Source: Diplonema japonicum | Taxonomy: Eukaryota > Protista > Euglenozoa: Diplonemea | Assembly (NCBI GenBank): GCA_964019335.1 | Contig: OZ025742.1 | Span: 1 to 64,000 of the forward strand | Direction: 5' to 3' | Length of the DNA: 64,000 nt | Part shown: positions 1 to 64,000 of the stretch, one piece after another | How the letters are laid out: each line of letters opens with the position of its first letter | Position numbering within the stretch: position 1 is the first letter of the stretch | Notes under the pieces: generated by a model | The model's input: only the letters and a program-made list of their open reading frames with translations | Told to the model about the DNA's origin: nothing | Database searches by the model: none | Made by a program: the position numbers and the translations under genes

Positions 1-621
1 CCGGCCCTGCAGAAACAGGTCAGTGCGCAAGGGGAGGCGGTGCTGAAGCAGGGGGAAGGACTGGCAGCCGTCCAGACCAGCATCCAACCCCTGCAGAAAC
101 AGGTAAGTGTGCAGGGGGAGGAGCTGCGGAAGCAGGGAGAGGGTCTGGCAGAGATCAGGACCAGCCTCCCGGCTCTGATGGAGCAGCTGAGGAGTCAACA
201 GGAGGCTCTGGAGAAAGGGGTGCGTGCCATGATGGCCAAGCAGGAGGAGCGGGACGCGAGGGACACCGCCAGAAGAACGGCCCTAAAGGCCAAAAAGGCC
301 CAAACCACCGCCACACCCACAGCCCCGACACCGTCCAAATTCATCGGACCGGAGCTGGAACCGAACACCCCACAGCAACACCAGCCATCCTCGGGCTCGG
401 AAACGGAGTTGGAAGACACTCCCGCCGGAGCAAAACCAGGAAGGCGCAGGGGCCAGGAATGGGCCTCTGCAAAGGTGTCGCTGAAGGCAGCGCCCTACGC
501 ACCAGGGGGCTCGAAGGGTTCGAAGGGGACAACCTCCTCCTCCACCTCGACATCGCCGACACCGAGCACACCGGACACAGCGAAGAAGTCCGGGAAAGGC
601 GGAAAATCAAAGAAGAGGTGA
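1..621 (+). CDS. Probable E1 ORF1, C-terminal part (28-aa coiled-coil repeats, basic low-complexity tail), partial
   Basis: Frame open from base 1; 84-nt repeat LQKQVSxQGE..KQGEGLA; layout resembles the ORF1 C-termini of E2-E4. Confidence 0.65.
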   Translation, partial: PALQKQVSAQGEAVLKQGEGLAAVQTSIQPLQKQVSVQGEELRKQGEGLAEIRTSLPALMEQLRSQQEALEKGVRAMMAKQEERDARDTARRTALKAKKAQTTATPTAPTPSKFIGPELEPNTPQQHQPSSGSETELEDTPAGAKPGRRRGQEWASAKVSLKAAPYAPGGSKGSKGTTSSSTSTSPTPSTPDTAKKSGKGGKSKKR

Positions 622-903
622 AAAAGGTGATAAGTTTTTTCCATTTTACCATAATAGATAAGAAAGAAAAAAAAAAGAAAAAAGAAAGTGTTTCCCTATT
701 AAGCCCCCAACCCCCCAATTCGTCTACAAAAAAAAAAAATAATAAAAAAAAAAAAAAAAAAAAAAAACCATAAAAAAAAAAACAAAAACAAAAAAAAAAA
801 CATAAAGAAAATAAAAGAACAAGAGAAAAAAAAAAAAACAACAAAAAAAAAATATAAAAATAAAAAAAAAATAATACACGACGACGACGACGACGACGAC
901 AAC

Positions 904-1140
904 GGGTCACAGCAATGTCATCTCTCTGCGCGAAGGAAGCTCGTACGACTTGGCTACAACTCGCGGCTAAATCCTGGCCGGCCCCGCACGTATAGGGGTG
1001 TCCAAACGGGACAAGGCGTTAGTGGTGGCGACGTAAGGTCTGTTAGGGCCGGCCCCCCCCAAGTCGTACAACCCTATCTTCGAAGACCTGAAGGTAGGGG
1101 TGACCACAAAGGCAGAGTGACATACATGCTGAAACGACCC
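904..1140 (+). promoter_or_regulatory. Nested multi-helix RNA structure upstream of E1 ORF2 (candidate IRES or recoding element)
   Basis: Complementary pairs 943-953/1059-1069 (11 bp perfect), 976-984/1046-1054, 1072-1081/1090-1099, 904-929/1112-1140. Confidence 0.6.
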
Positions 1141-4100
1141 TCGACCACACCGAGAAAGATGCGCAAAGGTTGCGGACCACATGATATGGACATCTTGGCG
1201 TGCGGTGACGTCGAGCAGAACCCGGGGCCAGCCGCGAAAGACGGATGGCTGAAGATAGTCTCGCTGAACGTGAGGTCCCTCAGAGCTAGGAAGGCCGAAA
1301 TCGAGAAGGCTATCGAAGAAACAGCGCCGGACATCCTGTGTCTCCAAGAGACACACCTAACATCAGACGATGCGATCCACGGCTGGTTCGAAGGGTACAG
1401 AGCTTTCCGAAGAGACAGGACGCGACCGAGAAGGAGGAATTTCCCCATAAAAGGGGGCGGCTTACTGACTCTCGTGAAAGAAGGCATCAACGCTAGCGGT
1501 GTCGAAAGGAAGGAGAAGAAAAATGACGTGACGGAAAGACTGGACGTCAAAATATACCCGCCAGGTCAAAAGGAGATCCTCCTGGTGAACATCTACCTTC
1601 CACCAACATCGCCGTCAGATCCGAGCGATGACAGACCGAGCATCGACACCTACTTCAACCCGAACACACTCCCGACAGGGGACAGAACCTTAATCATGGG
1701 GGATTTCAACGCCCACCACCCTCTGTGGGACGGGAGAAGAAAGAAAGAGGACCTCATAGGTGACAAAGTCGCAAAGTGGATGATCGAGAAAGGGATGCGA
1801 CCCTGGAATGACAAAGCCACACCGACACTATTGAACACAAGAGGTTCCTTATCATCACCGGACCTGGTGATAAGCGGGCCAGACATGGACTCTAGATCCT
1901 GGACAACCCTCGATTCATGGGGGTCTGACCACATACCCATGTCCATCCGGATAAGAACGAAATACGAAACCGGACCAACCATTAAGAAATTCAGCTTCAA
2001 AAAAGCTGACTGGGAGGGGTACAGAAATCATCTGGAGTACACCCTGAGGCACCTGCAGAGAACAGGAGACCCGGTCAGGCTAAACAAGCAGTTCACTGAA
2101 GCAGTCAAGGAGGCCGCCAGGCTCTTCATCCCAAGAGGGGGAGCGAGAGGCGGGAAAGCGTGGTGGACTGAAGAGCTGACGCAACTGGTTGGAAGAAGAA
2201 ACGCTCTGAAGAAGGAGATTATGTCGGACATCGGCATCCCATCGATAGAACAATGCGAGAGGCTTGGTGAAATCAGCAGGCAAGTGCAGAAACAGATCGA
2301 TGAAGGGAAGAAAAGAGCGTGGGCCGACTACATGAAGGAGCTGTCTCAGAAAAAGGACTTGGGACACGCTTTCAGGACGATAAAAACGCTCGATGGCAGG
2401 AAGGACAAAGATCCAGTAGCACCACTAATGGCAGGCGGCAAGCTACACACATCGGCGAAGCAAAAAGCAGACGTCCTTGTGGAGCACTACGCAAAGGCTT
2501 TTGCACCCCACCTTAACAAGGACACAAAGAAGATGCTGGACGGTGAAAACAGGAAGTCCAAAGTGATCAAGGACTTGAGGGACAGGGTCACTTGCCCAGG
2601 GATAAGCATGGAGGAACTGAAGCACGCGCTGAGGCAGTTGAAGAAGGGGAAATCCCCGGGCCCAGACGGTGTCTACAACGAGATGCTGAAACACCTGGGG
2701 GGGACGGCCATGGACACATTACTCCATCTGTTCAATATGTCATGGGAGAAGGGAGTGGTACCATCAGACTGGAGGTTCACGCACATAATCCCACTTTACA
2801 AAGGAAAGGGCAAGTCAAGAAGTGATCCGGCATCGTACAGACCGATATCGCTAACCTCCAACATTTCAAAGACAATGGAGAGGATAGTAAAGATAAGGGT
2901 CGACTACCACCAAGACGTGGGAGATGTGAAGAGGGTGCACAAAATGCAGTCAGGTTTCAGGAAAGGGCGCTCCACAGAAGAGAACGTCCTGCAAGTGACC
3001 ACGAAACTGAACCGCATCAGAGACGATGAGTTCTGCGGCGGACTTTTGCTCTTCGACCTGAAAGGAGCCTTCGACACAGTGTGGCACAAGGGTCTAAATG
3101 CGAAAATGAGGAGTAATGGCTACCCGCAAAGAATTACGGACTGGGTGGCCGCTTTCCTAGACCAGAGGATCGCTGCCGTCAAGGTGAGTGGCGAAACAGG
3201 GAAGCACGAACACATAACGGGTGGGGTTCCACAGGGAACCATCCTTGCCCCAACCCTCTTCTCGATCTACATGGACGACCTCTCAGAGACGTTCGAAAAG
3301 GAGGGCATTGATGCCGTGATGTACGCAGACGACATTGCGGTGGTGCTGCACGAAAAAGACCTGGACAGCTTGAATGGAAAACTGATGAAGATCCTGAGGG
3401 TTGTGGAGAGCTGGTGCTCGAGAAACTCGATGGTGATCTCCAAGGGAAAGACAGAGTTCCTTCCCGTTGCTGGCATCTCCTATCCGCAGAGAACACTGAA
3501 GGGGAAGATCAGAGCAACTTTCAAGACCGGCGAAGAACTCGAGGTGGTCGAAAAAACAAAGCTGCTCGGAGTCACCTTCGAGGAGGACATGCTTTTCTCC
3601 GAACACTCCAGAGACGTCTTGGAAAGAGGTGAAAGCAGGGTCAGGCTGCTGAGCTGCCTTGCGGGAACGAGATGGGGTTGCAAGAAGGTGGTGTTGAGGG
3701 CTCTATACCTCACATATGTGCAACCAGTCTTCAGATACTGCTTGGGCGTGTACGGGTCATTTCTCCCGAGCGGGAGGAACACGCCCCACGAAGGCATCAA
3801 GAAGCTTCAATACAGGGCAGCGGTGAAGATCACAGGCTGCATCGCGTCATCAGAGACATTCGCGACACTGAACGAAGCGGGGCTGTGGACCCTGGATGCG
3901 CTGATCGAACACGACAGCCTGTTGCTCTACGAGTCACTGATGAGAAAAGTGGACACCGCCGCATACCAGGCGACTCAGCCTCTGGAGGATCTGACCAGGT
4001 ACGAGAAGCTCCTACCAAGGAGGACTTGGTCTGACAAACAGAGAGAGGCATCGAAAGCCTACAAACTCCCAGAGAGGACGGGCACACCTCACTCGGGCGC

Positions 4101-5109
4101 CGTCTTCATGAGGAGACTCGCGGTTGCACCCTGGCAAAGATTCGAGGGGCAACTCGTGCTCTCCCCCTTCCTAGACACGCAGGTGAAAAGGACGGACCCA
4201 AAAGAGGTCAGGAAAGAGGCAACAACGAACACCCTGAACAGGTTATGCGAGAAACACGGCCGGGCATTCTGCATGGTGTTCACAGACGGGTCCGTAAAGG
4301 ATGGGAAAAACGGAGGCTCGGCCGCCATCCTGCTGCACAACGGGTCCGATGCTGCCTACGGGATCAGCGGTGGACTGTATTCGACATCCTACAAATGCGA
4401 ACTCAGGGCCCTGAGGCTAGGGATCCGACTGGCGACAAGACTCTCAGAGAGGAAGCTTGCAAGCCAAGGGATGGTTCTGATATGCACAGATTCGCAGTCG
4501 GTGATACGGAAGATGTGCCAGGGACACATGTCGGCAGCCTCCAAAGATGACTTCGAACTCTGGCAGGAGGTCGCGAGCTTGACAGGCAGAGGCCACAAGC
4601 TAATCGTTCAATACGTCCCGAGTCACTGCGGGTACAAGTGGAACGAGAAGGCGGACCAGAAGGCAAAAGAGGCGAGCGAAAGACTGGCCCACACCCGTGA
4701 GACAGACATTGAGGTGGTTAAAACTCTGGTGAGGAAGCATGTCATCAGAAGCCACCTCCGCCTATGGAAGGATACTGGCGTCACAAAGACGTACAGGGAG
4801 CAGTTTGCCGGAAGTTACGAGAAGTTCGAGGAGCTGGACAGAAAGAAAGAAGTGGCGATCATGAGGCTGAGGGTGGGGAAGAGCCCACTCACTTGCGGAT
4901 ACCTACTCATACCCCCAGTCGAGGAGGTCCCGTGCCATCTATGTTCGCAACCCCAGACTCTAAGCCACCTCCTACGGGAATGCCAAGACGGAAAGAGGAT
5001 CGACCAAAGGAGTCAGATCTTCGGTAGCTCCCTTCCTTCCCTCAAAGTCCTCCTGTCCACCGACGCCTGTAAGACCGCCCAGCTCTTGGAGCGGCAGGGA
5101 ACATTGTGA
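1126..5109 (+). CDS. E1 ORF2: 2A peptide + APE endonuclease + reverse transcriptase + RNase H + CCHC knuckle (intact; frame open from 703)
   Basis: DILACGDVEQNPGP; SLNV, LQETHL, GDFNAHH, SDH; PGPDG, YRPISL, GVPQG, YADD; FTDGS, TDSQS, SHCG..NEKAD; CHLC..HLLREC. Confidence 0.95.
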   Translation: MLKRPSTTPRKMRKGCGPHDMDILACGDVEQNPGPAAKDGWLKIVSLNVRSLRARKAEIEKAIEETAPDILCLQETHLTSDDAIHGWFEGYRAFRRDRTRPRRRNFPIKGGGLLTLVKEGINASGVERKEKKNDVTERLDVKIYPPGQKEILLVNIYLPPTSPSDPSDDRPSIDTYFNPNTLPTGDRTLIMGDFNAHHPLWDGRRKKEDLIGDKVAKWMIEKGMRPWNDKATPTLLNTRGSLSSPDLVISGPDMDSRSWTTLDSWGSDHIPMSIRIRTKYETGPTIKKFSFKKADWEGYRNHLEYTLRHLQRTGDPVRLNKQFTEAVKEAARLFIPRGGARGGKAWWTEELTQLVGRRNALKKEIMSDIGIPSIEQCERLGEISRQVQKQIDEGKKRAWADYMKELSQKKDLGHAFRTIKTLDGRKDKDPVAPLMAGGKLHTSAKQKADVLVEHYAKAFAPHLNKDTKKMLDGENRKSKVIKDLRDRVTCPGISMEELKHALRQLKKGKSPGPDGVYNEMLKHLGGTAMDTLLHLFNMSWEKGVVPSDWRFTHIIPLYKGKGKSRSDPASYRPISLTSNISKTMERIVKIRVDYHQDVGDVKRVHKMQSGFRKGRSTEENVLQVTTKLNRIRDDEFCGGLLLFDLKGAFDTVWHKGLNAKMRSNGYPQRITDWVAAFLDQRIAAVKVSGETGKHEHITGGVPQGTILAPTLFSIYMDDLSETFEKEGIDAVMYADDIAVVLHEKDLDSLNGKLMKILRVVESWCSRNSMVISKGKTEFLPVAGISYPQRTLKGKIRATFKTGEELEVVEKTKLLGVTFEEDMLFSEHSRDVLERGESRVRLLSCLAGTRWGCKKVVLRALYLTYVQPVFRYCLGVYGSFLPSGRNTPHEGIKKLQYRAAVKITGCIASSETFATLNEAGLWTLDALIEHDSLLLYESLMRKVDTAAYQATQPLEDLTRYEKLLPRRTWSDKQREASKAYKLPERTGTPHSGAVFMRRLAVAPWQRFEGQLVLSPFLDTQVKRTDPKEVRKEATTNTLNRLCEKHGRAFCMVFTDGSVKDGKNGGSAAILLHNGSDAAYGISGGLYSTSYKCELRALRLGIRLATRLSERKLASQGMVLICTDSQSVIRKMCQGHMSAASKDDFELWQEVASLTGRGHKLIVQYVPSHCGYKWNEKADQKAKEASERLAHTRETDIEVVKTLVRKHVIRSHLRLWKDTGVTKTYREQFAGSYEKFEELDRKKEVAIMRLRVGKSPLTCGYLLIPPVEEVPCHLCSQPQTLSHLLRECQDGKRIDQRSQIFGSSLPSLKVLLSTDACKTAQLLERQGTL
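1168..1230 (+). other. Canonical 2A (StopGo) motif GDVEQNPG/P
   Basis: Exact D(V/I)ExNPGP consensus directly before the APE domain. Confidence 0.9.
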
Positions 5110-5316
5110 AAAAACTTATAAATTATAATATGTTATACTCTCCAAACATTGAGGTCTGAAGTTGTTAAACGACTTCAGACAGCAATTGTTTCTAACTCAA
5201 TCTCTCGACTCTGGCTTCACTCCTATCCTTTCTTTTCACCTCCCTCCCCAGTGTCTTCCCTTATTTTCCATTACCAGGCCCCTGTCCCCCGCCCCCAGTG
5301 TTATTCAAATTTTTCA

Positions 5317-7963
5317 CGTAACGTAGAGAGACCGCAGAGTGTCCCTCTTGCTGCCCCAGGACGTGCCAGACAAGAGCTTCAGCACCCTCAGCCTTTTGCT
5401 GGCCCGCCGTAGGATGTCCTGTGCGTGTTCACCGAACGTGAGCCCAGAGTCCACCGTTACCCCAAGGTACCTCGCGTGTTCAGACAGAGGCAGGGGACGG
5501 GCCGCAACGTAGTCCACGTCGGGCCGTCGCACGGCTGCATGCATGTCCCGCACGCAGCGGATCCGCACACCACCCGCCTCCACAACCTGAAGGCCCGCCA
5601 GCTCCTGGTCCCCGGAGATCGTGCCATCGGCGTTCACCCCCAGGCCGAAGAGTGGGTTCTGGAAGGCACCTGGCTGAAGGGGGACTCGTGACGAAGTGAA
5701 GTAGACCCCGAGACGTTTCTGGGGGGGGACGCAGACTGCCTGCGTCTTGGACGTGCTCAGCAGCATGTCACGCTCCCTGCACCAGTCCTCAACCGCATCC
5801 ACCACTGCCTGCGCCTTCCGCTCCAGCCCAGCCACGTCCCCTTGTCCAGAGGAGATCACAACCGCCACGTCGTCGGCGTAGAGCACCGAGACGTCCGCCA
5901 GTCCCTCCAGTCTCCTGGCGAGTTCGTCGACGTAGATGGTGTACAGGATGGGACCCAAGACAGAGCCCTGGGGGACACCCCGTCGCACCTTCGTCGTCGA
6001 CCCCCTCGACCGTCCAATCGTGACCGCAGCAGTACGGCCGCATAGAAAGGACCGCGTCCACTCCACGAAGGGTTCGGGGAGACCCTTCCCTCGCATCTTG
6101 TCCAGCAGGGCACCATGGGGCACCAGGTCGAAGGCAGAAGAGAAGTCGAACAGCAGAGCGGCCGAGAGACGTCGATCGTCTTTGTTCCTCGACATGCACT
6201 CAGTGAGGGTTGCCACCTGCTCCTCCGTGGAGCGGCCGCGTCTGAAACCAGCCTGGCTGTCGTGGAGTCCCTCGACTCCCGTCCCGTCCGCGTCAAGAAG
6301 AAACGTGAGCCTCTCCTCGATCATCCTCTCCAGCAGCTTGCAGAGGCAGCTGGTCAGGCAGATCGGCCGGTAGGAAGCCAAGAGAGTCGCATCTTTTCCA
6401 GGTTTCGGTACCGGGACGATCACTCCCTTCTTCCAGGCGCCGGGAACAACACCCATCAGCCAGGAGCGATTGAGGAGTAGAAGGAGGACAGGGAGTCCGA
6501 GTTCAGGTGTAGGAGCATCTCCGAGAAGATTCCGTCTTCCCCGGCCGCGCTGCGCGTCTTCATCCTTCTCAGGCCGCGGGTGAGGTCGTCCACGGTGAAC
6601 GCTTGACACCCGAGTCTGCTTGCAGAAGGAGCGGCGTCCTTCGAGTTCCCGTCACCACGCCTGCCGTAGAGCTTAGCGAAGTGCGCCCCCAGCCGGTCGG
6701 CCTTCGCCTTGTCCGACACAAATCTTCCCTCGAGTACAGGAAGGTGTGTCTTTCGGTGCCTGCCGTCCAGCTTCTTCACCGCTCTGAACGCAGCCCCGAG
6801 GTCCTTGCTCCGGCTGAGGTCGGCCGCCATCCTTCCCCATGCCTCACGCTTCGTCTCGTCAAGAAGTCGGTTGACTTCTTTCACCTTCGCCCTGTACTCC
6901 TCCACCACGTCCGCCTCTTGAAGCAGGAGTTCGCGCAGGGTGTTCCGCTCTTCGAAGGCGTCCTCGAGCTCAGCAGTCCACCAGGGGGTCGGGCCACGTC
7001 GCATCCCACAGAGGGGAATGTGGTCGTTCGCCGCAGTCAAAAGGGCTTGTGTAAACCCCTTCGTGACAGAGTCAATCGGAGCCGCCGTGTCAACACCAGC
7101 AAGCAGGCGGGCAACAGCAGCAGTGTAGTCGTCCCACCTGGCTTTTTTGAAATTCCAGGTGGGGAAGGGGCGCTCCGAACGGTAGACGTCCTCAAGAGGC
7201 AGGTGAAAGGATACGGGACTATGATCGGAGCCCCACGTGCCCAGCGTCTTCGGCTCAAGCTTCGCGCAGCGCCCCACAACCAGGTCCAGAACGTGTCGTG
7301 ACGAGTCCCTCGTCGGTTCGTTGCGGTCGTTGTAGACGGAGTACCCGTGGGTGTCCAGCCAGTCCCTGACCACGTTCCCCCTCTCGTTCGGCGTCGTCAC
7401 CGTGGCGTCCCAGGAGCTGTGGTGAGCCAGTCACCCGCTATGACTGTGTTCTTCCCCATGGGAAGGCTGCCAGGCCGCAGGTACTCAGGGTCCCTCGTGC
7501 CTCTGCCCGCGCTTACCGGTGTAAGGTAAACGTTGGAGAGAGTGATCGGCTCACGCTTCTCGCAGGAGATCCTCACATCCAGTCTCTCAGTGACACAGTC
7601 CCCAGCCGGGAGTACGTGCGGAACCTCCTCCGAGGCAAGATCGTCGCGGACATACGTGACAATACCACCACCCCTCGTCGCAGTGCCGTCAGTCACCGGT
7701 GTCAACCGATCCCTCCTGTATGACCTGTACCCAGGCAGGTGTGGCGTGTCGTGCCCTTCCCTCAGGTGCGTCTCCTGTATCATGATGATGTCCAGCGACA
7801 AGAAGTCAGCATGGCGAGATACGACGGTCCATTTCGCAACGAGGCCGTTGCAGTTCCACGAGACAACCTTGAGACCCTTAGGCGACGGGGGCGGCAGCTT
7901 CTTGGGTGGGCCAGGGTTTGTTTCGACCAGCCCAAGCAGCCCCAGCAGGTCCCTGACGGACAT
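5317..7963 (-). pseudogene. E2 ORF2 (2A-like, APE, RT) with frameshifts at ~7428 and ~6495, truncated before RNase H
   Basis: ORFs 7397-7963, 6456-7400 and 5314-6609 align consecutively to E3 ORF2; GDFNAHH motif broken by a small deletion. Confidence 0.9.
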
Positions 7964-8104
7964 CCTCCCGAGTAGGGTGGGGATCAGTGCAGAAAAGTCG
8001 GTGAAGAAACAGAGAGGTAGGAGTCTCCTGGGGAGGATGCGAGGGAGACTAGGAGAGGGAGCATGGTCGTAGATCTGCTGCTCCCCCTGTTCTGCGGGGC
8101 CCCT
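7907..8104 (-). other. In-frame post-UGA linker + 2A-like motif (LLGLVETNPG/P) of E2
   Basis: 47 sense codons after the ORF1 TGA run in frame into MSVRDLLGLLGLVETNPGP. Confidence 0.8.
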
Positions 8105-10966
8105 TCAATTGGATGGACCCATGGAGGCAGAGCGCCCCTTGACCCCATTGGTGAAGAGATCTTTGGTCTCCGCGAACGACCTGGCCCGCCCCCTCGTACC
8201 CAGGTTCGTCACCGCAGCCTCAGAGGTCGTAGCGAGAGGAGGAGCCCCCTTCTTCCCCTTCCCCTTCCCTTTCCAGACACTGTCGTGTGTCGTCGTCGCC
8301 CCCGGTGTAGGGTCCCGCGGCACTGCCGTTCCCGTCGTCAGCGTGGCCGCCTGCGGCAGGAGGAGGCGGAGCGTCGTCCGCAGATCGGAGATCATCTCCT
8401 GCTGAGAGTCGATCGTCCTCTGCAGCCCGACGATCGACTCCTTCAGCGTGGCGACGAGCTCAGTGAGAGCGGCGACCTCAGGCGACCCGGAAGGGACCCC
8501 CTCCTTGTTTCCCCCAGACACGTTGCGGGGCGGTGTAGGGGACGTCACAGTGTCGAGCTGGGGGGGAGCCACCGAGCTCGGTATGGACGCCCACGGGCTG
8601 GTGGGAGGAAGCCCAGTTGCTTTCACCGCAGGGTCAGTCCCCGAGGGTGTCGACGCCGATACAGGTGCCGGGTCAGGTACAGGTGTAGGCGCAGGTGCAG
8701 GTACATGAGAAGATGTGGGTGCCGGGGTCGAGGACGTTGCAAGCGCAGGTGCAGATGCAGGTGTCGTCCTGTTGATGAGAGGGGGCGGCTTGACGGTCGG
8801 GTGGTCGTCCGCATCACGGAGGCAGACAAGGCGCCCCCCAAGGAGCCACGTCCTGGACTTCGGGGGCGGGCCGTCGACGACGATGAAGAACACGAGTTGC
8901 CTCGTGCCCTGGAACATCGTCTGCGTGCGTCGCAGGACGGAGGATGGTTTCCAGCCGATGTGGTCCATCATTTCATCGAAGGCCGCCCTGGTGATGGACG
9001 GCGGGGCCCCGGTGAGCAAAAACTTGCGCTTCGTACGCAGTTTTGCGAGGGTTTCCCGGAGCCGCTGTTCCGTCTCCGGTAGGCACCGCACAGTCCATCC
9101 CTTACGGTGCGCCACCCCGAGAGACAACCCACCCAGCGTCCCCGCAATCCGAAAGGCATCCGCCCTCCCTTCCGCCACGATGGGTACATAAGCGTACCCC
9201 CCGCGTCTCTCCGTCGTCCGGATCATGCACCCGTCCCCGGACCGGCGCAGGACGGCGTGGACGTGTGCTGCTTGCAGGCGCAGTCCCACCTCGTGGGTCC
9301 AGTGCCTCGCCCGCGGTTCCTCCTCACCGAACTTCCTTGGGCGGAAGACCGCACGATCCTCCACCACCGCGCCCTGAGCCTTGGCGAGCTCCAGGACCCT
9401 GGCCTTCGCCTCCTTCAGGCTGTCTGCACTGACACAGACGTAGACGACCTCCGATCCGCTGTTGAAGGTGGAAGGCGGGGTGTAGGTGGGGGGGTCCAGC
9501 CCGAACGTGGAGACGTGGACCCTCCTGTTCACTGCGCGCGACCCAGAGACCATGACAATCTCGCTGGGGGTGGTGACACCGGGGACCTCTGTCATAAGGA
9601 CAAAGGTGATGGATGCCGTAGGTAACGCGGAGCACACGACCCCCATTCCGGAGGGATCGTCGAGCGCAATGACAGCGCGGGATGTTTCCGTCGGGGGGGA
9701 CACGTTGGTGTAGATCGGGGCGTCCCATGTGTCTGGCACCAGGTCCCATCGCGGGGTTGTGGAAGGGGCAGGGGCAGGGTCGTCCTCCATCTCCTCAGGG
9801 CCAGAGCTGGTGTCAGAGTCTGAGCTGAGGAGGAGCGTGCCTTGGTCTGTTGACGCGTTGGCGGAAGCGTTCGCGACTGCTTCGTCCTCGACCTTCTGGG
9901 CATCTGCCTTCTTGGCGGCCGCCAACCTCAAAGCTTCCTCCTTTTTGGCAGCGGCTGCGGCGGCTTCCTTTTCGGCGGCGGCGGTGGCTGCGACCTTCTT
10001 CTTCTCCTCGGCGGCGGCGGCTGCGGCTGCGGTCTCCTTCTCGGCGGCGGCGGCGGCGGCTGCAGCTTTCTTCCTGGCGGCGTCGGCTGCGGCCTTCCTC
10101 TCGGCGGCGGCGGCGGCGGCTGCTGCTTTCTTCTCGGCGGCGGCCTTCTCCTCGGCGGCGGCGGCGGCTGCTGCTTTCTTCTCGGCGGCGGCGGCGGCTG
10201 CGGCTTTCTTCTTCTCGGCTGCAGCGGCTGCGGCTGTAGCCTTCTTCTCCTCGGCTGCTTTCATCTCGGCCGCAGCACGCGCAGCCTCCTTCTCCTCTGC
10301 CGCAAGTCGTGCAGTAGACCGCTCGCGCAGAGCCTTCTCCTCAGCCTCGACTGCTCTGCGAGCAGCCTCCACACCAGCCACGCGTGCAGCTTCCGTCTCG
10401 GCTGCCATTTTGACAACCGCAGCATCAGCCACCTCCTGCGCAGCCTTCATCTTAGCTGCTATTTCTGCAGCTACCACGTCGGCCGACTCGCGTGCAGCTT
10501 CCAAATCAGCAGCGATTCCCGCGAGTTCGACGTCGGCCGCAGTGCGTGCGGCTTCGAGGGGGTGTGTGGCGTCAGCTTTGTGTGCGGCTTCGGCGGCAGC
10601 GTCAGCGCGCGCGGCTCTGGCGGCCTTCCTCCTAGCTTTCTTGCTGGAGGTCGGGGTGGCGACGCTGGCGTCAGGCGAAACCGGCCTTTTGACGGAGCCG
10701 GTCGGGGTGGAGGCGACAGGTGTCGCTGGGCCGGCTGTAGCGGCGGCGGCGTCGGGCGTGAGGAGGTCAATCACGGTGACCACCCCCGTCATCTTCTCCC
10801 GGTGCTCCGGCGTCAGGAGCTGCCCCAGCTCCCCGGCTGCTCCCGCGCTGCGGAGCATCCTCTCCACCCGCCGCTCCTCCCTGGCCTTGGACTGCGCCAG
10901 CTGCGTGCTGGCCCCGTTCCCTTCCGGCTTTGCCTTCTCCTTGTGCTTGTCTTTCTTCTTGCCCAT
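8105..10966 (-). CDS. E2 ORF1 (Ala/Lys/Glu-rich coiled coil, central RRM-like region, coiled coil, basic tail)
   Basis: 953-aa ORF with ATG after an A-run; AAAAAEKK repeats; central domain homologous to E3 and E4 ORF1. Confidence 0.85.
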   Translation of the reverse strand: MGKKKDKHKEKAKPEGNGASTQLAQSKAREERRVERMLRSAGAAGELGQLLTPEHREKMTGVVTVIDLLTPDAAAATAGPATPVASTPTGSVKRPVSPDASVATPTSSKKARRKAARAARADAAAEAAHKADATHPLEAARTAADVELAGIAADLEAARESADVVAAEIAAKMKAAQEVADAAVVKMAAETEAARVAGVEAARRAVEAEEKALRERSTARLAAEEKEAARAAAEMKAAEEKKATAAAAAAEKKKAAAAAAAEKKAAAAAAAEEKAAAEKKAAAAAAAAERKAAADAARKKAAAAAAAAEKETAAAAAAAEEKKKVAATAAAEKEAAAAAAKKEEALRLAAAKKADAQKVEDEAVANASANASTDQGTLLLSSDSDTSSGPEEMEDDPAPAPSTTPRWDLVPDTWDAPIYTNVSPPTETSRAVIALDDPSGMGVVCSALPTASITFVLMTEVPGVTTPSEIVMVSGSRAVNRRVHVSTFGLDPPTYTPPSTFNSGSEVVYVCVSADSLKEAKARVLELAKAQGAVVEDRAVFRPRKFGEEEPRARHWTHEVGLRLQAAHVHAVLRRSGDGCMIRTTERRGGYAYVPIVAEGRADAFRIAGTLGGLSLGVAHRKGWTVRCLPETEQRLRETLAKLRTKRKFLLTGAPPSITRAAFDEMMDHIGWKPSSVLRRTQTMFQGTRQLVFFIVVDGPPPKSRTWLLGGRLVCLRDADDHPTVKPPPLINRTTPASAPALATSSTPAPTSSHVPAPAPTPVPDPAPVSASTPSGTDPAVKATGLPPTSPWASIPSSVAPPQLDTVTSPTPPRNVSGGNKEGVPSGSPEVAALTELVATLKESIVGLQRTIDSQQEMISDLRTTLRLLLPQAATLTTGTAVPRDPTPGATTTHDSVWKGKGKGKKGAPPLATTSEAAVTNLGTRGRARSFAETKDLFTNGVKGRSASMGPSN

Positions 10967-11731
10967 TTTTCTTTTCTTTTCTTTTACAATTTTTTTTTTT
11001 TTTTTTTTTCAAAATACCAATAGGTGCCACCATGGGGGAGCAACACCTGGGAAGGGGAAAGGTGAAGGGAAGCATGGAAATATTACAGGGAGGGCGAAGA
11101 CCAGTTCTTCTGCAATCAGATGGAGCTGTGGACTCCGCCAACCCGTGCACCTGTTTGGAACAGCCGAAGAGGGCTGAATTACTTTAATTCCAAGCCGCGT
11201 AGACCTACGTGACTCGGACGGGGACCTTGACCCCAGTTCGTCGTTTTTCTCAACTGGGACCTCTGGTGACCGGAACTGGCCCCGGTCGCCCCCTCGAGAG
11301 GGATTTGCTCCATTGAGCGAAACATGAAAGGGTGAGAGTAAAATCTCTCAAAATCAAAAGGGGAAGCGAGTGTGCGTGTGCGCATGGGGATGATAGGGGA
11401 AGCATTTGCTCTCCCCGCTGCACTCCGGCAGGCGGGGGGAGGGGATGGCCGTACCACACTCGTTCGTGCGAAGATGAGAGGACTCATCTTGGCAACTTCA
11501 GAGTAGGCCGGGTCATCCGTTTTTGACTACAATGTCAGGGCACACGATAACAAGAGGATGTTAATTTTAAAAAATTTTTAAAATTTAAAAAGTTTAAAGG
11601 GGGACGGGCATACTGGTAAGAGAAGGCCAGACGCCGGATGATGATAAAGAAAAGGATGAGAGGGAGTGGAAGAGAGGGGAAGGGAACGTAAGCACTAAAA
11701 GAATTGAAATGTTGATCTCACCCTACTCACT

Positions 11732-14700
11732 TCAGCGCAACACGGGGGCCGCAGGGCCGGCGTCAAGGGAGACAGCCGGCGGGATGAACGAAGGGGCAGC
11801 GGTACCTGCCGTTGCCGCAGACGGCGACGTGAAGACCCCGGATCTGGCCCAGTCAAGCAAGCCAGAGTCGGCGATGAGGGTGAATACCTGCGTCACGCGT
11901 TTTGACAGGCACTCCACCAGCGAGGGGCGTCCATTGGGAGCGTCGAGCGAACCCCGTCCAACCACAGCGCACCCCCCAACAACGTGCTCCCTGGACATCC
12001 GAGCTCCACACGCTGGACAGCTGAGCTCAGCCTTCTTCCTGTTCGGTCCAGCCGCCTGCAGGAAGCCGAAGAAGAGAGCGGAGTGCCCTACCCTCAGCCG
12101 CGAGATGACCGTCTCCGCTAGCCTGGGGAGGGACTGGGGGAAGCACGCCGCTCGGAGCCCCGTGGCCCTCGCGTACCTCGGGGCCACCTCCCCGACAATG
12201 ACCGCAGACCTCTGCTGAATCTGGCGACGGACCAGGGCCCTGACCGACCTGTAGTCGAGAGAGGGGCGAGTCAGCTCGCGCTTCGTGCCCTCCCCGGCCA
12301 GCCTGTCTGCCGCCTCGTTGCCAGGAACCCCGCAGTGGGACGGCACAAACTGGAGAATTACTGGTGCACCTTGTGCACGTGCCGCGGCCACCAGCAGTTC
12401 CCAGGTCTCGTGGTCGAGCCTCTCCCTCTGCCGCGAAGGACCTGCCCTCAGCTGATCAAGGAGAGAGAGCGAGTCGGTACAGATCGACAGCCGGCTGTCT
12501 GCCAACGTGGGGTGCTCGCTCCGGAGCGCGGCCACCATGTCCAGAGCCACCTTGACAGCCAGACCCTCCGCCCGAAAGGAAGAGCAGAAATTGCTGACGC
12601 CGAAGCTCTCGGACACGGGTTCGTGGGGGCGGGGGAGCTGCAAGTAGACCCCGGCGCCGCCCCTCCACCTCTGGCGGTCCCGTACGACAGAACCATCCGT
12701 ATAGGCATGGATACCCGGTGGAAGGGCAGCCAGAGCCTCCACGGCCGCCTTCCGCTTATCCACGTCCGGCGACGAACGCGTGACCCTGCCGGGAAGGGCA
12801 GTTCTGAACTCCACCAGGAACGCGTGCCACGGTGCTACTTTGGGCGAGGCAGTCAGTAGCTCGAAGGTGTCGTACTTCCTGAAGCCTTCCTGCGTCGTCC
12901 ACCCCTGCAGTCCGCAGCGTCGTAGCGCAAGGATACCCGCACGCAGCCACCCATTGCCCATACCGGTCATCCGCTTCTGCTCAAGGACCTCGCGGTGAAC
13001 CGGGGAGGTCCTCCAGCAGAACGACTTCGCCGTCAACACCGCCGCAGCTCCCTCAGCCATCTGTCGGAGGGGTAGCAGACCTGCCTCAGCAACAACCTTC
13101 GCCGTGCCCGAGCCGTGCCAACAACCCGAGATCAGCACCGCCGCTCTCTGGTGGAGCCCAACAAGCTCCTCCACCCTGCTGTCCCTGAGCCTGGCAAAGT
13201 AAACACCCATGCAGTACCGGAGTAGCGGGAGAACGTACGTGAGGTACAGAGATCGGAGCGTGGCCTTCTTGCACCCCCAGGTCGTGCCCGACAGGAGCCT
13301 TAGTACCCTCAGCCTCTTGTCAGCGCGCCTCAGGACATCCCCCGCATGCTCGTCAAACGTGAGCCCAGAGTCTACAGTGACCCCAAGATACTTCGCCGAC
13401 CCACACAGAGGCAAGGGGCGAGCCGCCATGTAACCAATGTCGGACCTCCGGATGGCGGCGGGAATGTCGAAGGACCGTTTGCCACCCGCCTCCACGACCC
13501 GAAAGCCAGACAGCTCACGGACGCCAGACAAGGTCCCACAGGCCCCAACCCCAAGATTAAGGACAGGGTCCTGGAAGGCCCCCGGGCAAAGCGGGACACG
13601 CGACGAAGAGAAGTAGACATTAAGCCGCTTCTGATAGGGAACGCACACTGCCTGCGACTTGCTGGAGCTCAGCAGCATGCCCCGTCTCCCACACCAGCCC
13701 TCAACCGCGTCCATCACAGCCTGGGCCCCTCGCTCAAGACCAGCCAGGTCGCCCTGCCCGGCTGAGACCACCACCGCAACATCGTCGGCATAAAGAACCG
13801 ACAGGTCCGCCATCCCAACCAGCAACCTGGCTAGCTCGTCGACGTAGATGGTGTAAAGGACGGGTCCCAGCACAGACCCTTGGGGCACCCCTCTCCTCAC
13901 CTTCGTCGTCGACCCTCGCGAACGACCCACCGTGACCGCCGCCGTACGACCGCAGAGGAAGGAGCGCGTCCATTCGACGAAGGGCTCAGGGATCCCTTTC
14001 CTCCGCATCATGCCCAAGAGAGCTTCGTGCTGAACCAGGTCAAACGCAGATGAGAAGTCAAACAGCAGGGCAGCCGACAGACGCCGACTGTCTTTGTTCC
14101 TCGACAGGCACCCGGTCAGGGACGCCACCTGCTCCTCCGTGGAGCGGCCCCTCCTGAAGCCAGCCTGGCTGTCGTGGAGACTCTCAACGCCCGACGCGCT
14201 AGAGTCTAGGAGAAAGGTAAGCCTCTCCTCTATCATCCTCTCAAGCAGCTTACAAAGACAGCTAGTGAGACATATGGGACGGTACGATGCAAGCAACGTG
14301 GCGTCCTTCCCTGCCTTCGCCACTGGAACAATCACCCCCTTCTTCCAGGCACCCGGCACGATCCCCGCCTGCCATGAGCGATTGAGGAGCAGAAGTAGAA
14401 CCCCGAGCGAGGGTTGGTCGAGGTGGAGAAGCATCTCCGCGAAGATGCCATCATCACCCGCTGCACTGCGTGTCTTCATCCTTCCCAGACCGCGGGTGAG
14501 ATCATACACCGTAAAGGCGTGGCACCCAAGCACGTTCGTCGAAGGAGCTACGTCCACCGCGTCCCCATCACCACCCTGGCCGTAGAGCTTGCCGAAGTGA
14601 GCCCCCAGGCGGTCGGCTTTCGCCTTGTCCGTCACGAACCTCCCCTCGAGAATGGGAAGGTGCGGTCTGCGGTGTCTGCCGTCCAGCTTCTTCACCGCCC

Positions 14701-15898
14701 TAAACGCAGACCCGAGGTCCTTGCTCCGACTGAGGTCAGCCGCCATCTCACCCCAGGCCGCGCGCTTCGACTCGGTCATGAGTTGGTTTACCTCCTTGAC
14801 CTTCGCCTTGTAGACCGCCGCCACGCTGTCGTCCTCAGTCTCAGCCGACTTGAGGAAGCGATCCCGCAGGGCGTTCCGTTCTTCGAAGGCGTCTTCGAGT
14901 TCGGCCGTCCACCAGGGGGTCGGGCCTCGTCGCACTCCGCAAAGCGGAATGTGGTCGTCAGCTGCATGCAGAAGAGCCTCTGTAACCTCCTTCGTGAAGG
15001 AGTCAATGTGGGCCTTCGTGTCGATCTTGGTCAGAAGGGCAGCGGCGGCCGCGGTGAAGTCGTCCCACCTGGCCTTTTTGAAGTTCCAGGTAGGGCAGGG
15101 TCGCTCCGAGCAGTAGGCGTCCTCAAGCGGCAGGCGGAAGGAAACCGGGCTGTGATCAGAGCCCCACGTCCCCAACGTCCTCGGCTCCAGTTCCGCACAA
15201 CGTCCCACCACCAGGTCCAGAACGCATGGCGGTGAGTCCCGCGTCGGCTCGTCACGGTTGTTGTAGACCGTGTAGCCGTGGGTGTCAAGCCAGTCCCTGA
15301 CCACGTTCCCCCTTTCGTTGGGCGTTGTCACCTTGGCATCCCAAGAGCTGTGGTGTGCGTTGAAGTCGCCAGCAACGATCGTGTTCTTCCCCACAGGTAG
15401 GCTGCCCGGCCGTAGGTACTCGGGGTCCCTTGTCCCTCTGCTTATACTCACAGGCGTGAGGTACACGTTGGAGAGGGTGACCGGGACGCGCTTCACACAG
15501 GAGATCCTCACGTCTAATCGCTCAGTGACACTGTCACCTTCAGGGAGTACGAAAGGAGCTTCCTCCGAGGCAAGGCAGTCACGGACATACGTGATGACAC
15601 CACCGCCTCTCGTCGCAGAGCCGTCCGTCACCGGTGTTGTGCGGTCCCTCCTGTAGGACGTGTATCCAGGCAGGTATGGTGTCTCATGCCCCTCCCTAAG
15701 GTGTGTCTCCTGGATCATAATGATATCCAGCGTCAGTAGGACAGCGTGGTAGGACACGGTTGACCACTTGGCGGCAAGACCGTTGCAGTTCCAGGACAGG
15801 ACCCTGAGTCCCTTCGGCTTCGGGGGTGGGAGCTTCTTAGGTGGACCGGGGTTCGTCTCAACCAGCCCAAGCAGCCCCAGCAGGTCCCTGGCCGACAT
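11732..15898 (-). CDS. E3 ORF2: 2A-like + APE + RT + RNase H + CCHC (frame open upstream to 16039)
   Basis: LVETNPGP; SWNCNG, QETHL, GDFNAHH, SDH; YRPICL, GVPQG, YADD; YTDGS, TDSLS, SHCG..GNEAAD; CPAC..HVVGGC. Confidence 0.95.
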   Translation of the reverse strand: MSARDLLGLLGLVETNPGPPKKLPPPKPKGLRVLSWNCNGLAAKWSTVSYHAVLLTLDIIMIQETHLREGHETPYLPGYTSYRRDRTTPVTDGSATRGGGVITYVRDCLASEEAPFVLPEGDSVTERLDVRISCVKRVPVTLSNVYLTPVSISRGTRDPEYLRPGSLPVGKNTIVAGDFNAHHSSWDAKVTTPNERGNVVRDWLDTHGYTVYNNRDEPTRDSPPCVLDLVVGRCAELEPRTLGTWGSDHSPVSFRLPLEDAYCSERPCPTWNFKKARWDDFTAAAAALLTKIDTKAHIDSFTKEVTEALLHAADDHIPLCGVRRGPTPWWTAELEDAFEERNALRDRFLKSAETEDDSVAAVYKAKVKEVNQLMTESKRAAWGEMAADLSRSKDLGSAFRAVKKLDGRHRRPHLPILEGRFVTDKAKADRLGAHFGKLYGQGGDGDAVDVAPSTNVLGCHAFTVYDLTRGLGRMKTRSAAGDDGIFAEMLLHLDQPSLGVLLLLLNRSWQAGIVPGAWKKGVIVPVAKAGKDATLLASYRPICLTSCLCKLLERMIEERLTFLLDSSASGVESLHDSQAGFRRGRSTEEQVASLTGCLSRNKDSRRLSAALLFDFSSAFDLVQHEALLGMMRRKGIPEPFVEWTRSFLCGRTAAVTVGRSRGSTTKVRRGVPQGSVLGPVLYTIYVDELARLLVGMADLSVLYADDVAVVVSAGQGDLAGLERGAQAVMDAVEGWCGRRGMLLSSSKSQAVCVPYQKRLNVYFSSSRVPLCPGAFQDPVLNLGVGACGTLSGVRELSGFRVVEAGGKRSFDIPAAIRRSDIGYMAARPLPLCGSAKYLGVTVDSGLTFDEHAGDVLRRADKRLRVLRLLSGTTWGCKKATLRSLYLTYVLPLLRYCMGVYFARLRDSRVEELVGLHQRAAVLISGCWHGSGTAKVVAEAGLLPLRQMAEGAAAVLTAKSFCWRTSPVHREVLEQKRMTGMGNGWLRAGILALRRCGLQGWTTQEGFRKYDTFELLTASPKVAPWHAFLVEFRTALPGRVTRSSPDVDKRKAAVEALAALPPGIHAYTDGSVVRDRQRWRGGAGVYLQLPRPHEPVSESFGVSNFCSSFRAEGLAVKVALDMVAALRSEHPTLADSRLSICTDSLSLLDQLRAGPSRQRERLDHETWELLVAAARAQGAPVILQFVPSHCGVPGNEAADRLAGEGTKRELTRPSLDYRSVRALVRRQIQQRSAVIVGEVAPRYARATGLRAACFPQSLPRLAETVISRLRVGHSALFFGFLQAAGPNRKKAELSCPACGARMSREHVVGGCAVVGRGSLDAPNGRPSLVECLSKRVTQVFTLIADSGLLDWARSGVFTSPSAATAGTAAPSFIPPAVSLDAGPAAPVLR

Positions 15899-16039
15899 CC
15901 GTTCAAGTAAGGAAGGGATCAAGGAAGGGAGGACGTCGTACAAGTGATGTGGAAGGTGTCTCCTCGGCTGTATGCGCGGGAGACCAGGAGAGGGGGCGTG
16001 GTCGTCGATCTGACGCCCCCCCTGCTCAGCGGGACCCCT

Positions 16040-17170
16040 TCAATTGGCAGGGGCGGGGGCCGGGCCCACAGAGGCTGCCCGTCCACGGCCGGCCCCGTTG
16101 GGGGAAGCAGAGTCGCCAGCCAGCGACTGGGCGCGTCCCCTTCCGCCCCCTTGCTCCGTCGATGTCGGGTAGGGGCCTGGCGTGCTTACGCCCTGCGCCT
16201 GGTGCCCCTTCGTCCCTGCCTTGGACCCAGCCTTGCCGCCCTTGCCCTTCCCAGCAACTGCCGTCCGCCCAGCTCCGTCTGCAGATGACGCCGGCGCGCC
16301 AAGTGACGCTGCCATCTTCTCCTGGAGGTCGCGGACCGTCGCCTGCAGACCGTCGATGGTCGCCTGCATCGACTGGATCAGCGCGAGGAGCGCCGGGACC
16401 TCAGGTTCCGGTGCGGGATTCTTCTTCTGGGAGTCACGGGGAGGTGTCGTGGTCGGGGAAGCCGCAGAGGAGACCGGAGTCACAGTGCCAAGTGGCGGAG
16501 GGGCAACAGAGCTCGGTGGAGATGACCACGGATTGGTGCTCGGCAGCCCTGTGGACTGCACCGTGGGGCCAGGGGCCGGCGTCGGCGTCTGGGCCGTGGT
16601 TGCCGCAACCGGCGTCCGAGCCGCGGGTGGAGCCTTCTTGTTGGTGCGGGGCGGGAGCGTGACGCTCGGGTGGTCCTCCGCGTCGTGCAGTCGAACGAGA
16701 CGAGAGCCGAAGAGCCATGTCCTGGCCTTGGGGGGCGGGGCGTCGGCGACGATGAAGAACACGAGTTGCCTCGTGCCCTGGAACGCCGTGTCAGAGCGTC
16801 GGATGATGGACGACGGCTTCCAACCGATGTGGTCCATCATCCCGTCGAAGGCTGCCCTGGTAACAGACAGCGGGGCTCCGGTGAGCAGGTACCGTCGCTT
16901 TGTCCTCTGCTTGGCGAGGGCCTCCCTCAGACGCTGCTCCGTCTCCGGCAGGCACCTCACGGTCCAACCCTTGCGATGGGCCACCCCCAGGGACAACCCG
17001 CCCAGTGCCTTCGCCAGCTGGAAGGCCTCCGCCCTCCCCTCCGCTACGATGGGCACGTAGGTGTACCCCCCGCGCCGCTCGGTCGTCCTGACCATGCAGC
17101 CGTCGCCCGAGGCCCGGAGTACCGCATGGACGGATGCCGCTGGGAGCCGCAGGCCCACCTCGTGGCTCCA
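16040..17170 (-). CDS. E3 ORF1, 3' part (5'-truncated)
   Basis: Aligns to the C-terminal part of E2 ORF1 from WTHEVGLRL onward; ends AAT-TGA as in E2. Confidence 0.85.
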   Translation of the reverse strand, partial: WSHEVGLRLPAASVHAVLRASGDGCMVRTTERRGGYTYVPIVAEGRAEAFQLAKALGGLSLGVAHRKGWTVRCLPETEQRLREALAKQRTKRRYLLTGAPLSVTRAAFDGMMDHIGWKPSSIIRRSDTAFQGTRQLVFFIVADAPPPKARTWLFGSRLVRLHDAEDHPSVTLPPRTNKKAPPAARTPVAATTAQTPTPAPGPTVQSTGLPSTNPWSSPPSSVAPPPLGTVTPVSSAASPTTTPPRDSQKKNPAPEPEVPALLALIQSMQATIDGLQATVRDLQEKMAASLGAPASSADGAGRTAVAGKGKGGKAGSKAGTKGHQAQGVSTPGPYPTSTEQGGGRGRAQSLAGDSASPNGAGRGRAASVGPAPAPAN

Positions 17171-20100
17171 ACCAGCAGCGGTCAGCACGCAGGAAATTAT
17201 GGAGAACTTGGTCGCAGCAGGCGGCGATACAACGGGCAATAAAGCTAAGAAACCCACAGCTGCCACCACGGCCCTCCATCTAGAACTGTCTTCCCTCCTG
17301 AAGGCTGTCCAACGCGCGCTGCTGGACAAGGATCTGGAGGGCAGGTCCAAGACCCACGGTCCCGACGGTATCCGACTAAAGCGGTACTGGATCGTCGACT
17401 CGGCCGAGAACGTAGCTGCGGATATCAAGCAGCAGTACACAACTTACAAAAGCCTGTCCCCTGCCACGTACGACTTCCGGGACATGTACACCAACCTCGA
17501 CCAAGGGCGTCTGAAAGAGGGGGTTCGTAAAGCAGTCCAAGAAGCGTTCGACTTTACCGGCAAGAACCTCACCCGTGGCAAGGACGGGAGCTCCTTCACA
17601 GATGCCGACGAGGACGATGTCTACACCCCGGAACGGATCCATAAGCTCCTGGACCTCGTCGTTGACACCTATGTTGTGCAGGGTGGCCGCGCCGTTCGTC
17701 AAGTAAAGGGTATCCCCATGGGTGGGAACGCCTCCCCCGACCTGGCGAACCTGTTCTGCTACGCCGTGGAGGCCGCATACATCGACAAGCTCCTCGCCGA
17801 AGAGGACTGGGAGACCTTGAAACGCTACTGCAACGCGTGTCGCTACATCGACGACTTCCTGTTGTGGAGCACTGCGCCACCCCCGGAGGAGCTTTATGGC
17901 ATGGCTTATGTAAAGACCTCTTCAGACCCATGCGACGTCCCCTTTATCGGGATTCGCATCCGGATAGAGCGCCACGAACAAGCTAAGCACAACTATATTA
18001 GACTTAGCATTAACGATAAGGCGCAGAACTGGCGCTTCCGGCCTACGCGGTTCACCCACGGGCACACCGCGGCGCCCACCACCCAGGGACCAGGCATCTT
18101 CAAGGGCATGGTCATCCGTGCCTGCGCCCTGACCAACAACATCGCGGACCTCAAACGGGAGATCGCTTCAGTGATCTACCTGCTCCTAGATCGCGGTCAC
18201 GACAAGGGCGGCCTGCGGAAAGCGTACAACGCCTTCCTTATCGAACGCGTGGATCGACGCTTCGCCATGGAGAAAAGCAACCTGCTGGCCTTCTTCACGC
18301 AAGTCCTCCACCGATACGACGCCAAAGCCCCGGTAGATTCTTGGTTGCCGGAAAAAACGTACATAGGCCCCAAGAAACCCCGTGCGCTTCCCACGGACGA
18401 CTCCTCGGACGACTCCTCAGCTGACTCCTCAGTCGTCTCCTCAGTCGCCTTCTCGGGGGGCCCCTCAGACGAGCCCTCGGACAGTTCCTCGGACAGCTCT
18501 TCAGGTCTTGTCGAACCGTCACAACCCCGAGCAGCCTCCGTGGTCTCACCATCTGGTGTCACGGACCAGGTTTTTTCGCCCCCCATCAACCTGCACACCA
18601 ACAGCGGGGAAGGTCGCCTGGGCCTGGAATGCGGCTGGGCCGTCATAAACTGGTTGGCGGACTATGCTGGTGTGGACCGCATCCCCTTCTCTACAATGCA
18701 GGAGATCCAGGAGATGTACCACGGCTTCTCACGACTCATCTCCCCTTCCAGCACTGATGAAGCGCCCGATCCTCTTGGCAACTTTTCCCGCTCGACCTTG
18801 TCACGTGCTTGCCTCATGGTCGTTGGTGCAAACTTGGAGGTCTTCCGTGCGGGCATGAAAGAAAGCCCCTGCTTGATCGTTGGTCCCTTGAAACGAAGTC
18901 TCAGCGGCCACTGGTTCATCGCTCTCAGGAAGAAGGGAAGGTACATGGTCAAAGACACCGACGTACGGCTAAGGCTCCAGAGCTTCAAACACATCTGCGC
19001 GACATACTCCGAACACAACATCCTCTGCATCCCAGACGATGTGTGGGCCAGGACAACCCCAGGCAGGAAACACAACACACGTGTTCTAGACCCTGAGGCT
19101 GAGTTTCGCCAGTTTGAGCCGGTCATCACCCCGGCGGCACCCCAGGTAAGCGACTCGAGCGCGCGAAAGACTGAGACCGCTCTCAACACCCCGGAAGATC
19201 GCACCCTCCTAACTTATGTCACCCTAGCTGCAGCTATAGCTACATATGCCGCACGCACCCGACGGCTCGACACAGGAGTCGCCGCATCAGGTGTGGACGC
19301 ACACACCGCTCACTTCGGGCGGCCCGTCGCCACCGCCATCGTAGCCCTAGCTGCCGCCGTGGCCGCGCGAGCCGTGCACACCGGATGCTCTGTCACCACC
19401 ACGTCTACGGCAAGCCAGACTAACGTGGTCGGAACTGTCCCGCTCTTCCTGAAGGTCTCGAGTCTGCACAAGTCTACACCACAGACAGCAGTCGCAACCT
19501 GTCAGACGGACCGTGTCACAGCACCTGTACTGTTCTCGATATCATCGACGCTCCAGACGGATCCTCCCAGCAGTAGACTGCCCCCGATGGACGCCGGACT
19601 GGGGTCGCCCTCGGCCGCGGCGGTCAGACTTACGAAGTCTGTCGAAATTCCGACGCCCCGCGCGACCCTGTCGAGGCGGCCGGTTACTGAGCCTCGGTTG
19701 ACACCATGCCTTCCACCGCCAACGGACGTGTCATCCACCCAGCTCGCGGCCTGCACTCAGTCCACCCGTCGGGACACCGGACACGGGAGTGACACACCGA
19801 TGCCGTCGTCTACCATGGGACACGCGACACTCCAACCAGTGGTCGGCTCCCAGATTGTGACAACGTCGGCTGTGGAGTCATCGCTCGCCCGAGCCGTGAC
19901 AACGCCCGTTCTGGCAGACGCCCCCCTCGGCGCCCGCCAGGTACAGCTCACTCCTTGCATCCAGTCCGTCCATGAGAACATCGGACTCGGGATGGATACG
20001 CCGATGGCTCCCGCCATGGGACACGCGACGCTTCAACCGGTGGTCAACGCCCAGAGAGACACGACGCTGACCCTGGAGCCGCCCGTGGCCCGAGCCGAGG

Positions 20101-21224
20101 CAGACGCTCCCCTAGACCCTCACCAGGCGGATGGTGGTTTAGAAATGATCGACCTCACGCAGGACTCCCCGGACAGACCCTCGCGCAAGAAGAAGCACGA
20201 CGGCACTGCTTACGAACACGAAAGCCGTCGTGGTAAGAGTTCCTCCACAGGCGATGGGGATCTTCTCATCCTGCGCGAGCAGTCACAGGGTTTTGATCAG
20301 GAAGCCCTCAACCGAAGGGCCCTCCAGAGACGGATGGATCGATACCTCAGTCTCTTGGTCTACTTCCGGCGACACCCGGAGCTCTTGGACGAACACCAGC
20401 GTCAGCTCCTGTCGGTCGGTCCCCTCCCGATGCACCTGGACACCTCTCCACATCAACTGCTGCTCGAGGCCCGTGACACGGATAGAACTGCCGACCAACA
20501 GGCAACCGTCGCCAACCAGGAACAGCTTCTTCTGATTGCGCACAAGGCGTTGCCTACCACCGAACGTCTTCGGTTGTCTCACGAATGGCACTCGGGGCTG
20601 AACACCGCGGTACAGCAACAGTGGTGGTCGGAGTTCTTCGCCCAAGGCGGCTGGAAACACCCACTCTTCGGTTCCGAGGCCCCAAGAGGTGACGAGACTA
20701 GGACTCCAGGGAGGACCCCTCTCCTGCTCACCTACAACGGGCAGAGGAACAAACGCCCGGAACCCGAAGACGGCCCCGCCCTTCCCGCGGCCAAACGGGA
20801 TCTCGCCGCGACGAGGCCGAACACCAGAGTCACTGGACTTGTCGCCCTTAAGAGGCTCACCAGGGAAGCAGACGTCGACGGCCCTGAGGACCTGGATGAG
20901 CTTCGACACCTGGGCTTCCTTTCCCAGGGCGAGGCCGTCTTTGACCTCAGCTGCATGTCCAGGGCTTGCACACACTTCCTGGGTGAGACCCCCATGGTCA
21001 CGGTCCCCCTCGACACACGCGTCGCGATCCCGTGTCTGCTGGTCTGTTATGACTCGACGTGGCTCTACGCTTCCCGCCAGGAACAGGGCTTTCGGTTGCA
21101 GACCCAAGGGTTCAAGGACAAGTCGTATCCGACTGTGGCAGCCCTACTCGCTGACTTCGTGGGGGCAGGGACCCTCTACTACAGCGAGTCACAGTGGTCG
21201 ACTGTGCTGAACTCCTACAACTAG
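17171..21224 (+). CDS. Penelope-like element polyprotein, 5'-truncated: PLE-type RT + thumb, Josephin-like protease, low-complexity linker, degenerate second Josephin-like domain
   Basis: YWIVDS, TYDFRDMYTNL, GIPMGGNASPDLANLF, RYIDD, H..APxxQGPGIFKG..IR..L..RG; CGWAVINWL..GNFS..HWFIALRK..D. Confidence 0.85.
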
Positions 21225-21720
21225 GAACTACTGGAGACGACCCTACGCAATGTAGGAGTGCCGGCCCGGCGTGCTACGAGGGCGATAGGCTATGCAGGGT
21301 CTCACAGACCTCGCACCCTATGATTTTAGTTTCCACCTTTTCCTTTTCCACTTCTTGACTTTTAACTTCCCTTCTGCTTTCCCAACATGGTTTCCGTCCC
21401 GGGTATGACGTTAAACTGCGTCCGCCGACACATTTGGGTCAACATTCTCTGATGACCAAGCCGTCTTTTTCCGTTTCTTCTCCCCTTCTCTTTGTTATGT
21501 TATTTTCATTATTCTTTCTGGCGATAGACTGATACGGGCCATGGAAGCAACCTCTGCTTAATTCCTGGTACGTGGGAGGCTCCTCTTGAGGATGTCAGTC
21601 ACCTTTTCCCTTTTTTACTCGACTCTCTGTTTTCGTATGCAGTATTTATTCTTTCCCACCCCTTTTTATCTATTTCTTCGCTTCTTCATCCTAACTTAAA
21701 ACCATTTCAGCTACCTGTCC
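17171..21720 (+). mobile_element. Penelope-like retroelement (RT motifs resemble Naiad/Chlamys-type PLEs); 3' boundary approximate
   Basis: PLE RT signature, no C-terminal GIY-YIG, U-rich 3' region after the stop. Confidence 0.7.
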
Positions 21721-22199
21721 GCACGTCTGGCCGTCTTGTTTACTGCCTTCGCAGTCTTGGCAGTGCGCCTGGCCTCGGCCTCAGCAAGTCTTGGGCTGGC
21801 ACAAATAGGTGAGGTCTGGGGGACAAACGCTAAGTGAACGTTTGTTTCTGAAAACAAGTTCACAAAAGCCTGCGTAGTGTGGACATTGTAGTCATCAAGG
21901 ATGAGTAGGATGGGCTCGGTGGGTGCTCAGCCCGATGACTCGATGAGGTTGTAGCAAAGGGGAGAAACAAATCTTTTACTCAGAGTCGAAGCGTTTCCTG
22001 GGTGGCCCCAGTGAGATTTCGAAGCTGTTAAACTCCAGCCTTTTGAGGGGTGTAGAACACGAGGGACGGACCCGGGGTATTTCCTGCCGCGAGCTGGTTC
22101 TGTTTTTCCCGTGTAAATTAACCCGGGTTTGCCACTTCGTGGGCAGTTTGCCATCAGACAGGGAAACGCAAAACTGTCCGGTGACGGCGCGCTTGTCCC

Positions 22200-22560
22200 A
22201 AATCCCTAACCTTGACAACCTTGGGACCCCTTTTCGTCTTCGTCTTCTTCCCAGCGGCAGCAGCTGGCCATGTTCCAGGCCAACCGGCCTGATTCCTGTG
22301 AACCTCCTCGCTGCTTGGGTGTCTTTGGGGCTGCTAGACTTCCCTATTGTTGGGCGGCGGCTTGTGATGCCATGCTTGGAGCACAGATGGTTGGCCCTCT
22401 GCATTCAGGCAGATTTCCGACGCTGCTACCGGCACCGTTCTGCACTGGATCCAAACAAAGAGCTTTGTTGTTTCTTCCTTGTTCAGAAGAGGCTTGCGAC
22501 CCTCAGTAACAGGTGCGGACCTTGGAGCTACCAAAGCGGTGCTTCCAGTCTGATATACTG
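22200..22560 (-). pseudogene. Possible decayed fragment of an E4-like ORF2 C-terminal domain
   Basis: Weak similarity only: VAASEICL ~ VSAAELAL, RANHLC ~ RANAVC, RFTGIRPV ~ GFNRRPI. Confidence 0.3.
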
Positions 22561-23460
22561 GACATTGGCTCCATGACGCAAACCCGCAAAGCATAAGAAC
22601 AATCCTAAAGCAAGCACAAGAAGTGGTTCGGTTCAACAAGCTTGTGGTAGAAGCGAACAATCAGGATCTGGAAAAGTCCGTAATTCAATTGTCTGATATT
22701 CGTTTGATTTTCTCTTGCTAGTTTCATCTGTTTTCGGGTCCAGCCCTTTAAGAAAGGGGGTCTCAGGAAAAAAAATGTCCGGAAAATATCCGGACCGCCA
22801 GAGCTTCCGGACATTTTATCTTCCGGTGATTTTTGTTTTACAGTAAGTCTTTTATTTTTGCACACGCGGTACTTGAGCTCATAATTTCTTCCACGAACGG
22901 TCGCTTCGGTTCAAAAGAACAGCGGAATCTGAACCTCCCAGGGTTCAAAATTGATTCAAATCCATTTTAACCACGCAGCAACAACAACAGCAGGCACAGC
23001 AACAGATGAAACAGCAGCAGGAAAAGATCCAAGAGAACTAGACAGCAAACGCAACCTTTTTGTCAGATTTTTTGTTGTTTGCTGTATCACAAGCTAGGGG
23101 GTATCTTGTTTTTTAGGATTTGAAATATTCCATTTTTCTTCTCCTGCCGCTTTTTAAGCGCTTCTTTCAAAATTTCTATAAAATAAATATTGTCGTTCCC
23201 TTGTTTCTGTTGTCGTTCCTCCCTCCTCCCTTTCCCACGTGCGGCACTAGGTCACTGCACACGTGTCACTAATTAGTTACTTCAGTCTTTCTTCTCTGTC
23301 TTCCCTTTCTTTTAACCCGCCACAGTGCCTTGCATGATTGTGCCCTGGCTCAAAGACGTTCCTAACTTTGCAATTCTTTCTCCTAGATTCTTCGTATAGC
23401 CCCACTTTCTAGTTTTGAACAACACAACAGCACGCTTTGCTTTAAAAAAAAAAAAAAAAA

Positions 23461-26415
23461 ATGTTACTGATATGGGTGGTGATGAGTTTGGCGGGCCCCT
23501 ATTCACCAACTCCTTCAGGCTGTTCCGGGAATGCTGAGTGCCGAATCGGGTGGGCCTGTATGTGGTTACGGTTTGATGATAATCCAGTTTGTACTGATAC
23601 GAAGTTGTGCGAGAACTACTTATGTGCTGCAGACGAGACTTGTGGTATCATGAGAAACAACTACAGCGTCAATGTTGTTGGCTGTGTGAAGCGGCGTGAT
23701 CCATGCCTTCGCATGTCTTGCGGGGTAGGCGAAAAGTGCTTAGTTCCGTTCAATGACACATCTTCACCCCCTTCCTGCGCTACTGTCGATTTCAATCCTT
23801 GTCGCACTTGGGACTGCAGTTCTGGAAACAACGTGTGCAAGCTCACAAAGGACAACTTCCCGTTCTGCGCTCCCAGCGACCCTTGTTCCACGACGTACTG
23901 TGGTGCGAACCGGTACTGCGACCTCGATGCCTCCTTTGCCTCCCAATGCCTTGAGGAGCCCTGTGTGAATACGACGTGCCCTGCTGGCGAGCACTGCATC
24001 AACATGTGGAACGACGACACGGAGAGGGTCGGGCTTTGCTTTGGCGACACAGAAGCTCCCCCCACCGACGCGCCCGCCACACCAGCACCGCCGGTGACGC
24101 CATGCTACGGGATCACCTGCGAGGTGGGCACGCGATGCGAGGTTGACGTGGCGAGCGGCAGTCCTTCGTGCATCGACATGCCTCTGTGTCCCAACATCAC
24201 GTGTGGTGTGAACGAGACCTGCGGGCTCGTCGTGGTGGGTAAGGAGCAACTGTGCGTTCCGAAGAAAGATCCTTGTGTGGGGAAGTGTGAAGCCTACGGC
24301 TACCTGGCACCAGAGGTCTGTGTTGGCGGAGACTTTAGGGTTCGATTTGCGAATTATTACTCCTGCCTCGACGCTAGCACCGTGGGATGGGATTGTACCA
24401 TCGGAGGGGCATCGCAGCAGGTGTGCTCGGCTTTTGGGATGCGCTGCAGGTTGGATGGGTGGTGGAATGCCTATTGCACCGACCCGGACCCTTGCACCTC
24501 TGTGCGTTGTGGTTCGGATGAGTATTGCGACTTCGATGAGTTCTACAACGCTGTGTGCTTGAAGCAGCCGTGCCTTAACACGACCTGCCCTGCTGGGACG
24601 CACTGTGTGAATGGCTGGGATGAGCTTGTCTTGGTGTGGCAGGCAACCTGTGTGAACGGGACCACGGAGGCCCCTTCCACCCCTGAGCCCCGTTCAACGG
24701 ATGCCCCCACAATGTCGCCGCGCCTCGCACCGTGTGTGAACCACACCTGCGCCTTGGGTTCCCGCTGCGAGATCGACGCTGGCGGCAGTCCTGTTTGCTT
24801 CGACACGGAGCCGTGCAGCAACATGACATGCCGCGTGAACGAAACCTGCGGGATCGACAGGTCTGGGAACGGGTTATGCGTCACGAAGAATGACGCTTGC
24901 TATGACGGGATCGCAGGTAAGGGCCAATGCGCACAGGGGGAGTTCTGCATCAGCCAGTCCACTTCTTCTGGGGAGCCGCACTACTGCGACTCAGACCTCT
25001 TCAACGACCCTTGCAAGGATGTCGTGTGCCCCAGCGATATGCGGTGCAGGGCGGAAGGCTTGGGCAACCCGCTGTGCGCCGTTCCCGACCCTTGTTGGAA
25101 CCTGAGGTCGAATTCCTCTACCTGTAGCTACTCGACCAATATCTGTTACCTTGATAGCTCTTATGACGCTGTGTGCGACTGGAACCCTTGCACCTCGTCG
25201 TCAGGATCCATCTGTCCTTGGGGCAGCCTCTGCAAAGTGAACCCCACTGGTGACTACTACTGTGTGGACTTGGAACCCTGCGGCAAGCTTTCATGTGCGT
25301 GGAACGAGACATGTGCCTTCGACGGAAGCAACCAAGCCAAATGCATCTCGAAAAGAGACCCTTGCGAATATTGCCCCCTGGACTATTGTGAGTTCAACTA
25401 TGAAACAGGCCAAGGGGACATGATGTGTGACCACGCAGCACCTTGGGGTATTGACCTTTGCACGTTTGAGGGTGGGTGCCCGTTGGATGCACCTTGCAGG
25501 AATGGAGAAGCCGGATTTCCTCTGTGCGCTGCCCGAGACCCTTGTTGGAATGTGACGTGCGATGCGGGAAAGTACTGCACCCTTGATTATGCCTCTGGCA
25601 CCGTGTGCTTGGACGGGCCGTGCCTCCACACAACCTGTGCTCCTAATGAGTTTTGCATGGACACTCGGGTAAGAGGGCTAGATTTGTTTGCGAGGTGTGT
25701 GGTGAATCCGCACTGGACAGCTGTCCCCACGCAGTCGCCTCAAGTCAACTCCACAGAAGCACCTGGGGTCAATGCCACAGAAGGACCTGGGGTCAACACC
25801 ACAGAAGCACCTGGGGTCAATGCCACAGAAGCACCTGGGGTCAATGCCACAGAAGCACCTGGAACACAGCCAGCAACGAACACCACAGATGCGGGTCCCA
25901 GTGTAACAGAGGCACCTGAAACTCAGTCACCTGAGGTCAATGCCACGGAGGCACCTACCACTGAAGCATCTACCACAAAGGCACCCGGTACCACCGATGC
26001 ACCCGGAGGGCGGGGAACACAAGAGCCGACAGAGGCACCTGAAAACAGCAGCAGCAACAACTTCCTGTTGGCGATACTGCTGGTGCTTGGCGGGGTGGTT
26101 CTGCTGTGTGGTGCAGTGGGTGGGTTCCTCAGGTGGAAGAAGGTGAAGTCAGAGACACTAACTGCGGACGAACTATTGGTATGGTACACACACCAGGAGA
26201 TGCTTGGCACAGGTTTACGGTATGGACAAAGACATCGAGAGCGAGATGCAGCAAGATCTAGTGGTATGCAACTTTCAAGGGAGGACAACTCAAACCCGAT
26301 GATGCAGCGGGCAACAGGAAAGACAAAACCCGGAATACCAGTTTTTCTGGGGAAGAAAGTTGTTAGATATGGGGGGGTAGCAGCTTTGGGGGCTCTGTCT
26401 TGGGGAGAGGAATAA
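23461..26415 (+). CDS. Cys-rich (follistatin-N/EGF-like repeat) type I membrane protein with TEAP mucin stalk; likely intron 26179-26212, possibly 26264-26307 (stop at 26302 if only the first is spliced)
   Basis: Signal peptide, repeated DPC..vtC....C modules, TM LLAILLVLGGVVLLCGAVGGFL, GT-AG intron at the same position as in the paralog. Confidence 0.85.
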   Translation: MLLIWVVMSLAGPYSPTPSGCSGNAECRIGWACMWLRFDDNPVCTDTKLCENYLCAADETCGIMRNNYSVNVVGCVKRRDPCLRMSCGVGEKCLVPFNDTSSPPSCATVDFNPCRTWDCSSGNNVCKLTKDNFPFCAPSDPCSTTYCGANRYCDLDASFASQCLEEPCVNTTCPAGEHCINMWNDDTERVGLCFGDTEAPPTDAPATPAPPVTPCYGITCEVGTRCEVDVASGSPSCIDMPLCPNITCGVNETCGLVVVGKEQLCVPKKDPCVGKCEAYGYLAPEVCVGGDFRVRFANYYSCLDASTVGWDCTIGGASQQVCSAFGMRCRLDGWWNAYCTDPDPCTSVRCGSDEYCDFDEFYNAVCLKQPCLNTTCPAGTHCVNGWDELVLVWQATCVNGTTEAPSTPEPRSTDAPTMSPRLAPCVNHTCALGSRCEIDAGGSPVCFDTEPCSNMTCRVNETCGIDRSGNGLCVTKNDACYDGIAGKGQCAQGEFCISQSTSSGEPHYCDSDLFNDPCKDVVCPSDMRCRAEGLGNPLCAVPDPCWNLRSNSSTCSYSTNICYLDSSYDAVCDWNPCTSSSGSICPWGSLCKVNPTGDYYCVDLEPCGKLSCAWNETCAFDGSNQAKCISKRDPCEYCPLDYCEFNYETGQGDMMCDHAAPWGIDLCTFEGGCPLDAPCRNGEAGFPLCAARDPCWNVTCDAGKYCTLDYASGTVCLDGPCLHTTCAPNEFCMDTRVRGLDLFARCVVNPHWTAVPTQSPQVNSTEAPGVNATEGPGVNTTEAPGVNATEAPGVNATEAPGTQPATNTTDAGPSVTEAPETQSPEVNATEAPTTEASTTKAPGTTDAPGGRGTQEPTEAPENSSSNNFLLAILLVLGGVVLLCGAVGGFLRWKKVKSETLTADELLVWYTHQEMLGTGLRYGQRHRERDAARSSGMQLSREDNSNPMMQRATGKTKPGIPVFLGKKVVRYGGVAALGALSWGEE
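25744..25863 (+). repeat. 24-bp coding tandem repeat x5 (VNxTEAPG)
   Basis: gtcaa(t/c)..cacagaag(c/g)acctggg units. Confidence 0.9.
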
Positions 26416-27813
26416 AAAAATAATTACGTGCTACGCATCTCATCGTTAAGAACACGAACTTGTTTTGGTCCCTTCTTCCCAAGGAAGAGGCGGGCATCTT
26501 TGCGATACACGCTCAGCCTCTTCCTCCTTTTTTTCTTTACCTTCCACGTCAAGAGAGACAAAAAGAAATAATAGAACGCTTCATATCTCGGCGGGAATGG
26601 GCTCAGCTGCCCCCTTTACCGTCGGTCGCAAACAAGGTTTTTGTTTGGGTCGATAGGCAAAACGGACTTGGCGGGCCTATCTCAGCGCAACATGCACCTA
26701 TGCAGAAGGGCTGCTGCGCGCCAGTCCAGCCCGAAGAACAGACCTGGTAAACTGTGTGGGACACTGTCCTTTTCCACAGCTGGCTGACTAACTTTGCAGC
26801 AAGAAAGGCTACAAAAGCCGCAGGCCCCACCGGTAAGCCCGGAAACGAGAAGGAAAGAGAGGGCACGCTGTCCACGCCTTCAGCATGGCAGTCAAACTAG
26901 CGACAAGAGGCCCCTTTTCTCGTCCACTCAAACAGCGCTCGAGTGATGTTCTTACCGCAGATGAATCCATGGCTGAAAGGCAAACTCCGACAGCCGACAC
27001 CCCCTGGCACCAACCATGGCACAAATACCGCAAAAACTAGTTGATTTTCTGGCCTCTTTTTTCTGACGCCCCATTTTCACAAATCTTCAGAAAACATGAG
27101 GGAACAGTTTTTCCCGGCTCTAGCCAAAATCCCCTTAGAGGGAATCCAGAAAATAAATAAAAATGAAAAAGAAAGAAACCCCCCCCCCCCCCTTCACAGA
27201 TCAACAAGGATGCTACCTACAGCGCCGCATAGTTCGAAGCCCTCAATTGTAGGAACCCATTTTCGCATTCTCTTCCTCATTGAACGCTATGAGGCCCTTC
27301 CCCTTTTTTTGTTGAGTTGCAGCATAGGAGCCCCTCCCCTTTTTTTTGTAAAGGGGTTGTCGTGCTCAACTACTAAGGACCGCAGCGAACACATTCTTCC
27401 TCCCTTTTTTTCCCCCCTCTCGTCTCACTTCCCCCCCCCTCTTTTTTTTTAAAGCGTGCCTCTAGCACGTGTTAAATTATTTGTTTCTTTACTAAAGAAA
27501 TAAAAATGAGAATGAACCATTCTCAAAAAAAAGAAAAGAAAGGGCTGTCTGTATCAGTCTCTGTCGCACTTCTTCTCTCTCGGCAAGCCTCCTTTTTTTT
27601 TTAAATGTCTCTTTTTTTTTTCTGTACTTTATTGGTGTCCGACCGTGCCAATAAAGTCAATAGGTAATACGGTTTGTAAAGAAAGAAAATTGAAAGAAGT
27701 TGAGAAAGCAGATCGCAGAAAAGAGAGCTAAAAGAGGGTAAAAGAAGACATTGAAGTTGACAAGAAGTAAAAAAAAAAAAAAAAAAAAGGAAGCAGAGCA
27801 GAGGACGAGCAGT

Positions 27814-30096
27814 ATGGAGAGACTGCGAGCGGGGTTACGCGGGTACGGCCTGGGGCTGGAGGGAGGAGCCGGAGGGCTGTACGCGGTGGCGGGGTCGAAG
27901 ACGGGAAAGAAGGGACATGAGGTGCGGCGCCTCATGGTGCAGGAGCTGCGGGGCAACGACAAGGAGTACACGAAGCTCCTTGAGGAAGGCACAGACTACG
28001 ACGAGTACTGTGTCGCCCACTCGAAGGACGGGACGAGCGCAGACCTGGTCTGTGTGCTGGCAGTGGCTAGGGCCACGCGGATGGACATCAACGTCGCCAC
28101 CTTCTCAGGGGACACCTTCATCGTCTACCCGGTGCCTGGGAAACCGAAGAAGGGACAGAAGCCGGTCCACATCGCCTTCGACGGGAAGTCCTTCTACGGC
28201 GTCATCGAGCCGAGGACACCGTCGGCACTGAAAGGGGTGACAGCTACGGACTTCACCCCCCCAAAAGTAGGGGTCCCCGTAGCGGATGGACAGAAGAAGG
28301 CGTGGACGGTGGTCGGCAAACCACAACGAAAAGCAAGGATGACGAAGAAGGAGGAAAGGGCGTGGAAGCTAGAAAGCGACCAGTACAACGTCCCTTTCGT
28401 AACGTGGGAGGAGTTACTCGAGGGCAAGGACGGGGTAGCGATGGCCAGTGAAAAGTGCGTGGAGGAGGCAGCAGGACAGGAGTGGACGGGGAACAAGGCC
28501 TTATTGCTGAAGAAGGACGGTGAAGGAAGACACAAGCACGACATCGTTCTGCAAGATGGGAAGGCATACTCCAACAGACGGATGTTCGTGCTATTACTAT
28601 CCGGAAAAATAGAACGCGTCACAAGGGAGGACACACGGGACGTAAAGTTAGGGGAGCACTACAGCAGGGCAGCGGTAATCATACCGAAGGCATATGTACC
28701 TTCTTCACTGTGGGAGACGGCGGCAACGTCGCCAAGGAAGTGGCTGACAGAAGTCCTCAAGTTCGAGTCGATCATAGCAGTGTCCAAGGTGTCGAGCGGC
28801 CCGAACCCCCACGTAGACGCACTGGTGACGTTGCCGAAGGTCGAGCTCGCCAACATGGTAAAGGGGTCCGGAAGCAAAGGGGTCTTCATCAAACCAAGGG
28901 ATGGCAAGCCGCAGCCAGTTGCATGGCTGCCGAAAGAGACCACGCTGGAACAGGCGCTGAGCTTCGGCGAGGGACACGGCCTGGCCCTGAGGGAGTCCGA
29001 CGGGAGACTAGGTGTCAGAACCACAGAAGAAGGGAAGATTCCGCTGCTTAGCCGAATACTCGGAGAGGAGACGAGGAAGAGCGGACAACACGGGGAGCCG
29101 ATGTGGAGACTCTCGGGGCTCTACCGTGAGGCGGGGGAAGTGCAGGTGCGACACATCCTGCGGGCCATAGGATGGAATGGTGTACCAGTGCGCGGCAGCT
29201 GGGCGGGCAACACGAAGTGCTGGCTGATACGAGGACCGCAACCGCCGACGACATCCCTCCGTATTACGGGACCGCAGGGGGACGTTCTGCATTGCAGGAT
29301 TGCTCAGGATGAGGGACCACCACCGAACGGTAAGCCGAGGACAACCCAGGTGTGGGGCAGGGCGGCAACACCGGGAAAGTCGTTCCTGAACGCTCTCAAG
29401 AATGGCCCGACACAGGGGGGACCACGGCCCAGCACAAGCGACCCCGCCAGACACGGAAAGCAATCGGACTCAAAGCAGACAGGACCACGCCCCAGCACAG
29501 GTGGTGCCTCGACTGAGAAAGCGCAGAAGACAAAGACAGCAGAGAACAAACAACAAACCTCTGCAGTGGAAGACAGGCTCACCGCCATCGAGCGCGCCCT
29601 TAAAAAGATCGCGGGAGGACCGACACCGGAGGTCAAACCTACAGCGGAGGTAGAGAGGCTAAGGCAGGAAAACGCCCGACTGGAGAGGGAAGTCCAGAAA
29701 ATGGGGACGCAAATGGACATGATGTCCAAACAGATCGGGGAACTGATGAAGCAGGTTAAGAGCGGGCCGGCCCCCCTTGGACAGACCTTCGCACAGAAAA
29801 TAGCCCAAGGAAAAGAACAATCTTTTGACTTTACGGACGATGACGACGACTTGGGACCCCCACCAACAGAAGAAGACGAGGAAATGGAACGAGAACCAGA
29901 GGGAGAGGACGAGGACGAAGATTGCGATTGGAGAATCTGCAAGGCGACCGGGAGCTCACACGTTTTCAACAATGTGTTCCATCACTGGGACGCGGGATGC
30001 AGTGTTTGTGGGGAGGCCCTCACGAAGAAGAGACAAGGTGTAAAGTGCCTCCAGCAGGATTGTATGGTGTGTGTTTGCCGAGCATGCGCGAAGTGA
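27814..30096 (+). CDS. E4 ORF1: degenerate OTU-like domain, RRM-like core, coiled coil, C-terminal Cys/His zinc finger
   Basis: HEVRRLMVQEL..Y..YC..DGT.AD..VLAVA..INV..HIAFDGKSFYGV; CSVC..CLQQDC..VCRAC. Confidence 0.8.
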   Translation: MERLRAGLRGYGLGLEGGAGGLYAVAGSKTGKKGHEVRRLMVQELRGNDKEYTKLLEEGTDYDEYCVAHSKDGTSADLVCVLAVARATRMDINVATFSGDTFIVYPVPGKPKKGQKPVHIAFDGKSFYGVIEPRTPSALKGVTATDFTPPKVGVPVADGQKKAWTVVGKPQRKARMTKKEERAWKLESDQYNVPFVTWEELLEGKDGVAMASEKCVEEAAGQEWTGNKALLLKKDGEGRHKHDIVLQDGKAYSNRRMFVLLLSGKIERVTREDTRDVKLGEHYSRAAVIIPKAYVPSSLWETAATSPRKWLTEVLKFESIIAVSKVSSGPNPHVDALVTLPKVELANMVKGSGSKGVFIKPRDGKPQPVAWLPKETTLEQALSFGEGHGLALRESDGRLGVRTTEEGKIPLLSRILGEETRKSGQHGEPMWRLSGLYREAGEVQVRHILRAIGWNGVPVRGSWAGNTKCWLIRGPQPPTTSLRITGPQGDVLHCRIAQDEGPPPNGKPRTTQVWGRAATPGKSFLNALKNGPTQGGPRPSTSDPARHGKQSDSKQTGPRPSTGGASTEKAQKTKTAENKQQTSAVEDRLTAIERALKKIAGGPTPEVKPTAEVERLRQENARLEREVQKMGTQMDMMSKQIGELMKQVKSGPAPLGQTFAQKIAQGKEQSFDFTDDDDDLGPPPTEEDEEMEREPEGEDEDEDCDWRICKATGSSHVFNNVFHHWDAGCSVCGEALTKKRQGVKCLQQDCMVCVCRACAK

Positions 30097-33000
30097 CATG
30101 AAGTGAACGATGACCCCCACTCACGCGCCAATCCCCTCCCCTCATCATCATCAAAATCGATATCATCAGTAACATCATCATCATCAACATCACTTGAACC
30201 ATCGAAATATGACCCAAAAGGGTTAGCCGAAAAGAAATTCGAGCGACTGGTCGTGGATGGGATAGAGCCAAACCCGGGACCCATCGTGCCCCGCCCGCCA
30301 GCGGGGAATAGCTTCACGATCCTAACACATAATGGATCGTCATTGAACAACCGTCTCGGAGAGTACGCGGGTGTCCTCCCGGATGTGTTCTGCATGCAGG
30401 AGACGGCACTCACGGCGCAAACGCAGTTGGAAATAGAACGAGTACTGAGAGAGGACGAGTGGGGGAAGCAGTACGAAAGGCTGTGGAGCAAACCGCAACC
30501 GGGGAGGAAGTCCAAGGGAGTCACCTCGCTGACCATAGCAGAACGAGGAGGGCTGGGAACACTGGTGAAGAAGCCGAGGACAGCAGTTCGATGTGAAACG
30601 AGCGGACCGCACAAAGATCGGTGGACGCACGTCAAGGTGTCGCTAGACGCCGACAAACGCTGGTTCCACATAGTGAACGTCTACTGCCACTCCGGCCAGG
30701 ACCCCATCAAGAAGGGAAAGCGAGAGGAACTCCTGAACTACATACTGCACCGCCTGAGGTTTGAGCTTGGGAACGTGCCAGTGGCGGTGGTGGGGGATTT
30801 CAACACCGATGAACACCGATCCCCAGTACTGAAGAAAGCCCTGCAGACAGATTGGATTGACGCCGCGGACTTCTGTGCGAGGCGGGAAGGGACACCACTG
30901 GAGGACACCTTCGTGAAGACCAACTGTGGGACAAGGATTGACAGGATCTTGTTGAACGCGGTGGCAGCGCAGGGCCTCAGACACTGTAGGGTGGACGGCT
31001 CAATTCTGGGCTCAGATCACCGCTGCTTGGCCGTGACCCTCAACGTCCCGGCCTTCCACCAGGAAGTCCTGAGATATGTGGTGCCGCAGGAGATCCCGAA
31101 GACGAAGAGAGCGCCTGCCGCGGTGGCGGCAAACCTGGTGCAGGAGTCGAGATACAAGGAGTACATCGCAGCAAAGAAGCCGACAGAAGCGCTGACGGAA
31201 ATCTCGAACATGGCGGAGACGTACCTCTTACATGGGTACGAAGGACCATCACGAGGATCGTACACAGGGAGGGGAAACGTGCGGAGGCCAATACCCATGG
31301 AACTAAGCGCGAGGTCGACGGGGACGGCAGTCGGGGCTGCCCCCACCAGGCAGATACGGCTCGAGAAGCTCAAGAAGAAGATACGAGCAGGACAAGACAG
31401 GATATCGCGACTGCAGGAGGAAGGAGGCTGCGGAGTGATGTCGACAGAGACCCGTAACTTGTTGAGGAACATCTCAAAGCTAGGAGGAGAGCTGGGGATA
31501 GAACACTGCCGTGTGGACGACGCAGAGAGCGTAGACGTGATCCAGGAGGACCTAGAAGTGGCTGAATGCTTCACCGAGGGAGAGCTTGCTGACCTGATAA
31601 CGAGCAGGAAAAGAGCACAAACGCGTGCCTACGAACGTTCGATCCGCACAAACTTCGCGAAGGAGAGAAGGCACGTGACGGCCTGGATGAATAACAGCAC
31701 CAAGCAAGGGACACAAACAGTGGATGCAGCAGACGGGGGAGTGACGGCCAACCTGAAGAAGATGGACAAAGTGATGCGGACGGCGTGGTCGGACATCTTC
31801 TGCGCACGAACACCAGAAGACGAGCCGCAGTTCGACGAGTTCCAGAGACGGTACGGTGAGCACATCAAGAGCAACCCGATGGCACACGCCCCCATCGACG
31901 CCAAGCTGCTGAAAGAGGTGATCGGTAAGAAAGCGGACAAGGGGGCATGCGGCGTGGACGGCTGGCGGATTGGTGAGTTGAAGCGCCTGCCGGCTCCGAT
32001 CCTACAAGCGTTTGCGGACCTCTTCAACTTGATAGAGGAGACGGGCGAATGGCCGATGCAGGTCACGACGGCACTCGTATCCCTCATCCCAAAGGGGGAA
32101 GGAACGGCACCTCTGGATCACCGACCGATCACAGTGACCAGTACCATTTACCGGCTGTGGGCAAGTGCACGACTGGTGCAGGTACTGAAATGGCAGGAGA
32201 GGTGGATCACACCACGACAACATGGTTTCAGGCCTAAACACAGCACGACCTCGGCGCTGATTGACTTATGCACGAAGCTAGAACTGGCACTGGTGGAGGA
32301 CGAGCCGCTAGAAGGACTTGCATTGGACTTCAGGAAGTGCTTCGACCTGGTCCCGCAACAATTGTCGCACGAACTGATGCTGGCCCTGGGACTAGACCCA
32401 GCAATCGCACGAGCACTCCAAGGAATGTACGGGCAAATCTCGAGGAGATTCAAGTTCCCCATAGGAATAGGGGCCACCTTTAAAGCAACGAATGGGATAC
32501 TCCAGGGGTGCCCGCTGTCGGTGATCATTATAAACGCCTTACTGGCGGTGATGATCAGGACAATCGAGAAGGAAGCACCTGGAACGGAGGTTCTGTCCTA
32601 TGCAGATGACACGTACCTTCTGGCAGAGTTGGAGAAGACCTTGCAGGCTGCGGTAAACGGAACTTTGGAGTTCTGCGGACTCACTGGGATGAAGCTTAAC
32701 CCGGAGAAAACGGTAGCGTTTGGCACGAAGAAGGGCTTCCGGTCAAAAGTGCTGGGTGATAGGACAGTAACACAGAAAGGGAGAGAGGTCGCAGTCCCCT
32801 ATAGAACAGTGACGTCGTTCAAGGCACTGGGCGTGATGGTGTTCACGAACAGGACAGGAACGACGTGGAACGAGCCAGCGACGGAAGCGGCCAACAAGCT
32901 AGACCGGCTGGGAGGGACAAGCCTGTCCTTCGAAACAAAAGGATACCTGATTGGAACATCGGTCTTGCCGTCGTGCCTCTACAGCAGCCCGTTCTCCCCT

Positions 33001-34450
33001 CCGAGTGATGAGGCGCTGAAGAAGCTAACAACGAGAGTGACCTGCAACCTATGGGGGCCTCACTTCCGAGGACGATCGCCTGCAGCGGTGAATACGGTTT
33101 TGCTGAAAGGACACATCAATGACCCGTTGTCCTACGTCATCTGTCACTCGCTAAAAGTGATATCGAGCGCGCTGGAAAGGACAGGGTCTTGGACAGAGAG
33201 TGCGACAAATAGTGCAGAGGTACGGCTCACAGAGGACCCCCCTGGGACCGGTGGGGAATCTGATATGCAGGTGGATGCCGAGAATCGGATGGGACTGGGA
33301 GAAGATGGAAATAGCCACAGAACTTGAGTGGCCCAAGCGAGGAAGCGCCTTCAGGGCGGCTGTAAGGGCAGCCAGGAGTGCGACACTAGCAACGGAACGG
33401 AAGACGGTCAGCGGACTCGGGGAAGGAGCAGATCCCAAAACGAATGACCTCTGGAGGACAGCTAAAGATCGCCATCTAGCTTTCTGTATCAAGAGGGTAA
33501 TTGCGGGAGGGATCCCCTACCTAAGTCCGTATGCCAGAGCAGGACCAAAGTGTGTACCCCCCACGAAGGAGGACGACGAGTCCGAGGGACGGAGCGAAGA
33601 AGAGGAAGATCAAGACGAGCCAGCGGCGCATGAAGGACAAGACGAGTCGGGATTTGAATGTGACCTCTGCCCGACCAAGCATGCGGACACAGTAACACTG
33701 CTACGCCACCAGCTGTACGAGTGCCCGCCAGCACGAGAGGAGCTGATACGGGAGGAGATGGAACCACTGCGCGACAGGACGGGATGGCCGCTCTGCCTCG
33801 AGCTGCATGCCATCCTACCAAGGGGGAACGGGTTCGAACACCTGGAGAAGCTGCAGCGATACCTGGCAATGGTGGTGGAAAAGCGGGACGAAGGGCTGAT
33901 GCAGGCAGAAGGCGGCAACAAGAAGCTACCATGGGAGCGGGAAGTGACAGGCAAAGTGACCCCGGTACCGACGACAGCACAGCTGGGGACAGTGGTGGGA
34001 CTGCTGGAGCAATTCGGGGAACCACTACTGGAATGGATGGGAAAGCTGCGATGGGTGGAGGGCGACACCGACTCGGAGGTTTCGGCAGCTGAACTTGCAC
34101 TCGACTTTGAGGAGACAACCGGAAAGTCACTGGGAGTCTACAACATGCAGAGGAAGGCACGCAGAATCAAGCTGTTGGTGGAGAGAGCCAACGCAGTGTG
34201 CAGAACGAGACGGATAAGACGCCCCTTCCCTGCGGACGGGGCAAAGAGGGTCAAGTCGCTCACAGCGATCGGAGGCAAGGCTGCAATAGGCTTTAACAGG
34301 AGACCGATCTTCGCATCAAGACAGACAGCGCAAAAGCTACAGGAGTTGAAAGGGACATACAAGAAAGAACGCGTGTCGAGACTACGAAAAGCTTTAAAGG
34401 CGACAATAGGAACGAAGGCTATGCTCCAGAAGGGGAGCATTAATAGATAG
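30097..34450 (+). CDS. E4 ORF2 (linker, 2A-like DGIEPNPG/P, APE, RT, Zn knuckle, C-terminal domain); one +1 frameshift at ~33185
   Basis: MQET, GDFN, RIDRI, SDH; HRPIT, DFRKCFD, GILQGCPLS, YADD; CDLC..HQLYEC; removing one G in acagggtc joins 30103-33327 to 33200-34450. Confidence 0.85.
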
Positions 34451-35066
34451 GAACTCACACCACAAGAGGCTGTCCTCGAGTGGGATTGTCTTTTACTATG
34501 AGTTTTTTTTCTTTTTCTTTTTTTGGCTTGTGTTTATGCGTGAATCAAAAGAAAAAAGAACCCCCCCCCCCCCCCCCCGATCAGAGTGGTTATCTGTACG
34601 GGTAATTATTTTTTCTTTTGGCTCATTGTACCCCCCCAAAAAAAGATGAAGGAAACTGGCGGATTCTGAAAACTTGATCTTCAGTTCGAGAAATTATATG
34701 GGGGGGGATGAGCTTTATTTTAGGGTTTACAGTGCTAACCATTCCTTGTTCAGTACTACAAGTGAGTCACTTTATTGCACTGTTTCTTTAATTTTTCGAG
34801 GCGAAGAAGAGGCCCTTAAAAGAGGGGGAAAAAAAAAAATAGAAATCACCTTAACAATGGTGAAGCAGAAAAACGAGTGAGTGACACTGCAACAATTTCT
34901 TCTTCTTCTTCTTCTTCTTTTTTTTCTCGAAAAAGCTTTAAAGGTTCAGGCTCCTGTCACATACCGCAGGTACCCTTAAATCTCTCTCTTTTTTTTTTTT
35001 TTTAGGCGATCCTGTCACATACTGCAGGTTCCCTTCAAAGGCATCTTTTTTTTTTTTTTTTTTTTT

Positions 35067-35206
35067 TTTAAGGCGACAATAGGAACGAAAGCTGTGTTCC
35101 AGAAGGGGAGCATTAATAGATACGAGCTCAGGCCACGTGAGGCTGTCCTCAGGTGGGATTTTCTTTTTCTATGAGTTTTTTTTTTTTTTTTTCTTTTTTT
35201 TTTTTT
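35067..35206 (+). repeat. Diverged 5'-truncated copy of the E4 3' end with T-tail
   Basis: Aligns to 34394-34523 (aaggcgacaataggaacgaa..gagcattaatagata..gaggctgtcctc..ctatgagttttt). Confidence 0.85.
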
Positions 35207-35210
35207 TTAA

Positions 35211-37399
35211 CCATTAAAGGACGGGGGTTTTTGGGCAAAAAAAAGGTCACCATCGACTTTTTTATTTTCTAAAATTAAAACATCCTCGAGCATGCAACCA
35301 TAGAACGACGCTTGTGTAAAAGAAAATACATCACCCAGGAGGGACAAAAAACACCCCCAGACGCCCCTCAAAGGCCCTGGGAAGTGAATAGAATAAGGAA
35401 TTGAAGTGAAATTTATTGTAAAACCCCACCCATAGGTTAGACACTTCCTTACTTTTTTCGCTTGGGCCTCGGGGTGCTAGGGGGGGTTTTGCTTTTGGGA
35501 CTTGGCTCAGATGACGACCTGGGGAGAAGGGTATGTGTTTGGAGACGCTGGTACCTTAGGCGTTTCTTCGGTGTGGCCGGGCCTCCAGAGGGGGTAGATT
35601 GGGGTGGGTAAACCACTGGTTCGTGATAGTCCGCAAAGCAAGCTGGGCACAGATGCACGTTACAAGCCTTGCAGATGGAGATAGTTTGCACCCGGACCCC
35701 CAAAACACGCATGTGGTGTGTCCATTGTCTTGCTGCATCCAGTTTTTTGGACCAGTGACCTTTGGTGAAGTCGCGCCTGGCATCTTCCCTGGGCCCCTCG
35801 GTCCCCATTTCAGAACGGGTGCTTGCTGGGCGGTTGTTTCCGGACTGGCGCATGACAGTCGAAAAGCTGTTGTCGCTCATCGCAAACCCGTTTTTGGGCC
35901 TGCCTGGGCCTACTTGCTTCTTCACTGGGGCAAGATTAGGTACATTCTGTCGGTTTTCTTCGGATTGTTACCACCATTGACTGGACTTTCCTCGGATTGT
36001 TTCCACCACAAACCCGATTCCCACATCTGTTGTACAAGGGCAACGCCAGTATAGAAGTTATCGATGCCGGGGTACAAGGGGAACGCTACCGATGCCGAGC
36101 CATCCACCAGGTGGACACGAATAGTGGCATCGACAAGTCACGTGGGGTGTGCTTTCAGACTGAGCACGACGTTCACTTCATGTCAAGCAAGACGCCATTG
36201 AAGGCACCGCAGAAGATACGGGAGAACGTTGTAAGAGCTTTCATTGTCGCGCTCGAGCTGCAGGGCTCGAAGCAGAGCTCCGCCGCCGAGACATTCTGGT
36301 CGCCATGTTGTCCTTTTTTGGCATCATAAGCATTGGTGCTTCTGCAGTGATCACGTGGTACGCCAATCCTGCACGCGAGTCAGGGCTCCCAAACACCAGC
36401 ACCCCCCTACAATGACCTCGATCCTTCACCAAATGGGAAGGTAATATGCCAAGTGCTGAGATACCTCACATCGGGGTCCACAGTGCTGTGTTTGATTGCT
36501 TTTTCACGCTTTTACAATGGTATTAGCACTGCGGACAGTAGATCGACAAGTTGAACACGACCCTGTGTCAGATCCTGTCCGTGCACAGCCTCACCTGTCC
36601 TCTTTGCAGGCTGGAATACTCTGAAGCGATGCCTACCGTGTGACTTGATCATACTCTCATCAATGATCGATTCTCCGGGGGAATAGTGTTGCAGACAGGT
36701 AGGGGAGCAAGAATCTTATTTTTTGCAACCTGTCTGTCTCTTCACCCCTCCAAAATGCAACGACCGCTGTAAGCGCAAAAAGCAGTAACGTTTCATTACA
36801 CTTGCCAAAAAAAAGGTGTGGCGAGGGCACAAATGGTCGGCCAGTAAACTTTTATGCCAGCCTTGCGGATGATGTCCATGAGCACCCACAAGGCCACAAA
36901 CTGATAGATATCGTCCACAGTGAAGTCAAAGTCGGGGTTGTGGTGCTTGCAAACGGTGCAAAGAGATTTCACAAACCCCATTGAGATGAACAGCTTGGAA
37001 ATCCTTGATGCACTCATGTGGGAAAAGGGTGATTTCTGCCCCCCCTGCCCTGTCACTTCTTACGCGTAACCTGCGTAATATCGCTCTCACAGGGCATATT
37101 TTCACTCTTCTCGTCACTACTGGCGCTAGGTGAGGTCCCATCGTCAGTGAGAATGTCCCCTTTGGCACTCCCGAACTCGTCTGAATCAGTACTGCTCATA
37201 TGAGCTTTCGTGCCACCAAAAACAGGTTTCGAGGGTGTTTTTGGAGGTTAATCTAGGGGCCAAAAGTGATTTTCGATGGAAAAGAAATCGCGGAACTAGG
37301 TCATTCTGTGCAAGGGTAAGGGTCTATGGTACTTAAAATGCCTATACAAAAATTTTAATTTTTTGATCGCTAGATAACTAGCGCATCGTCCTTTAATGG
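35211..37399 (-). mobile_element. Decayed piggyBac-family DNA transposon
   Basis: TTAA TSDs (35207-35210, 37400-37403), perfect 13-bp TIR ccattaaaggacg; transposase remnants IDESMIK..GR..F..QPAK, DNFYT, C-terminal CKACNVHLC..CF..YH. Confidence 0.93.
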
Positions 37400-37427
37400 T
37401 TAATTTTTTTTTTTGTATCTCTCTCCC

Positions 37428-37613
37428 AGGGGCTATGTTGGCAAGAAACGGGCGTTTGCCGCTTCCTTACGCCCCCGGATCCGGAATGTCCAAAGGTTCA
37501 CTGAATTTCTTTTTCTCGGAATTCTTAAAAATAATATACGTTTCCGTTTCCATATTTTCAGGGGAAAAAAAAAAGAAAGCTTGGAAACTCGTTTCCTTGC
37601 CAACATAGCCCCT
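37428..37613. repeat. MITE-like inverted repeat (~23-bp arms)
   Basis: aggggctatgttggcaagaaacg / cgtttccttgccaacatagcccct. Confidence 0.55.
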
Positions 37614-37960
37614 CCCCACTCTCTATCTTCACAATTTCGATAAAAAGACCTCGTTTCTAGATTTCTTTTATTTGCGAACAGTGAGCACCTCCATGCAAAC
37701 TGAAACTTTATCGAATTTATTTTATTTGTCATTCCCACCCCTTTCCCCCCCGAGTGAAGGTGCGGCGTAGGTCATTGCACACGTGTCACAGTTAGTTAGC
37801 CCCACCATCCCTGTGTATGACTCTAAGGCATTCGAACTCGGTTCTCTTAACTCTTCTTCATTTTCTTTCCTCCTTTTTGTACAACGCCACGACAGAAACA
37901 GTTTGCTTTTCTTTTTCTTCTTCTTTTTTCTTTTTCTTTTTTCCTTTCCCTTTTCAAAAA

Positions 37961-38895
37961 ATGATGTTCATGGGCTGCAATGAGTGTGGCTCCTTACCTG
38001 ACGTGCAGCAGGCGCTTTGACTGTAATGTGGACGGTCCTGTGTTTTGCCGACAGGGGCAATCAGTCGTATTGCACGGTCAGGGTTTGTGTGAGAATTATG
38101 CATCAACATGTGGAACGACGACACGGAGAGGGTCGGGCTTTCTTTGGCGACACAGAAGCTCCCCCCACCGACGCGCCCGCCACACCAGCACCGCCGGTGA
38201 CGCCATGCTACGGGATCACCTGCGAGGTGGGCACGCGATGCGAGGTTTACGCGGCGAGCGGCAGTCCTTCGTGCATCGACATGCCTCTGTGTCCCAACAT
38301 CACGTGTGGTGTGAACGAGACCTGCGGGCTCGTCGCGGTGGGTAAGGAGCAACTGTGCATTCTGAAAAAAGATTCTTGTGAGGGAACAGGTCTGGGAACG
38401 GGTTATGCGTCACGAAGAATGACGCTTGCTATGACGGGATCGCAGGTAAGGGCCAATGCGCACAGGGGGAGTTCTGCATCAGCCAGTCCACTTCTTCTGG
38501 GGAGCCGCACTACTGCGACTCAGACCTCTTCAACGACCCTTGCAAGGATGTCGTGTGCCCCAGCGATATGCGGTGCAGGGCGGAAGGCTTGGGCAACCCG
38601 CTGTGCGCCGTTCCCGACCCTTGTTGGAACCTGAGGTCGAATTCCTCTACCTGTAGCTACTCGACCAATATCTGTTACCTTGATAGCTCTTATGACGCTG
38701 TGTGCGACTGGAACCCTTGCACCTCGTCGTCAGGATCCATCTGTCCTTGGGGCAGCCTCTGCAAAGTGAACCCACTGGTGACTACTACTGTGTGGACTTG
38801 GAACCCTGCGGCAAGCTTTCATGTGCGTGGAACGAGACATGTGCCTTCGACGGAAGCAACCAAGCCAAATGCATCTCGAAAAGAGACCCTTGCGA
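37961..38895 (+). pseudogene. Internally deleted, frameshifted copy of the Cys-rich gene at 23461
   Basis: 38099-38385 matches ~23995-24283 and 38386-38895 matches ~24857-25367; shared upstream motif. Confidence 0.85.
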
Positions 38896-38928
38896 GTCTT
38901 ACATGCGCCAAAAGGGACTTGATATGTA

Positions 38929-39275
38929 ACACGTGCCCTGTGTCAGATTCCACCCGTACACCTTCACCTGTCCTCTTTGCAGGCTGGAATACTCTGAAGC
39001 AATGCCTACCGTGTGACTTGATCATACTCTCATCAATGATCGATTCTCCGGGGGAATAGTGTTGCAGACAGGTAGGGGAGCAAGAATTTCTTCACCTCTC
39101 TAAAATGCAACGACCGTTGTAAGCGCAAAAGCAGCAACGTTTCATTGCATTTGCCAAAAAAAGGTGTGGCGAGGACAGAAATGCTCGGCCAGTTGTCCTT
39201 TATGCCGACCTTGATGTTCATGAGCATCCACAAGGTCAGAAACTCATAAATATCGTCCAGTGAGTTCAAAATCGA
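38929..39275 (-). mobile_element. piggyBac transposase fragment paralogous to 36556-36934
   Basis: Near-identical gtgtgacttgatcatactctcatcaatgatcgattctccggggg block. Confidence 0.85.
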
Positions 39276-39371
39276 TCCATCTTTTCTTTTTGCAGTTTTC
39301 TTTCTTCTTGCTCCTTTTTTTTACTGACATGCAACCTTATCCATCCCTCACACTCAGGTACCTCCACAACA

Positions 39372-42300
39372 ATGACAAGTGTCGTTCTTGCGGCATGCCT
39401 AGTACAGGCCACCGTCGCACTTCAACAAACTCCCTCTCCTTGCACAGGGACGCCTCGAGGGGGCTGCCCAGTTGGTTCGCGGTGCGAAGTGGACAGCAAC
39501 GGAGGCATCTTGTGTGTAGACGAGCAGCTGTGCAGCAACATCAGTTGTTCCTCGAACGAGACCTGTGCCATTGACACACACAACAGGGCCTTCTGCGTCA
39601 TGAGACGGGACCCCTGTGATGTGACCTGCCCTCTTCATGAGTACTGTTCGTACAACTACTACAGCGGCAAAGGGGACGTGGTGTGCGAGATGTCCAATGC
39701 ATGCTTCGACCTCAGCTGCATGGATGGGATGCAGTGCAGGAGTGCCGCTGATGGCCCCTCAATGTGTGCACCCCCTGGCCCATGCTGGAACGTGACATGT
39801 GGTGCAAACAAGTACTGCGACCTTGATGCCTCTTACAGTCCCGTGTGTATGGAGGAGCCTTGTTCGAGTGCCACGTGTCCTTCTGGAGAGGACTGTGTGA
39901 ACAAATGGATCAACGAAACGGTGAGGGCGGCTTCCTGTGTGGGGGTCACACCCACACCTGGGACACCTCAACCTTCTGGGACAGAGGCACCCCCCTCGCC
40001 CTGTACTAATGTGAACTGTCCTGTCGGGTCTCACTGTGTAGTGGGTGGCGATGGGAAAACCACCAGCTGTGTGGACCAGCAATTGTGTAAGAACCTAAGG
40101 TGTAAAGCGAATGAGACCTGTGCCATCGGTGCGAGAACCGACCATCTTTCGTGTCTTCCGAAGAAGAACCCTTGTCTCGCTGGGTGCCCTGTGCAAGGTG
40201 AGGTCTGCTCTGCCGACTACGGAAGGATGACGAAGAGTTGCTCGACGAAATTCTACGATAGCTGCAGCCGTGTTGAGTGCCTTGACGGGATGCAGTGCAG
40301 GGAGGTTGCTTACGTCTTCGAACCCTATTGTGCCGCCCCCGACCCTTGTTACAACGTGACGTGTGGTGCGAACATGTACTGTGACCTTGATCCTGCGTTC
40401 GATCCTGTGTGTTTGGAGGAGCCTTGTTTGAACGTTACGTGTCCTTCTGGAGAGCATTGTGTGAACAGCTGGAATTACAAAGTTGAAAGAATGGCTGTTT
40501 GTGAGAGCACAGGCACGCCAGCCCCTGCTGCCACACCTGAACCTGTTACACCTGCACCTCTCTCTCCTTGCACAGGGACGCCTCGAGGGGGCTGCCCAGT
40601 TGGTTCGCGGTGCGAAGTGGACAGCAACGGAGGCATCTTGTGTGTAGACGAGCAGCTGTGCAGCAACATCAGTTGTTCCTCGAACGAGACCTGTGCCATT
40701 GACACACACAACAGGGCCTTCTGCGTCATGAGACGGGACCCCTGTGATGTGACCTGCCCTCTTCATGAGTACTGTTCGTACAACTACTACAGCGGCAAAG
40801 GGGACGTGGTGTGCGAGATGTCCAATGCATGCTTCGACCTCAGCTGCATGGATGGGATGCAGTGCAGGAGTGCCGCTGATGGCCCCTCAATGTGTGCACC
40901 CCCTGGCCCATGCTGGAACGTGACATGTGGTGCAAACAAGTACTGCGACCTTGATGCCTCTTACAGTCCCGTGTGTATGGAGGAGCCTTGTTCGAGTGCC
41001 ACGTGTCCTTCTGGAGAGGACTGTGTGAACAAATGGATCAACGAAACGGTGAGGGCGGCTTCCTGTGTGGGGGTCACACCCACACCTGGGACACCTCAAC
41101 CTTCTGGGACAGAGGCACCCCCCTCGCCCTGTACTAATGTGAACTGTCCTGTCGGGTCTCACTGTGTAGTGGGTGGCGATGGGAAAACCACCAGCTGTGT
41201 GGACCAGCAATTGTGTAAGAACCTAAGGTGTAAAGCGAATGAGACCTGTGCCATCGGTGCGAGAACCGACCATCTTTCGTGTCTTCCGAAGAAGAACCCT
41301 TGTCTCGCTGGGTGCCCTGTGCAAGGTGAGGTCTGCTCTGCCGACTACGGAAGGATGACGAAGAGTTGCTCGACGAAATTCTACGATAGCTGCAGCCGTG
41401 TTGAGTGCCTTGACGGGATGCAGTGCAGGGAGGTTGCTTACGTCTTCGAACCCTATTGTGCCGCCCCCGACCCTTGTTACAACGTGACGTGTGGTGCGAA
41501 CATGTACTGTGACCTTGATCCTGCGTTCGATCCTGTGTGTTTGGAGGAGCCTTGTTTGAACGTTACGTGTCCTTCTGGAGAGCATTGTGTGAACAGCTGG
41601 AATTACAAAGTTGAAAGAATGGCTGTTTGTGAGAGCACAGGCACGCCAGCCCCTGCTGCCACACCTGAACCTGTTACACCTGCACCTCTCTCTCCTTGCA
41701 CAGGGACGCCTCGAGGGGGCTGCCCAGTTGGTTCGCGGTGCGAAGTGGACAGCAACGGAGGCATCTTGTGTGTAGACGAGCAGCTGTGCAGCAACATCAG
41801 TTGTTCCTCGAACGAGACCTGTGCCATTGACACACACAACAGGGCCTTCTGCGTCATGAGACGGGACCCCTGTGATGTGACCTGCCCTCTTCATGAGTAC
41901 TGTTCGTACAACTACTACAGCGGCAAAGGGGACGTGGTGTGCGAGATGTCCAATGCATGCTTCGACCTCAGCTGCATGGATGGGATGCAGTGCAGGAGTG
42001 CCGCTGATGGCCCCTCAATGTGTGCACCCCCTGGCCCATGCTGGAACGTGACATGTGGTGCAAACAAGTACTGCGACCTTGATGCCTCTTACAGTCCCGT
42101 GTGTATGGAGGAGCCTTGTTCGAGTGCCACGTGTCCTTCTGGAGAGGACTGTGTGAACAAATGGATCAACGAAACGGTGAGGGCGGCTTCCTGTGTGGGG
42201 GTCACACCCACACCTGGGACACCTCAACCTTCTGGGACAGAGGCACCCCCCTCGCCCTGTACTAATGTGAACTGTCCTGTCGGGTCTCACTGTGTAGTGG

Positions 42301-44258
42301 GTGGCGATGGGAAAACCACCAGCTGTGTGGACCAGCAATTGTGTAAGAACCTAAGGTGTAAAGCGAATGAGACCTGTGCCATCGGTGCGAGAACCGACCA
42401 TCTTTCGTGTCTTCCGAAGAAGAACCCTTGTCTCGCTGGGTGCCCTGTGCAAGGTGAGGTCTGCTCTGCCGACTACGGAAGGATGACGAAGAGTTGCTCG
42501 ACGAAATTCTACGATAGCTGCAGCCGTGTTGAGTGCCTTGACGGGATGCAGTGCAGGGAGGTTGCTTACGTCTTCGAACCCTATTGTGCCGCCCCCGACC
42601 CTTGTTACAACGTGACGTGTGGTGCGAACATGTACTGTGACCTTGATCCTGCGTTCGATCCTGTGTGTTTGGAGGAGCCTTGTTTGAACGTTACGTGTCC
42701 TTCTGGAGAGCATTGTGTGAACAGCTGGAATTACAAAGTTGAAAGAATGGCTGTTTGTGAGAGCACAGGCACGCCAGCCCCTGCTGCCACACCTGAACCT
42801 GTTACACCTGCACCTCTCTCTCCTTGCACAGGGACGCCTCGAGGGGGCTGCCCAGTTGGTTCGCGGTGCGAAGTGGACAGCAACGGAGGCATCTTGTGTG
42901 TAGACGAGCAGCTGTGCAGCAACATCAGTTGTTCCTCGAACGAGACCTGTGCCATTGACACACACAACAGGGCCTTCTGCGTCATGAGACGGGACCCCTG
43001 TGATGTGACCTGCCCTCTTCATGAGTACTGTTCGTACAACTACTACAGCGGCAAAGGGGACGTGGTGTGCGAGATGTCCAATGCATGCTTCGACCTCAGC
43101 TGCATGGATGGGATGCAGTGCAGGAGTGCCGCTGATGGCCCCTCAATGTGTGCACCCCCTGGCCCATGCTGGAACGTGACATGTGGTGCAAACAAGTACT
43201 GCGACCTTGATGCCTCTTACAGTCCCGTGTGTATGGAGGAGCCTTGTTCGAGTGCCACGTGTCCTTCTGGAGAGGACTGTGTGAACAAATGGATCAACGA
43301 AACGGTGAGGGCGGCTTCCTGTGTGGGGGTCACACCCACACCTGGGACACCTCAACCTTCTGGGACAGAGGCACCCCCCTCGCCCTGTACTAATGTGAAC
43401 TGTCCTGTCGGGTCTCACTGTGTAGTGGGTGGCGATGGGAAAACCACCAGCTGTGTGGACCAGCAATTGTGTAAGAACCTAAGGTGTAAAGCGAATGAGA
43501 CCTGTGCCATCGGTGCGAGAACCGACCATCTTTCGTGTCTTCCGAAGAAGAACCCTTGTCTCGCTGGGTGCCCTGTGCAAGGTGAGGTCTGCTCTGCCGA
43601 CTACGGAAGGATGACGAAGAGTTGCTCGACGAAATTCTACGATAGCTGCAGCCGTGTTGAGTGCCTTGACGGGATGCAGTGCAGGGAGGTTGCTTACGTC
43701 TTCGAACCCTATTGTGCCGCCCCCGACCCTTGTTACAACGTGACGTGTGGTGCGAACATGTACTGTGACCTTGATCCTGCGTTCGATCCTGTGTGTTTGG
43801 AGGAGCCTTGTTTGAACGTTACGTGTCCTTCTGGAGAGCATTGTGTGAACAGCTGGAATTACAAAGTTGAAAGAATGGCTGTTTGTGAGAGCACAGGCAC
43901 ACCTACCACCCAATCACCTCAGTCTAGGTCACCTATAACACAGATGCCTATGGGTCCTGGTGTCAATACACCAGAGCCAACTGAAGCTCCTAAGGATGAA
44001 AGTGAAGACAATTACCTATGGATTATAATTGTGGCAAGTGGTGTTGTGGTGCTATGTGTAGCTGGTGGTGGTTTATTACTCAGAAACAAGAAGAAGAGGC
44101 AGGTTGGTACTGATTCTGAATTTTTGGTATGGTACTTAAAAGGACATTTACACGAATATTTATAGGTTATTGGGATGAACTCATTTGTAGATGAGGAGTT
44201 GGTTGTGGGTGAAATGCAGAAAGCCGAGGAAAAACCTGATTATATTGGAAGAAAATGA
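39372..44258 (+). CDS. Large Cys-rich type I membrane protein (4 x 376-aa repeat); intron 44127-44165
   Basis: Signal peptide, Cys modules, TM YLWIIIVASGVVVLCVAGGGLLL; GT-AG intron removes the stop and gives L-VIGMN, matching paralog L-VYGMD. Confidence 0.88.
39434..43900 (+). repeat. 1128-bp tandem repeat, ~3.96 apparently identical copies
   Basis: Units begin 39434, 40562, 41690, 42818; antisense ORFs repeat identically. Confidence 0.97.
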
Positions 44259-45224
44259 TGTAAGGTGGAAAAAAAAATTTTTTTTTTTTGAACAATCTAG
44301 AATTTGCTCAGACGCCGAGGGAAAAAGTAAAGTGTGGGGGGAAAGACAGTACCTCTTTTTTTTTTGCTTCCCTCGCCCTCTGGTAACCTTGATGGATCTT
44401 CGATTTAGGCAGTCCTCAAGAGATGAGACAAGTCAGAGTTACTGCTACCCTTTTACAATTGTGTCCCTATCCTTTAACTTTTTTTTTTTTTTTTTTTTTT
44501 TTGCCGAATCACATGTTTGCTGAAAACAGTGGGGATTCAAAAAAAAAAAAAAAAAAAAAAAAACCCTTTTGTTTCTTCAAAGGCTGTATTATACCAGCCT
44601 CCAGTTATCTTATGCCTTTCCCCCAATGGGGCCAATGGGCTTGGGACTTATCCTTCATGAATTTTGTTGGAAACAGAGTGGTTTTTCTTCTTCTTTTTTT
44701 TCTTCTTCTTTTTCTTTTCTTTTTTTCTTCTTCTTTTTTTTTTGTTACAAAATATTTATCTTTCAAAAAATGATTTTATAACTAAATGCAATTTGTGCCG
44801 AGCAAAAAACTTTCGCAGCTTTGCTCGTGCGAACAACAAAGACATATAGTCATAAGGTTATTGAATTATTTTTTTTTCTGAATATGAAGTAGAAACTTAA
44901 CTTCTGTCTCCTCCCCTTTTTTAATGTCTCTTTTCTTTTCTCTTTTTTTTTCTTTTTTTCCCCTCAAGCGGGGGGCTTGTCCTGTACTTTGAGTTTTTTT
45001 TTCCCAGGGTTGTCCTCAAGTGGGATATGCCCTCAAGCATCGCTTTTTTGTTTTTGTTTTAATTGTTTTTTAAAAAAAAAAACAATATTTATTGTCGTGG
45101 CTAACTACGATTATGTGTACGATTTCTATTTCTGCGATATGTTGTTCATGCATGTCTCTTTGAAAACGGGTGATCCATGGTTGGCCACCTGTGACTTTTT
45201 TTTTTTTTTTTTTTTTTTTTATAC

Positions 45225-45570
45225 GGTACGATGGTAAGAAGAAAACTTCCGTCACGACAATGGAACTCGCCATAGACTATGAGCAGACCACCCGCCGGTC
45301 GCTCATAGGTCCCCTCGACGATCAAGACCTGCTCACGGAGAAGGCCGCAAGGATGCGATACATCTTGGGTCGCATCCAGAAATGCTCAGCACGCACACGG
45401 CTACGACAGGAGACCACTCTTCTCCTCGAGCCAAACCCCCCCCCTACCTAGCACGACTCCAAGCAATGTTTCTCGCCCAGATGCCGTCCATCTCATCGCG
45501 ACAAACAGCCACCGCAGGCACCAGACAGCAACCGCAGAACGGTGACCGATTAGTGTGGATACCTACCTGA
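45225..45570 (+). pseudogene. 5'-truncated remnant of an E4-related ORF2 C-terminus
   Basis: ELAIDYEQTTRRSL..KAARMR and SSRQTA vs E4 ELALDFEETTGKSL..KARRIK and ASRQTA. Confidence 0.65.
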
Positions 45571-45626
45571 ACAGTGAGCACCCCCATGCACACTGAAATT
45601 TTATCGAGTTTATAAAGGGCGATGAC

Positions 45627-45658
<32 letters not shown>

Positions 45659-45825
45659 CCTTCTTTCCCTTGCTCCTTAATTCTAAGCGCCTTCAACAAA
45701 AAAAAAAAAAAAGAAAAAAAGAAGAAGAAACCCCTCTGGGGAAGGGCGGAGGGTACTTGCTATCCCTCTGACCCACACTTCCTTAAAACTCTCTCCTTTT
45801 TTTTTTTTTTTTTTTTTTTTTTATA

Positions 45826-47342
45826 CCGGATTTGTTTTTATATTGTTCAGTTTTAATAATGGTCTGGGGATTTAGTGTACTGTATAAATTATGTACCTTT
45901 TTCGGATTTTGGACTAACTTGGGACTTTTTACAGAACAATACAAAAAACTATTTTTATTATTTTTGGCCTGACCCCCCCCCCCCCCCCCCCCCAGGACAG
46001 GCCCCACTAAAATCAAAGCCACGTTTGTGGTGTACAAGATCTACTTTTTGGTTTCCATTTTCAAAACAAGGTACGCGGACGCCCTGAAGGCCCAGATAAA
46101 GAAAGAGCGGAAAAGACACAGAAGAGAAGCCCTTCTTGCTGCTGTTGGTCCGGCTTCTGTTCCCGTTAGTCCTGTTGCCGCGCCTGGTGCTTCTGTTCCC
46201 GTTAGTCCTGTTGCCACGCCTGGTGCTTCTGTTCCCGTTAGTCCTGTTGCCGCGCCTGGTGCTTCTGTTCCCGTTAGTCCTGTTGCCGCGCCTGGTGCTT
46301 CTGTTCCCGTTAGTCCTGTTGCCACGCCTAGTGCTTCTGTTCCCGTTAGTCCTGTTGCCACGCCTGGTGCTTCTGTTGTTGCCGGTCCTGTGGTTTCTGT
46401 TGTCGGTCCCGTTGCTTCTGTTGCCAACCCCGTGGCCTCCCCTGCTGCCCGACACCTTCACAGATTGCAAAATCAGCAATGCTAGAGGTTGACAAAAGGA
46501 CAAAGATTATGCGTCCTTTTGTTCTTGCCTGGGGTGTCGAGGCTTACCGCAAGCTAACAATCCGGGCAGGGTTCGCTTACCTTTTTAACGATCTCCCACC
46601 CGGGTCTGCATCCGTGACCCTGCCCACTGAGGACGTTCCTGCGCCCTCGCCCGGCCCTCCGCCCCCGCCTTCCGAGGTCGAGCTGGTTCGAGAAGCTGGG
46701 TGCAGATGCAGGAGTTGACCCGATGGAGATTGATCCATTGGAGCCATTGGGACTGTCGGTCGACCCGGAACCAGCACCCGAAGACCCGGACATTGAGATC
46801 ACTGAGATGTTCAGCAGGCTGGGCACCTCGACATAGAGGCCATTTCTGATGCGCCTTCTTCTGACGAAGAAGCAGAAGAAGAAGAAATGCCTGACCAAGA
46901 AGCCTCAGCCCCAAGCCAAGCAGCGGCCAAGTGACCCCAAGCCAGCGAGCGAACAACGTGACGAGGGTGCCCTGCCCCAACTGCAGCGCAACCCTCAAGC
47001 AGGTTAGAAAGGAGACCAGTGTGGGAGTGCACGGAATGCTCTGGTGAGCATGACATGAGCACCCGCGGAAGGGTCTGCCCGTGCGACTATGTGGTGTGCT
47101 TTACGTGCAGGACTGGGCAATAATGAACTAGAATTGCGGTAATACCACCCCCCCTCCCCGGCTGGGGGGTATTTTGTTTTTGTCTTGGGATTTTTTATTT
47201 TTAGGGATATTTTCTGGGGTTTTTTTTTATTTTTGTAATTTTTATGTTCTGTTTTAATGGTGTTCTGTAAATATTATGTACCTTTTTCGAATTTTTTGCC
47301 CAATTTGGGACTTTTCACATAACAATATAAGTACAAATCCGG
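45826..47342 (+). mobile_element. Non-autonomous pogo/Tc1-mariner-like DNA transposon derivative
   Basis: TA at both flanks; imperfect ~22-bp TIR ccggatttgt..ttatattgtt / aacaatataa..acaaatccgg; subterminal ~90-bp direct repeat (45850-45945 vs 47251-47330); DDE_1-tail-like FKTRY..WGVEAYRKLTIRAGF. Confidence 0.7.
46153..46380 (+). repeat. 36-bp tandem repeat x6.3 (ASVPVSPVAxPG)
   Basis: gcttctgttcccgttagtcctgttgcc(g/a)cgcct(g/a)gt units. Confidence 0.95.
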
Positions 47343-47393
47343 TAGTCTGAAAAAAAAAAAAAAAGAGAAAAAAAAGAAGGGGAAAAAAAAAAA

Positions 47394-49323
47394 ATGCCGT
47401 CAGCCAGAACCCGCAGCCCGCCCCCCACCGGGAAGGGGATCTCATGGGAGAATGTTATCTACGACGTGAAGAAAAAAGTCAAAACAGTCGCGGAGGGGGA
47501 ACCGGCCTTGGCCATCACAGCCGAAGGGAAGTGGAACAAGTGCGAAATCCTAAAAAAACACAAAGACGGCTCCGGATACACTGTACGCTGGTCAGGTAAA
47601 CAAGGCCTCCAGGAAGACGTCGGCGCCGAAGAGGTAAAACCCGCCGGCATGAAACGCATCTTAAAGAACGTGTCCGGAACCATCAACTCAGGCCGCCTCT
47701 GCGCCATCATGGGCCCGTCCGGTGCCGGAAAATCATCCCTCTTAAACATCCTAGCAGGCCGCGTCGCAAACGGATCTAACAAAAAGGTATCGGGCGACAT
47801 CCGTCTGAACGGGGCTCCCCTTGACCCTGTTGCCTTCCGTAACAAAGTAGCTTATGTTATGCAACAAGATGCATTGTTTGCTACACAAACTCCGTATGAG
47901 GCACTGCATTTTTCAGCAAAACTACGCACGCCGGAGAGAACCGCAGATGAAAGAGAACAATCGGTTCAAGATGTTTTGAGAAAGCTCCGTCTTGTAAAGT
48001 GCGCGCATACACTGACAGGTTCTGACATGATACCAGGCCTGTCAGGTGGGGAGAAGAAGCGTACAGCGATTGGAATCGAGCTTATCTCAAACCCTGAATT
48101 TTTATTTTTGGACGAACCGACGTCCGGTTTAGACTCCTACGCCGCGTGGATGGTGTGCGACATGTTGCGCAGGTTGGCAAACGGCGAGTACGACGGCAAG
48201 CTTCGAACGGTCGTTGCGACCATCCACCAGCCTTCATCAGAATGTTTTTCTCTCTTTGACGACACAATTCTGCTGTCAAACGGGCTTTCCGTGTATGACG
48301 GGCCGAGGGATGAGCTCGATCAGCATTTTTCCGCAGCAGGACATCCCATATCGAAGAATACAAATCTTGCAGACCATGTGATGTTCGCTATGCAGCTTGA
48401 GAACGAGGGGATCGACGCTGGAGCAGACGAAGAAGACCCCGCGGGTATCAACAACAATAAACAACGTATCCGCCTCGCCGAATATTGGAAGGAAAAGGTA
48501 GGGTTCCACGCCAACACACCCGCTCTCATCGACAATAAAGTAGAGTCGATTGCTGACACAGCGCTTGCCTTCAAAGAGGCGAAAGCATCATTCTTCACAC
48601 AGTTTCTGTGCCTCGGGCTTCGCGACGCGAAGAATGTCGTCCGCGACAAAGGCTCGCTGATCGCAAGGTTCGGGTCCACCATCTTCCTCAATCTCATCGT
48701 TGCATTTGTGTTTCAGTCGGTTGGGTCGTCCGATGTTGATCATTGGACCACAGAATCGGGTATTCAAAACCATTTCGGCGGTGTGAGTCAAATCGCGATT
48801 GGAGGTATGTTCGGGCTTGCACAGCCGTTGATGTTGTCCTTCCCACTTGAAAAGCCCATCTTCATCAGAGAGTACGCGACTGGTACATACGGTTCAGTAC
48901 CGTATTTCACGTCGAAGTTGTTGGTGGAGGTCCCGCTGACGATTTTGCAATCCGCGGTGTTGTTCTTCACAACATTTTGGATTATGGAGCTGAACGGGAA
49001 CTTCGCGTACTTGGTCCTCGCGACGTCTCTCTTGGGGTTGGTCGCTGCCTCCACAGCGCTGCTCATAGGTGCCATCAGTTCTAACCCGCAGGTTGCTATT
49101 CAGCTGTCCCCTTTGCTGTTCGTCCCGCAAATTCTTTTCTCGGGTTTTTTTATCCCCACGTCGCAGATTCCCAGTTTTATGTCGTGGGCTCAGTACCTTT
49201 GCAGTTTGAAGTACGGAATGAACTTGTTGACCATTGCTGAGTTCAAGAACCCTCCTGGATCGCTTAATGAGACGCAGATGGAGGTTGCTAATGTATGTGG
49301 ACAGAGAGGGATTTTTAAAAAAG

Positions 49324-49356
<33 letters not shown>

Positions 49357-49520
49357 TGCAGGAGCTTATTCGGTACTCGGACCAGTCGCTGTTTCTTCGT
49401 AACGACATCCACACCGACAGAGAATGGCAGTACGTGGGTATTATGTTAGGGGTCTTCTGCCTTTTCAGAGGAGTCGCGTGTTTGGTCCTTGCTTGGAAGG
49501 GACGTACCTTGTCTGCTTGA
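47394..49520 (+). CDS. ABCG (white-family) half transporter; in-frame intron 49293-49361
   Basis: Walker A GPSGAGKS, signature LSGGEKKR, Walker B LFLDEPTSG, IHQP, C-terminal TMD; poly-K stretch lies in a gtatgt..gcag intron. Confidence 0.95.
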
Positions 49521-49712
49521 AAAAAGAAAAAAAAAAAGAATTTTTTTATTTTTTTTTATATTTCTTTTATATACATTTCATGAGAAAACTACTAACTAGA
49601 CCCCCTAAGTTATTTTTGGGGGAAAAAAAAATTCCCAAAATCAATTATCCAACCCTTTTTTTTTTTTTTTTTTTTGACATCAAGAGGGGCCCAGACAGTC
49701 AATTCCAAGCGC

Positions 49713-49753
<41 letters not shown>

Positions 49754-50400
49754 CGCATTTCCCTTTCGGTCGGCAGTTATTTATATAGGCCTGCGGCTCT
49801 CGCGCGGGGTTTGCATGTGACATCCACTATGTAATGAACGAAACCCGGTGGAAACCAGGAGGAAGAACAGGATATCCTGCAAGAGTGAAAGGCAGTATGT
49901 TTCTTGGCATTTAGAAACTTGGAGCATTTCTAAAGCTTAGGGGTCCAGTTAGCACTCCACCTTTTTCTTTTTCTTTTTTTTCTCCGGCACACCCACCGCG
50001 GTGGGCCGTTGCTAACTACTTCGCTTCCTATCATAGTGAATTTCTTTTTTTTTTTTATATTTATTTTATTCTTACAGCGGGAAGAAAAAAAAAAAAAAAA
50101 AAACCCCCGAGGGGAGGCGTTACATTCGCTACATTTCCCCTTAACCCAAGGCAAAATGAACTTTTTTTAACCCCCCCCCTTTGCAAGTCGAGGCTTGTTT
50201 GCTTCTCTTATCCCACTGCAGGCAAAATACGACTCGCACAAGAACGTCATCCGAAGGGCAGTAGAGACCATAGAAATGAAAAATGAAAAAAAAAGGTCCC
50301 ACCTTCGCACTGAATTTGCAGCATTCTTCGTCTTCTTTTAAAAAAAAAAATCTTTTTTTTTCTTTGCGCACTTTAATGAGAGGCGCGAAGGAAGAAAACG

Positions 50401-50431
<31 letters not shown>

Positions 50432-51252
50432 GGAAAAAAAAAAAAATGCATTTTTACGACTTCACCTTTACTTGCTTCCTACTAACTTTTATATTACTCA
50501 GTATCTCTGGCAGTATTCTTGGGAAGGGTGTCTTGAATTACTCTAGAGATGGGGTTCCTGTTAAAGAATTTTCGAAATTTTTTAAATGGGATTATTGTCC
50601 CCTCCCTCCCTCCCCTCCCCTCCCTCCCCTCCCCTCCCCTCCCCTCCCCTCCCCTCCCCTCCTTTTATATGCTTTTTCTGGACGTGAACTGAGGTTTTTT
50701 TCTCAAAAACCTAAAATCGGACGGGAAGGCAAAAAGAAGGGAGAGAACATCTCTCCCTTTCCGCTCTCTCTCTCTTTATCTCTCTCTCCCTCTTTCCCCC
50801 CCTTTTTTTTATTACTTGAACAACACAGTCACTTGTGGTAGAACAAATGTTCTTTACAGCTGGTCAACGATCTGGTTACAAATGATAACAGGCTTGTGTG
50901 ATTTGTGCCGAGCAATTTTACTTCTGTAATTTTTTCGAGCGAGTTTTACCATATTATTTTTAACAGTGAGTACCCCCCCCCCCCCCCCCCCCCCCCCTGC
51001 ACAGTTCCCCTTTTACTTTCTTTTCTTTGTCTTTGCTGAATAGTGACAACTTGTTAGTTAACCTTCGCAGAGCAGCCGGCTAAGAACGACAATCGCCGAC
51101 TCCCCCTTTTGCCTCTCGTCACCCCATCACGATAGGTCTCCTTATCCACCCTCTACCCCCTTCTTCTTCCTTCCTCCCTGCCCCTTATCACAGTGCAGAA
51201 AAAAAATTTTCTTTTCGTTGTTACCCCGCCACCACACCCACCACAGTGCACA

Positions 51253-54200
51253 ATGGAAGTGCGGAAGGTGCACGGCGGACGGGACCTGACCGGACAGGAC
51301 GTTGTGGTGGATGCAGTTGGAGGGCGGCCGTGGAGGTATTGGTACGCTGGGGAGCGGGTGGCAGGGCCGGCTGAGGGGCCGCGGGCAGGGGCGCTATATG
51401 TGGTGAAGAAGAAAGAAGATGAGCTGCAGCTGTTGGAGCGGGTGCTGGCTGCGGGAGAGGGGTGGTCGGTGCTGCTGGACGACGAGGGCCTCGGGGCGTA
51501 CAGGGAGGCGAGGGTGGAGGTGCAGCCTGGCGGGGCCTTCAGCGGGATGCGCACACCGCGGACGACGAACGGGGCACCCCCGCACAGGATCGCAGCGTTC
51601 TTCTCAAGGGGCCGGCGCCTCGTCGGGGGCGGGTGCGCGCTATCCCTCTTCACGGGGGTGGACCCGAACCAGCAGGGGGACATCGGGCGGGGGTTGCTGG
51701 ATGCGGTACCCGTGCAGGCGCTGGAGGGGAGGATCGAGGTGGTGCGCGAGGCGGGCGGGAACCACCCCGACTCGAAGGTTCTCCGGACACAGCTGGTCCA
51801 GTGGCTGAAGGAGAACGAGATGCGGCTGGTCCCCCGGGATGGATCCCTCAGGGACAAGGAGGTGGAGGCCCTGTGCAGGGGCTGCTGCGGGCTCCTCGCG
51901 GTGCTGGAGGACACGACGGTGGCGGCGGCGGCAACCCCCGGGGAGGAGCTGTTCTTCAACGTCTACGCGGCACAGGCGGTGGCGAAGCTCGGGCTGGCGG
52001 TGGTCCTCGCGGGGGGTCCTTCCGAGGAGCTGAAGGCGGCGTGCGGGGGGCTCGCGGAGAAGCTGAAGGGGAAGGCGGCGCTGGGGATGGTGTTCTACGA
52101 GCTGGACTGGCTGGAGACGGGGTTGGCGATGACCTCTGCAGAGTTCGATGCGCAGAAGGAGAGCGTGGACCTCTTGACCTCGTGTGTGACGAGCATCGCG
52201 ACGGCGGCACCGGGGCCCGTTCTCTCGCAGGTACTGGCTCTTGGGGTGAAGGCTTTCGAGGTGAAGGCGTCTGTTGACGAGCACAACAGGTACTTCGGAA
52301 TCGCTGCGGTGGAGCGCCTGAGCCTCTCCATCCGGACCTGGCTGGTCGGGACCTACAGCGGGGCCTCTCCCTCCCTCCAGAAGACGGCGGTGGAGGAGCT
52401 GAAGCGAAAGCTCTTCGACCTGCAACAGCAACAGCACCACCAGGGAGCGCGCAGGGGGGCCTCGGACTGGCGGGTCGCCTTCGCCTGGATCAAGCTCATG
52501 GTGGAGGTCCTGACCTTTCGCCCCATCCTCGTCGGGGACGACACCATCCAGAGGCTGGTGAACGACGACAGCACAGGGAGGTTGGCGGAGGCAGGGGTGA
52601 CCTTGGAGAGGCTGAAGGCACACGGCTGGGTCACGGAACACACCTTCAGCAAGCAAGACGGGAACTTCACGCGGTGCGTCCTGTGCGAGTCGTTTCCTGG
52701 CCTGTGGAAGGGAGGGGGTCCCGGGAACCCGACGGAGTACGTGAAGGCGAAACTGCGGTCCCTTCCGAAGCTCTCTGTTCCCCCGGAGCTCGAAGAGATG
52801 CTGGTGGCTGAGGAGACGTTGGATTCCCCTGCTACCGACACTGAAGAAGAAGGCAAGGCAGAACAAGAACAAGAACAAGAACAAGAAGGAGAAGAACAAG
52901 AAGAACAAGAAGAGGCTGTGTTCCACGGGCTTGCGTTTTTCGCGAAGATCGGGATGTCGACTGCTGAAGGGCTGCTGCAGGTAGTGGAAAAGGCGTCCGG
53001 GTGGATGCAGGACAAGCGGGCGAAGGTTGAGGTGTCGTCCACAGATGAGAAGACGGCGAAGGAGCTGTACAGCCACGCCCTGACAGGAGCGATGGATTTC
53101 GCGCTTATGTTCATGGATAACGAAATGAACCTGTGGAGGGTGCGAGACAGGGCTGTGGTGGCCTGCTTCGAGGCGCGGGAGGCAGTGGCGGGACCGATGA
53201 ACAAGGAGGAACTGGAGGCGGCGCTGACAGCATGCAAGGTGTACGAGACAGACGGGAGGGTACGAAAGACCCTGGAGAGCCCCGACCTGTACCGCGGGAT
53301 GGCAGGATTCCTGAAAGACTCGTGGGAAACGAAAGCAGAAGGGATCCTGGGAGGTATCAAGGCGACGATGGACAGCTTGGAGAAGCAGCAGCAGGTGCTC
53401 CTCCACTGCGATCCGAAGAAGCGTGGGGCTGCGGAGGCTGTGTTCAAGAAGGTGCACGCGGACCTCGGGTTCTTCGTTCGAAGCCTGTCGGGGATGCAGC
53501 AGATGCTGGAGGTGAGCCTGGAGTTCCTGATGGACATCCAGTACCGGCAGCTCGCAATGGAGCAGGACCTGAAGGAGGTGAAGGACGGGATGGAGAAGCT
53601 GGCGACGTTTCTGGACGCAAACGCAACGATGGAGGAGGTTTGTATAGAGCAGAAGAAGGAAGTGCTGTCGGCGAGGAAGGTGGCTTCGAACGACCTGTAC
53701 ATCAAGCTGTACGGGGACGTCGTGGACGACGAGGCACGGCTTCAGCAGGATGGAGACACTACCCTCATGGAACACGCCCGCAACATGCTCGCCGACAAGG
53801 ACAAGAACACCCTCCTCGTTACAGGGAAGTCGGGGAGCGGGAAGTCCACATTCATGAAGAAGCTCCATGCCCACCTCTGGGAGAGCTACTGGGGCTCCAT
53901 TGACAACAACGACATCGCTCAGAACAGGGACGAAGATGAGCATGCTAGCCCCGTTTTCACACCTGGTGAGAAAAAAGCTGCTAGCTGGAATGGCACGATG
54001 AGTGCAAACAATAAAGAATACGATCCTAACCAAGAAGAAGGCAGCCTATCGAATACCGATTCAGATGACCGCTGTGATCAGGTGAAACACCACGCACCTG
54101 TGTGCAAGAAGTGCCACACGATCCCTGTTTACGTTTCGCTTCCGAAGTTGAAGGACCCCAGCACGGGCCTTGTGGAGGAAGCATTTGCCGGGTGGGGCAT

Positions 54201-57200
54201 CCGCAGCGCGAATCGTCTTCGTAAGCTTCAACGGGACTGTCGTAAAGGGATCTACAGGTTGATCTTCCTGCTTGACTCGTACGACGAGATGGGTTCTGAT
54301 TTCCAGTACACGAACCTCTACCAGTCGAACAACCTCCGGAAGTGGGGCACCGAGTGGTTATGTGAAGGGGGGAAGAAAGACGCTGAAGGAATATACCCAA
54401 AGGTCATTATTTCGTCACGTTGTGAGTTCCTCGAATCGCACAGCAACTACAGGAGCTTCTTCTACCCCACACTGGAGTACACGTCAGGACGCTCTAGTGT
54501 ACTTACAGAGGTTAGGATCAGGGACTTCAGCACAAGGACGTGTGAGTACCTGAACAAGGATTACGTGCTAAAGGTTGAGAAGCTGGGAGCAGAATATAAT
54601 GTTGGCAGGAGAGAGGTTAAAGAAATACTGGACGCGGCGATGGCTTCGGGGGAAGACGTGCCTGGACAACAACGTTTGCTTGGTAGGGGGTGTTTCAGAA
54701 AGCAGCCTCTTTCAAGCGACACATCATACGCAGTACGCAGATTTGCCGATGAGCTGTACCACATCTGGTCCCCAAGCAGACTCTTCCACGCAGCGGACAC
54801 CAGTGTCAGCGAGCTGAAGTCAACACCCTTCATGCTCTCCATCTTGGTGAAGGTGATCCCCACCATGTTCTCAGAGCAGAACGACGAAGCCTACATGGAA
54901 GAGATGTTCCTGCGTACCCTCCCTGAGGACATCGGGAAGCAGCTCGTGGACCGCGCGAAGTACTACGAGTTCAGCGAAGCAAATCTCGGCAAGATAATTG
55001 ACTGCTTTGACCAAGCCAAGCAGGCGACCTTGAAGCAAACGGTGAAGCACGCGCTTCAGATCAGCACGCGTTCCAAGGCGATGCTGAAGTACGACACGTA
55101 CCATACGTTCGTCGACCAGCTCTTCGAGAACAGCCTTCCGAAGATCAGGAAGCGGAACAGTTCTGTTGCAGAGGAGGACCTCAAGTCCGACCTTCTGAAC
55201 TACAGCAAAACCCTCGCACGGCAGATGACCCTGAATGGCAAGGCCCGTGTACACTACGCAAACACAGGCAAGGCCTTCAGGAAGAAGACAGTATGGGAGG
55301 AACATTTCTCGTCGGACAGCACACTTCTGAAGGACATCAGGGACGGGGCACCTCTGTCCACGGAGAAGGCCGGGTTGGGTGGAAGGTACTATGCTTTCAT
55401 TCACAAATCGATTCAGGTGTGAAAAAACAAAACAAAAAGACAACACCCACATCTACATCAATAGGAGTTCTTCGTGGCACGTCTCATCTACGATGCGGTG
55501 ATGCAGTTCCCTCTGCTGGAGAAGCTGTCTGTTGTTCGTGGGTTTGTGGCCTACTTCCTGTCGGTCACGAGTCTGGATGAACTGAAGGCCAAGCTTCCTG
55601 GTGTACGCAGGCACTTTGTGAACACGTGTGCCAACAAGTTTGGGATCGAGACGAATTCTGTAGCAACCGCCCTGTTGCAGATTGTGGATGCACTAGAGAC
55701 AGACTGGTCACTGCTTGACACGGGATTGGTGATCAATGACAAGGCGATCTTGACACAGTTCCTGACCCCAAAGGTCCGTGCTGACAGAAAGTTTCAAAAA
55801 GTGCTGCTGTCCATCGTGGAGCTCTCGAAGCTTTCCTTTGCTGAGGTTCCTGCCGCCACCGCCATCAGTATCCTCAACACCGCCATCAGCTTTTCAGGTG
55901 TGCAAACCAAAATCGACAAATTCAACAAACACACCCCACAGGAATGGATCTCAGCCACGTCAGAGTAGAGGGCGCTGAGCTGAACAGTGCAATATTCGAC
56001 AAGACAGACCTCTCTCATGCGAAGCTGTGCAGGGCGAAATTGGCAAGGACGCACTTCCACAAGACAATCCTCGACGGTATTGACATGGAGGACGTGGACT
56101 TCAAGCAACAAGCGGACATCATGTACAAACACGTGGTGACAGTCGCCAATGTGAAGACAAAGAGCGGCGAGGAGCGGTGGGCGATGGTGTCGTGTCGAGG
56201 GGACGTGGTGGTGGAGGGCTTCCCGAAGGCGGCCTTTTCTAAAGGCTACACACACAAACAAGTGGTGTGTACATTCAGGAAGGAGGACGAACTGTTCATT
56301 GCGACAGACCGGGGTGTGTTCCTGGTGGTGATGATGGCGGCTGAAGGGAACGAACCAGCAAGACTCGAGATGAGGGAGACGGAACAGCTAGACTACGACA
56401 ACCAAGAAATCACGGCTCTGGCCTTTTCATGCGACGGCCGCACACTTGTATCAGGTACGAGCTGTGGCGATGTACGCCTCCTCGACCACAGAAGGCTTCG
56501 GGTGGTGGCGGGCACCCCATCAAAAGCCATCCGAAGCATTGCTGTTCTGAGTCTCCGTGAAAACGTGGCGCGGCATACCGTCCGTGTGTGCATGGGGTAC
56601 GCTGACGAGGTGTGCTTTGCTGCCAACAAGCCAGGCGGTTCTGGCCTGCACTGCACTGACGATAGCTCCAACGGCCTCCGCTCCATCAAAGCAAGTTACC
56701 CTATTGTAAGGTACGGCCCCCATGCTAGGCACCTCGCCGTGGCGGGGTGGAAGAGCAAGGGTAAGGGAGGTGCGTTCCAAGTTAGGATCATCAACAACAA
56801 GACACAAGAAGAGAGAGTGATCGAGGAGAAAGCATCTGAAAAAGGAGGGCTCGAGGCAATGGAATTCTCGGCGGACGGGCAAGTGATCGCTGTGGGGCTG
56901 TCACTCGGCGTGCGGACATGGTCAGTGAACACGGGTATCGAACTACGCAACTTCGAGATCCACAACGCGACGGCACTGTGCTTTTCGGAGTCGATGATGT
57001 ATGCAACTGCCAAACATGAGAACGTCCTCGTGTGGAACATCCAGAACTTCGACAAAATCCGCGAGCTGGCCGGACACTCCGGCGGGATCTCAGAAGCAGT
57101 CATATCCGCAGACGGGCAGTTCGTTCTGTCCCTCGGGGCCGCCGACCAGAAGATCAAGAAGTGGGACCTCACAACAGGAGAGCTTCGTCTCTCGACCACC

Positions 57201-58238
57201 CACTTCAACAACGATTCCACGATGGAGAACAAACCCAGAAACATGAAGCTCTGTGGTCCCCAGCACGTCGTGTGGACGGCGGAGGGCGTCGCATGGTCAG
57301 CTGACTACGGATGCTCAGACTTCCATTGCAAACGGCACAACGTGCGTGTGAAATCAAACGACGCTGTACTCCTGACAGAACACAGAGAGAAGAGAACGAT
57401 GTACGGCGTGCACGTAATGTCCGCAACACGTGACGACAGGCAGAACACGGTGGTGGTGTCGCCCGACTTGAAACACGCGTTTGTATCCGACGGACAAGAT
57501 ACAATACTGGTTAGGTTTCTGTCACTACCATTGTTGGAAGACTACCAGTTTGTCCCACCAGTCTCCGGCGGGGGGTCCGGGGTATGCTGCTTCAGCTCCG
57601 ACGGGTCAAAGTACGCAATGTGCACCAACTCGAAGTCCACAATCACTATCGGGGCGACAAAAGATCTGACAAAGAAGAGCAACACCACCTTCAACCTCGC
57701 CATCACACTGGACACCGTTCACAAAGTACCTTACGAAGTGGTGGAACCGGTGAGCAATGTGACCTGTTTGGAGATAAATGGTATCGGGCCGATGTGCTTC
57801 TCGTATAGTGGTGACTGTATTGCGTACTGTGCGAAGCCGTCGCCGCCGTCGGGAAGGCACTGCATTTGCATAGACCTTACCACAAAGGTCTCAGATGACA
57901 TTCACACGGAGCCTATGCACACTCTCTTCGGGCACCGTAATGTGATTAAAACACTTGCTTATAGATCGGATTACCTGGTCTCTGTTGGTGAGAAGACCAC
58001 CAAAGTCTGGAAGAAGTGGTACGATGACGACTGGCAGCCGCAAGAGGATTCCGACAGTGATGTTGCCTATACCAATAGTGTGGCTTACAATAAATGGCTT
58101 TTCGAGCGTGAGATATCGAAGGTGGAGACACCACTGGAGGTTGTTGACTGCGATATCAGCAAGTTGACCAATCTCTCTCTCGATAACAGAATGCTCTTAG
58201 AGCAGCGGCAGGGCACGGCAGAGAGCGTGGCACTGTAA
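51253..58238 (+). CDS. NLR-like STAND protein: N-terminal helical region, NACHT, pentapeptide repeats, WD40; introns 55417-55464 and 55898-55941
   Basis: GKSGSGKS, IFLLDSYDE, IISSR, TPFML; splicing restores HKSIQ-EFF and FSG-MDLSH; AELNS/AIFDK/TDLSH repeats; GH..WD repeats. Confidence 0.9.
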
Positions 58239-58508
58239 TTTTTTTTTTTTTTAAATTTTATTTTGTCTCTGGCAAATTTTCATTTCAACTTCCTTCAACT
58301 CCCCCCGTCCTTTCTCGGGTGGAATTCCCCCCCCCCCCTTTTTTTCTGGTTGGTTTTTTTTTTCTTTTAAAACCATCTCTCACCTCTTTTTTCACTCTAA
58401 GGCACCGGGTCATTTTTTTTTTTTTTTTCAAAAGGGAAAAAAAGAAAGGAAAAAAAAAAAAAAAAACGGTGAGCCTGGTTTTCTATTTTTAATTCGTTGT
58501 GAGACGCT

Positions 58509-58560
58509 TCAGGTGTCCTGCCACACCGCAGGTACCCTTAAATGTCTCTTTCTTTTTTAG

Positions 58561-58592
<32 letters not shown>

Positions 58593-58634
58593 GTGGATTT
58601 GTCTGTTTCTGGTTTTGTGGCGCGTGACTGGGAG

Positions 58635-58666
<32 letters not shown>

Positions 58667-58705
58667 ACATTTAAGGGTACCTGCGGTATGTGGCAGGACG
58701 CCTGA
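58509..58705. mobile_element. MITE-like element with ~45-bp terminal inverted repeats
   Basis: tcaggtgtcctgccacaccgcaggtacccttaaatgtctcttt / aaagagacatttaagggtacctgcggtatgtggcaggacgcctga; related solo arms at ~34946-34990 and ~35003-35045. Confidence 0.7.
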
Positions 58706-58908
58706 TGAAAAAAAAATGTATCGAGATATTTTCTCTTTTTTTTTTTTTTCTTTGCGTGTTTTTTCTCCTCTACCAATGTTTAACCCCCCTGCCGTCCGTC
58801 ATATCCTTATTCCTCCGCGGGGATCGGTTTGTGTCTATTGTCTGTCGTCCCCACAAAACTCCCCAAAAAAAAAAAAGAAAAAGACCCTGAGGGGGCAAAA
58901 AAAAAAAA

Positions 58909-60063
58909 ATGGGCCGGGTCGAAGGCTGGTACAAAGGCAAAACCATCTGTGCCCCGATGGTGAGGGTATCGAACCTGGCGTTCAGGTTGGTGGCCGCAAA
59001 GTACGGCGCAGACGTTGTTTTCACCGAGGAGCTCATCGCACAGAAACTGGTCAAAACAGAGAGGATTGTCAACAAGGAGAAAGGTGTGGTGGAATACGTC
59101 TTAACAGAGCAATGCGGCAAGGCGAAGAAGAAGAAACTCATGCAGACGCTCGTTTTCTCAACACTGACGAGAAAAGACAACACAGAGCACCCCGAGGGCG
59201 CCACCCTCGTACTACAAATGGGCGCGAACGACCCTGACGTCGCACTACGCGCAGCACAGCACGTTGAAGCCGACATCGACGGCATCGACCTCAACATGGG
59301 ATGCCCCAAGGCGTTTTCCATCAAAGGTGGAATGGGCGCAGCCTTGCTAACCGACCCCGACAAGGTCAAAGCCATCCTTTCAAACCTCTCGAAAAATCTA
59401 TCCATTCCCGTGTCTTGCAAAATCAGGCTTTTGGAAGACAAAACCGCAATGCTACACCTTCTCAAGGTTATTTCCGAAACCGGTGTGTCAGCTGTGACCG
59501 TCCACGCCCGTTTCAGGGAGCAGCGTTCGTCGGAGGTACCGAAAGTAGAGTATTTTAAAGAAATAATGGCGGAGCTGATCGATTTCCCGATTCCTGTGAT
59601 TTTCAACGGTGATGTGTGGGGTGTGAAGGAGGTGGAGGAAGTGAAGGGTCTGGAGAAGGTAGAAGGCGCTATGATAGCTCGTGGTGCGCTGCAGAACCCC
59701 ACCTGTTTCTCCCCGAGCCCGCTTGACAAAATAGAGGCACACTCGGAACTTTTGAAAAGCCACCTGAGATTCGGCGGGGGCATGCGCGAGGTCAAGTACA
59801 CCCTCACCCGCTCCTTCCAAGAACAGAAACAATACAAAACCCACTTCGACGCCATGCAACATGCACGCACAATACCTGAAATGTGGATTGCTCTCGGCAA
59901 CGATCCTGAGGACGCAGGGTTCTTGGAGCTTGTCAAGGCGCACAGCGACCCGTTGAGGATCATCGATGGTGTGATCGAGGAGTACGAGGTGGCACGGAAG
60001 AGGCGATGTGAGGTTGAGGAGGTGGAAGGAACTGGCAAAAAAGCAAGACTGGATGCAGCGTAG
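58909..60063 (+). CDS. DUS2: tRNA-dihydrouridine synthase 2-like
   Basis: APMVR, YGADVVFTEE, DLNMGCPKAFSIKGGMGAAL, SCKIR, VHAR, NGD, MIARGA. Confidence 0.9.
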   Translation: MGRVEGWYKGKTICAPMVRVSNLAFRLVAAKYGADVVFTEELIAQKLVKTERIVNKEKGVVEYVLTEQCGKAKKKKLMQTLVFSTLTRKDNTEHPEGATLVLQMGANDPDVALRAAQHVEADIDGIDLNMGCPKAFSIKGGMGAALLTDPDKVKAILSNLSKNLSIPVSCKIRLLEDKTAMLHLLKVISETGVSAVTVHARFREQRSSEVPKVEYFKEIMAELIDFPIPVIFNGDVWGVKEVEEVKGLEKVEGAMIARGALQNPTCFSPSPLDKIEAHSELLKSHLRFGGGMREVKYTLTRSFQEQKQYKTHFDAMQHARTIPEMWIALGNDPEDAGFLELVKAHSDPLRIIDGVIEEYEVARKRRCEVEEVEGTGKKARLDAA

Positions 60064-60435
60064 TGAATGAGAATAGGGTGATCCCCTACCCAACCCCCTT
60101 TTGCGGCGCCCGACGTGATGCCGGGGGGTCATAAAATATTTTTTTTTGAGTTTATGGGAGAATAATAAAAAAAAAAAAAAAAGCATTGAAAGAAATCAAG
60201 GGGAGTGGGAAAAAAAAAAAAAAAGAAGCCCTCCCTCTATCATCTTCCCCCCCCCCTTTTTTTTTCTTTTTACATGGTGGGATCGTTGCTAACAAAAATA
60301 TCCCAATCATCGTTTTATTTGTGTATTTTTTGTTGTCTTCCGTTTTTTTTTTTCTTTTTTTTTTTCTCTTTTCCTATATAGTCGACAAAGAAAGTGCTTA
60401 CAACACCACCCTCCAACCTCTCCCCTCCCCTTTCA

Positions 60436-61248
60436 ATGACTACCATTCAGTATAAAAAAAGGCCTGCATCGGAGTTAATTTTAGTAATTTTGGTCTTATT
60501 CTTTATATCTGGAGCGATGGCTGACACAGGACCGGGGCCTTGCAAGGTAGACATCGGTGAGGTGGTACTTTTCGGTGATTCTATAACTCAACAGAGTTTC
60601 AGTGTGGGTGGCTGGGGTGCCCGCTTGGCTGATTACTTCCAAAGGCGTGCCGATGTGATGAACAGAGGCTTCAGCGGGTACAACACAGCATGGGCGTTGA
60701 GAGTCATGGATGGCATGTTCAAGAAAATGTCGAAAGTGGAGCTCGTGATCGTATTTTTCGGAGCCAACGACGGTGTCAAAGACGGGATGGGCCCCACCAG
60801 CAGACAGTTTGTTCCGGTAGAGAAATACGGGGAAAACCTGGAAAAAATTGTACAAGAGATTCGGAGCCAAGCAGGTTCCGAAACAAGGATTCTCCTGCTG
60901 ACGCCACCGCCTACCACCAGAACTGATGAACGTATCAATGACAACACAAAGCGCTACGCAGTGCAGGCCGGCAAAACCGCGGCCAAGCTGGGGCTTCCCT
61001 CATTGGACCTCCACACAAACATGACCGCTCTCCCTGACTGGGAGGGGTTCTTCCGCGATGGACTCCATCTCTCTCCTAAGGGAAACGAGGTGGTGTATGA
61101 CTTGCTCATCTCGGCGGTAGAAGCAGCCTACCCAGACCTCGCTGTCGCACGCTGCCCCCACACCGGGTCCACCGGAAACGCTGGGGCCCGTTCTTCTTTG
61201 ACCCACTACCAACCCTTTCATGGGGAGTTCTCGCGTGAAGAGCTGTGA
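60436..61248 (+). CDS. IAH1: SGNH/GDSL hydrolase, IAH1-like, with N-terminal hydrophobic segment
   Basis: FGDSITQ, NRGFSGYNT, FFGAND, DGLHLS. Confidence 0.85.
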   Translation: MTTIQYKKRPASELILVILVLFFISGAMADTGPGPCKVDIGEVVLFGDSITQQSFSVGGWGARLADYFQRRADVMNRGFSGYNTAWALRVMDGMFKKMSKVELVIVFFGANDGVKDGMGPTSRQFVPVEKYGENLEKIVQEIRSQAGSETRILLLTPPPTTRTDERINDNTKRYAVQAGKTAAKLGLPSLDLHTNMTALPDWEGFFRDGLHLSPKGNEVVYDLLISAVEAAYPDLAVARCPHTGSTGNAGARSSLTHYQPFHGEFSREEL

Positions 61249-61322
61249 AATTTCCAGCATTTTTTTCTCCCCTCACTCGAAAAAAAAAAAAAAAATTGCC
61301 AGGGTTAGGGGGGGAAAAAAAA

Positions 61323-62996
61323 ATGGAAGGCCCTGCGTCCTACGGATGGGTGGAGTCTGTACTCGGTCCTCCACCAGAGCGAGCACCTGACAGAGTGGAG
61401 GACAGCAACACGACACGCGTGAACGTGAAGGTGGACTGGGATGAAATCCAACGGCAAAGAGAGATATCGGAGGGAAGAAGGAGGGACAGGATGGCACGGA
61501 AAGGATTCTCTGGCGGCGTAGCGGGAAAAGAGGAGAAACGCCGACTAGAAACAAAGCGGGAGGAAGACGCGCAGAGGGACAAGCTGTACAACTGGGAAAG
61601 AGAGACAAAACCTAAAGTAAAGCTGCCACCGCTGGTGGATGTCGACAAACAAAAGGGCGAGCGGTGGAGACACCAGACGCTAATCGGCTTCACGCAAGTG
61701 GACAACGAGATCAACAGAAACTTGAACAGCCGTGAGATCGACGTGCTCCTCAAAAAGGAAACCGCACACCGAACAGAAATCACTTCCATCGAAAAGTCCG
61801 AATCAAGCGTCATACAAAGAATGGCCTACATACGCACCTTAGCTTCTTCAACGGAGTGCCGATTTCACAGAGAGCAAAACCCAGGTCTGGTGACAGATGC
61901 TGAGGTGTTTTATCACTTCCTGTCATTAAAAACCTCGCGGGTGATCGAAATGCTTGAGAAGAACGAAGTGTCGGGCAGGACCGGGATCGTCGCGGAGGAG
62001 CAGAATGAAACCACGAAGCTGTCCTTACGGCTGTTGACGTTGCAGGGCATCGTTTGCGAAGGAAAGGTTCCATCGAGCTCACCGATATACGCGGAAGAAC
62101 AACAACGGGTCCACAGAAATATTGTATACAAGGAAGAAGAGAAGGAGTTTCAACAGTGTATCATCTCGTCAGTACAGATCCACAAGCACGCGGCTAAAGG
62201 CCGCGAGGCAATCCGGTTGGAAAGAGACCTCGCTGCATCCACAGCGCTCGCCTCGGAAGAGCGGGCACAACGTAGCGTGGTGGTGGCAGAAGAGAGCTGC
62301 GGCCAAGACAAACTCTGGATGTCGTGGGACTTATATACGAAAAACACCACACAGGCACTGCTTTGGAGGGTTTTAAAATCAGAAGCGTCTGCAAGAGTCG
62401 ACATCGAGGCTCAGGAGACAGACAGCTTCGAACAAATTCAAATTGATTCCCCGGCCATCGCACATCTGAACAAGCTGCTTCGCGCAATGACCCTCACAGA
62501 ATTACTAGAACATTCTGAACACGGCTGCCGGCGATCTTCATTGACAGAAGCAAAGCTTGAATTCGACATAATTGAACGCAAATACTCGCAATATTCCAGC
62601 TGGCGGCGAATCCTAATCGATGAAGCACTCCGCCGCGACCTCGCTGTCCAGGAAGAAGCGGTGGAATTCACAAAGCTACGAATACTGTCTGCCGACAGCT
62701 ATGCTTCCGCGGAGCGCGACGAAAAGACGGAGCTGGAAGACATCTGGGGGGTGCTGTCGGAAATACCTTCGGACAACCACTGCGAATCGCTCCCCGAAAA
62801 AGAGGCGGACACGGAACAAAAAATACAAGAAGAAGAGGAACCCGAGGTACCCCAAGAAGAACTGCCCCAAGAAACAAACACCGCTTCTTGGGAGCGTTTT
62901 TCCACCGCCGCCAACGCCGCAGCTCCTTTCTACACAATCGACGATGGCGATGACGCTGTTGAGGAGAGACCTGATCCGTGGTCCAAGCTTGCTTAA
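61323..62996 (+). CDS. Hypothetical helical protein with ExxxRxxIxxxE repeats
   Basis: Long ORF; ETAHRTEITSIE, EVSGRTGIVAEE, EASARVDIEAQE motifs. Confidence 0.75.
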   Translation: MEGPASYGWVESVLGPPPERAPDRVEDSNTTRVNVKVDWDEIQRQREISEGRRRDRMARKGFSGGVAGKEEKRRLETKREEDAQRDKLYNWERETKPKVKLPPLVDVDKQKGERWRHQTLIGFTQVDNEINRNLNSREIDVLLKKETAHRTEITSIEKSESSVIQRMAYIRTLASSTECRFHREQNPGLVTDAEVFYHFLSLKTSRVIEMLEKNEVSGRTGIVAEEQNETTKLSLRLLTLQGIVCEGKVPSSSPIYAEEQQRVHRNIVYKEEEKEFQQCIISSVQIHKHAAKGREAIRLERDLAASTALASEERAQRSVVVAEESCGQDKLWMSWDLYTKNTTQALLWRVLKSEASARVDIEAQETDSFEQIQIDSPAIAHLNKLLRAMTLTELLEHSEHGCRRSSLTEAKLEFDIIERKYSQYSSWRRILIDEALRRDLAVQEEAVEFTKLRILSADSYASAERDEKTELEDIWGVLSEIPSDNHCESLPEKEADTEQKIQEEEEPEVPQEELPQETNTASWERFSTAANAAAPFYTIDDGDDAVEERPDPWSKLA

Positions 62997-63182
62997 AATC
63001 TTTTTATAAAGGCCCCCCCCCCCCCCCCCCCCCCACGCACACACAGTAGTTTTTCTAAACACTCGGTTTTTTCTGTTTTGTTTCTTTTTCTATTTTTTTT
63101 TTTTTCCCGTACCCCCGAGTTTTTCAAAAGAAACCAAACCAACAGGTCATCAAAGAAAGGGGGAATTAAGAAAGAACAAAAA

Positions 63183-64000
63183 ATGACGGAAGAGGCAGCA
63201 CCTTTAGAAAACTGGACCGAGGAGGTTGGAGAGGAGAAGCCCCAGGGGAAAGGAAAGGGGAGGGGAAAGAAGGGCTCCGGGAAGGGCGGCAAGGGAGGGA
63301 AGAAGGGCGGCAAGAAGGGTGGTTACGACGGGCCGAGGAGGCCAAGGAGGTTTGTGGTGGATCATGAGTTGGAGAAGGAGACCCGGAGTGTGGAGGAGCT
63401 GAACGAGGAGCTGGCGAAGCTGCAGGGCGAAGTGGAGGGCTTCAAGAGCAAGGCGGGCGAGCTCAAGGAAGCGAAGAAGCAGCAGGACGACGAGGAGAAG
63501 GACCGACAGATCGGGGAAGTACGCGAGCAGATTGCCGCCAAAAAGGTGGAAAAGAAAGCAATTGACAACACCATGAGCAAAATTCAAGAAGAATTTAACG
63601 TTTTCCAAGTCAAACTCGACGAAATCTACAACGAGAAGAAGGCCTACATGGCAGAGAAGACCCGGAGAAAGAAGGAGAACAATGTCAACTACTCGGAAGA
63701 GGACGTCGCAGAGGCGATCAGAAAGGTTGAGGAGAAGCACGAGACCTGCGGGGGGCTGTCCTCCAGGTCCGAGAGAAACTTCATGACCCAGCTCCGCAAG
63801 CTCGAACAGGTGAAGGCCACCCTCAAGGACCTCAAGAAGTACGACCTCGCTGCTGCTGAGAAGGACAAGGCCGCAAAGGTACAACAAAAAAAAACAAAAA
63901 AAAAAAAAAATACCCAGGAACTGAAGGCGATGATGAAGCCCATCAACGCCGACAGGGATGAGAGAAAAGAGGAGCTGAAGCAGGTGAACATCGCCATCAG
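63183..64000 (+). CDS. Coiled-coil protein with GK-rich N-terminus, partial; intron 63879-63917
   Basis: ATG after A-run, open frame to window end, gtac..cccag A-rich in-frame intron. Confidence 0.75.
   Translation, partial: MTEEAAPLENWTEEVGEEKPQGKGKGRGKKGSGKGGKGGKKGGKKGGYDGPRRPRRFVVDHELEKETRSVEELNEELAKLQGEVEGFKSKAGELKEAKKQQDDEEKDRQIGEVREQIAAKKVEKKAIDNTMSKIQEEFNVFQVKLDEIYNEKKAYMAEKTRRKKENNVNYSEEDVAEAIRKVEEKHETCGGLSSRSERNFMTQLRKLEQVKATLKDLKKYDLAAAEKDKAAKVQQKKTKKKKNTQELKAMMKPINADRDERKEELKQVNIAI

What the first reader, a model, noticed from the sequence alone, without database searches (positions are those of the whole stretch)
703..1230. E1 uses a different inter-ORF design: A-rich spacer, 240-nt nested RNA structure, canonical 2A
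Seen: the ORF1 stop is followed by further stops (628, 700), so simple readthrough is excluded as assembled. The ORF2 frame is nevertheless open from 703 through poly-A, (GAC)7 and a nested set of helices (904-929/1112-1140, 943-953/1059-1069, 976-984/1046-1054, 1072-1081/1090-1099) that buries the first AUG (1126). Inference: an IRES-like, reinitiation or frameshift element, with the 2A making ORF2p independent of where translation starts. Homopolymer errors could hide a continuous frame.
Basis: partly seen in the sequence, partly recalled or inferred. Interest (0 to 1): 0.7.

Follow-up and report, generated by a model that had tools for sequence, protein, structure and literature searches.

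The report
Ribozyme-like switch inside a retrotransposon
In a jumping gene of a marine protist, a 240-base folded RNA sits just ahead of the reverse-transcriptase gene and behind what is likely the element's first gene; it likely descends from the self-cutting leader of related single-gene elements and likely controls how the second protein is made.

Summary
E1 is an Ingi-group LINE (2A, APE, RT, RNase H) of Diplonema japonicum or a very close relative. ORF1 (1-621) ends in six in-frame stops, so readthrough is excluded. The ORF2 frame is open from 703 (7 of 5000 shuffles) and 904-1140 folds better than 200 of 200 shuffles. One correction: an out-of-frame AUG at 915 precedes AUG 1126.

Contig depths in public runs hint that ORF1 travels with ORF2, and the inner structure recurs in diverged sibling families, with indels mostly in loops. 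Of three 2A-bearing relatives from metagenomes, two have an HDV-like fold directly after a microsatellite, then a frame open to the 2A, which is E1's layout.

E1's structure fits an HDV-like core only with a 165-nt insertion and no P4, and a rival rod is 13 kcal/mol more stable. Best reading: an Ingi/L1Tc-type leader (ribozyme-derived switch plus cap-independent start, trimmed by 2A) placed inside a two-ORF element. The rivals are spliced-leader trans-splicing at 657 and an unrelated upstream gene. No activity was tested. New variant of a known kind.

The parts
1..621 (+). 3' end of an ORF cut by the window edge: two 28-aa coiled-coil-like repeats, then an S/T/P/G/K-rich tail; probable ORF1 of E1 (inferred, about 0.7)
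   Evidence: no Pfam or informative homologue; depth on the ORF2 gradient in X10; diverged paralogues match 406-536 and 422-466
622..702 (+). UTR-like stretch with five further in-frame stops, a U-rich tract and the best candidate trans-splice acceptor (AG 656-657)
   Evidence: 75% pyrimidine in the 20 nt before the AG; use as an acceptor untested
660..878 (+). A-rich tract, the most A-rich of the window; host-type UTR or decayed poly(A) tail (inferred)
   Evidence: A-runs of 6 or more also precede the first ATG in 9 of 13 other long frames; length unchecked by reads
879..899 (+). (GAC)7 microsatellite directly before the structured RNA
   Evidence: relatives L005 and L008 have (AAC)n and (TA)n at the same place
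904..1140 (+). Structured leader: outer rod 904-929/1112-1140, inner helix 943-953/1059-1069, hairpin 1072-1082/1089-1099
904..1123 (+). Alternative HDV-like register (predicted): P1 905-910/1100-1105, J1/2 911-914, P2 915-921/1117-1123, P3 922-924/932-934 (2 of 3 pairs), L3 925-931, J4/2 with C1113, 165-nt insert 935-1099, no P4; a cut would fall before G904
   Evidence: descriptor written after seeing the sequence; canonical descriptors do not match
943..1082 (+). Inner domain shared with diverged sibling families; indels at 986-995 and in the C-run, longer linker before 943, distal hairpin replaced in one sibling
   Evidence: tables 4, 5, 7, 8; pairing probabilities
915..995 (+). 26-aa out-of-frame uORF starting in the P2 5' strand
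1126..1230 (+). First in-frame AUG, 34-aa leader peptide and 2A motif (DVEQNPG|P, 1207-1230); further in-frame AUGs at 1159 and 1186
   Evidence: skipping activity untested
1126..5109 (+). ORF2, 1327 aa: APE endonuclease, RT, RNase H, C-terminal Cys/His motif; intact
   Evidence: an identical and a 4-residue-different protein are in EukProt, in a cluster labelled Diplonema japonicum
5110..5316 (+). 3' UTR with a strong hairpin (about 5152-5178); joined to a 3'-truncated element E2 at 5316/5317 without tail or target duplication
   Evidence: tile 5041, z -5.5; loose ends at 5316 and 5317

Best explanation
The 240-nt folded RNA before ORF2 is likely the ribozyme-derived 5' leader of Ingi/L1Tc-type retrotransposons, likely lying here inside a two-gene element, where it would let ribosomes start ORF2 without a cap while the 2A peptide would trim off whatever was translated first. 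Shown: the ORFs, the stops, the fold by energy, the 2A motif, and sharing of the inner domain with sibling families. Inferred steps: (1) a single-ORF Ingi unit (microsatellite, leader, open frame, 2A, ORF2) came to lie behind an ORF1 with its UTR and A-tract, and the composite now travels or is transcribed as one; (2) during transcription P1 (905-910/1100-1105) forms first and an HDV-like core can form briefly, cutting a minority of RNAs before G904 or, if the core is vestigial, none; (3) once 1112-1140 is made the RNA refolds into the rod, which shuts cleavage off and half-buries AUG 1126, as downstream sequence does to the L1Tc ribozyme; (4) ribosomes are recruited at the leader, perhaps helped by the A-tract, and start at AUG 1126 or at a non-AUG codon in the open frame; (5) 2A skipping releases an ORF2p beginning with Pro, in small amounts.
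For: Layout: 2 of 3 2A-bearing relatives (L005, L008; 2 of 5 loci scanned) match an HDV-like descriptor exactly at the end of a microsatellite, against about 15 sites in 128 kb of window strands; their frames are open 137 and 94 codons before the 2A, the latter without Met. E1 has the same order of parts and a significantly open frame. E1 falls in one RT clade with these elements (SH-aLRT 98, quick tree). An HDV-like register starts at G904-G905, 4 nt after the (GAC)7; a tight version of it occurs in 1 of 20000 shuffles of either kind and at 2 sites in the window. P1 is in the minimum-energy fold of 904-1106 and 904-1112 and is displaced later, like the attenuating switch of L1TcRz (PMC3185411, passages). 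HDV-like leaders are reported to act like an IRES (PMC6765202, passages). One sibling contig matches the leader to 1075 and then only a 25-nt patch of the APE region, so the leader is better kept than the coding sequence there. ORF1 link: X10 ORF2 contigs fit a line (r2 0.975, 6 contigs) that predicts 3534 (95% interval 2745-4323) at 1-230, observed 3737; main/sibling depth ratios rank alike for ORF1 and ORF2 in 3 of 3 runs.
Against: No canonical HDV-like fold: 0 hits with strict descriptors (these also miss L005 and L008) and none at E1 with the looser one that finds them. The fit needs a 165-nt insert between P3 and P1', a P3 mismatch, a 3-nt gap before P1.1 and no P4; peripheral domains are described at J1/2 (PMC4908430, passages), and I saw none at this junction. 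A relaxed descriptor of this kind gives dozens of chance sites, and the tight one was written after seeing the sequence. L3 and J4/2 pair with each other (924-929/1112-1117), and forcing P1 costs 13 kcal/mol in 900-1145. No sibling sequence covers the P1 or P2 strands, so there is no covariation. Contig depth is a weak measure, the run types are unknown, X8 shows no gradient (r2 0.03) and X1 has ORF1 about three times ORF2. The X10 line shows no step at 904, so cut or ORF2-only molecules are at most a minority. The distal 1076-1095 helix is replaced in one sibling.
Confidence: 0.45

Rival explanations
1. ORF2 is expressed as diplonemid genes normally are: a spliced leader is trans-spliced at AG 656-657, giving a capped mRNA with an A-rich UTR. 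The uORF at 915 and the rod only damp scanning before AUG 1126.
For: Essentially all D. papillatum mRNAs carry a spliced leader (PMC10161547, passages). The best pyrimidine tract plus AG of the spacer is at 656-657. A-runs precede the first ATG in 9 of 13 other long frames. E4 has a motif like the 3' end of a euglenozoan spliced leader upstream of its ORF1 (the leader sequence is recalled, not confirmed).
Against: It does not explain the stop-free frame 703-1125, the conservation of the inner domain in siblings or the Ingi-like layout. No spliced-leader junction was seen among the listed loose ends (24 of 109 shown), and X10 shows no depth step between ORF1 and ORF2.
Confidence: 0.22
2. 1-621 is an unrelated upstream gene or element. 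E1 is an ordinary single-ORF Ingi element starting at about 904 in a microsatellite, so there is no inter-ORF design at all and the structure is simply its 5' end.
For: Ingi elements are reported to lack ORF1 and carry 2A (PMC3708506, passages). L005 and L008 begin right after microsatellites. 622-878 looks like host UTR or an old poly(A) tail. 1-621 has no similarity to the ORF1s of E2-E4. One ORF1 paralogue contig runs 506 nt past 536 with no listed match to the leader (X1 record 2).
Against: ORF1 depth sits on the ORF2 gradient in X10 and main/sibling ratios track in 3 runs. E1's nearest relatives E2 and E3 do carry an ORF1 ending in UGA in frame with 2A-ORF2, and 1-621 also ends in UGA in that frame.
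Confidence: 0.23
3. Ribosomes finishing ORF1 reach ORF2 by long-range reinitiation, or by two slips (into the -1 frame before 619, back on the A-tract), so the open frame from 703 is translated as poly-Lys and poly-Asp and discarded by 2A.
For: The frame is open from 703 more often than chance gives; the +2 frame is open to 771. Nucleotide-level conservation of 406-536 in paralogues could be a tether. Reinitiation is proposed for L1 and SART1 (PMC5972666, passages).
Against: Six in-frame stops and 504 nt separate the ORFs, against 63 nt in L1. I saw no in-frame slippery heptamer before the stop (by eye). Long AAA runs usually stall ribosomes (established knowledge). No distinct ORF1-leader duplex was found.
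Confidence: 0.1

Closest known systems
L1Tc / ingi 5' module of trypanosomatids (Pr77 HDV-like ribozyme, attenuating downstream fold, N-terminal 2A)
   Same: APE-RT-RNase H ORF with an N-terminal 2A; a structured leader that can switch between two folds; a polycistronic, trans-splicing euglenozoan host (PMC4035085 part 1, PMC3185411 passages, PMC12278014 passages).
   Different: L1Tc has one ORF and a 77-nt canonical ribozyme at the very 5' end. E1's leader is 240 nt, fits the HDV core only with a large insert and no P4, and probably lies 280 nt behind an ORF1.
2A-bearing Ingi-like elements from metagenomes (L001, L005, L008)
   Same: Same RT clade (L001, L005); microsatellite, then fold, then a frame open to the 2A (L005, L008).
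   Different: Their folds are compact and near canonical, they have a Cys-rich stretch between 2A and APE, and I saw no long ORF ending just upstream in the sequence held.
R2 HDV-like ribozyme leaders
   Same: A large structured leader that releases the element RNA and is thought to start cap-independent translation (PMC6765202, PMC3774820, passages).
   Different: R2 inserts lie in J1/2 (216-498 nt in silkmoths) or L4; R2 is a single-ORF, rDNA-specific element with a different endonuclease.
Two-ORF LINE coupling (L1 63-nt spacer, SART1 UAAUG) and neighbours E2-E4
   Same: ORF1 followed by ORF2 on one RNA, with ORF2 needing non-standard initiation.
   Different: E2-E4 have one UGA in frame with 2A-ORF2. 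E1 has six stops and a 504-nt spacer with an A-tract, a microsatellite, a uORF and the leader.
Minimal HDV-like (theta) ribozymes
   Same: No P4 and a short link into J4/2 (PMC10879173, passages).
   Different: They are about 50-60 nt (recalled), nearly all in gut phages, and have no large insert.

Membership tests
Ingi clade LINE | APE + RT + RNase H in one ORF | tested here: met
   Pfam PF03372/PF14529, PF00078, PF00075 above cut-off
Ingi clade LINE | 2A-like motif at the N-terminus of the long ORF | tested here: met
   DVEQNPGP at 1207-1230, just before APE
Ingi clade LINE | RT groups with Ingi elements | tested here: inconclusive
   Clade with 2A-bearing L001, L005, P0008 at SH-aLRT 98 in a quick tree of 76 of 112 candidates; no named ingi or L1Tc sequence was in it
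Ingi clade LINE | Single ORF, no ORF1 | tested here: inconclusive
   Depths favour a linked ORF1; sister elements E2 and E3 have one; no contig bridges 652-909
Ingi clade LINE | Poly(A) tail and target-site duplication | not testable with these tools
   This copy's 3' end is fused to E2 at 5316/5317 and other copies run on; no genome is held
HDV-like ribozyme | Crossing P1 and P2 helices, G at the cut site | tested here: met
   905-910/1100-1105 (6 bp) crosses 915-921/1117-1123 (7 bp); G904 faces A1106. Complementarity only.
HDV-like ribozyme | 3-bp P3 closing a 7-8 nt L3 | tested here: inconclusive
   L3 925-931 fits the U-Y-Y-N-C-G-Y pattern (pattern recalled); P3 has 2 of 3 pairs
HDV-like ribozyme | P3 3' strand runs straight into the P1 3' strand | tested here: not met
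   165 nt lie between them
HDV-like ribozyme | P1.1 directly after P1, then P4 (P4 absent in minimal forms) | tested here: not met
   P1.1 partner only after a 3-nt gap; no P4
HDV-like ribozyme | Catalytic C in J4/2 (C-N-R-A) just before the P2 3' strand | tested here: met
   C1113 in 1112-1116; it is paired with L3 in the lowest-energy fold
HDV-like ribozyme | Covariation of helices and Mg-dependent self-cleavage | not testable with these tools
   No sibling sequence over P1/P2 was obtained; cleavage needs the bench
Described IRES or other Rfam family | Match to a curated model | tested here: not met
   0 hits at gathering score, 2 chance hits at E about 8; Rfam also missed the folds in L005 and L008, so this says little
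IRES (functional) | Cap-independent initiation in a reporter | not testable with these tools
   Needs the bench
2A / StopGo peptide | DxExNPG|P preceded by 18-30 residues | tested here: met
   34 residues from AUG 1126 to the Gly; motif and length from PMC3894237 part 1; skipping untested

The most novel reading that the evidence does not exclude
A two-ORF LINE carries an internal, self-attenuating HDV-like ribozyme of new topology (165-nt domain between P3 and P1, no P4) between ORF1 and ORF2. A fraction of transcripts cut themselves at G904 to give an uncapped ORF2 message read through the leader and a 2A, while uncut RNA makes ORF1p and serves as template: a ribozyme that sets the ORF1:ORF2 ratio.
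Probability: 0.2. Interest if true: 0.8.

Novelty: new variant of a known kind. Interest (0 to 1): 0.52.

Why it matters
How two-ORF LINEs translate ORF2 is still open (PMC3708506, PMC5972666, passages), and 2A was argued to replace ORF1 as the brake on ORF2 (PMC3894237, part 1). This one window holds relatives with both ORF1 and 2A and two different couplings: one UGA in frame (E2-E4) and a transplanted structured leader (E1). E1 is intact and is present in a transcriptome-derived protein set, so its spacer can be tested directly by in vitro cleavage and reporters. If the leader cuts, it would widen the HDV-like fold and place a ribozyme inside a bicistronic element. If 1-621 is unrelated, this is an ordinary Ingi 5' end with an unusually large leader in a little-studied protist. 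Eight literature searches listed nothing on diplonemid LINE leaders or on a ribozyme between ORF1 and ORF2; only listings of the top hits were seen and most subscription papers are not held.

Tried and rejected
No whole genome is held, so copies and flanks could not be compared. Close relatives: 0 of 31 pattern matches confirmed in metagenome contigs, 0 matches of a leader pattern in viral contigs, and among 56 distant loci no match to the leader (3 blastn hits, E 0.16 or worse) or to ORF1. No second leader copy in the window. ORF1 fragment: no Pfam family, 0 of 6340 and 0 of 823 candidates, one weak coiled-coil-like hit at E 5e-4, no Atlas hit; only 2 of 10 other window ORFs are in that collection exactly, so the blank says little. 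Rfam and ARAGORN are blank. Hammerhead, twister, pistol, RNase P, tRNA-head and an HDV register using 943-949/1063-1069 as P2 were considered by eye from recalled consensus motifs and dropped for missing core elements; these were not run as searches. An 8-bp ORF1-leader match (451-458/972-979) is expected by chance, and duplex folding gave nothing distinct. Frame conservation across sibling leaders could not be shown: the visible indels do not sum to a multiple of three. Depth excess over 901-1080 (X1 151 against 29; X8 about 221000 against 1000-15000) may mean short leader-only elements or RNAs, but summed contig depth cannot rank parts. No RNA holder was listed. Codon-position bias does not separate ORF1 from host genes. 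A target-duplication test failed because the E1/E2 junction looks like a deletion. Five look-ups of earlier findings returned nothing. Ruminski et al. 2011 is not held and is known only through a review. The spliced-leader sequence was not found in 7 supplements of PMC10161547.
Full report
Setting. The window is eukaryotic and no genome is held. ORF2 from AUG 1126 is identical to EukProt protein P0056 and differs at 4 residues from P0003, a Trinity-derived protein labelled Diplonema japonicum. The host is therefore that diplonemid or a very close relative, and near-identical copies are transcribed. ORF2 has APE, RT and RNase H domains and a 2A motif at 1207-1230. Three more LINEs with 2A-like motifs lie in the window. 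E2, E3 and E4 each have an upstream ORF ending in one UGA in frame with the 2A-ORF2. A quick RT tree of 76 of 112 candidates puts E1 with E2, E3, a D. ambulator protein and P0005 (SH-aLRT 98), inside a clade (98) with 2A-bearing metagenome elements and apart from I-like elements; it holds no named reference.

The observation. ORF1 and ORF2 share a frame, separated by stops at 619, 628, 631, 652, 655 and 700. Run X8 has depth in the 541-720 bin and no indel is listed there, so the stops look real; 652-909 was skipped as a repeat. The frame is open from 703 to AUG 1126. All 17 stop triplets of that stretch fall in the other two frames, and shuffles are stop-free in 7 of 5000 cases, about 4% for each half. 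The fold of 895-1150 beats 200 of 200 shuffles (z -3.33). Of 44 tiles across E1 only the 3' UTR tile scores lower, and tiles that cut the rod score near zero. The 9-bp GC helix is an alternative 0.6 kcal/mol above the minimum. An out-of-frame AUG at 915 precedes AUG 1126.

Does 1-621 belong to E1? No contig bridges the A-tract. The fragment has no informative homologue. The spacer looks like host UTR DNA: A-runs precede the first ATG in 9 of 13 other long frames, though this tract is by far the most A-rich. Against independence, the depths of exact-match contigs in run X10 rise smoothly towards the 3' end. A line through the six ORF2 contigs (r2 0.975) predicts 3534 (2745-4323) at 1-230, and 3737 is seen (7 of the 8 listed X10 records were used, the one with 25 differences was dropped; 895 further pieces were not shown). 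Such a gradient would come from 5'-truncated copies in DNA or from 3' bias in RNA, and either way implies one molecule. Main-to-sibling ratios also rank alike for ORF1 and ORF2 in X1, X8 and X10 (1.4-2.1, 7.5-10.8, 17-18 against 1.3, 9.3, 26.5). But X8 has no gradient (r2 0.03), X1 has ORF1 at 83 against ORF2 at 29, the run types are unknown, and the tool warns that depth is no copy number. I put the link at about 0.7.

Siblings. One search shows diverged leaders: one X1 contig matches 943-1082 with 14 substitutions and 5 gaps, beginning exactly at the first base of the 11-bp helix. One X10 contig matches up to 1075 and then only a 25-nt patch at 1523, so its leader is better kept than its coding sequence. 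Indels lie at 986-995 and in the C-run, where pairing probabilities are mostly 0.33 or less against a mean of 0.64, and the linker before 943 is longer in one variant. The distal part of the 1072-1099 hairpin is replaced in one sibling, which counts against that helix being essential. Only 40 of 97 substitution rows were shown, none in the leader, so compensatory changes could not be counted. Nothing covers the 904-929 or 1100-1140 strands.

What the layout resembles. A scan with an APE alignment gave 56 distant loci, three with a 2A before the APE. In L005 and L008 an HDV-like descriptor matches right at the end of an (AAC)n and a (TA)n run; L001, L004 and L007 gave no match, and the window background is about 15 sites in 128 kb. 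Their frames are open 137 and 94 codons before the 2A, L008 without any Met. Rfam misses both folds, so its silence on E1 means little. E1 has the same order: (GAC)7, structure from G904, open frame, 2A. This matches the known Ingi/L1Tc 5' module: an HDV-like ribozyme that downstream sequence switches off, a suspected IRES and an N-terminal 2A (PMC4035085 part 1 of 7; PMC3185411 passages; PMC3708506 passages; PMC6765202 passages; PMC12278014 passages).

Is E1's structure an HDV-like ribozyme? Not a canonical one. Strict descriptors find nothing and the looser one that finds L005 and L008 does not find E1. A register exists with P1 905-910/1100-1105 crossing P2 915-921/1117-1123, a 7-nt L3 at 925-931 and C1113 in a C-N-R-A J4/2. 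It needs a 165-nt insert between P3 and P1', a P3 mismatch, a gap before P1.1 and no P4. Minimal forms lack P4 (PMC10879173 passages); large peripheral domains are described at J1/2 (PMC4908430 passages; PMC3774820 passages), and I saw none at this junction. A tight form of the register occurs in 1 of 20000 shuffles (4 of 20000 at any start) and at 2 sites in the window, but I wrote it after seeing the sequence, and a relaxed form gives dozens of chance sites. P1 forms in the minimum-energy fold of transcripts ending at 1106 or 1112 and is lost once 1112-1123 is present; in 900-1145 it costs 13 kcal/mol. I put HDV ancestry near 0.45 and active cleavage near 0.3. It fails the membership test, and it may still work like the L1Tc leader.

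Mechanism. The best-supported account (0.45) is a transplanted Ingi-type leader inside a two-ORF element. It would give low-level, cap-independent ORF2 initiation at AUG 1126 or upstream in the open frame, with or without minority self-cleavage at G904, and 2A would fix the N-terminus. Rivals: spliced-leader trans-splicing at AG 656-657 with uORF-damped scanning (0.22; diplonemid mRNAs are generally trans-spliced, PMC10161547 passages); an unrelated upstream gene and an ordinary single-ORF Ingi (0.23); long-range reinitiation or double slippage (0.10; PMC5972666 passages). The open frame through the A-tract itself (703-903) is explained by none of the first three and may be the 4% chance event.

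Verdict. The feature is real. The parts are known, but their probable arrangement, an ORF1 together with a 2A and a large ribozyme-like leader in the spacer, runs against the reported correlation of 2A with loss of ORF1 (PMC3894237 part 1 of 3). New variant of a known kind, interest 0.52. Supplementary text of PMC10161547 on UTRs and repeats may bear on the trans-splicing rival; the 7 files searched gave no hit for the leader.

Noticed in passing
window 8105-8107, 16040-16042 (minus strand) and 30094-30096: E2, E3 and E4 end ORF1 in one UGA in frame with 2A-ORF2. E2 and E3 share a hairpin starting about 20 nt after the stop despite substitutions, a candidate readthrough signal; E4 has no Met between the stop and its 2A.
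   Followed up: partly
window 27611-27634: A T-run followed by a 13-nt motif like the 3' end of a euglenozoan spliced leader (recalled, unconfirmed) 180 nt before E4's ORF1; may mark reverse transcription of a trans-spliced RNA. One exact copy in the window.
   Followed up: partly
window 5152-5178 and 5270-5316: Strong 3' UTR hairpin (tile z -5.5) and a pyrimidine-rich 3' motif shared with the 3' UTR of E3, a possible recognition signal for ORF2p.
   Followed up: partly
window 5316-5317: E1's 3' end is fused to the inside of E2's RT region; other copies of both run on in their own sequence, which suggests a deletion between opposed elements.
   Followed up: partly
window 406-536: Two diverged ORF1 paralogues match here at the DNA level, more than sibling ORF2s match most of E1's ORF2; a possible RNA element near the ORF1 end.
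   Followed up: no
window 11297-11200 (minus strand): GC-rich stretch with several inverted matches upstream of E2's ORF1, followed by a pyrimidine tract, AG and an A-run; may be E2's own 5' structure.
   Followed up: no
window 17061-21224: A 1387-aa plus-strand ORF with a weak RT match interrupts E3's ORF1; a different retroelement.
   Followed up: no
L005:462-540, L008:39-140, L001:21-125: HDV-like folds at the 5' ends of 2A-bearing Ingi-like elements that Rfam 15 does not detect (L001 by eye only).
   Followed up: partly
P0004 (D. ambulator), residues 1-125: Three successive 2A-like motifs with a duplicated APE start at the N-terminus.
   Followed up: no
window 39264-44165: A 1633-aa ORF with a 1128-bp unit repeated about four times at over 99.8% identity; a recent expansion or an assembly artefact.
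   Followed up: no

Follow-up and report, generated by a model that had tools for sequence, protein, structure and literature searches.

How the second open reading frame (ORF2) of two-ORF non-LTR retrotransposons is translated has been called an open question (PMC3894237, PMC5009743). It is raised by a 64,000-nucleotide stretch of Diplonema japonicum DNA (contig OZ025742.1, positions 1 to 64,000; hereafter the window), in which two LINE copies, E2 and E3, carry an in-frame UGA between ORF1 and ORF2: by what route would ribosomes reach ORF2? The two belong to separate subfamilies (dS about 1) of one APE-RT-RNase H LINE. The layout described in the first-pass annotation, where ORF1 ends AAT-TGA-AGG-GG and the same frame stays open for exactly 47 codons up to a 2A-like peptide and the APE domain, was reproduced in both copies (Table 1). 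The 2A-like region reads MS(V/A)RDLLGLLGLVETNPGP and is followed by the APE domain.

Table 1. Positions of the elements and junction features in the window
Feature	Position	Strand	Remarks
E1, single-ORF sister with canonical GDVEQNPGP, APE-RT-RNase H	703..5109	+	likely ancestral layout
E2 ORF2 (APE, RT)	5316..7906	-	frame breaks near 7427 and 6435-6495; 3′ truncated at 5316
E2 AUG and 2A-like peptide MSVRDLLGLLGLVETNPG/P	7907..7963	-	Leu where the canonical residue is Asp
E2 linker, 47 open codons	7964..8104	-	same frame as ORF1 and ORF2; codons 1-30 with signs of coding selection
E2 hairpin SL2, 6 bp	8023..8049	-	pairs invariant; support weak
E2 hairpin SL1, 10 bp	8054..8088	-	begins 16 nt past the stop
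E2 ORF1 stop, AAT-TGA-AGG-GG	8105..8107	-	
E2 ORF1 (953 codons)	8105..10966	-	Ala/Lys-rich region, conserved core, Pro-rich tail; ends in UGA
E3 ORF2 past the 2A-like site, intact: APE, RT, RNase H	11732..15841	-	Pfam matches
E3 AUG and 2A-like peptide MSARDLLGLLGLVETNPG/P	15842..15898	-	
E3 linker, 47 open codons	15899..16039	-	
E3 hairpin SL2	15958..15984	-	
E3 hairpin SL1, 10-11 bp	15989..16023	-	2 A-U to G-C compensatory pairs versus E2
E3 ORF1 stop, AAT-TGA-AGG-GG	16040..16042	-	
E3 ORF1 remnant	16040..17173	-	5′ truncated at junction with opposite-strand RT-bearing ORF
E5 ORF1 (distant LINE clade), ends AAG-TGA-CAT	27814..30096	+	weak OTU-like N-terminus, Cys-rich C-terminus
E5 open in-frame stretch, 61 codons, no in-frame AUG	30097..30282	+	ends DGIEPNPG/P before APE-RT

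Could the UGA be redefined (as selenocysteine or through reassignment), or the whole pattern be a chance product or relic of two dead copies? There are just two copies, and neither is whole: E2 is broken, E3 lacks its 5′ end. Transcripts of the family, however, encode intact ORF1 and ORF2 proteins, as predicted from the transcriptome: a D. japonicum transcript protein (P0085) is 98.5% identical to E2 ORF1 and ends on the same residue, and the E2-family ORF2 protein (P0001) is intact. The substitutions, moreover, arose after both subfamilies already had the UGA. Codon reassignment was rejected, because UGA is a working stop in host ORFs and in the ORF2 of E1 and E3 (it terminates 8 of the 15 ORFs checked, including 3 of 8 host ORFs). 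No SECIS element was found at the Rfam gathering score within the 64-kb window. Redefinition, chance or a relic is, in our judgement, highly improbable. The E3 ORF1 stop showed no variant in the three sequencing runs covering the site. As for its context, UGA-AGG is neither the leaky UGA-C, which occurs only in E5, nor CAR-YYA, and all three host UGAs are likewise followed by A. UGA-A is ordinary for this genome, and neither the identity of the stop nor the A at +4 carries weight for readthrough.

The evidence lies in the linker. Over its 141 nt, E2 and E3 are 70.9% identical, and the figures given earlier for the pair (30 of 47 residues identical, 15 synonymous codon changes, no indel) were recovered. 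Placing the same 41 substitutions at random gave an expectation of 22-23 identical residues versus the 30 observed (P 0.0007-0.002). The NG86 dN/dS of the linker is 0.195 in the ORF frame, versus 1.2-1.4 in the other two sense frames, and 0.12 in the APE domain; the ratio, which the first-pass annotation had proposed as a check, is thus not near 1 between E2 and E3, the only two independent sequences in the comparison. The signal is carried by codons 1-30 (24 of 30 identical versus 18.5 under the null, P 0.00045), while codons 31-47 show no significant excess (6 of 17 versus 5.0, P 0.37). Codons 1-30 carry 14 changes outside both predicted stems, of which 9 are synonymous and 10 are at third positions (null 3.6-4.6, P 0.0001-0.002), and in codons 1-6, which lie 5′ of the hairpin, all three changes are synonymous (P 0.018). 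This pattern indicates that purifying selection tied to the reading frame acts on codons 1-30 past the UGA, also where no RNA stem is predicted, with coding-type selection running from codon 2 onward. An antisense ORF as the source of the third-position bias was rejected, because the frame sharing third positions has stops in both copies. Contigs from the sequencing runs contained one common linker variant, which is synonymous, and one indel, of 6 nt. The ORF1 tails just upstream had been called very divergent; divergent they are, but mainly by indels, with a dN/dS of 0.45-0.55 in the last three aligned 50-codon blocks, so that the ungapped identity of 10-11 of 30 immediately 5′ of the stop overstates the contrast between tail and linker.

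Readthrough sites commonly have RNA structures 3′ of the stop (PMC3542737), and E2 and E3 share a conserved predicted hairpin of this type, which the first-pass annotation does not mention. SL1 has 10 pairs common to both copies, 2 of them compensatory. A shared helix of at least 9 bp with 2 compensatory changes arose in 1 of 2000 codon-column shuffles, a test devised after the hairpin had been seen, and a 534-nt APE control contained no shared helix longer than 8 bp. A shuffle of pair counts with n=2 was not significant (132/500), single-sequence folding z-scores of the linkers were only -0.09 to -1.5, and SL2 was missing from a 240-nt fold of E2. The E5 junction has no hairpin (folding z +0.83). 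Since selection acts far 5′ of the only AUG shared by the two copies, and given the hairpin, ribosomes most likely translate the linker all the way from the stop. The readthrough proposed in the first-pass annotation is thus supported in part, by a linker that behaves as coding from its first codons, a 3′ hairpin and a predicted E2-family ORF1 protein ending at the stop.

Readthrough of the UGA into ORF2 is the best explanation, and we give it an even chance: a small share of ribosomes would read through the ORF1 UGA by near-cognate decoding, from which we infer a low ORF2p:ORF1p ratio. That SL1 would help is rated lower, because it begins 16 nt past the stop and known readthrough stimulators start about 8 nt past it (PMC3542737). 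Termination and restart would predict the same sequence pattern, with identical coding selection from codon 1: ORF1p would be released, and the ribosome, not recycled and retained by the hairpin, would resume in frame 0 without an AUG, at the stop or immediately past it, the 2A-like peptide then trimming the leader. Such a restart has precedents, as SART1 requires structure 3′ of its stop-start site and L1 ORF2 is thought to be initiated in an unusual way that does not depend on its AUG (PMC5972666, PMC5009743). Furthermore, single-ORF relatives often have long open leaders without Met before the 2A (L001, L012, L064), and non-AUG entry therefore looks ancestral in the group. In E2 and E3, however, stop and start do not overlap: the AUU and UUG overlapping the stop belong to frames other than that of ORF2, linker codon 1 is AGG, and the only in-frame near-start codons common to both copies are codons 11, 23, 40 and 41. 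Only continued elongation would fix the frame at 0. Nor did the linker contain an HDV-like ribozyme or IRES with an Rfam match at the gathering score (sub-threshold matches were at chance level), and a strict ribozyme descriptor, run without a positive control, matched neither the linkers nor the E2 5′ region. We consider a restart quite improbable. The single E3 match to the descriptor sits in ORF1, at shuffle-level frequency.

Alternatively, ORF2 could start at the linker AUG, by scanning reinitiation after ORF1 or on a separate mRNA produced by spliced-leader trans-splicing at the AG of nt 79 or 82, with the linker conserved as RNA. E2 and E3 agree in the position of the first in-frame AUG (141 nt past the stop, 18 codons before NPG/P), and neither has an AUG between nt 82 and 145; both AGs are conserved and the tract preceding nt 79 is 60-85% pyrimidine. 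Euglenozoa generally trans-splice (PMC10161547), and EukProt rates P0001 as complete from this Met, just as two further proteins, P0002 and P0123, begin at a Met just before their own 2A. A start here would not account for the excess of synonymous changes outside the stems in codons 1-30, and it would place just 18 residues before the skip site, though residues upstream raise 2A activity (PMC12338488). In E2 the ORF2 AUG is also preceded by one in another frame, at nt 44; E5 lacks any in-frame AUG. The 12 bases before the ORF2 AUG contain 2-3 A, versus 8-12 in all four host genes and E2 ORF1, but the E5 ORF1 AUG is not A-rich either, which weakens the argument from start context. We hold initiation at the linker AUG to be unlikely. 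Very improbable is a minor cis-splice that removes the stop by joining an ORF1 donor to a shared CAG/G (linker nt 154-156) so that the 2A-like peptide is read in frame. Spliceosomal introns do exist in Diplonema, and in both copies this CAG/G follows a pyrimidine-rich tract; the longest exact match of the 2.8-kb alignment, 30 nt, starts with it; two exact runs of 26 nt, however, occur elsewhere in ORF2. No joints were found at 15600-16400 in four runs (contigs, none on record as RNA), no ORF1-ORF2 fusion lacking the stop occurs among the 67 protein matches in the length range able to include one, and coding selection on codons 1-30 would have no explanation.

If readthrough occurs, StopGo at NPG/P would leave ORF1p with 66 extra residues and release an ORF2p that begins PPKKLPPP, an outcome to which we give an even chance. 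A 2A-like peptide does lie directly before the APE domain, as first annotated, but its core, GLVETNPGP in E2, E3 and P0001, departs from the class A core D(V/I)ExNPGP by a Leu at the canonical Asp. In P2A and F2A no substitution of D12 reached an activity of 0.6, making the Asp nearly essential, and of the class X peptides with a single deviation 139 of 1969 were highly active. The 19-codon 2A-like segment has a dN/dS of 0.053 between E2 and E3, and its core is preceded by the leucine-rich stretch RDLLGLLG; leucine enrichment characterises active 2A peptides (PMC13405545). StopGo, with a core lacking Asp, is the weak link of the scheme.

Where the two ORFs came from bears on the same junction. 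In a quick RT tree (76 of 78 rows, no named Ingi reference included), E1, P0002, E3 and P0001 form a clade (SH-aLRT 99) nested in a 21-row group (91) with 2A-bearing single-ORF loci. Like Ingi elements, the family has APE, RT and RNase H in one ORF (Pfam matches in E3) and the 2A-like peptide before APE; in contrast to their single ORF without ORF1, it has a transcribed 953-codon ORF1. For the 5′ Pr77 signature with its HDV-like ribozyme, neither Rfam nor the strict descriptor gave a match in the linker or the E2 5′ region. The core of E2 ORF1 is homologous to ORF1 of the E5 family (a single-sequence fold of this core was unusable, pLDDT 35). These comparisons show an Ingi-like ORF2 combined with an ORF1 whose homologue is found in a distant LINE clade. 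ORF1 was likely joined in frame 5′ of an ancestral Ingi-type leader-2A-ORF2 module; the 2A would therefore be inherited and the leaky stop an addition.

Of E5 there is one copy, and its frame breaks further downstream. Its ORF1 ends in UGA-C, followed by the 61 open codons lacking an in-frame AUG and then a 2A-like site, a layout in favour of readthrough. An E5 ORF1 relative (P0088) ends 3 residues later, past the same Cys motif. In another relative (P0122), ORF2 apparently overlaps ORF1 in the -1 frame, and so the in-frame stop is not general in the E5 clade; a Cys-spacing test of this protein was positive, and a shifted-frame profile test of its N-terminus against E5 ORF1 gave background level. 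Searches of metagenomes (80 loci) and viruses (1 locus) recovered a 2A-like motif in 15 of 81 loci. None of the 81 had ORF1, stop, short linker and 2A in succession, though 14 of 16 sites had less than 800 nt upstream, too short to show an ORF1. One locus (L010) consists of two whole elements in tandem, and another (L033) has upstream ORFs in other frames. Searches of viral and prokaryote contigs for DNA relatives of E2 ORF1, the GLVETNPGP pattern and E5 ORF2 gave nothing usable. The full scheme would be a two-step cassette of diplonemid LINEs, in which hairpin-assisted UGA readthrough limits ORF2p and an active Asp-less 2A frees it. The succession ORF1-UGA-open linker-2A would then be common to E2/E3 and E5, whose ORF2 lineages are unrelated but whose ORF1s are of one family, and it may travel as a module. 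Taken as a whole, we regard this scheme as possible but doubtful.

E2 and E3 thus provide a 200-nt junction with an evolutionary signature pointing to elongation across a stop, and together with E5 they document an apparent swap of ORF1 between distant LINE clades. GLVETNPGP is a natural, conserved Asp-less 2A-like candidate for probing the limits of StopGo on the euglenozoan ribosome. The closest known elements are L1Tc and Ingi (Heras 2006 via Odon 2013, PMC3708506; Luke 2013, PMC3894237), which are also euglenozoan and have a 2A-like peptide directly before APE in an APE-RT-RNase H ORF. E2/E3 differ from them by an in-frame 953-codon ORF1, the stop and the non-canonical GLVETNPGP. They contradict the published pattern in which Ingi-type 2A elements have no ORF1 and the 2A is its substitute; in these papers, Ingi-clade elements are reported without ORF1 and the 2A is argued to replace it as a brake on ORF2 (PMC3708506, PMC3894237). 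An ORF1 together with a 2A ahead of the ORF2 domains is found in CR1-26_BF, CR1-53_BF and CR1-1_LG (Odon 2013, PMC3708506) and, as a fused ORF1p-2A-ORF2p, in Cordylochernes (PMC13405545). The accessible descriptions of these elements mention no in-frame stop, conserved coding linker or readthrough.

Our literature searches found no non-LTR element combining readthrough with 2A. Among LTR elements, Tca2 of Candida has UGA readthrough. An in-frame stop separating a structural ORF from the polymerase ORF, with a conserved 3′ RNA structure, as in E2/E3, is found in gammaretrovirus gag-pol (UAG, pseudoknot) and at the type II sites of alphaviruses and coltiviruses (UGA-C, stem-loop; PMC3542737); E2/E3 differ by UGA-A, a hairpin at 16 rather than about 8 nt and the absence of a protease, separation presumably being left to StopGo. 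SART1 (UAAUG coupling) and mammalian L1 (63-nt spacer, unconventional reinitiation) are likewise two-ORF RNAs that need little ORF2p, and the structure downstream in SART1 and the short spacer before the AUG in L1 recall E2/E3 (PMC5972666, PMC5009743). However, stop and start do not overlap in E2/E3 as they do in SART1, and a 2A-like peptide follows; the spacer, in contrast to the non-coding one of L1, is open, indel-free and selected for its amino acids. In cardioviruses, two adjacent recoding events set the level of the polymerase (PMC5009743), as would be the case in E2/E3, but there, in a virus, the order is reversed, StopGo coming before the second event, which is a -1 frameshift instead of readthrough.

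Non-LTR retrotransposons are abundant in the window, whose DNA is eukaryotic (see table). E2 and E3, two diverged LINE copies, carry the junction that the first-pass annotation had described, and its description proved exact: AAT-TGA-AGG-GG occurs in both copies, each time followed by 47 open codons (the linker) and then by MS(V/A)RDLLGLLGLVETNPGP and APE, and the linkers are identical at 30 of 47 residues, with 15 synonymous changes and no indels. The junction is a real feature of E2 and E3 and, as judged from sequence, translation of the linker appears well supported. Neither copy is complete, since E2 has two frame breaks relative to the transcript protein P0001 and a 3′ truncation, and in E3 the 5′ portion of ORF1 is missing. 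E3 ORF2 is intact (APE, RT, RNase H), and the family is nonetheless represented by intact transcript proteins: P0001 shares 93–99.7% identity with the E2 ORF2 segments and P0085 shares 98.5% with E2 ORF1, both proteins being source-labelled Diplonema japonicum and from a single Trinity gene. With dS of ~1 the two subfamilies are well separated, so the linker substitutions probably postdate the UGA common to both.

Features of the window
Feature	Position	Strand	Description
E1	703-5109		APE-type, single ORF
E1 leader	880-1240		~110-codon open leader, GAC repeat to canonical 2A; first Met 36 codons before 2A; self-complementary GGCCGGCC stretches suggest 5′ structure
E2, E3		minus	APE-type; bearers of the recoding-like junction
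Exact E2/E3 match	7926-7955 and 15861-15890	minus	30 nt, spanning the RDLLGLLGLV codons
Long ORF	17061-21224	plus	partial weak RT match; head-to-head with truncated E3 5′ end; looks like a different retroelement; lengthy C-terminal portion matches no known family
Host genes	23446-26415 and 39264-44165		Cys-rich repeat proteins, C-terminal transmembrane-like segment; the latter has a 1128-nt unit four times, near-perfect
Partial gene copy	38099-38895		from gene at 23446-26415
Stretch just 5′ of E5	27609-27655		T-run and 14-base stretch, reverse complement 12 bases on (hairpin)
E5	27814-34450	plus	APE-type LINE; APE-RT, no RNase H match; ORF1 N-terminus weakly OTU-like
E5 frame break	near 33161-33216	plus	
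Host genes	46000-64000		intron-poor: ABC-2 transporter, dihydrouridine synthase, GDSL lipase, WD-like protein, long protein with NTPase-like motif; several with A-run immediately 5′ of start codon

The dN/dS of the linker between E2 and E3, a check proposed in the first-pass annotation, was 0.195 in the ORF frame (0.146 for codons 1–30); the other sense frames gave 1.2–1.4, and APE 0.12. When the same substitutions were placed at random, P was 0.0007–0.002 for the whole linker, 0.00045 for codons 1–30 and 0.37 for codons 31–47. Because RNA structure might mimic a coding signal, 32 paired bases were excluded; 14 of the 58 unpaired bases in codons 1–30 differ, and of these changes 10 lie at third positions and 9 are synonymous, against a null of 3.6–4.6 (P 0.0001 and 0.0017, one per direction). 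All three changes in codons 1–6 are synonymous (P 0.018), and both copies have stops in the antisense frame that uses the same third positions. Stop identity and indel phase, likewise proposed as checks, were viewed in contigs from four runs aligned to E3: no variant was listed at the UGA in the three of four runs covering the site, the sole common linker variant (position 16013) is synonymous, and the sole indel, 6 nt long, occurs in a copy that ends 9 nt 5′ of the UGA. These contigs add little, as the copies are near-identical. In-frame translation of the linker, beginning at the stop, is very likely.

Both linkers contain a 10-bp hairpin at nt 20–54 (nt 1 being the U of UGA; pairing probabilities 0.66–0.99). 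Its stem differs at four bases, which amount to two replacements of A-U by G-C; those in the 5′ arm are non-synonymous. Codon-column shuffles matched it in 1 of 2000 cases in a post hoc test; the covariation tool's own control gave 132/500, significance being unattainable with two rows. The fold of the whole linker is unremarkable (z −0.09 and −1.5), and a second hairpin (6 bp) is invariant between copies and unstable in a longer fold of E2. Rfam searches at gathering score and a strict ribozyme descriptor found no ribozyme or IRES in the linkers, and Rfam gave no SECIS in the window. The 30-nt exact match, the longest in the 2.8-kb E2/E3 alignment (26-nt runs are found elsewhere), hints at RNA-level constraint or gene conversion.

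UGA readthrough would be the simplest route into ORF2 of E2 and E3, and a likely one to which we give an even chance, because no in-frame start-like codon lies near the stop, the junction lacks the stop-start overlap of SART1, and 3′ RNA structure commonly accompanies readthrough sites (PMC3542737, accessible text). However, UGA-A is not among the known leaky contexts, nor is it unusual in this genome: UGA terminates 8 of 15 ORFs checked and 3 of 8 host ORFs, every host UGA being followed by A. Moreover, the hairpin lies 16 nt after the stop rather than the ~8 nt of known stimulators. Ribosomes that terminate at the ORF1 stop may instead restart in frame without an AUG, which predicts an identical sequence pattern and has a precedent in L1 (available portions of PMC5972666, PMC5009743). 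Alternatively, ORF2 may start at the linker AUG, via reinitiation or trans-splicing at the AGs at nt 79 or 82; both AGs are common to the two copies and the route is natural for a euglenozoan, but it leaves the coding signal of the linker unexplained, and in E2 an out-of-frame AUG comes earlier. Nothing points to editing or constitutive splicing-out of the ORF1 stop, since P0085 and E2 ORF1 share their last residue and, among the best 7993 candidates scored, none of 67 matches (763–2429 residues) was a stop-free ORF1-ORF2 fusion (~2380 residues).

The junction of E5, a LINE of a distant clade, supports AUG-free entry as a plausible mode: ORF1 and AAG-TGA-CAT are followed by 61 open codons that lead to DGIEPNPG|P and include no in-frame AUG. 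E5 is, however, a single copy, in which the frame breaks further on and no hairpin is seen. The E5 stop is likely the genuine ORF1 end, because P0088, an ORF1 relative with 42% identity, has the same Cys motif and extends just 3 residues further. Junction type varies in this clade. Among three ORF2 relatives, P0123 begins at a Met 15 residues ahead of the 2A, whereas P0122 and P0124 (EukProt; residues 1–586) keep the ORF2 frame open for ~570 codons across an apparent other-frame ORF1, whose Cys motif only the +1 frame can encode (6 of 2000 shuffles), implying a −1 overlap; they are candidates for −1 frameshifting or near-stop reinitiation before a 2A-like GIHPNPGP. The E5 2A-like peptide is class-B-like without the Trp, its linker contains a TCA repeat, and ORF1 relatives are present in other assemblies. 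The 14-base stretch just 5′ of E5 resembles the diplonemid spliced leader 3′ end; it may represent either a fragment of a spliced-leader gene or a trans-spliced 5′ end that was retrotransposed.

The 2A-like segment of E2 and E3 is leucine-rich, at the customary place, and strongly conserved (dN/dS 0.053), but its core, GLVETNPGP, has Leu where canonical 2A has Asp (D12). In the accessible part of a saturation mutagenesis study, P2A and F2A fell below 0.6 activity with every D12 substitution, and high activity was seen in 139 of 1969 natural peptides with a single deviation, including some that carry another residue at the D12 position (bioRxiv 10.64898/2026.09.24.754024). According to the available text of another preprint, merely two-fifths of active 2A-like peptides have the standard core, and many 2A-like peptides reduce protein abundance rather than skip (PMC13405545). 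Upstream residues are described as boosting 2A activity (PMC12338488, text available in part), which fits translation beginning upstream of the linker Met. StopGo at this peptide might equally occur or fail; if it fails, readthrough would yield an ORF1p-ORF2p fusion. The complete cassette, readthrough with StopGo, is a tentative proposal and less likely than not. In P0002 (Diplonema ambulator), residues 1–125 contain two 2A-like motifs, GDVHKNPGP and GDVHRHPGP, in which His replaces or adjoins usual residues; between the two lies a partly duplicated APE start.

A quick RT tree of 76 of 78 rows (P0062 and P0123, with no RT match, were left out) placed E1, a single-ORF element with a canonical 2A, with P0002, E3 and P0001 in one clade (SH-aLRT 99), nested in a group (91) that also holds single-ORF loci bearing a 2A and lies far from E5. 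For the ORF1 core of E2/E3, by contrast, the profile matched was that of the E5 family (probability 94.7, E 6e-8). It is likely that E2 and E3 arose when an Ingi-type leader-2A-ORF2 module captured an ORF1 on its 5′ side. Met-free open leaders of 101–173 codons precede the 2A in three metagenome or viral-contig loci (L001, L012, L064; two reach the contig end), which suggests possible non-AUG entry in single-ORF Ingi-like elements. A descriptor search of the E1 leader found no ribozyme. Locus L010 (1-9934) is a tandem of two complete 2A elements, each with a single ORF; they share one frame, and TAG plus a repeat tail encoding Gln lies between them. A stop-open leader-2A layout is thus possible through insertion alone.

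The first-pass annotation did not know this combination from non-LTR elements, and readthrough between non-LTR ORF1 and ORF2, alone or with 2A, was likewise undescribed in the literature searched, which covered few subscription papers and included accessible text of PMC10161547, PMC12278014, PMC8310308 and PMC4072516. Every part is known; the predicted combination of readthrough and 2A in a LINE appears new. In the available portions of Odon 2013 (PMC3708506) and Luke 2013 (PMC3894237), ORF1 and 2A occur together in three named CR1 elements and Ingi-clade elements are without ORF1, whereas the Ingi-like E2 and E3 carry one; an Ingi-like element bearing ORF1 also appears to be new.

Follow-up and report, generated by a model that had tools for sequence, protein, structure and literature searches.

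The window, the whole 64,000-nt stretch of Diplonema japonicum DNA analyzed here, is eukaryotic and carries many retroelements, including LINE copies that we label E1–E2–E3–E4. E2 and E3, both on the minus strand, are non-LTR retrotransposons (LINEs) whose ORF2 proteins are 75% identical; 53% of synonymous sites differ between them, a corrected distance of ~0.9. E2 ORF2 matches a protein labelled Diplonema japonicum piecewise at 93–99.7% identity. In both elements ORF1 and ORF2 occupy a single frame with one UGA between them, and the stop is followed by a linker, a 2A-like peptide, and the APE-RT region.

E2 ORF1 (8108–10966, minus strand; 953 aa) comprises an Ala/Lys/Glu-rich N-terminal part and a conserved domain, and it ends at the in-frame UGA (8105–8107; context AAU-UGA-AGG). 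Downstream lie a 16-nt spacer (8089–8104; codons R-G-P-A-E and the first base of Q), hairpin 1 (8054–8088; +17 to +51 after the UGA, 10 bp, 15-nt loop), and helix 2 (8023–8049; GUCUCC/GGAGAC, +56 to +82), which is invariant and, in E2, context dependent. These features fall within the 47-codon linker (7964–8104), which runs from the UGA to the first shared AUG and, read in the ORF1/ORF2 frame, is under purifying selection. The segment from that AUG (codon 48) through the 2A-like peptide ending LLGLLGLVETNPG-P spans 7907–7963, and ORF2 (APE, RT) spans 5317–7906, matching ending at 5317; this copy of ORF2 is damaged by two frame breaks, near 7427 and at 6435–6495.

E3, on the same strand, has a 5′-truncated ORF1 (16043–17170), a UGA in the identical context AAU-UGA-AGG (16040–16042), hairpin 1 with 11 bp and a 13-nt loop (15989–16023), and helix 2 (GUCUCC/GGAGAC; 15958–15984). 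Its frame past the UGA is intact (11732–16039; 1435 aa) and encodes the linker, the 2A-like peptide (15898–15842), APE, RT, and RNase H. Longer E3 copies exist, since contigs join E3 ORF1 to E2-like upstream ORF1 sequence. The start of E2 adjoins the E3 3′ region and an A-run (10966–11732, minus strand), so that the two form a tandem pair of related families.

No Pfam family was found for E2 ORF1. The predicted fold of its conserved domain (pLDDT 76.5) is weakly tandem-RRM-like, with RRM proteins in the top rows; at E ≤ 0.001 no PDB entry matched. A profile search with the domain (8750–9730, minus strand) returned 40 relatives (E ≤ 0.001), and those looked up include proteins labelled Diplonema and Breviolum. 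APE-RT fused to such a relative was seen in none of the 18 of 40 examined, a set outside which P0056 (a Breviolum gene model of 2677 aa) falls.

Host genes in the window end in UAA, UAG, and UGA—an ABC-transporter-like ORF, for example, ends in UGA at 49520—and UGA is therefore a normal stop in this host. Codon reassignment is thereby ruled out, as is frameshifting, given that ORF1 and ORF2 share a frame. The UGA and the frame across it have survived a synonymous distance of ~0.9. Contigs came from four public runs of unrecorded kind; they have no bearing on expression, and their depth was not used as copy number. At 80% likeness, the contigs of the four runs held the E2 and E3 families only. 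Both of the two records spanning the E3 junction (15780–16140) match it with 0 differences. The two records spanning the E2 junction carry 8 substitutions each, every one outside 7961–8107, and 4 gap letters besides, whose positions are unplaced among the matches listed. Among the matches listed (for E2, 15 of 28), none has a joint that skips the UGA of E3 or E2. Retention of the stop in the contigs, together with the coding constraint on the linker described next, rules out a copy-specific nonsense mutation.

Just upstream of the UGA, E2 and E3 have no gap-free alignment; from the stop onward, each codon of one copy has its counterpart in the other. In-frame similarity begins at the stop, 3 of the 29 codons before the last Asn being synonymous matches. 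The first AUG common to both copies is codon 48, at +142, with none earlier within 140 nt. Across linker codons 1–47, synonymous differences far outnumber nonsynonymous ones (pS 0.57, pN 0.19; Fisher P = 3 × 10−5). Codons 1–30 (pS 0.47, pN 0.10) resemble the APE domain (0.53, 0.11), and third positions hold 12 of their 18 differences; within the spacer, codons 1–5 show 3 synonymous and 0 nonsynonymous changes. Codons 31–39 are unconstrained (pS 0.64, pN 0.53), and codons 40–47 are again constrained (pS 0.82, pN 0.12; P = 0.001). The remaining two frames of the linker have no such pS/pN pattern. Because an untranslated RNA would not spare codon positions 1 and 2 while the third drifts, we consider the linker very likely translated, judging from its pattern of substitution.

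A distant LINE, E4 (27742–33327, plus strand), repeats this order in frame: ORF1, UGA, linker, NPGP, APE, with no AUG ahead of the APE. Its ORF1 domain is homologous to that of E2 (22% identity), its RT is only 24% identical, and its in-frame stop is UGA-CAU (UGA at 30094–30096). From the UGA to NPGP are 62 codons; the first in-frame AUG is codon 100, inside the APE. This shared in-frame layout supports crossing of the stop as a family habit. No hairpin follows the E4 UGA-C (z +0.4 to +1.0), and the hairpin is therefore not universal. One reading, drawn from two lineages, is that UGA-A would need a structure where UGA-C does not. The wider E4 region (27742–34450, plus strand) encodes an ORF1 with a weak OTU-like N terminus, a Ser-rich linker, VDGIEPNPGP, and APE-RT. 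A two-codon mini-ORF in the +1 frame (AUG-AAG-UGA) begins 1 nt past the E4 stop, and from about 33161 the C-terminal part lies in a different frame.

The codon-48 AUG offers a different entry to ORF2, by scanning reinitiation or on a separate trans-spliced mRNA, with the linker kept as untranslated RNA and a hairpin that would serve initiation or the selection of splice sites. Both copies have kept this AUG, which precedes NPG-P by 18 codons; the linker is pyrimidine-rich; and essentially every Diplonema mRNA has a trans-spliced leader (PMC10161547). Such a start leaves unexplained the synonymous excess upstream of the AUG, including that in codons 40–47; in E3, no AG occurs from +80 up to the AUG (+142), and E4 has no AUG where this account needs one, ahead of the APE. 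We rate initiation at codon 48 as improbable.

For one D. japonicum Trinity gene, transcript-derived proteins comprise an ORF1 ending …GPSN and an ORF2 beginning at the codon-48 Met; this evidence, which consists of protein sequences and the source's names and not of the transcripts themselves, fits transcripts that keep the stop. Among 4711 candidates for longer proteins containing the linker, one was recovered, and it begins at codon 48, which is weak evidence against fused forms. These data bear on a further alternative, very improbable in our judgment: removal of the stop within a cis-spliced intron whose 3′ end is the AG directly behind the UGA, so that upstream ORF1 is joined to the linker, or decoding of the UGA as selenocysteine. 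Both copies conserve the AG at +1/+2. The transcript-derived ORF1 proteins nevertheless end at the UGA, and retrotransposition of spliced RNA would leave stop-less copies, of which none was found (weak evidence). For selenocysteine, neither a SECIS nor any other Rfam match lies over the hairpin or the E3 3′ region, and no SECIS match appeared at E up to 1. The Rfam search over 34.5 kb (500–35000) gave 3 weak hits, all below gathering score, including chance-level DUF3800-XI hits on the NPGP region.

Additional junction DNA was sought in other collections. Of 511 pattern matches in metagenomes, a single one survived tblastn and proved to be an unrelated NPGP-APE element; three scans of viral contigs yielded 0 loci, and prokaryote genomes yielded 1 chance match without the hairpin.

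A preliminary description of this DNA had placed a stem-loop 16 nt after the UGA in E2, with a counterpart in E3, two compensatory base-pair changes between them, and altered amino acids on the 5′ arm; each of these observations was reproduced. The E2 arms (8088–8079 and 8063–8054) form 10 bp with one G-U, and the E3 arms, from 16023 and to 15989, form 11 bp. At pairs 7 and 10, E2 has A-U where E3 has G-C, and the other 8 of the 10 pairs are invariant. The 5′-arm changes (GAG>GGG, CAG>CGT) are nonsynonymous, and the 3′-arm changes (CAT>CAC, GCT>GCC) are synonymous.

Hairpin 1 stands out locally. It is the longest local helix common to both copies over 2875 aligned ORF2 columns; among 535 ORF1 columns, a single invariant helix equals it at 10 bp. 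Among 22 local sense helices of at least 7 bp it alone has 2 compensatory pairs; among the antisense helices (n = 21), 2 such pairs occur only in its own mirror. In consensus folding of 40-nt windows it ranks best of 666 (−18.85; mean −5.1, SD 3.6), with the runner-up close at −18.3; in 60- and 100-nt windows the junction lies outside the top 8. Its mean pair probability is 0.84–0.98 in E2 and 0.71–0.82 in E3, in 6 of 6 windows each. The folding z score is about −3 for a 35-nt cut, which was chosen post hoc, −0.7 and −1.2 over 111 nt, and ~0 over 145 nt, values that mark the wider region as not unusually stable; in the 145-nt minimum-energy fold of E3, the 5′ arm pairs elsewhere.

The compensatory changes were set against several backgrounds. 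In simulation, all 10 pairs were kept with at least 2 compensatory changes at a chance of 4 × 10−4 to 6 × 10−4; with the helix kept as given, at least 2 compensatory changes arose in 2–6%. At least 2 also occur in 7 of 255 other shared helices (at least 8 bp, any distance), a background of ~3%. The hairpin 1 score was reached by 138 of 500 column shuffles, a control to which two rows give no power. The stem codons have a pS of 0.31 (8 sites) vs. 0.53, and this rise in synonymous conservation is not significant. Because only two sequences carry the hairpin, its covariation is suggestive and below significance. We judge it quite likely that hairpin 1 is under selection, and the comparison of the two copies makes it a likely conserved RNA element.

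An alternative fold had also been proposed, in which a conserved UCUCCU/AGGAGA helix overlaps the 3′ arm. That sequence is present in both copies, yet its pair probability is 0.00 in 12 of 12 folds. The second helix predicted instead is GUCUCC(+56)/GGAGAC(+82), which does not overlap the hairpin 1 stem. All 6 of its pairs are invariant. Its pair probability is 0.93–0.99 in E3; in E2 it is 0.79–0.97 in 2 of 6 windows (the short ones) and at most 0.04 in the other 4. Two pairings of the spacer were rejected. Spacer positions +5 to +13 can pair with 7279–7271 (15210–15202 in E3) with 2 compensatory pairs, but this is 1 of 7 such cases among 131 sense helices, and the long-range pairing is therefore within chance. 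Pairing of +1 to +13 with +157 to +171 appears in short windows only and is gone in wider ones. A search for pseudoknots by shared helices found no loop-borne shared helix of at least 8 bp among the 20 strongest listed.

Immediately before the APE, both copies encode a 2A-like peptide with the core GLVETNPGP, in which L replaces the conserved D; it fits neither the D(V/I)ExNPGP nor the GxExNPGP core. Leucines at −13, −12, −10, and −9 match the Leu-rich 2A pattern at −13 to −10. A GLVExNPGP peptide was classed "falloff only" in a published screen (PMC13405545). Skipping is uncertain because the conserved Asp is absent and this similar core gave falloff only; we see the peptide as equally likely to skip or not, and it could instead damp ORF2p further. 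Codons 51–59 (E2 7954–7928, E3 15889–15863, minus strand) show 0 of 9 synonymous changes where 4.5 are expected. This is the best of 914 overlapping ORF2 windows (P = 0.0017), not significant once corrected, and gives a hint of a possible second RNA-level signal. The same segment is able to pair with the NPGP-coding region or the post-stop spacer.

Two relatives illustrate other 2A arrangements. E1 (703–5109, plus strand) has an intact APE-RT-RNase H, 30% identical to E3 ORF2, and a consensus-type 2A, CGDVEQNPGP, ending at 1230; upstream ORF1 homology is absent within the window. P0002 (labelled Diplonema ambulator) is a related ORF2 with tandem 2A-like motifs, CGDVHKNPGP and CGDVHRHPGP, set around a partially duplicated APE. 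The annotated Met of this protein lies just 14 residues ahead of the first NPG-P, which hints at translation from upstream.

We propose the following model of expression. Most ribosomes would stop at the UGA and yield abundant ORF1p, and a minority, helped by the hairpin, would read through with insertion of an amino acid; Trp is favored at UGA-A in yeast (PMC4748822). The readthrough ribosomes would translate the 47-codon linker and reach the 2A-like LLGLLGLVETNPG-P just before the APE, where skipping would free a scarce APE-RT-RNase H ORF2p, with an N-terminal proline, from ORF1p. Readthrough of the UGA would thus set a low ORF2p:ORF1p ratio. As a whole, the chain of hairpin-aided readthrough, linker translation, and 2A-like release, built from the sequence features above, is in our view just on the favorable side of even. 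Several findings count against it: The +4 base is A and not the leaky C, the strongest peak of synonymous conservation is at codons 51–59 and not at the stem, the conserved in-frame codon-48 AUG offers an ordinary start, E4 has no hairpin, and linker codons 31–39 are unconstrained.

The preliminary description had taken the hairpin for a readthrough-stimulating element like the 3′ structures of viral readthrough sites. Readthrough of the UGA is supported by the linker constraint, the stop kept in contigs, and ORF1 ends alike; the stimulatory role that would go with it we place at even chances. The viral likeness extends to a UGA before the polymerase and a compensatory stem and breaks down at the 16-nt spacer and the +4 base A. 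Type II viral examples include alphavirus nsP3-nsP4, the tobra-, furo-, and pomovirus replicases, and coltivirus VP9 (PMC3159437, PMC3542737). As there, an in-frame UGA precedes the polymerase, and a 10–12-bp 3′ stem carries compensatory A-U/G-C changes (in E2/E3, 2 of 10 pairs across two sequences). Unlike type II sites, E2/E3 have UGA-AGG and not UGA-CGG or UGA-CUA, a 16-nt and not a 7–9-nt spacer, and a compact 13–15-nt loop; because context and spacer fail the defining features, we do not class the junction as type II. Type III (gammaretrovirus-like) sites differ in having UAG and an 8-nt purine-rich spacer, where E2/E3 have UGA and 16 nt. 3′ stems can raise UGA readthrough up to 10-fold, with viral stimulators starting after a 7–9-nt spacer (PMC3159437), whereas hairpin 1 starts at +17; the ribosomal entry channel holds ~11–12 nt 3′ of the A-site codon (PMC13517186).

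This distance also favors an account in which local context or a distant element drives readthrough and the hairpin serves packaging, spacing ahead of the 2A pause, or RNA stability, or is a by-product of G-/C-rich codons. The hairpin-less E4 and the 7 of 255 other helices with as many compensatory changes agree with it, as does the precedent of Candida albicans Tca2, whose conserved pseudoknot region between gag and pol did not direct readthrough of the UGA in Saccharomyces cerevisiae (PMC2194720). Like E2/E3, Tca2 is a retrotransposon in which a UGA divides two ORFs of one frame, the spacer has a purine-rich start, and a 3′ structure is conserved; it differs in being an LTR element with an 8-nt spacer and a pseudoknot. 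Its failure in yeast is a caution for the E2/E3 junction. A hairpin without a stimulatory role must still be squared with the best shared local helix of ~3400 aligned nt sitting <20 nt from the stop, and with both compensatory changes costing amino-acid changes on the 5′ arm. We find this account unlikely, though less so than the other alternatives weighed here.

After terminating at the UGA, ribosomes could instead begin again there or immediately downstream, using a non-AUG codon, with the hairpin holding them in place in a SART1- or mammalian L1-like manner. The coding signal in the linker is equally well explained by such a restart, and 16 nt is similar to the spacing from which hairpins promote recognition of start codons. 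Termination–reinitiation is the documented route to ORF2 in SART1 and L1, unconventional in mammalian L1 (PMC5972666, PMC10275272); at the UAAUG stop-start coupling of SART1, ORF2 translation depends on structure 3′ of the ORF1 stop (PMC3894237, PMC5972666, PMC10275272, PMC3708506). E2 and E3 are likewise non-LTR elements with RNA structure 3′ of the ORF1 stop. In SART1, however, the overlapping AUG lies in another frame, whereas E2/E3 keep one frame, have no overlapping stop-start, and share no AUG within 140 nt. A restart does not need a shared frame, yet E2, E3, and E4 all have one, and a 2A would be more clearly useful if an ORF1p fusion must be split. Weighing these points, we regard a restart as distinctly unlikely; the arrangement of frame and start codons suggests that ribosomes probably reach the linker by readthrough.

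Published work treats the translation of ORF2 from bicistronic LINE RNA as an unanswered question (PMC3894237, PMC3708506). On sequence grounds, the ORF1 stop was suggested to be read through in the Group 3 non-LTR retrotransposons of Paramecium tetraurelia (PMC5405496), which are also APE-RT LINEs with ORF1 and ORF2 in one frame across one stop. Readthrough between LINE ORFs has thus already been proposed, and the idea is not new. The Paramecium account, in its accessible text, concerns a ciliate clade and, unlike the E2/E3 case, names no 3′ hairpin, linker selection test, or 2A. New here are the quantified coding signal past the stop, the compact hairpin, which has compensatory pairs and lies unusually far from the stop, and the downstream 2A-like peptide.

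The ORF2 end of the element invites comparison with the Ingi clade, whose elements lack ORF1 (PMC3708506) and, in Ingi/L1Tc, have an N-terminal 2A (PMC3708506, PMC12278014, PMC3894237). E2/E3 resemble Ingi/L1Tc in carrying APE-RT-RNase H in one ORF (E3) and a 2A-like peptide just before the APE. Unlike Ingi, they have a 953-aa ORF1 in frame upstream (E2) and GLVETNPGP in place of GD(V/I)ExNPGP. The Ingi-type 5′ Pr77 signature with an HDV-like ribozyme gave no Rfam hit in 500–35000. A few CR1 elements are known to combine ORF1 with a 2A, and fusions of the form ORF1-2A-ORF2 have been observed in a pseudoscorpion; for neither does the accessible text describe a readthrough stop (PMC13405545). 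We found no published account of this layout in diplonemids in a search that did not extend to Repbase, to subscription journals, or to the supplementary files of the Diplonema genome paper, all of which may bear on the point.

A broader and more tentative possibility, which we think doubtful, is that two viral-style recoding steps lie within 200 nt—hairpin-stimulated UGA-A readthrough from +17 and a variant 2A—and that this cassette let an Ingi-like single-ORF element gain an ORF1 common to a distant LINE lineage. If so, the stimulator would act outside the accepted 7–9-nt window, readthrough would set the amount of enzyme, and a 2A with L for D would split off ORF1p. Being short, with two natural variants, a coding signal, and a built-in release peptide, the junction lends itself to reporter assays of LINE readthrough, of a hairpin acting from unusually far away, and of a 2A that departs from the consensus.

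Elsewhere in the window, a 1387-codon ORF (17061–21224, plus strand) with a weak RT match (E = 2 × 10−4) and no APE meets E3 head to head at the latter's truncated 5′ end. Cys-rich membrane-anchored proteins are encoded at 39264–44165 and 23446–26415 (both plus strand); the former is composed of identical 1128-bp repeats with a 564-bp sub-period, and at least 300 bp of the latter recur at 38386. A 36-bp tandem repeat occupies 46117–46440, and a short inverted duplicate beside A/T runs (94% over 52 nt) links 34952–35069 and 58639–58716.

Follow-up and report, generated by a model that had tools for sequence, protein, structure and literature searches.

A Chlamys-type Penelope-like element of Diplonema japonicum carries a predicted Josephin-like domain in a position that relatives fill with several predicted ubiquitin- and SUMO-type proteases

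We analyzed a window of 64,000 nucleotides from Diplonema japonicum (assembly GCA_964019335.1, contig OZ025742.1, positions 1 to 64,000). One stop-to-stop open reading frame of 1387 codons on the plus strand (17061-21224) holds both a reverse transcriptase (RT) and a Josephin-like domain in a single frame, in the order RT, thumb, Ser/Asp tandem linker and Josephin-like domain (Table 1). The RT displays the motifs GIPMG (at 17709) and YIDD (at 17844), followed downstream by the thumb, and matches Pfam RVT_1 with an E value of 2e-4. These features agree with the first-pass annotation of the locus as a Penelope-like element (PLE). By eye, the approximately 80 residues separating YDF from GIPMG occupy the insertion-in-fingers position between RT motifs A and B', and this insertion is co-linear with that of P0002 and P0004 (relatives are designated by P and L numbers). 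The GC content at the three codon positions of the domain (0.52/0.46/0.72) resembles that of the RT (0.60/0.40/0.74). The PLE stretch was present in 16 listed runs from 8 studies, 10 of these runs containing at least half of its words, and no RNA run was found among the listed runs containing it. Contigs of three runs carried three extra in-frame bases at 17664, which points to the loss of one RT codon specific to the window copy.

Table 1. Features of the element and of the adjoining LINE (positions in the window).
Feature	Position	Strand	Basis
Chlamys-type PLE, 5'-truncated, one open frame	17171..21224	+	ORF; full-length P0165 alignment; LINE similarity end
RT motifs 2-7 (long A-to-B' insertion) and thumb	17241..18368	+	41% identity to Diplonema papillatum P0002/P0165
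Ser/Asp-rich linker	18394..18572	+	12-bp tandem array 18394-18494; translation
Predicted Josephin-like papain-fold cysteine protease domain (aa ~510-655)	18588..19030	+	HHalign, shuffles, AF2 and VIA-align, profile match to ataxin-3
Arg519, where Josephins have the oxyanion Gln	18615..18617	+	Gln at -5 in ataxin-3, P0045 and P0078
Predicted catalytic Cys524	18630..18632	+	A2 alignment; aligned with ataxin-3 Cys14
Predicted catalytic His617 and aromatic Trp618 (gatekeeper position)	18909..18914	+	Aligned with ataxin-3 His119-Trp120
Predicted third triad residue Asp632 (His+15)	18954..18956	+	Ataxin-3 Asn134 likewise His+15
Ser/Thr/Pro/Ala-rich spacer	19056..20201	+	Flat codon-position GC; internal duplication 19740-19905 / 19944-20107
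C-terminal region, no known family	20202..21221	+	Without Pfam or Atlas match
APE-RT-RNase H LINE, ORF1 5'-truncated, outside the PLE	11735..17170	-	Pfam; 77% DNA identity to the copy at ~5316-11008

The closest named relatives of the RT are themselves diplonemid, namely gene models of Diplonema papillatum (41%) and a transcriptome protein of Flectonema neradi (P0006). The closest full-length relatives are the Diplonema papillatum elements P0002/P0165 and P0018, which are multi-copy. In the full-length proteins P0165, P0003 and P0018, an N-terminal GIY-YIG without a Zn-finger linker (neither CX2-5CxxC nor CCHH fingers were seen) is followed by CxC, DK and RT, which is the layout described for Chlamys elements (Craig et al. 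2021, PMC8557442). The N-terminal GIY-YIG that the first-pass annotation anticipated in a complete copy was thus found in the relatives, giving a GIY-YIG-RT-protease layout. The window copy lacks GIY-YIG, CxC, DK and RT motif 1, and P0165 can be aligned with it only from 17241 onward. In a tree built without published Chlamys sequences, the query RT belonged to a clade of 35 rows supported at 100/100 and separate from the rows called Naiad-type from their endonuclease (EN) motifs. On this layout, the window element is a 5'-truncated copy of a PLE of Chlamys type, with a predicted N-terminal GIY-YIG in its complete form. Lacking the endonuclease and RT motif 1, it is presumably incapable of autonomous transposition.

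The truncation coincides with the end of a neighbouring LINE. The first ~37 codons of the open frame are the reverse strand of this LINE, which can be matched to its second copy only up to 17170. A 5'-truncated LINE on the minus strand and the 5'-truncated PLE on the plus strand thus meet head-to-head at 17168-17175, sharing one breakpoint. Two contigs of run X12 cease to match at 17168 and 17170 and continue into other sequence, as would be expected where two truncated elements are joined head-to-head. Either a deletion or a template switch may have produced it. At the other side, the 3' end of the PLE is not fixed, and a search of the window for a pLTR repeat found none; an Rfam scan for ribozymes and a search for a hammerhead core likewise gave no match in the PLE. 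Many loose-ended contigs in four runs matched 21359-21800, past the PLE stop, a stretch without Rfam match that is probably either a separate dispersed repeat or the 3' end of the PLE.

We then considered the domain that follows the linker. The motifs reported for it in the first-pass annotation lie where they were placed and in one frame: ECGWAVINWL begins at 18627, with its Cys codon at 18630, GNFSRSTL begins at 18777, and the His and Asp codons start at 18909 and 18954. The Pfam Josephin search that had been suggested as a check gave no match for the domain alone, which is therefore below the gathering threshold of PF02099. PDB sequences and two domain-only word-index searches (proteins of 762-2428 aa and of 30-761 aa) gave no match either, and Atlas placed a Josephin cluster fourth (score 0.88), which we take as no more than a lead. 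The link to Josephin runs through relatives. When RT and domain together were searched with phmmer against 1.84 billion representatives, RT relatives were recovered, and in five of them the match extends to the domain at the same position. When the query subfamily was compared with the Josephin-bearing relatives by HHalign, a probability of 93.4% (E 2.5e-7) was obtained, against less than 1% with USP, OTU or Ulp1. An HMM built from eight relatives, without the query, gave the domain 13.2 bits, a score reached by none of 2000 shuffled sequences (best 5.0; reversed sequence -1.8), and the USP and Ulp1 HMMs scored it below zero. The profile of the 13-row alignment of relatives (A2) matched ataxin-3 at E 5e-4, and placed Cys14, His119 and Asn134 on the triad columns. 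The assignment as Josephin-like, with the triad residues first called, is confirmed on these comparisons and on the predicted fold described below.

The triad follows the Josephin order and spacing in alignments both to relatives and to ataxin-3. The first-pass annotation would have been undermined by a triad that varied between copies. In A2 the Cys is present in 13 of 13 rows; in the eight rows that cover the columns concerned, His is found in all eight, and the third site is Asp in seven and Glu in one. This conservation of His and Asp leans on relatives of 14-22% identity, because the two closest ones, P0006 and P0048, end before the His. An aromatic gatekeeper, Trp618, follows the His. 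The Gln located five residues before the Cys forms the oxyanion site of Josephins. This residue, noted initially as not obvious, is indeed missing and replaced by Arg519 (Gln9 in ataxin-3). It is kept in P0045 and P0078, replaced by other residues in most PLE relatives and likewise absent from P0006 and P0048; most Josephin-bearing PLEs lack the Gln but keep the triad. Read contigs from the same organism revealed a second family that covers the domain, with 44 differences over 313 bases. The stretch containing His and Asp (18832-18996) is the most diverged part between the two families, too diverged for an 80% alignment (160 versus 163 letters), and its divergence is in frame. The other differences displayed no excess at third positions (12/11/9 among the 32 listed, which lie mostly outside the catalytic core).

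A structure was predicted with AF2 from the A2 alignment (pLDDT 69.5, pTM 0.66). Since this alignment is made of Josephin-like relatives, the model is not independent of them. VIA-align against 48,161 chains ranked four Josephins first: ATXN3L (Z 9.0, rmsd 3.0, 117 residues aligned, a top score near the background of Z 7-8 given in the tool's own warning), JOSD2 (8.5), BpJOS (7.9) and PaJOS (7.4). C39 peptidases came next (Z 7.2-7.0), and bacterial Josephins held ranks 3, 4 and 7. Foldseek returned nothing at E<=0.001 for the same model, with C39 peptidases first and ataxin-3 near the top, and a viral fold library was also without match at this threshold. The check by AlphaFold and Foldseek proposed earlier was thus borne out as to the Josephin fold, which the four best VIA-align chains share, and not as to Foldseek significance. 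The model accordingly has a predicted papain-type fold of Josephin kind. Fold matches of a model computed from the single sequence (pLDDT 44) were meaningless and were set aside. Compared with ataxin-3, ATXN3L and JOSD2 (PDB 1yzb, 3o65 and 6pgv), the predicted domain shares the fold, the order Cys...His-Trp...Asp/Asn and the third residue at His+15. It differs from them by its low identity (14-15%), the missing oxyanion Gln, its fusion to an RT, and a Cys-His distance of 93 residues against 105 in Josephin deubiquitinases.

A Josephin domain in a PLE, which the first-pass annotation did not know of, is not new, because Craig et al. 2021 list one in three Chlamys families of Chara braunii, Chlamys-1, -4 and -6_cBra (PMC8557442, section 9 and File S1), where the homology is called weak. 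In the openly accessible literature that paper was the only report of Josephin in PLEs that we found, and we found none describing USP, OTU or Ulp1 in these elements; the main text of Craig et al. contains none of these three names, with 'peptidase' and 'ubiquitin' absent and 'protease' occurring once. As published, the Chara elements are alike in being PLEs with an N-terminal EN and a Josephin-like motif in a C-terminal extension; going by this description, they differ by an additional Cys/His-rich domain, not seen in the window ORF, and their host is a streptophyte alga rather than a diplonemid. The window element is therefore a Josephin PLE of the published kind, for which no report from diplonemid hosts was found. 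It extends the Chara observation to such a host and adds support from a predicted structure. Other retroelement polyproteins with ubiquitin- or SUMO-type proteases belong to different RT classes: the non-LTR element Dualen carries a Josephin in its polyprotein (as cited in PMC8557442), and NeSL/Utopia elements an N-terminal Ulp1 (PMC4640811).

The pattern across relatives matters more than the single element. Among 60 RT relatives with C-terminal tails, Pfam detected Josephin in 9 (6 above the gathering cut-off), UCH/USP in 8 (6 above), OTU in 3 (2) and Ulp1 in 1 (1), P0137 having been omitted because of its size. Of 33 ORFs from 80 metagenome loci, 11 gave a Pfam match to Ulp1 and 5 to UCH, which in one case lay upstream of the RT. 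For a wider count, RT matches shorter than 200 aa were dropped and 30 near-duplicates were removed from 184 rows. The 154 remaining rows comprised 63 with a tail, defined as a labelled protease or more than 150 aa, and 91 without. A predicted ubiquitin- or SUMO-type protease follows the RT thumb in 39 of the 63 tailed relatives (Josephin 14, USP 11, Ulp1 10, OTU 4), and the catalytic motifs are largely intact. Five of these Josephin labels (P0025/P0160, P0051, L001, L008, L027) were assigned from motifs and HHalign (95%) rather than Pfam, P0160 after its cluster mate. The other 24 tailed relatives have no protease, and most Naiad-type rows stop at the thumb. Since many relatives do without it, the protease is not essential. 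It is this predicted slot with four families that would be new to specialists. A malectin-like tail unrelated to proteases was seen in P0123, and a 2125-aa ORF at L019:189-6563 has a USP ahead of the RT and a Ulp1 after it; this ORF may represent either a PLE equipped with two proteases or the product of fusion to a host gene.

The RT phylogeny that had been called for placed the query among PLE rows with an N-terminal EN, beside USP carriers. In this 45-row tree, in which 6 of the 91 tail-less rows were kept (20 in another row set), AU tests rejected a single clade for Josephin (p 3e-5), USP (p 4e-35) and Ulp1 (p 5e-78). The tree requires nine changes of slot label, or eight without P0020, where three changes would be the minimum. 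The Ulp1 label of P0020, given by eye, was left unconfirmed by HHalign (3%). The Josephin type occurs in at least three separate supported parts of the tree, and USP also in three Naiad-type rows. The query pairs with P0006 (95/95), within a 98/96 clade that contains eight USP carriers including Diplonema papillatum elements; P0002/P0165 and P0018 have a USP in the slot where the window element has a Josephin. This clade is sister to four Josephin carriers (100/95), which also provide the best full-length matches of the query's domain. Josephin may therefore be ancestral in the query's group and later have been replaced by USP, the change counts themselves being blind to gain versus loss. We observed that three multi-copy PLEs of Diplonema papillatum (P0002, P0165 and P0167) are annotated as the host gene 'Ubiquitin carboxyl-terminal hydrolase 26'; the main text of the genome paper of this organism does not mention Penelope.

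What could such a domain do for the element? The initial annotation had left open polyprotein processing or deubiquitinase counter-defence. We favour the second, because four unrelated ubiquitin/SUMO protease families fill one slot. The domain would then be a deubiquitinase that protects the element's own endonuclease-RT protein from tagging and degradation by the host, a reading to which we give somewhat better than even chances. Provided that the triad is active and works on ubiquitin or on a ubiquitin-like tag, the full-length EN-RT-protease protein would free itself or its RNP of ubiquitin, thereby escaping host degradation. Self-protection is suggested by the functional uniformity of the slot together with the precedent of Helitrons. 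Their VTD domains were shown experimentally to be active deubiquitinases, OTU domains occur besides or instead of VTD, and these enzymes were proposed to prevent the degradation of transposition proteins (Erven et al. 2022, PMC9741609). Helitrons are thus alike in encoding deubiquitinases of interchangeable class, and differ in being DNA transposons with two such classes against four predicted for the PLE slot. In a broader version, the scatter of protease types over the RT tree would reflect repeated replacement under selection: Chlamys and Naiad PLEs would maintain an anti-ubiquitin slot, refilled at least eight times by Josephin, USP, OTU and Ulp1 in an arms race with host restriction in protists. 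For this generalization we would put the chances slightly short of even. A single slot occupied by four unrelated predicted proteases of the ubiquitin/SUMO type is what one would expect to see if PLE proteins were tagged by their hosts to be destroyed or silenced.

Other roles can be envisaged. The domain might be a ubiquitin-type protease that acts in trans on host targets, such as repair factors or chromatin, bearing ubiquitin or SUMO, at the site where the element inserts, and it may do so irreversibly, as a clippase. The occupation of the same slot by SUMO-type Ulp1 in a third of the metagenome ORFs (11 of 33) fits this role, as does the presence of bacterial Josephins, some of them clippases, at ranks 3, 4 and 7 of the fold search, and Trp618 is compatible with clipping since many clippases retain an aromatic residue after the His (bioRxiv 10.1101/2024.07.24.604956). 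However, the top two chains of the structural comparison belong to conventional eukaryotic Josephins, action in cis accounts more simply for the fusion to the RT, and nothing points to a host target; we consider action in trans unlikely. Josephins are described as slow enzymes, bacterial ones being able to escape standard probes (PMC10643670). A Josephin with weak activity or none, retained for ubiquitin binding or in decay, is rather less probable. The loss of the oxyanion Gln, a divergence too great for a Pfam match and the concentration of differences between the two families in the His/Asp stretch would all be expected of such a domain, but Cys, His-Trp and Asp are all retained at the ataxin-3 spacing, most PLE Josephins lack the Gln and still hold the triad, and the two families differ without loss of the reading frame.

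Self-processing, in which the protease would cut EN-RT from the long tail of a polyprotein, appears improbable, even though the domain sits between two flexible linkers and C39 peptidases are near in fold. Viral papain-like proteases, FMDV Lb-pro for example, combine self-processing with deubiquitination. Self-processing leaves unexplained why all four families in the slot are of the ubiquitin/SUMO type; moreover, many relatives have no protease at all, and no Gly-Gly or conserved site was seen by eye between thumb and domain in the A1 and A2 alignments. PLEs and other transposable elements do pick up host sequence, and the malectin-like tail of P0123 could be cited in the same sense, but a neutral passenger from a host gene is very improbable, as 39 of 63 tails share a single functional class and have mostly preserved catalytic motifs, and as Josephin recurs in at least three separate supported parts of the tree. 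Tagging of PLE proteins by the host is open to testing in Diplonema papillatum, where the elements that bear a USP are now annotated as host genes, and the slot supplies many small, divergent deubiquitinase candidates.

The last ~130 residues of the ORF (20820-21221) resemble the first domain, with Thr at both the Cys and the His positions. A dead second Josephin copy was not established in this stretch, since 82 of 2000 shuffled sequences reached the pairwise score. With two HMMs that included the first domain, 2 and 11 of 2000 shuffles did so, against 203 of 2000 with an independent HMM, and HHalign gave 11%; these residues may nevertheless represent such a copy.

The first half of the window contains four APE-RT LINE copies (703-5106, 5316-11008, 11735-17170 and 30097-33324), and Pfam RNase H was found in the LINE regions 703-5106 and 11735-16039. 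Ahead of the LINE ORF at 30097-33324, a plus-strand ORF (27742-30093) weakly matched Otubain (Peptidase_C65, E 0.0099), without a Cys at the expected place. An OTU HMM brought no confirmation for this ORF (18 of 2000 shuffles reached its score), which is possibly a LINE ORF1 with a dead OTU. Membrane-type proteins with Cys-rich repeats are encoded at 23446-26415 and 38099-44162. Within the latter, 39430-43903 consists of four 1128-bp units that are 99.8-99.9% identical, an array that is possibly an assembly expansion.
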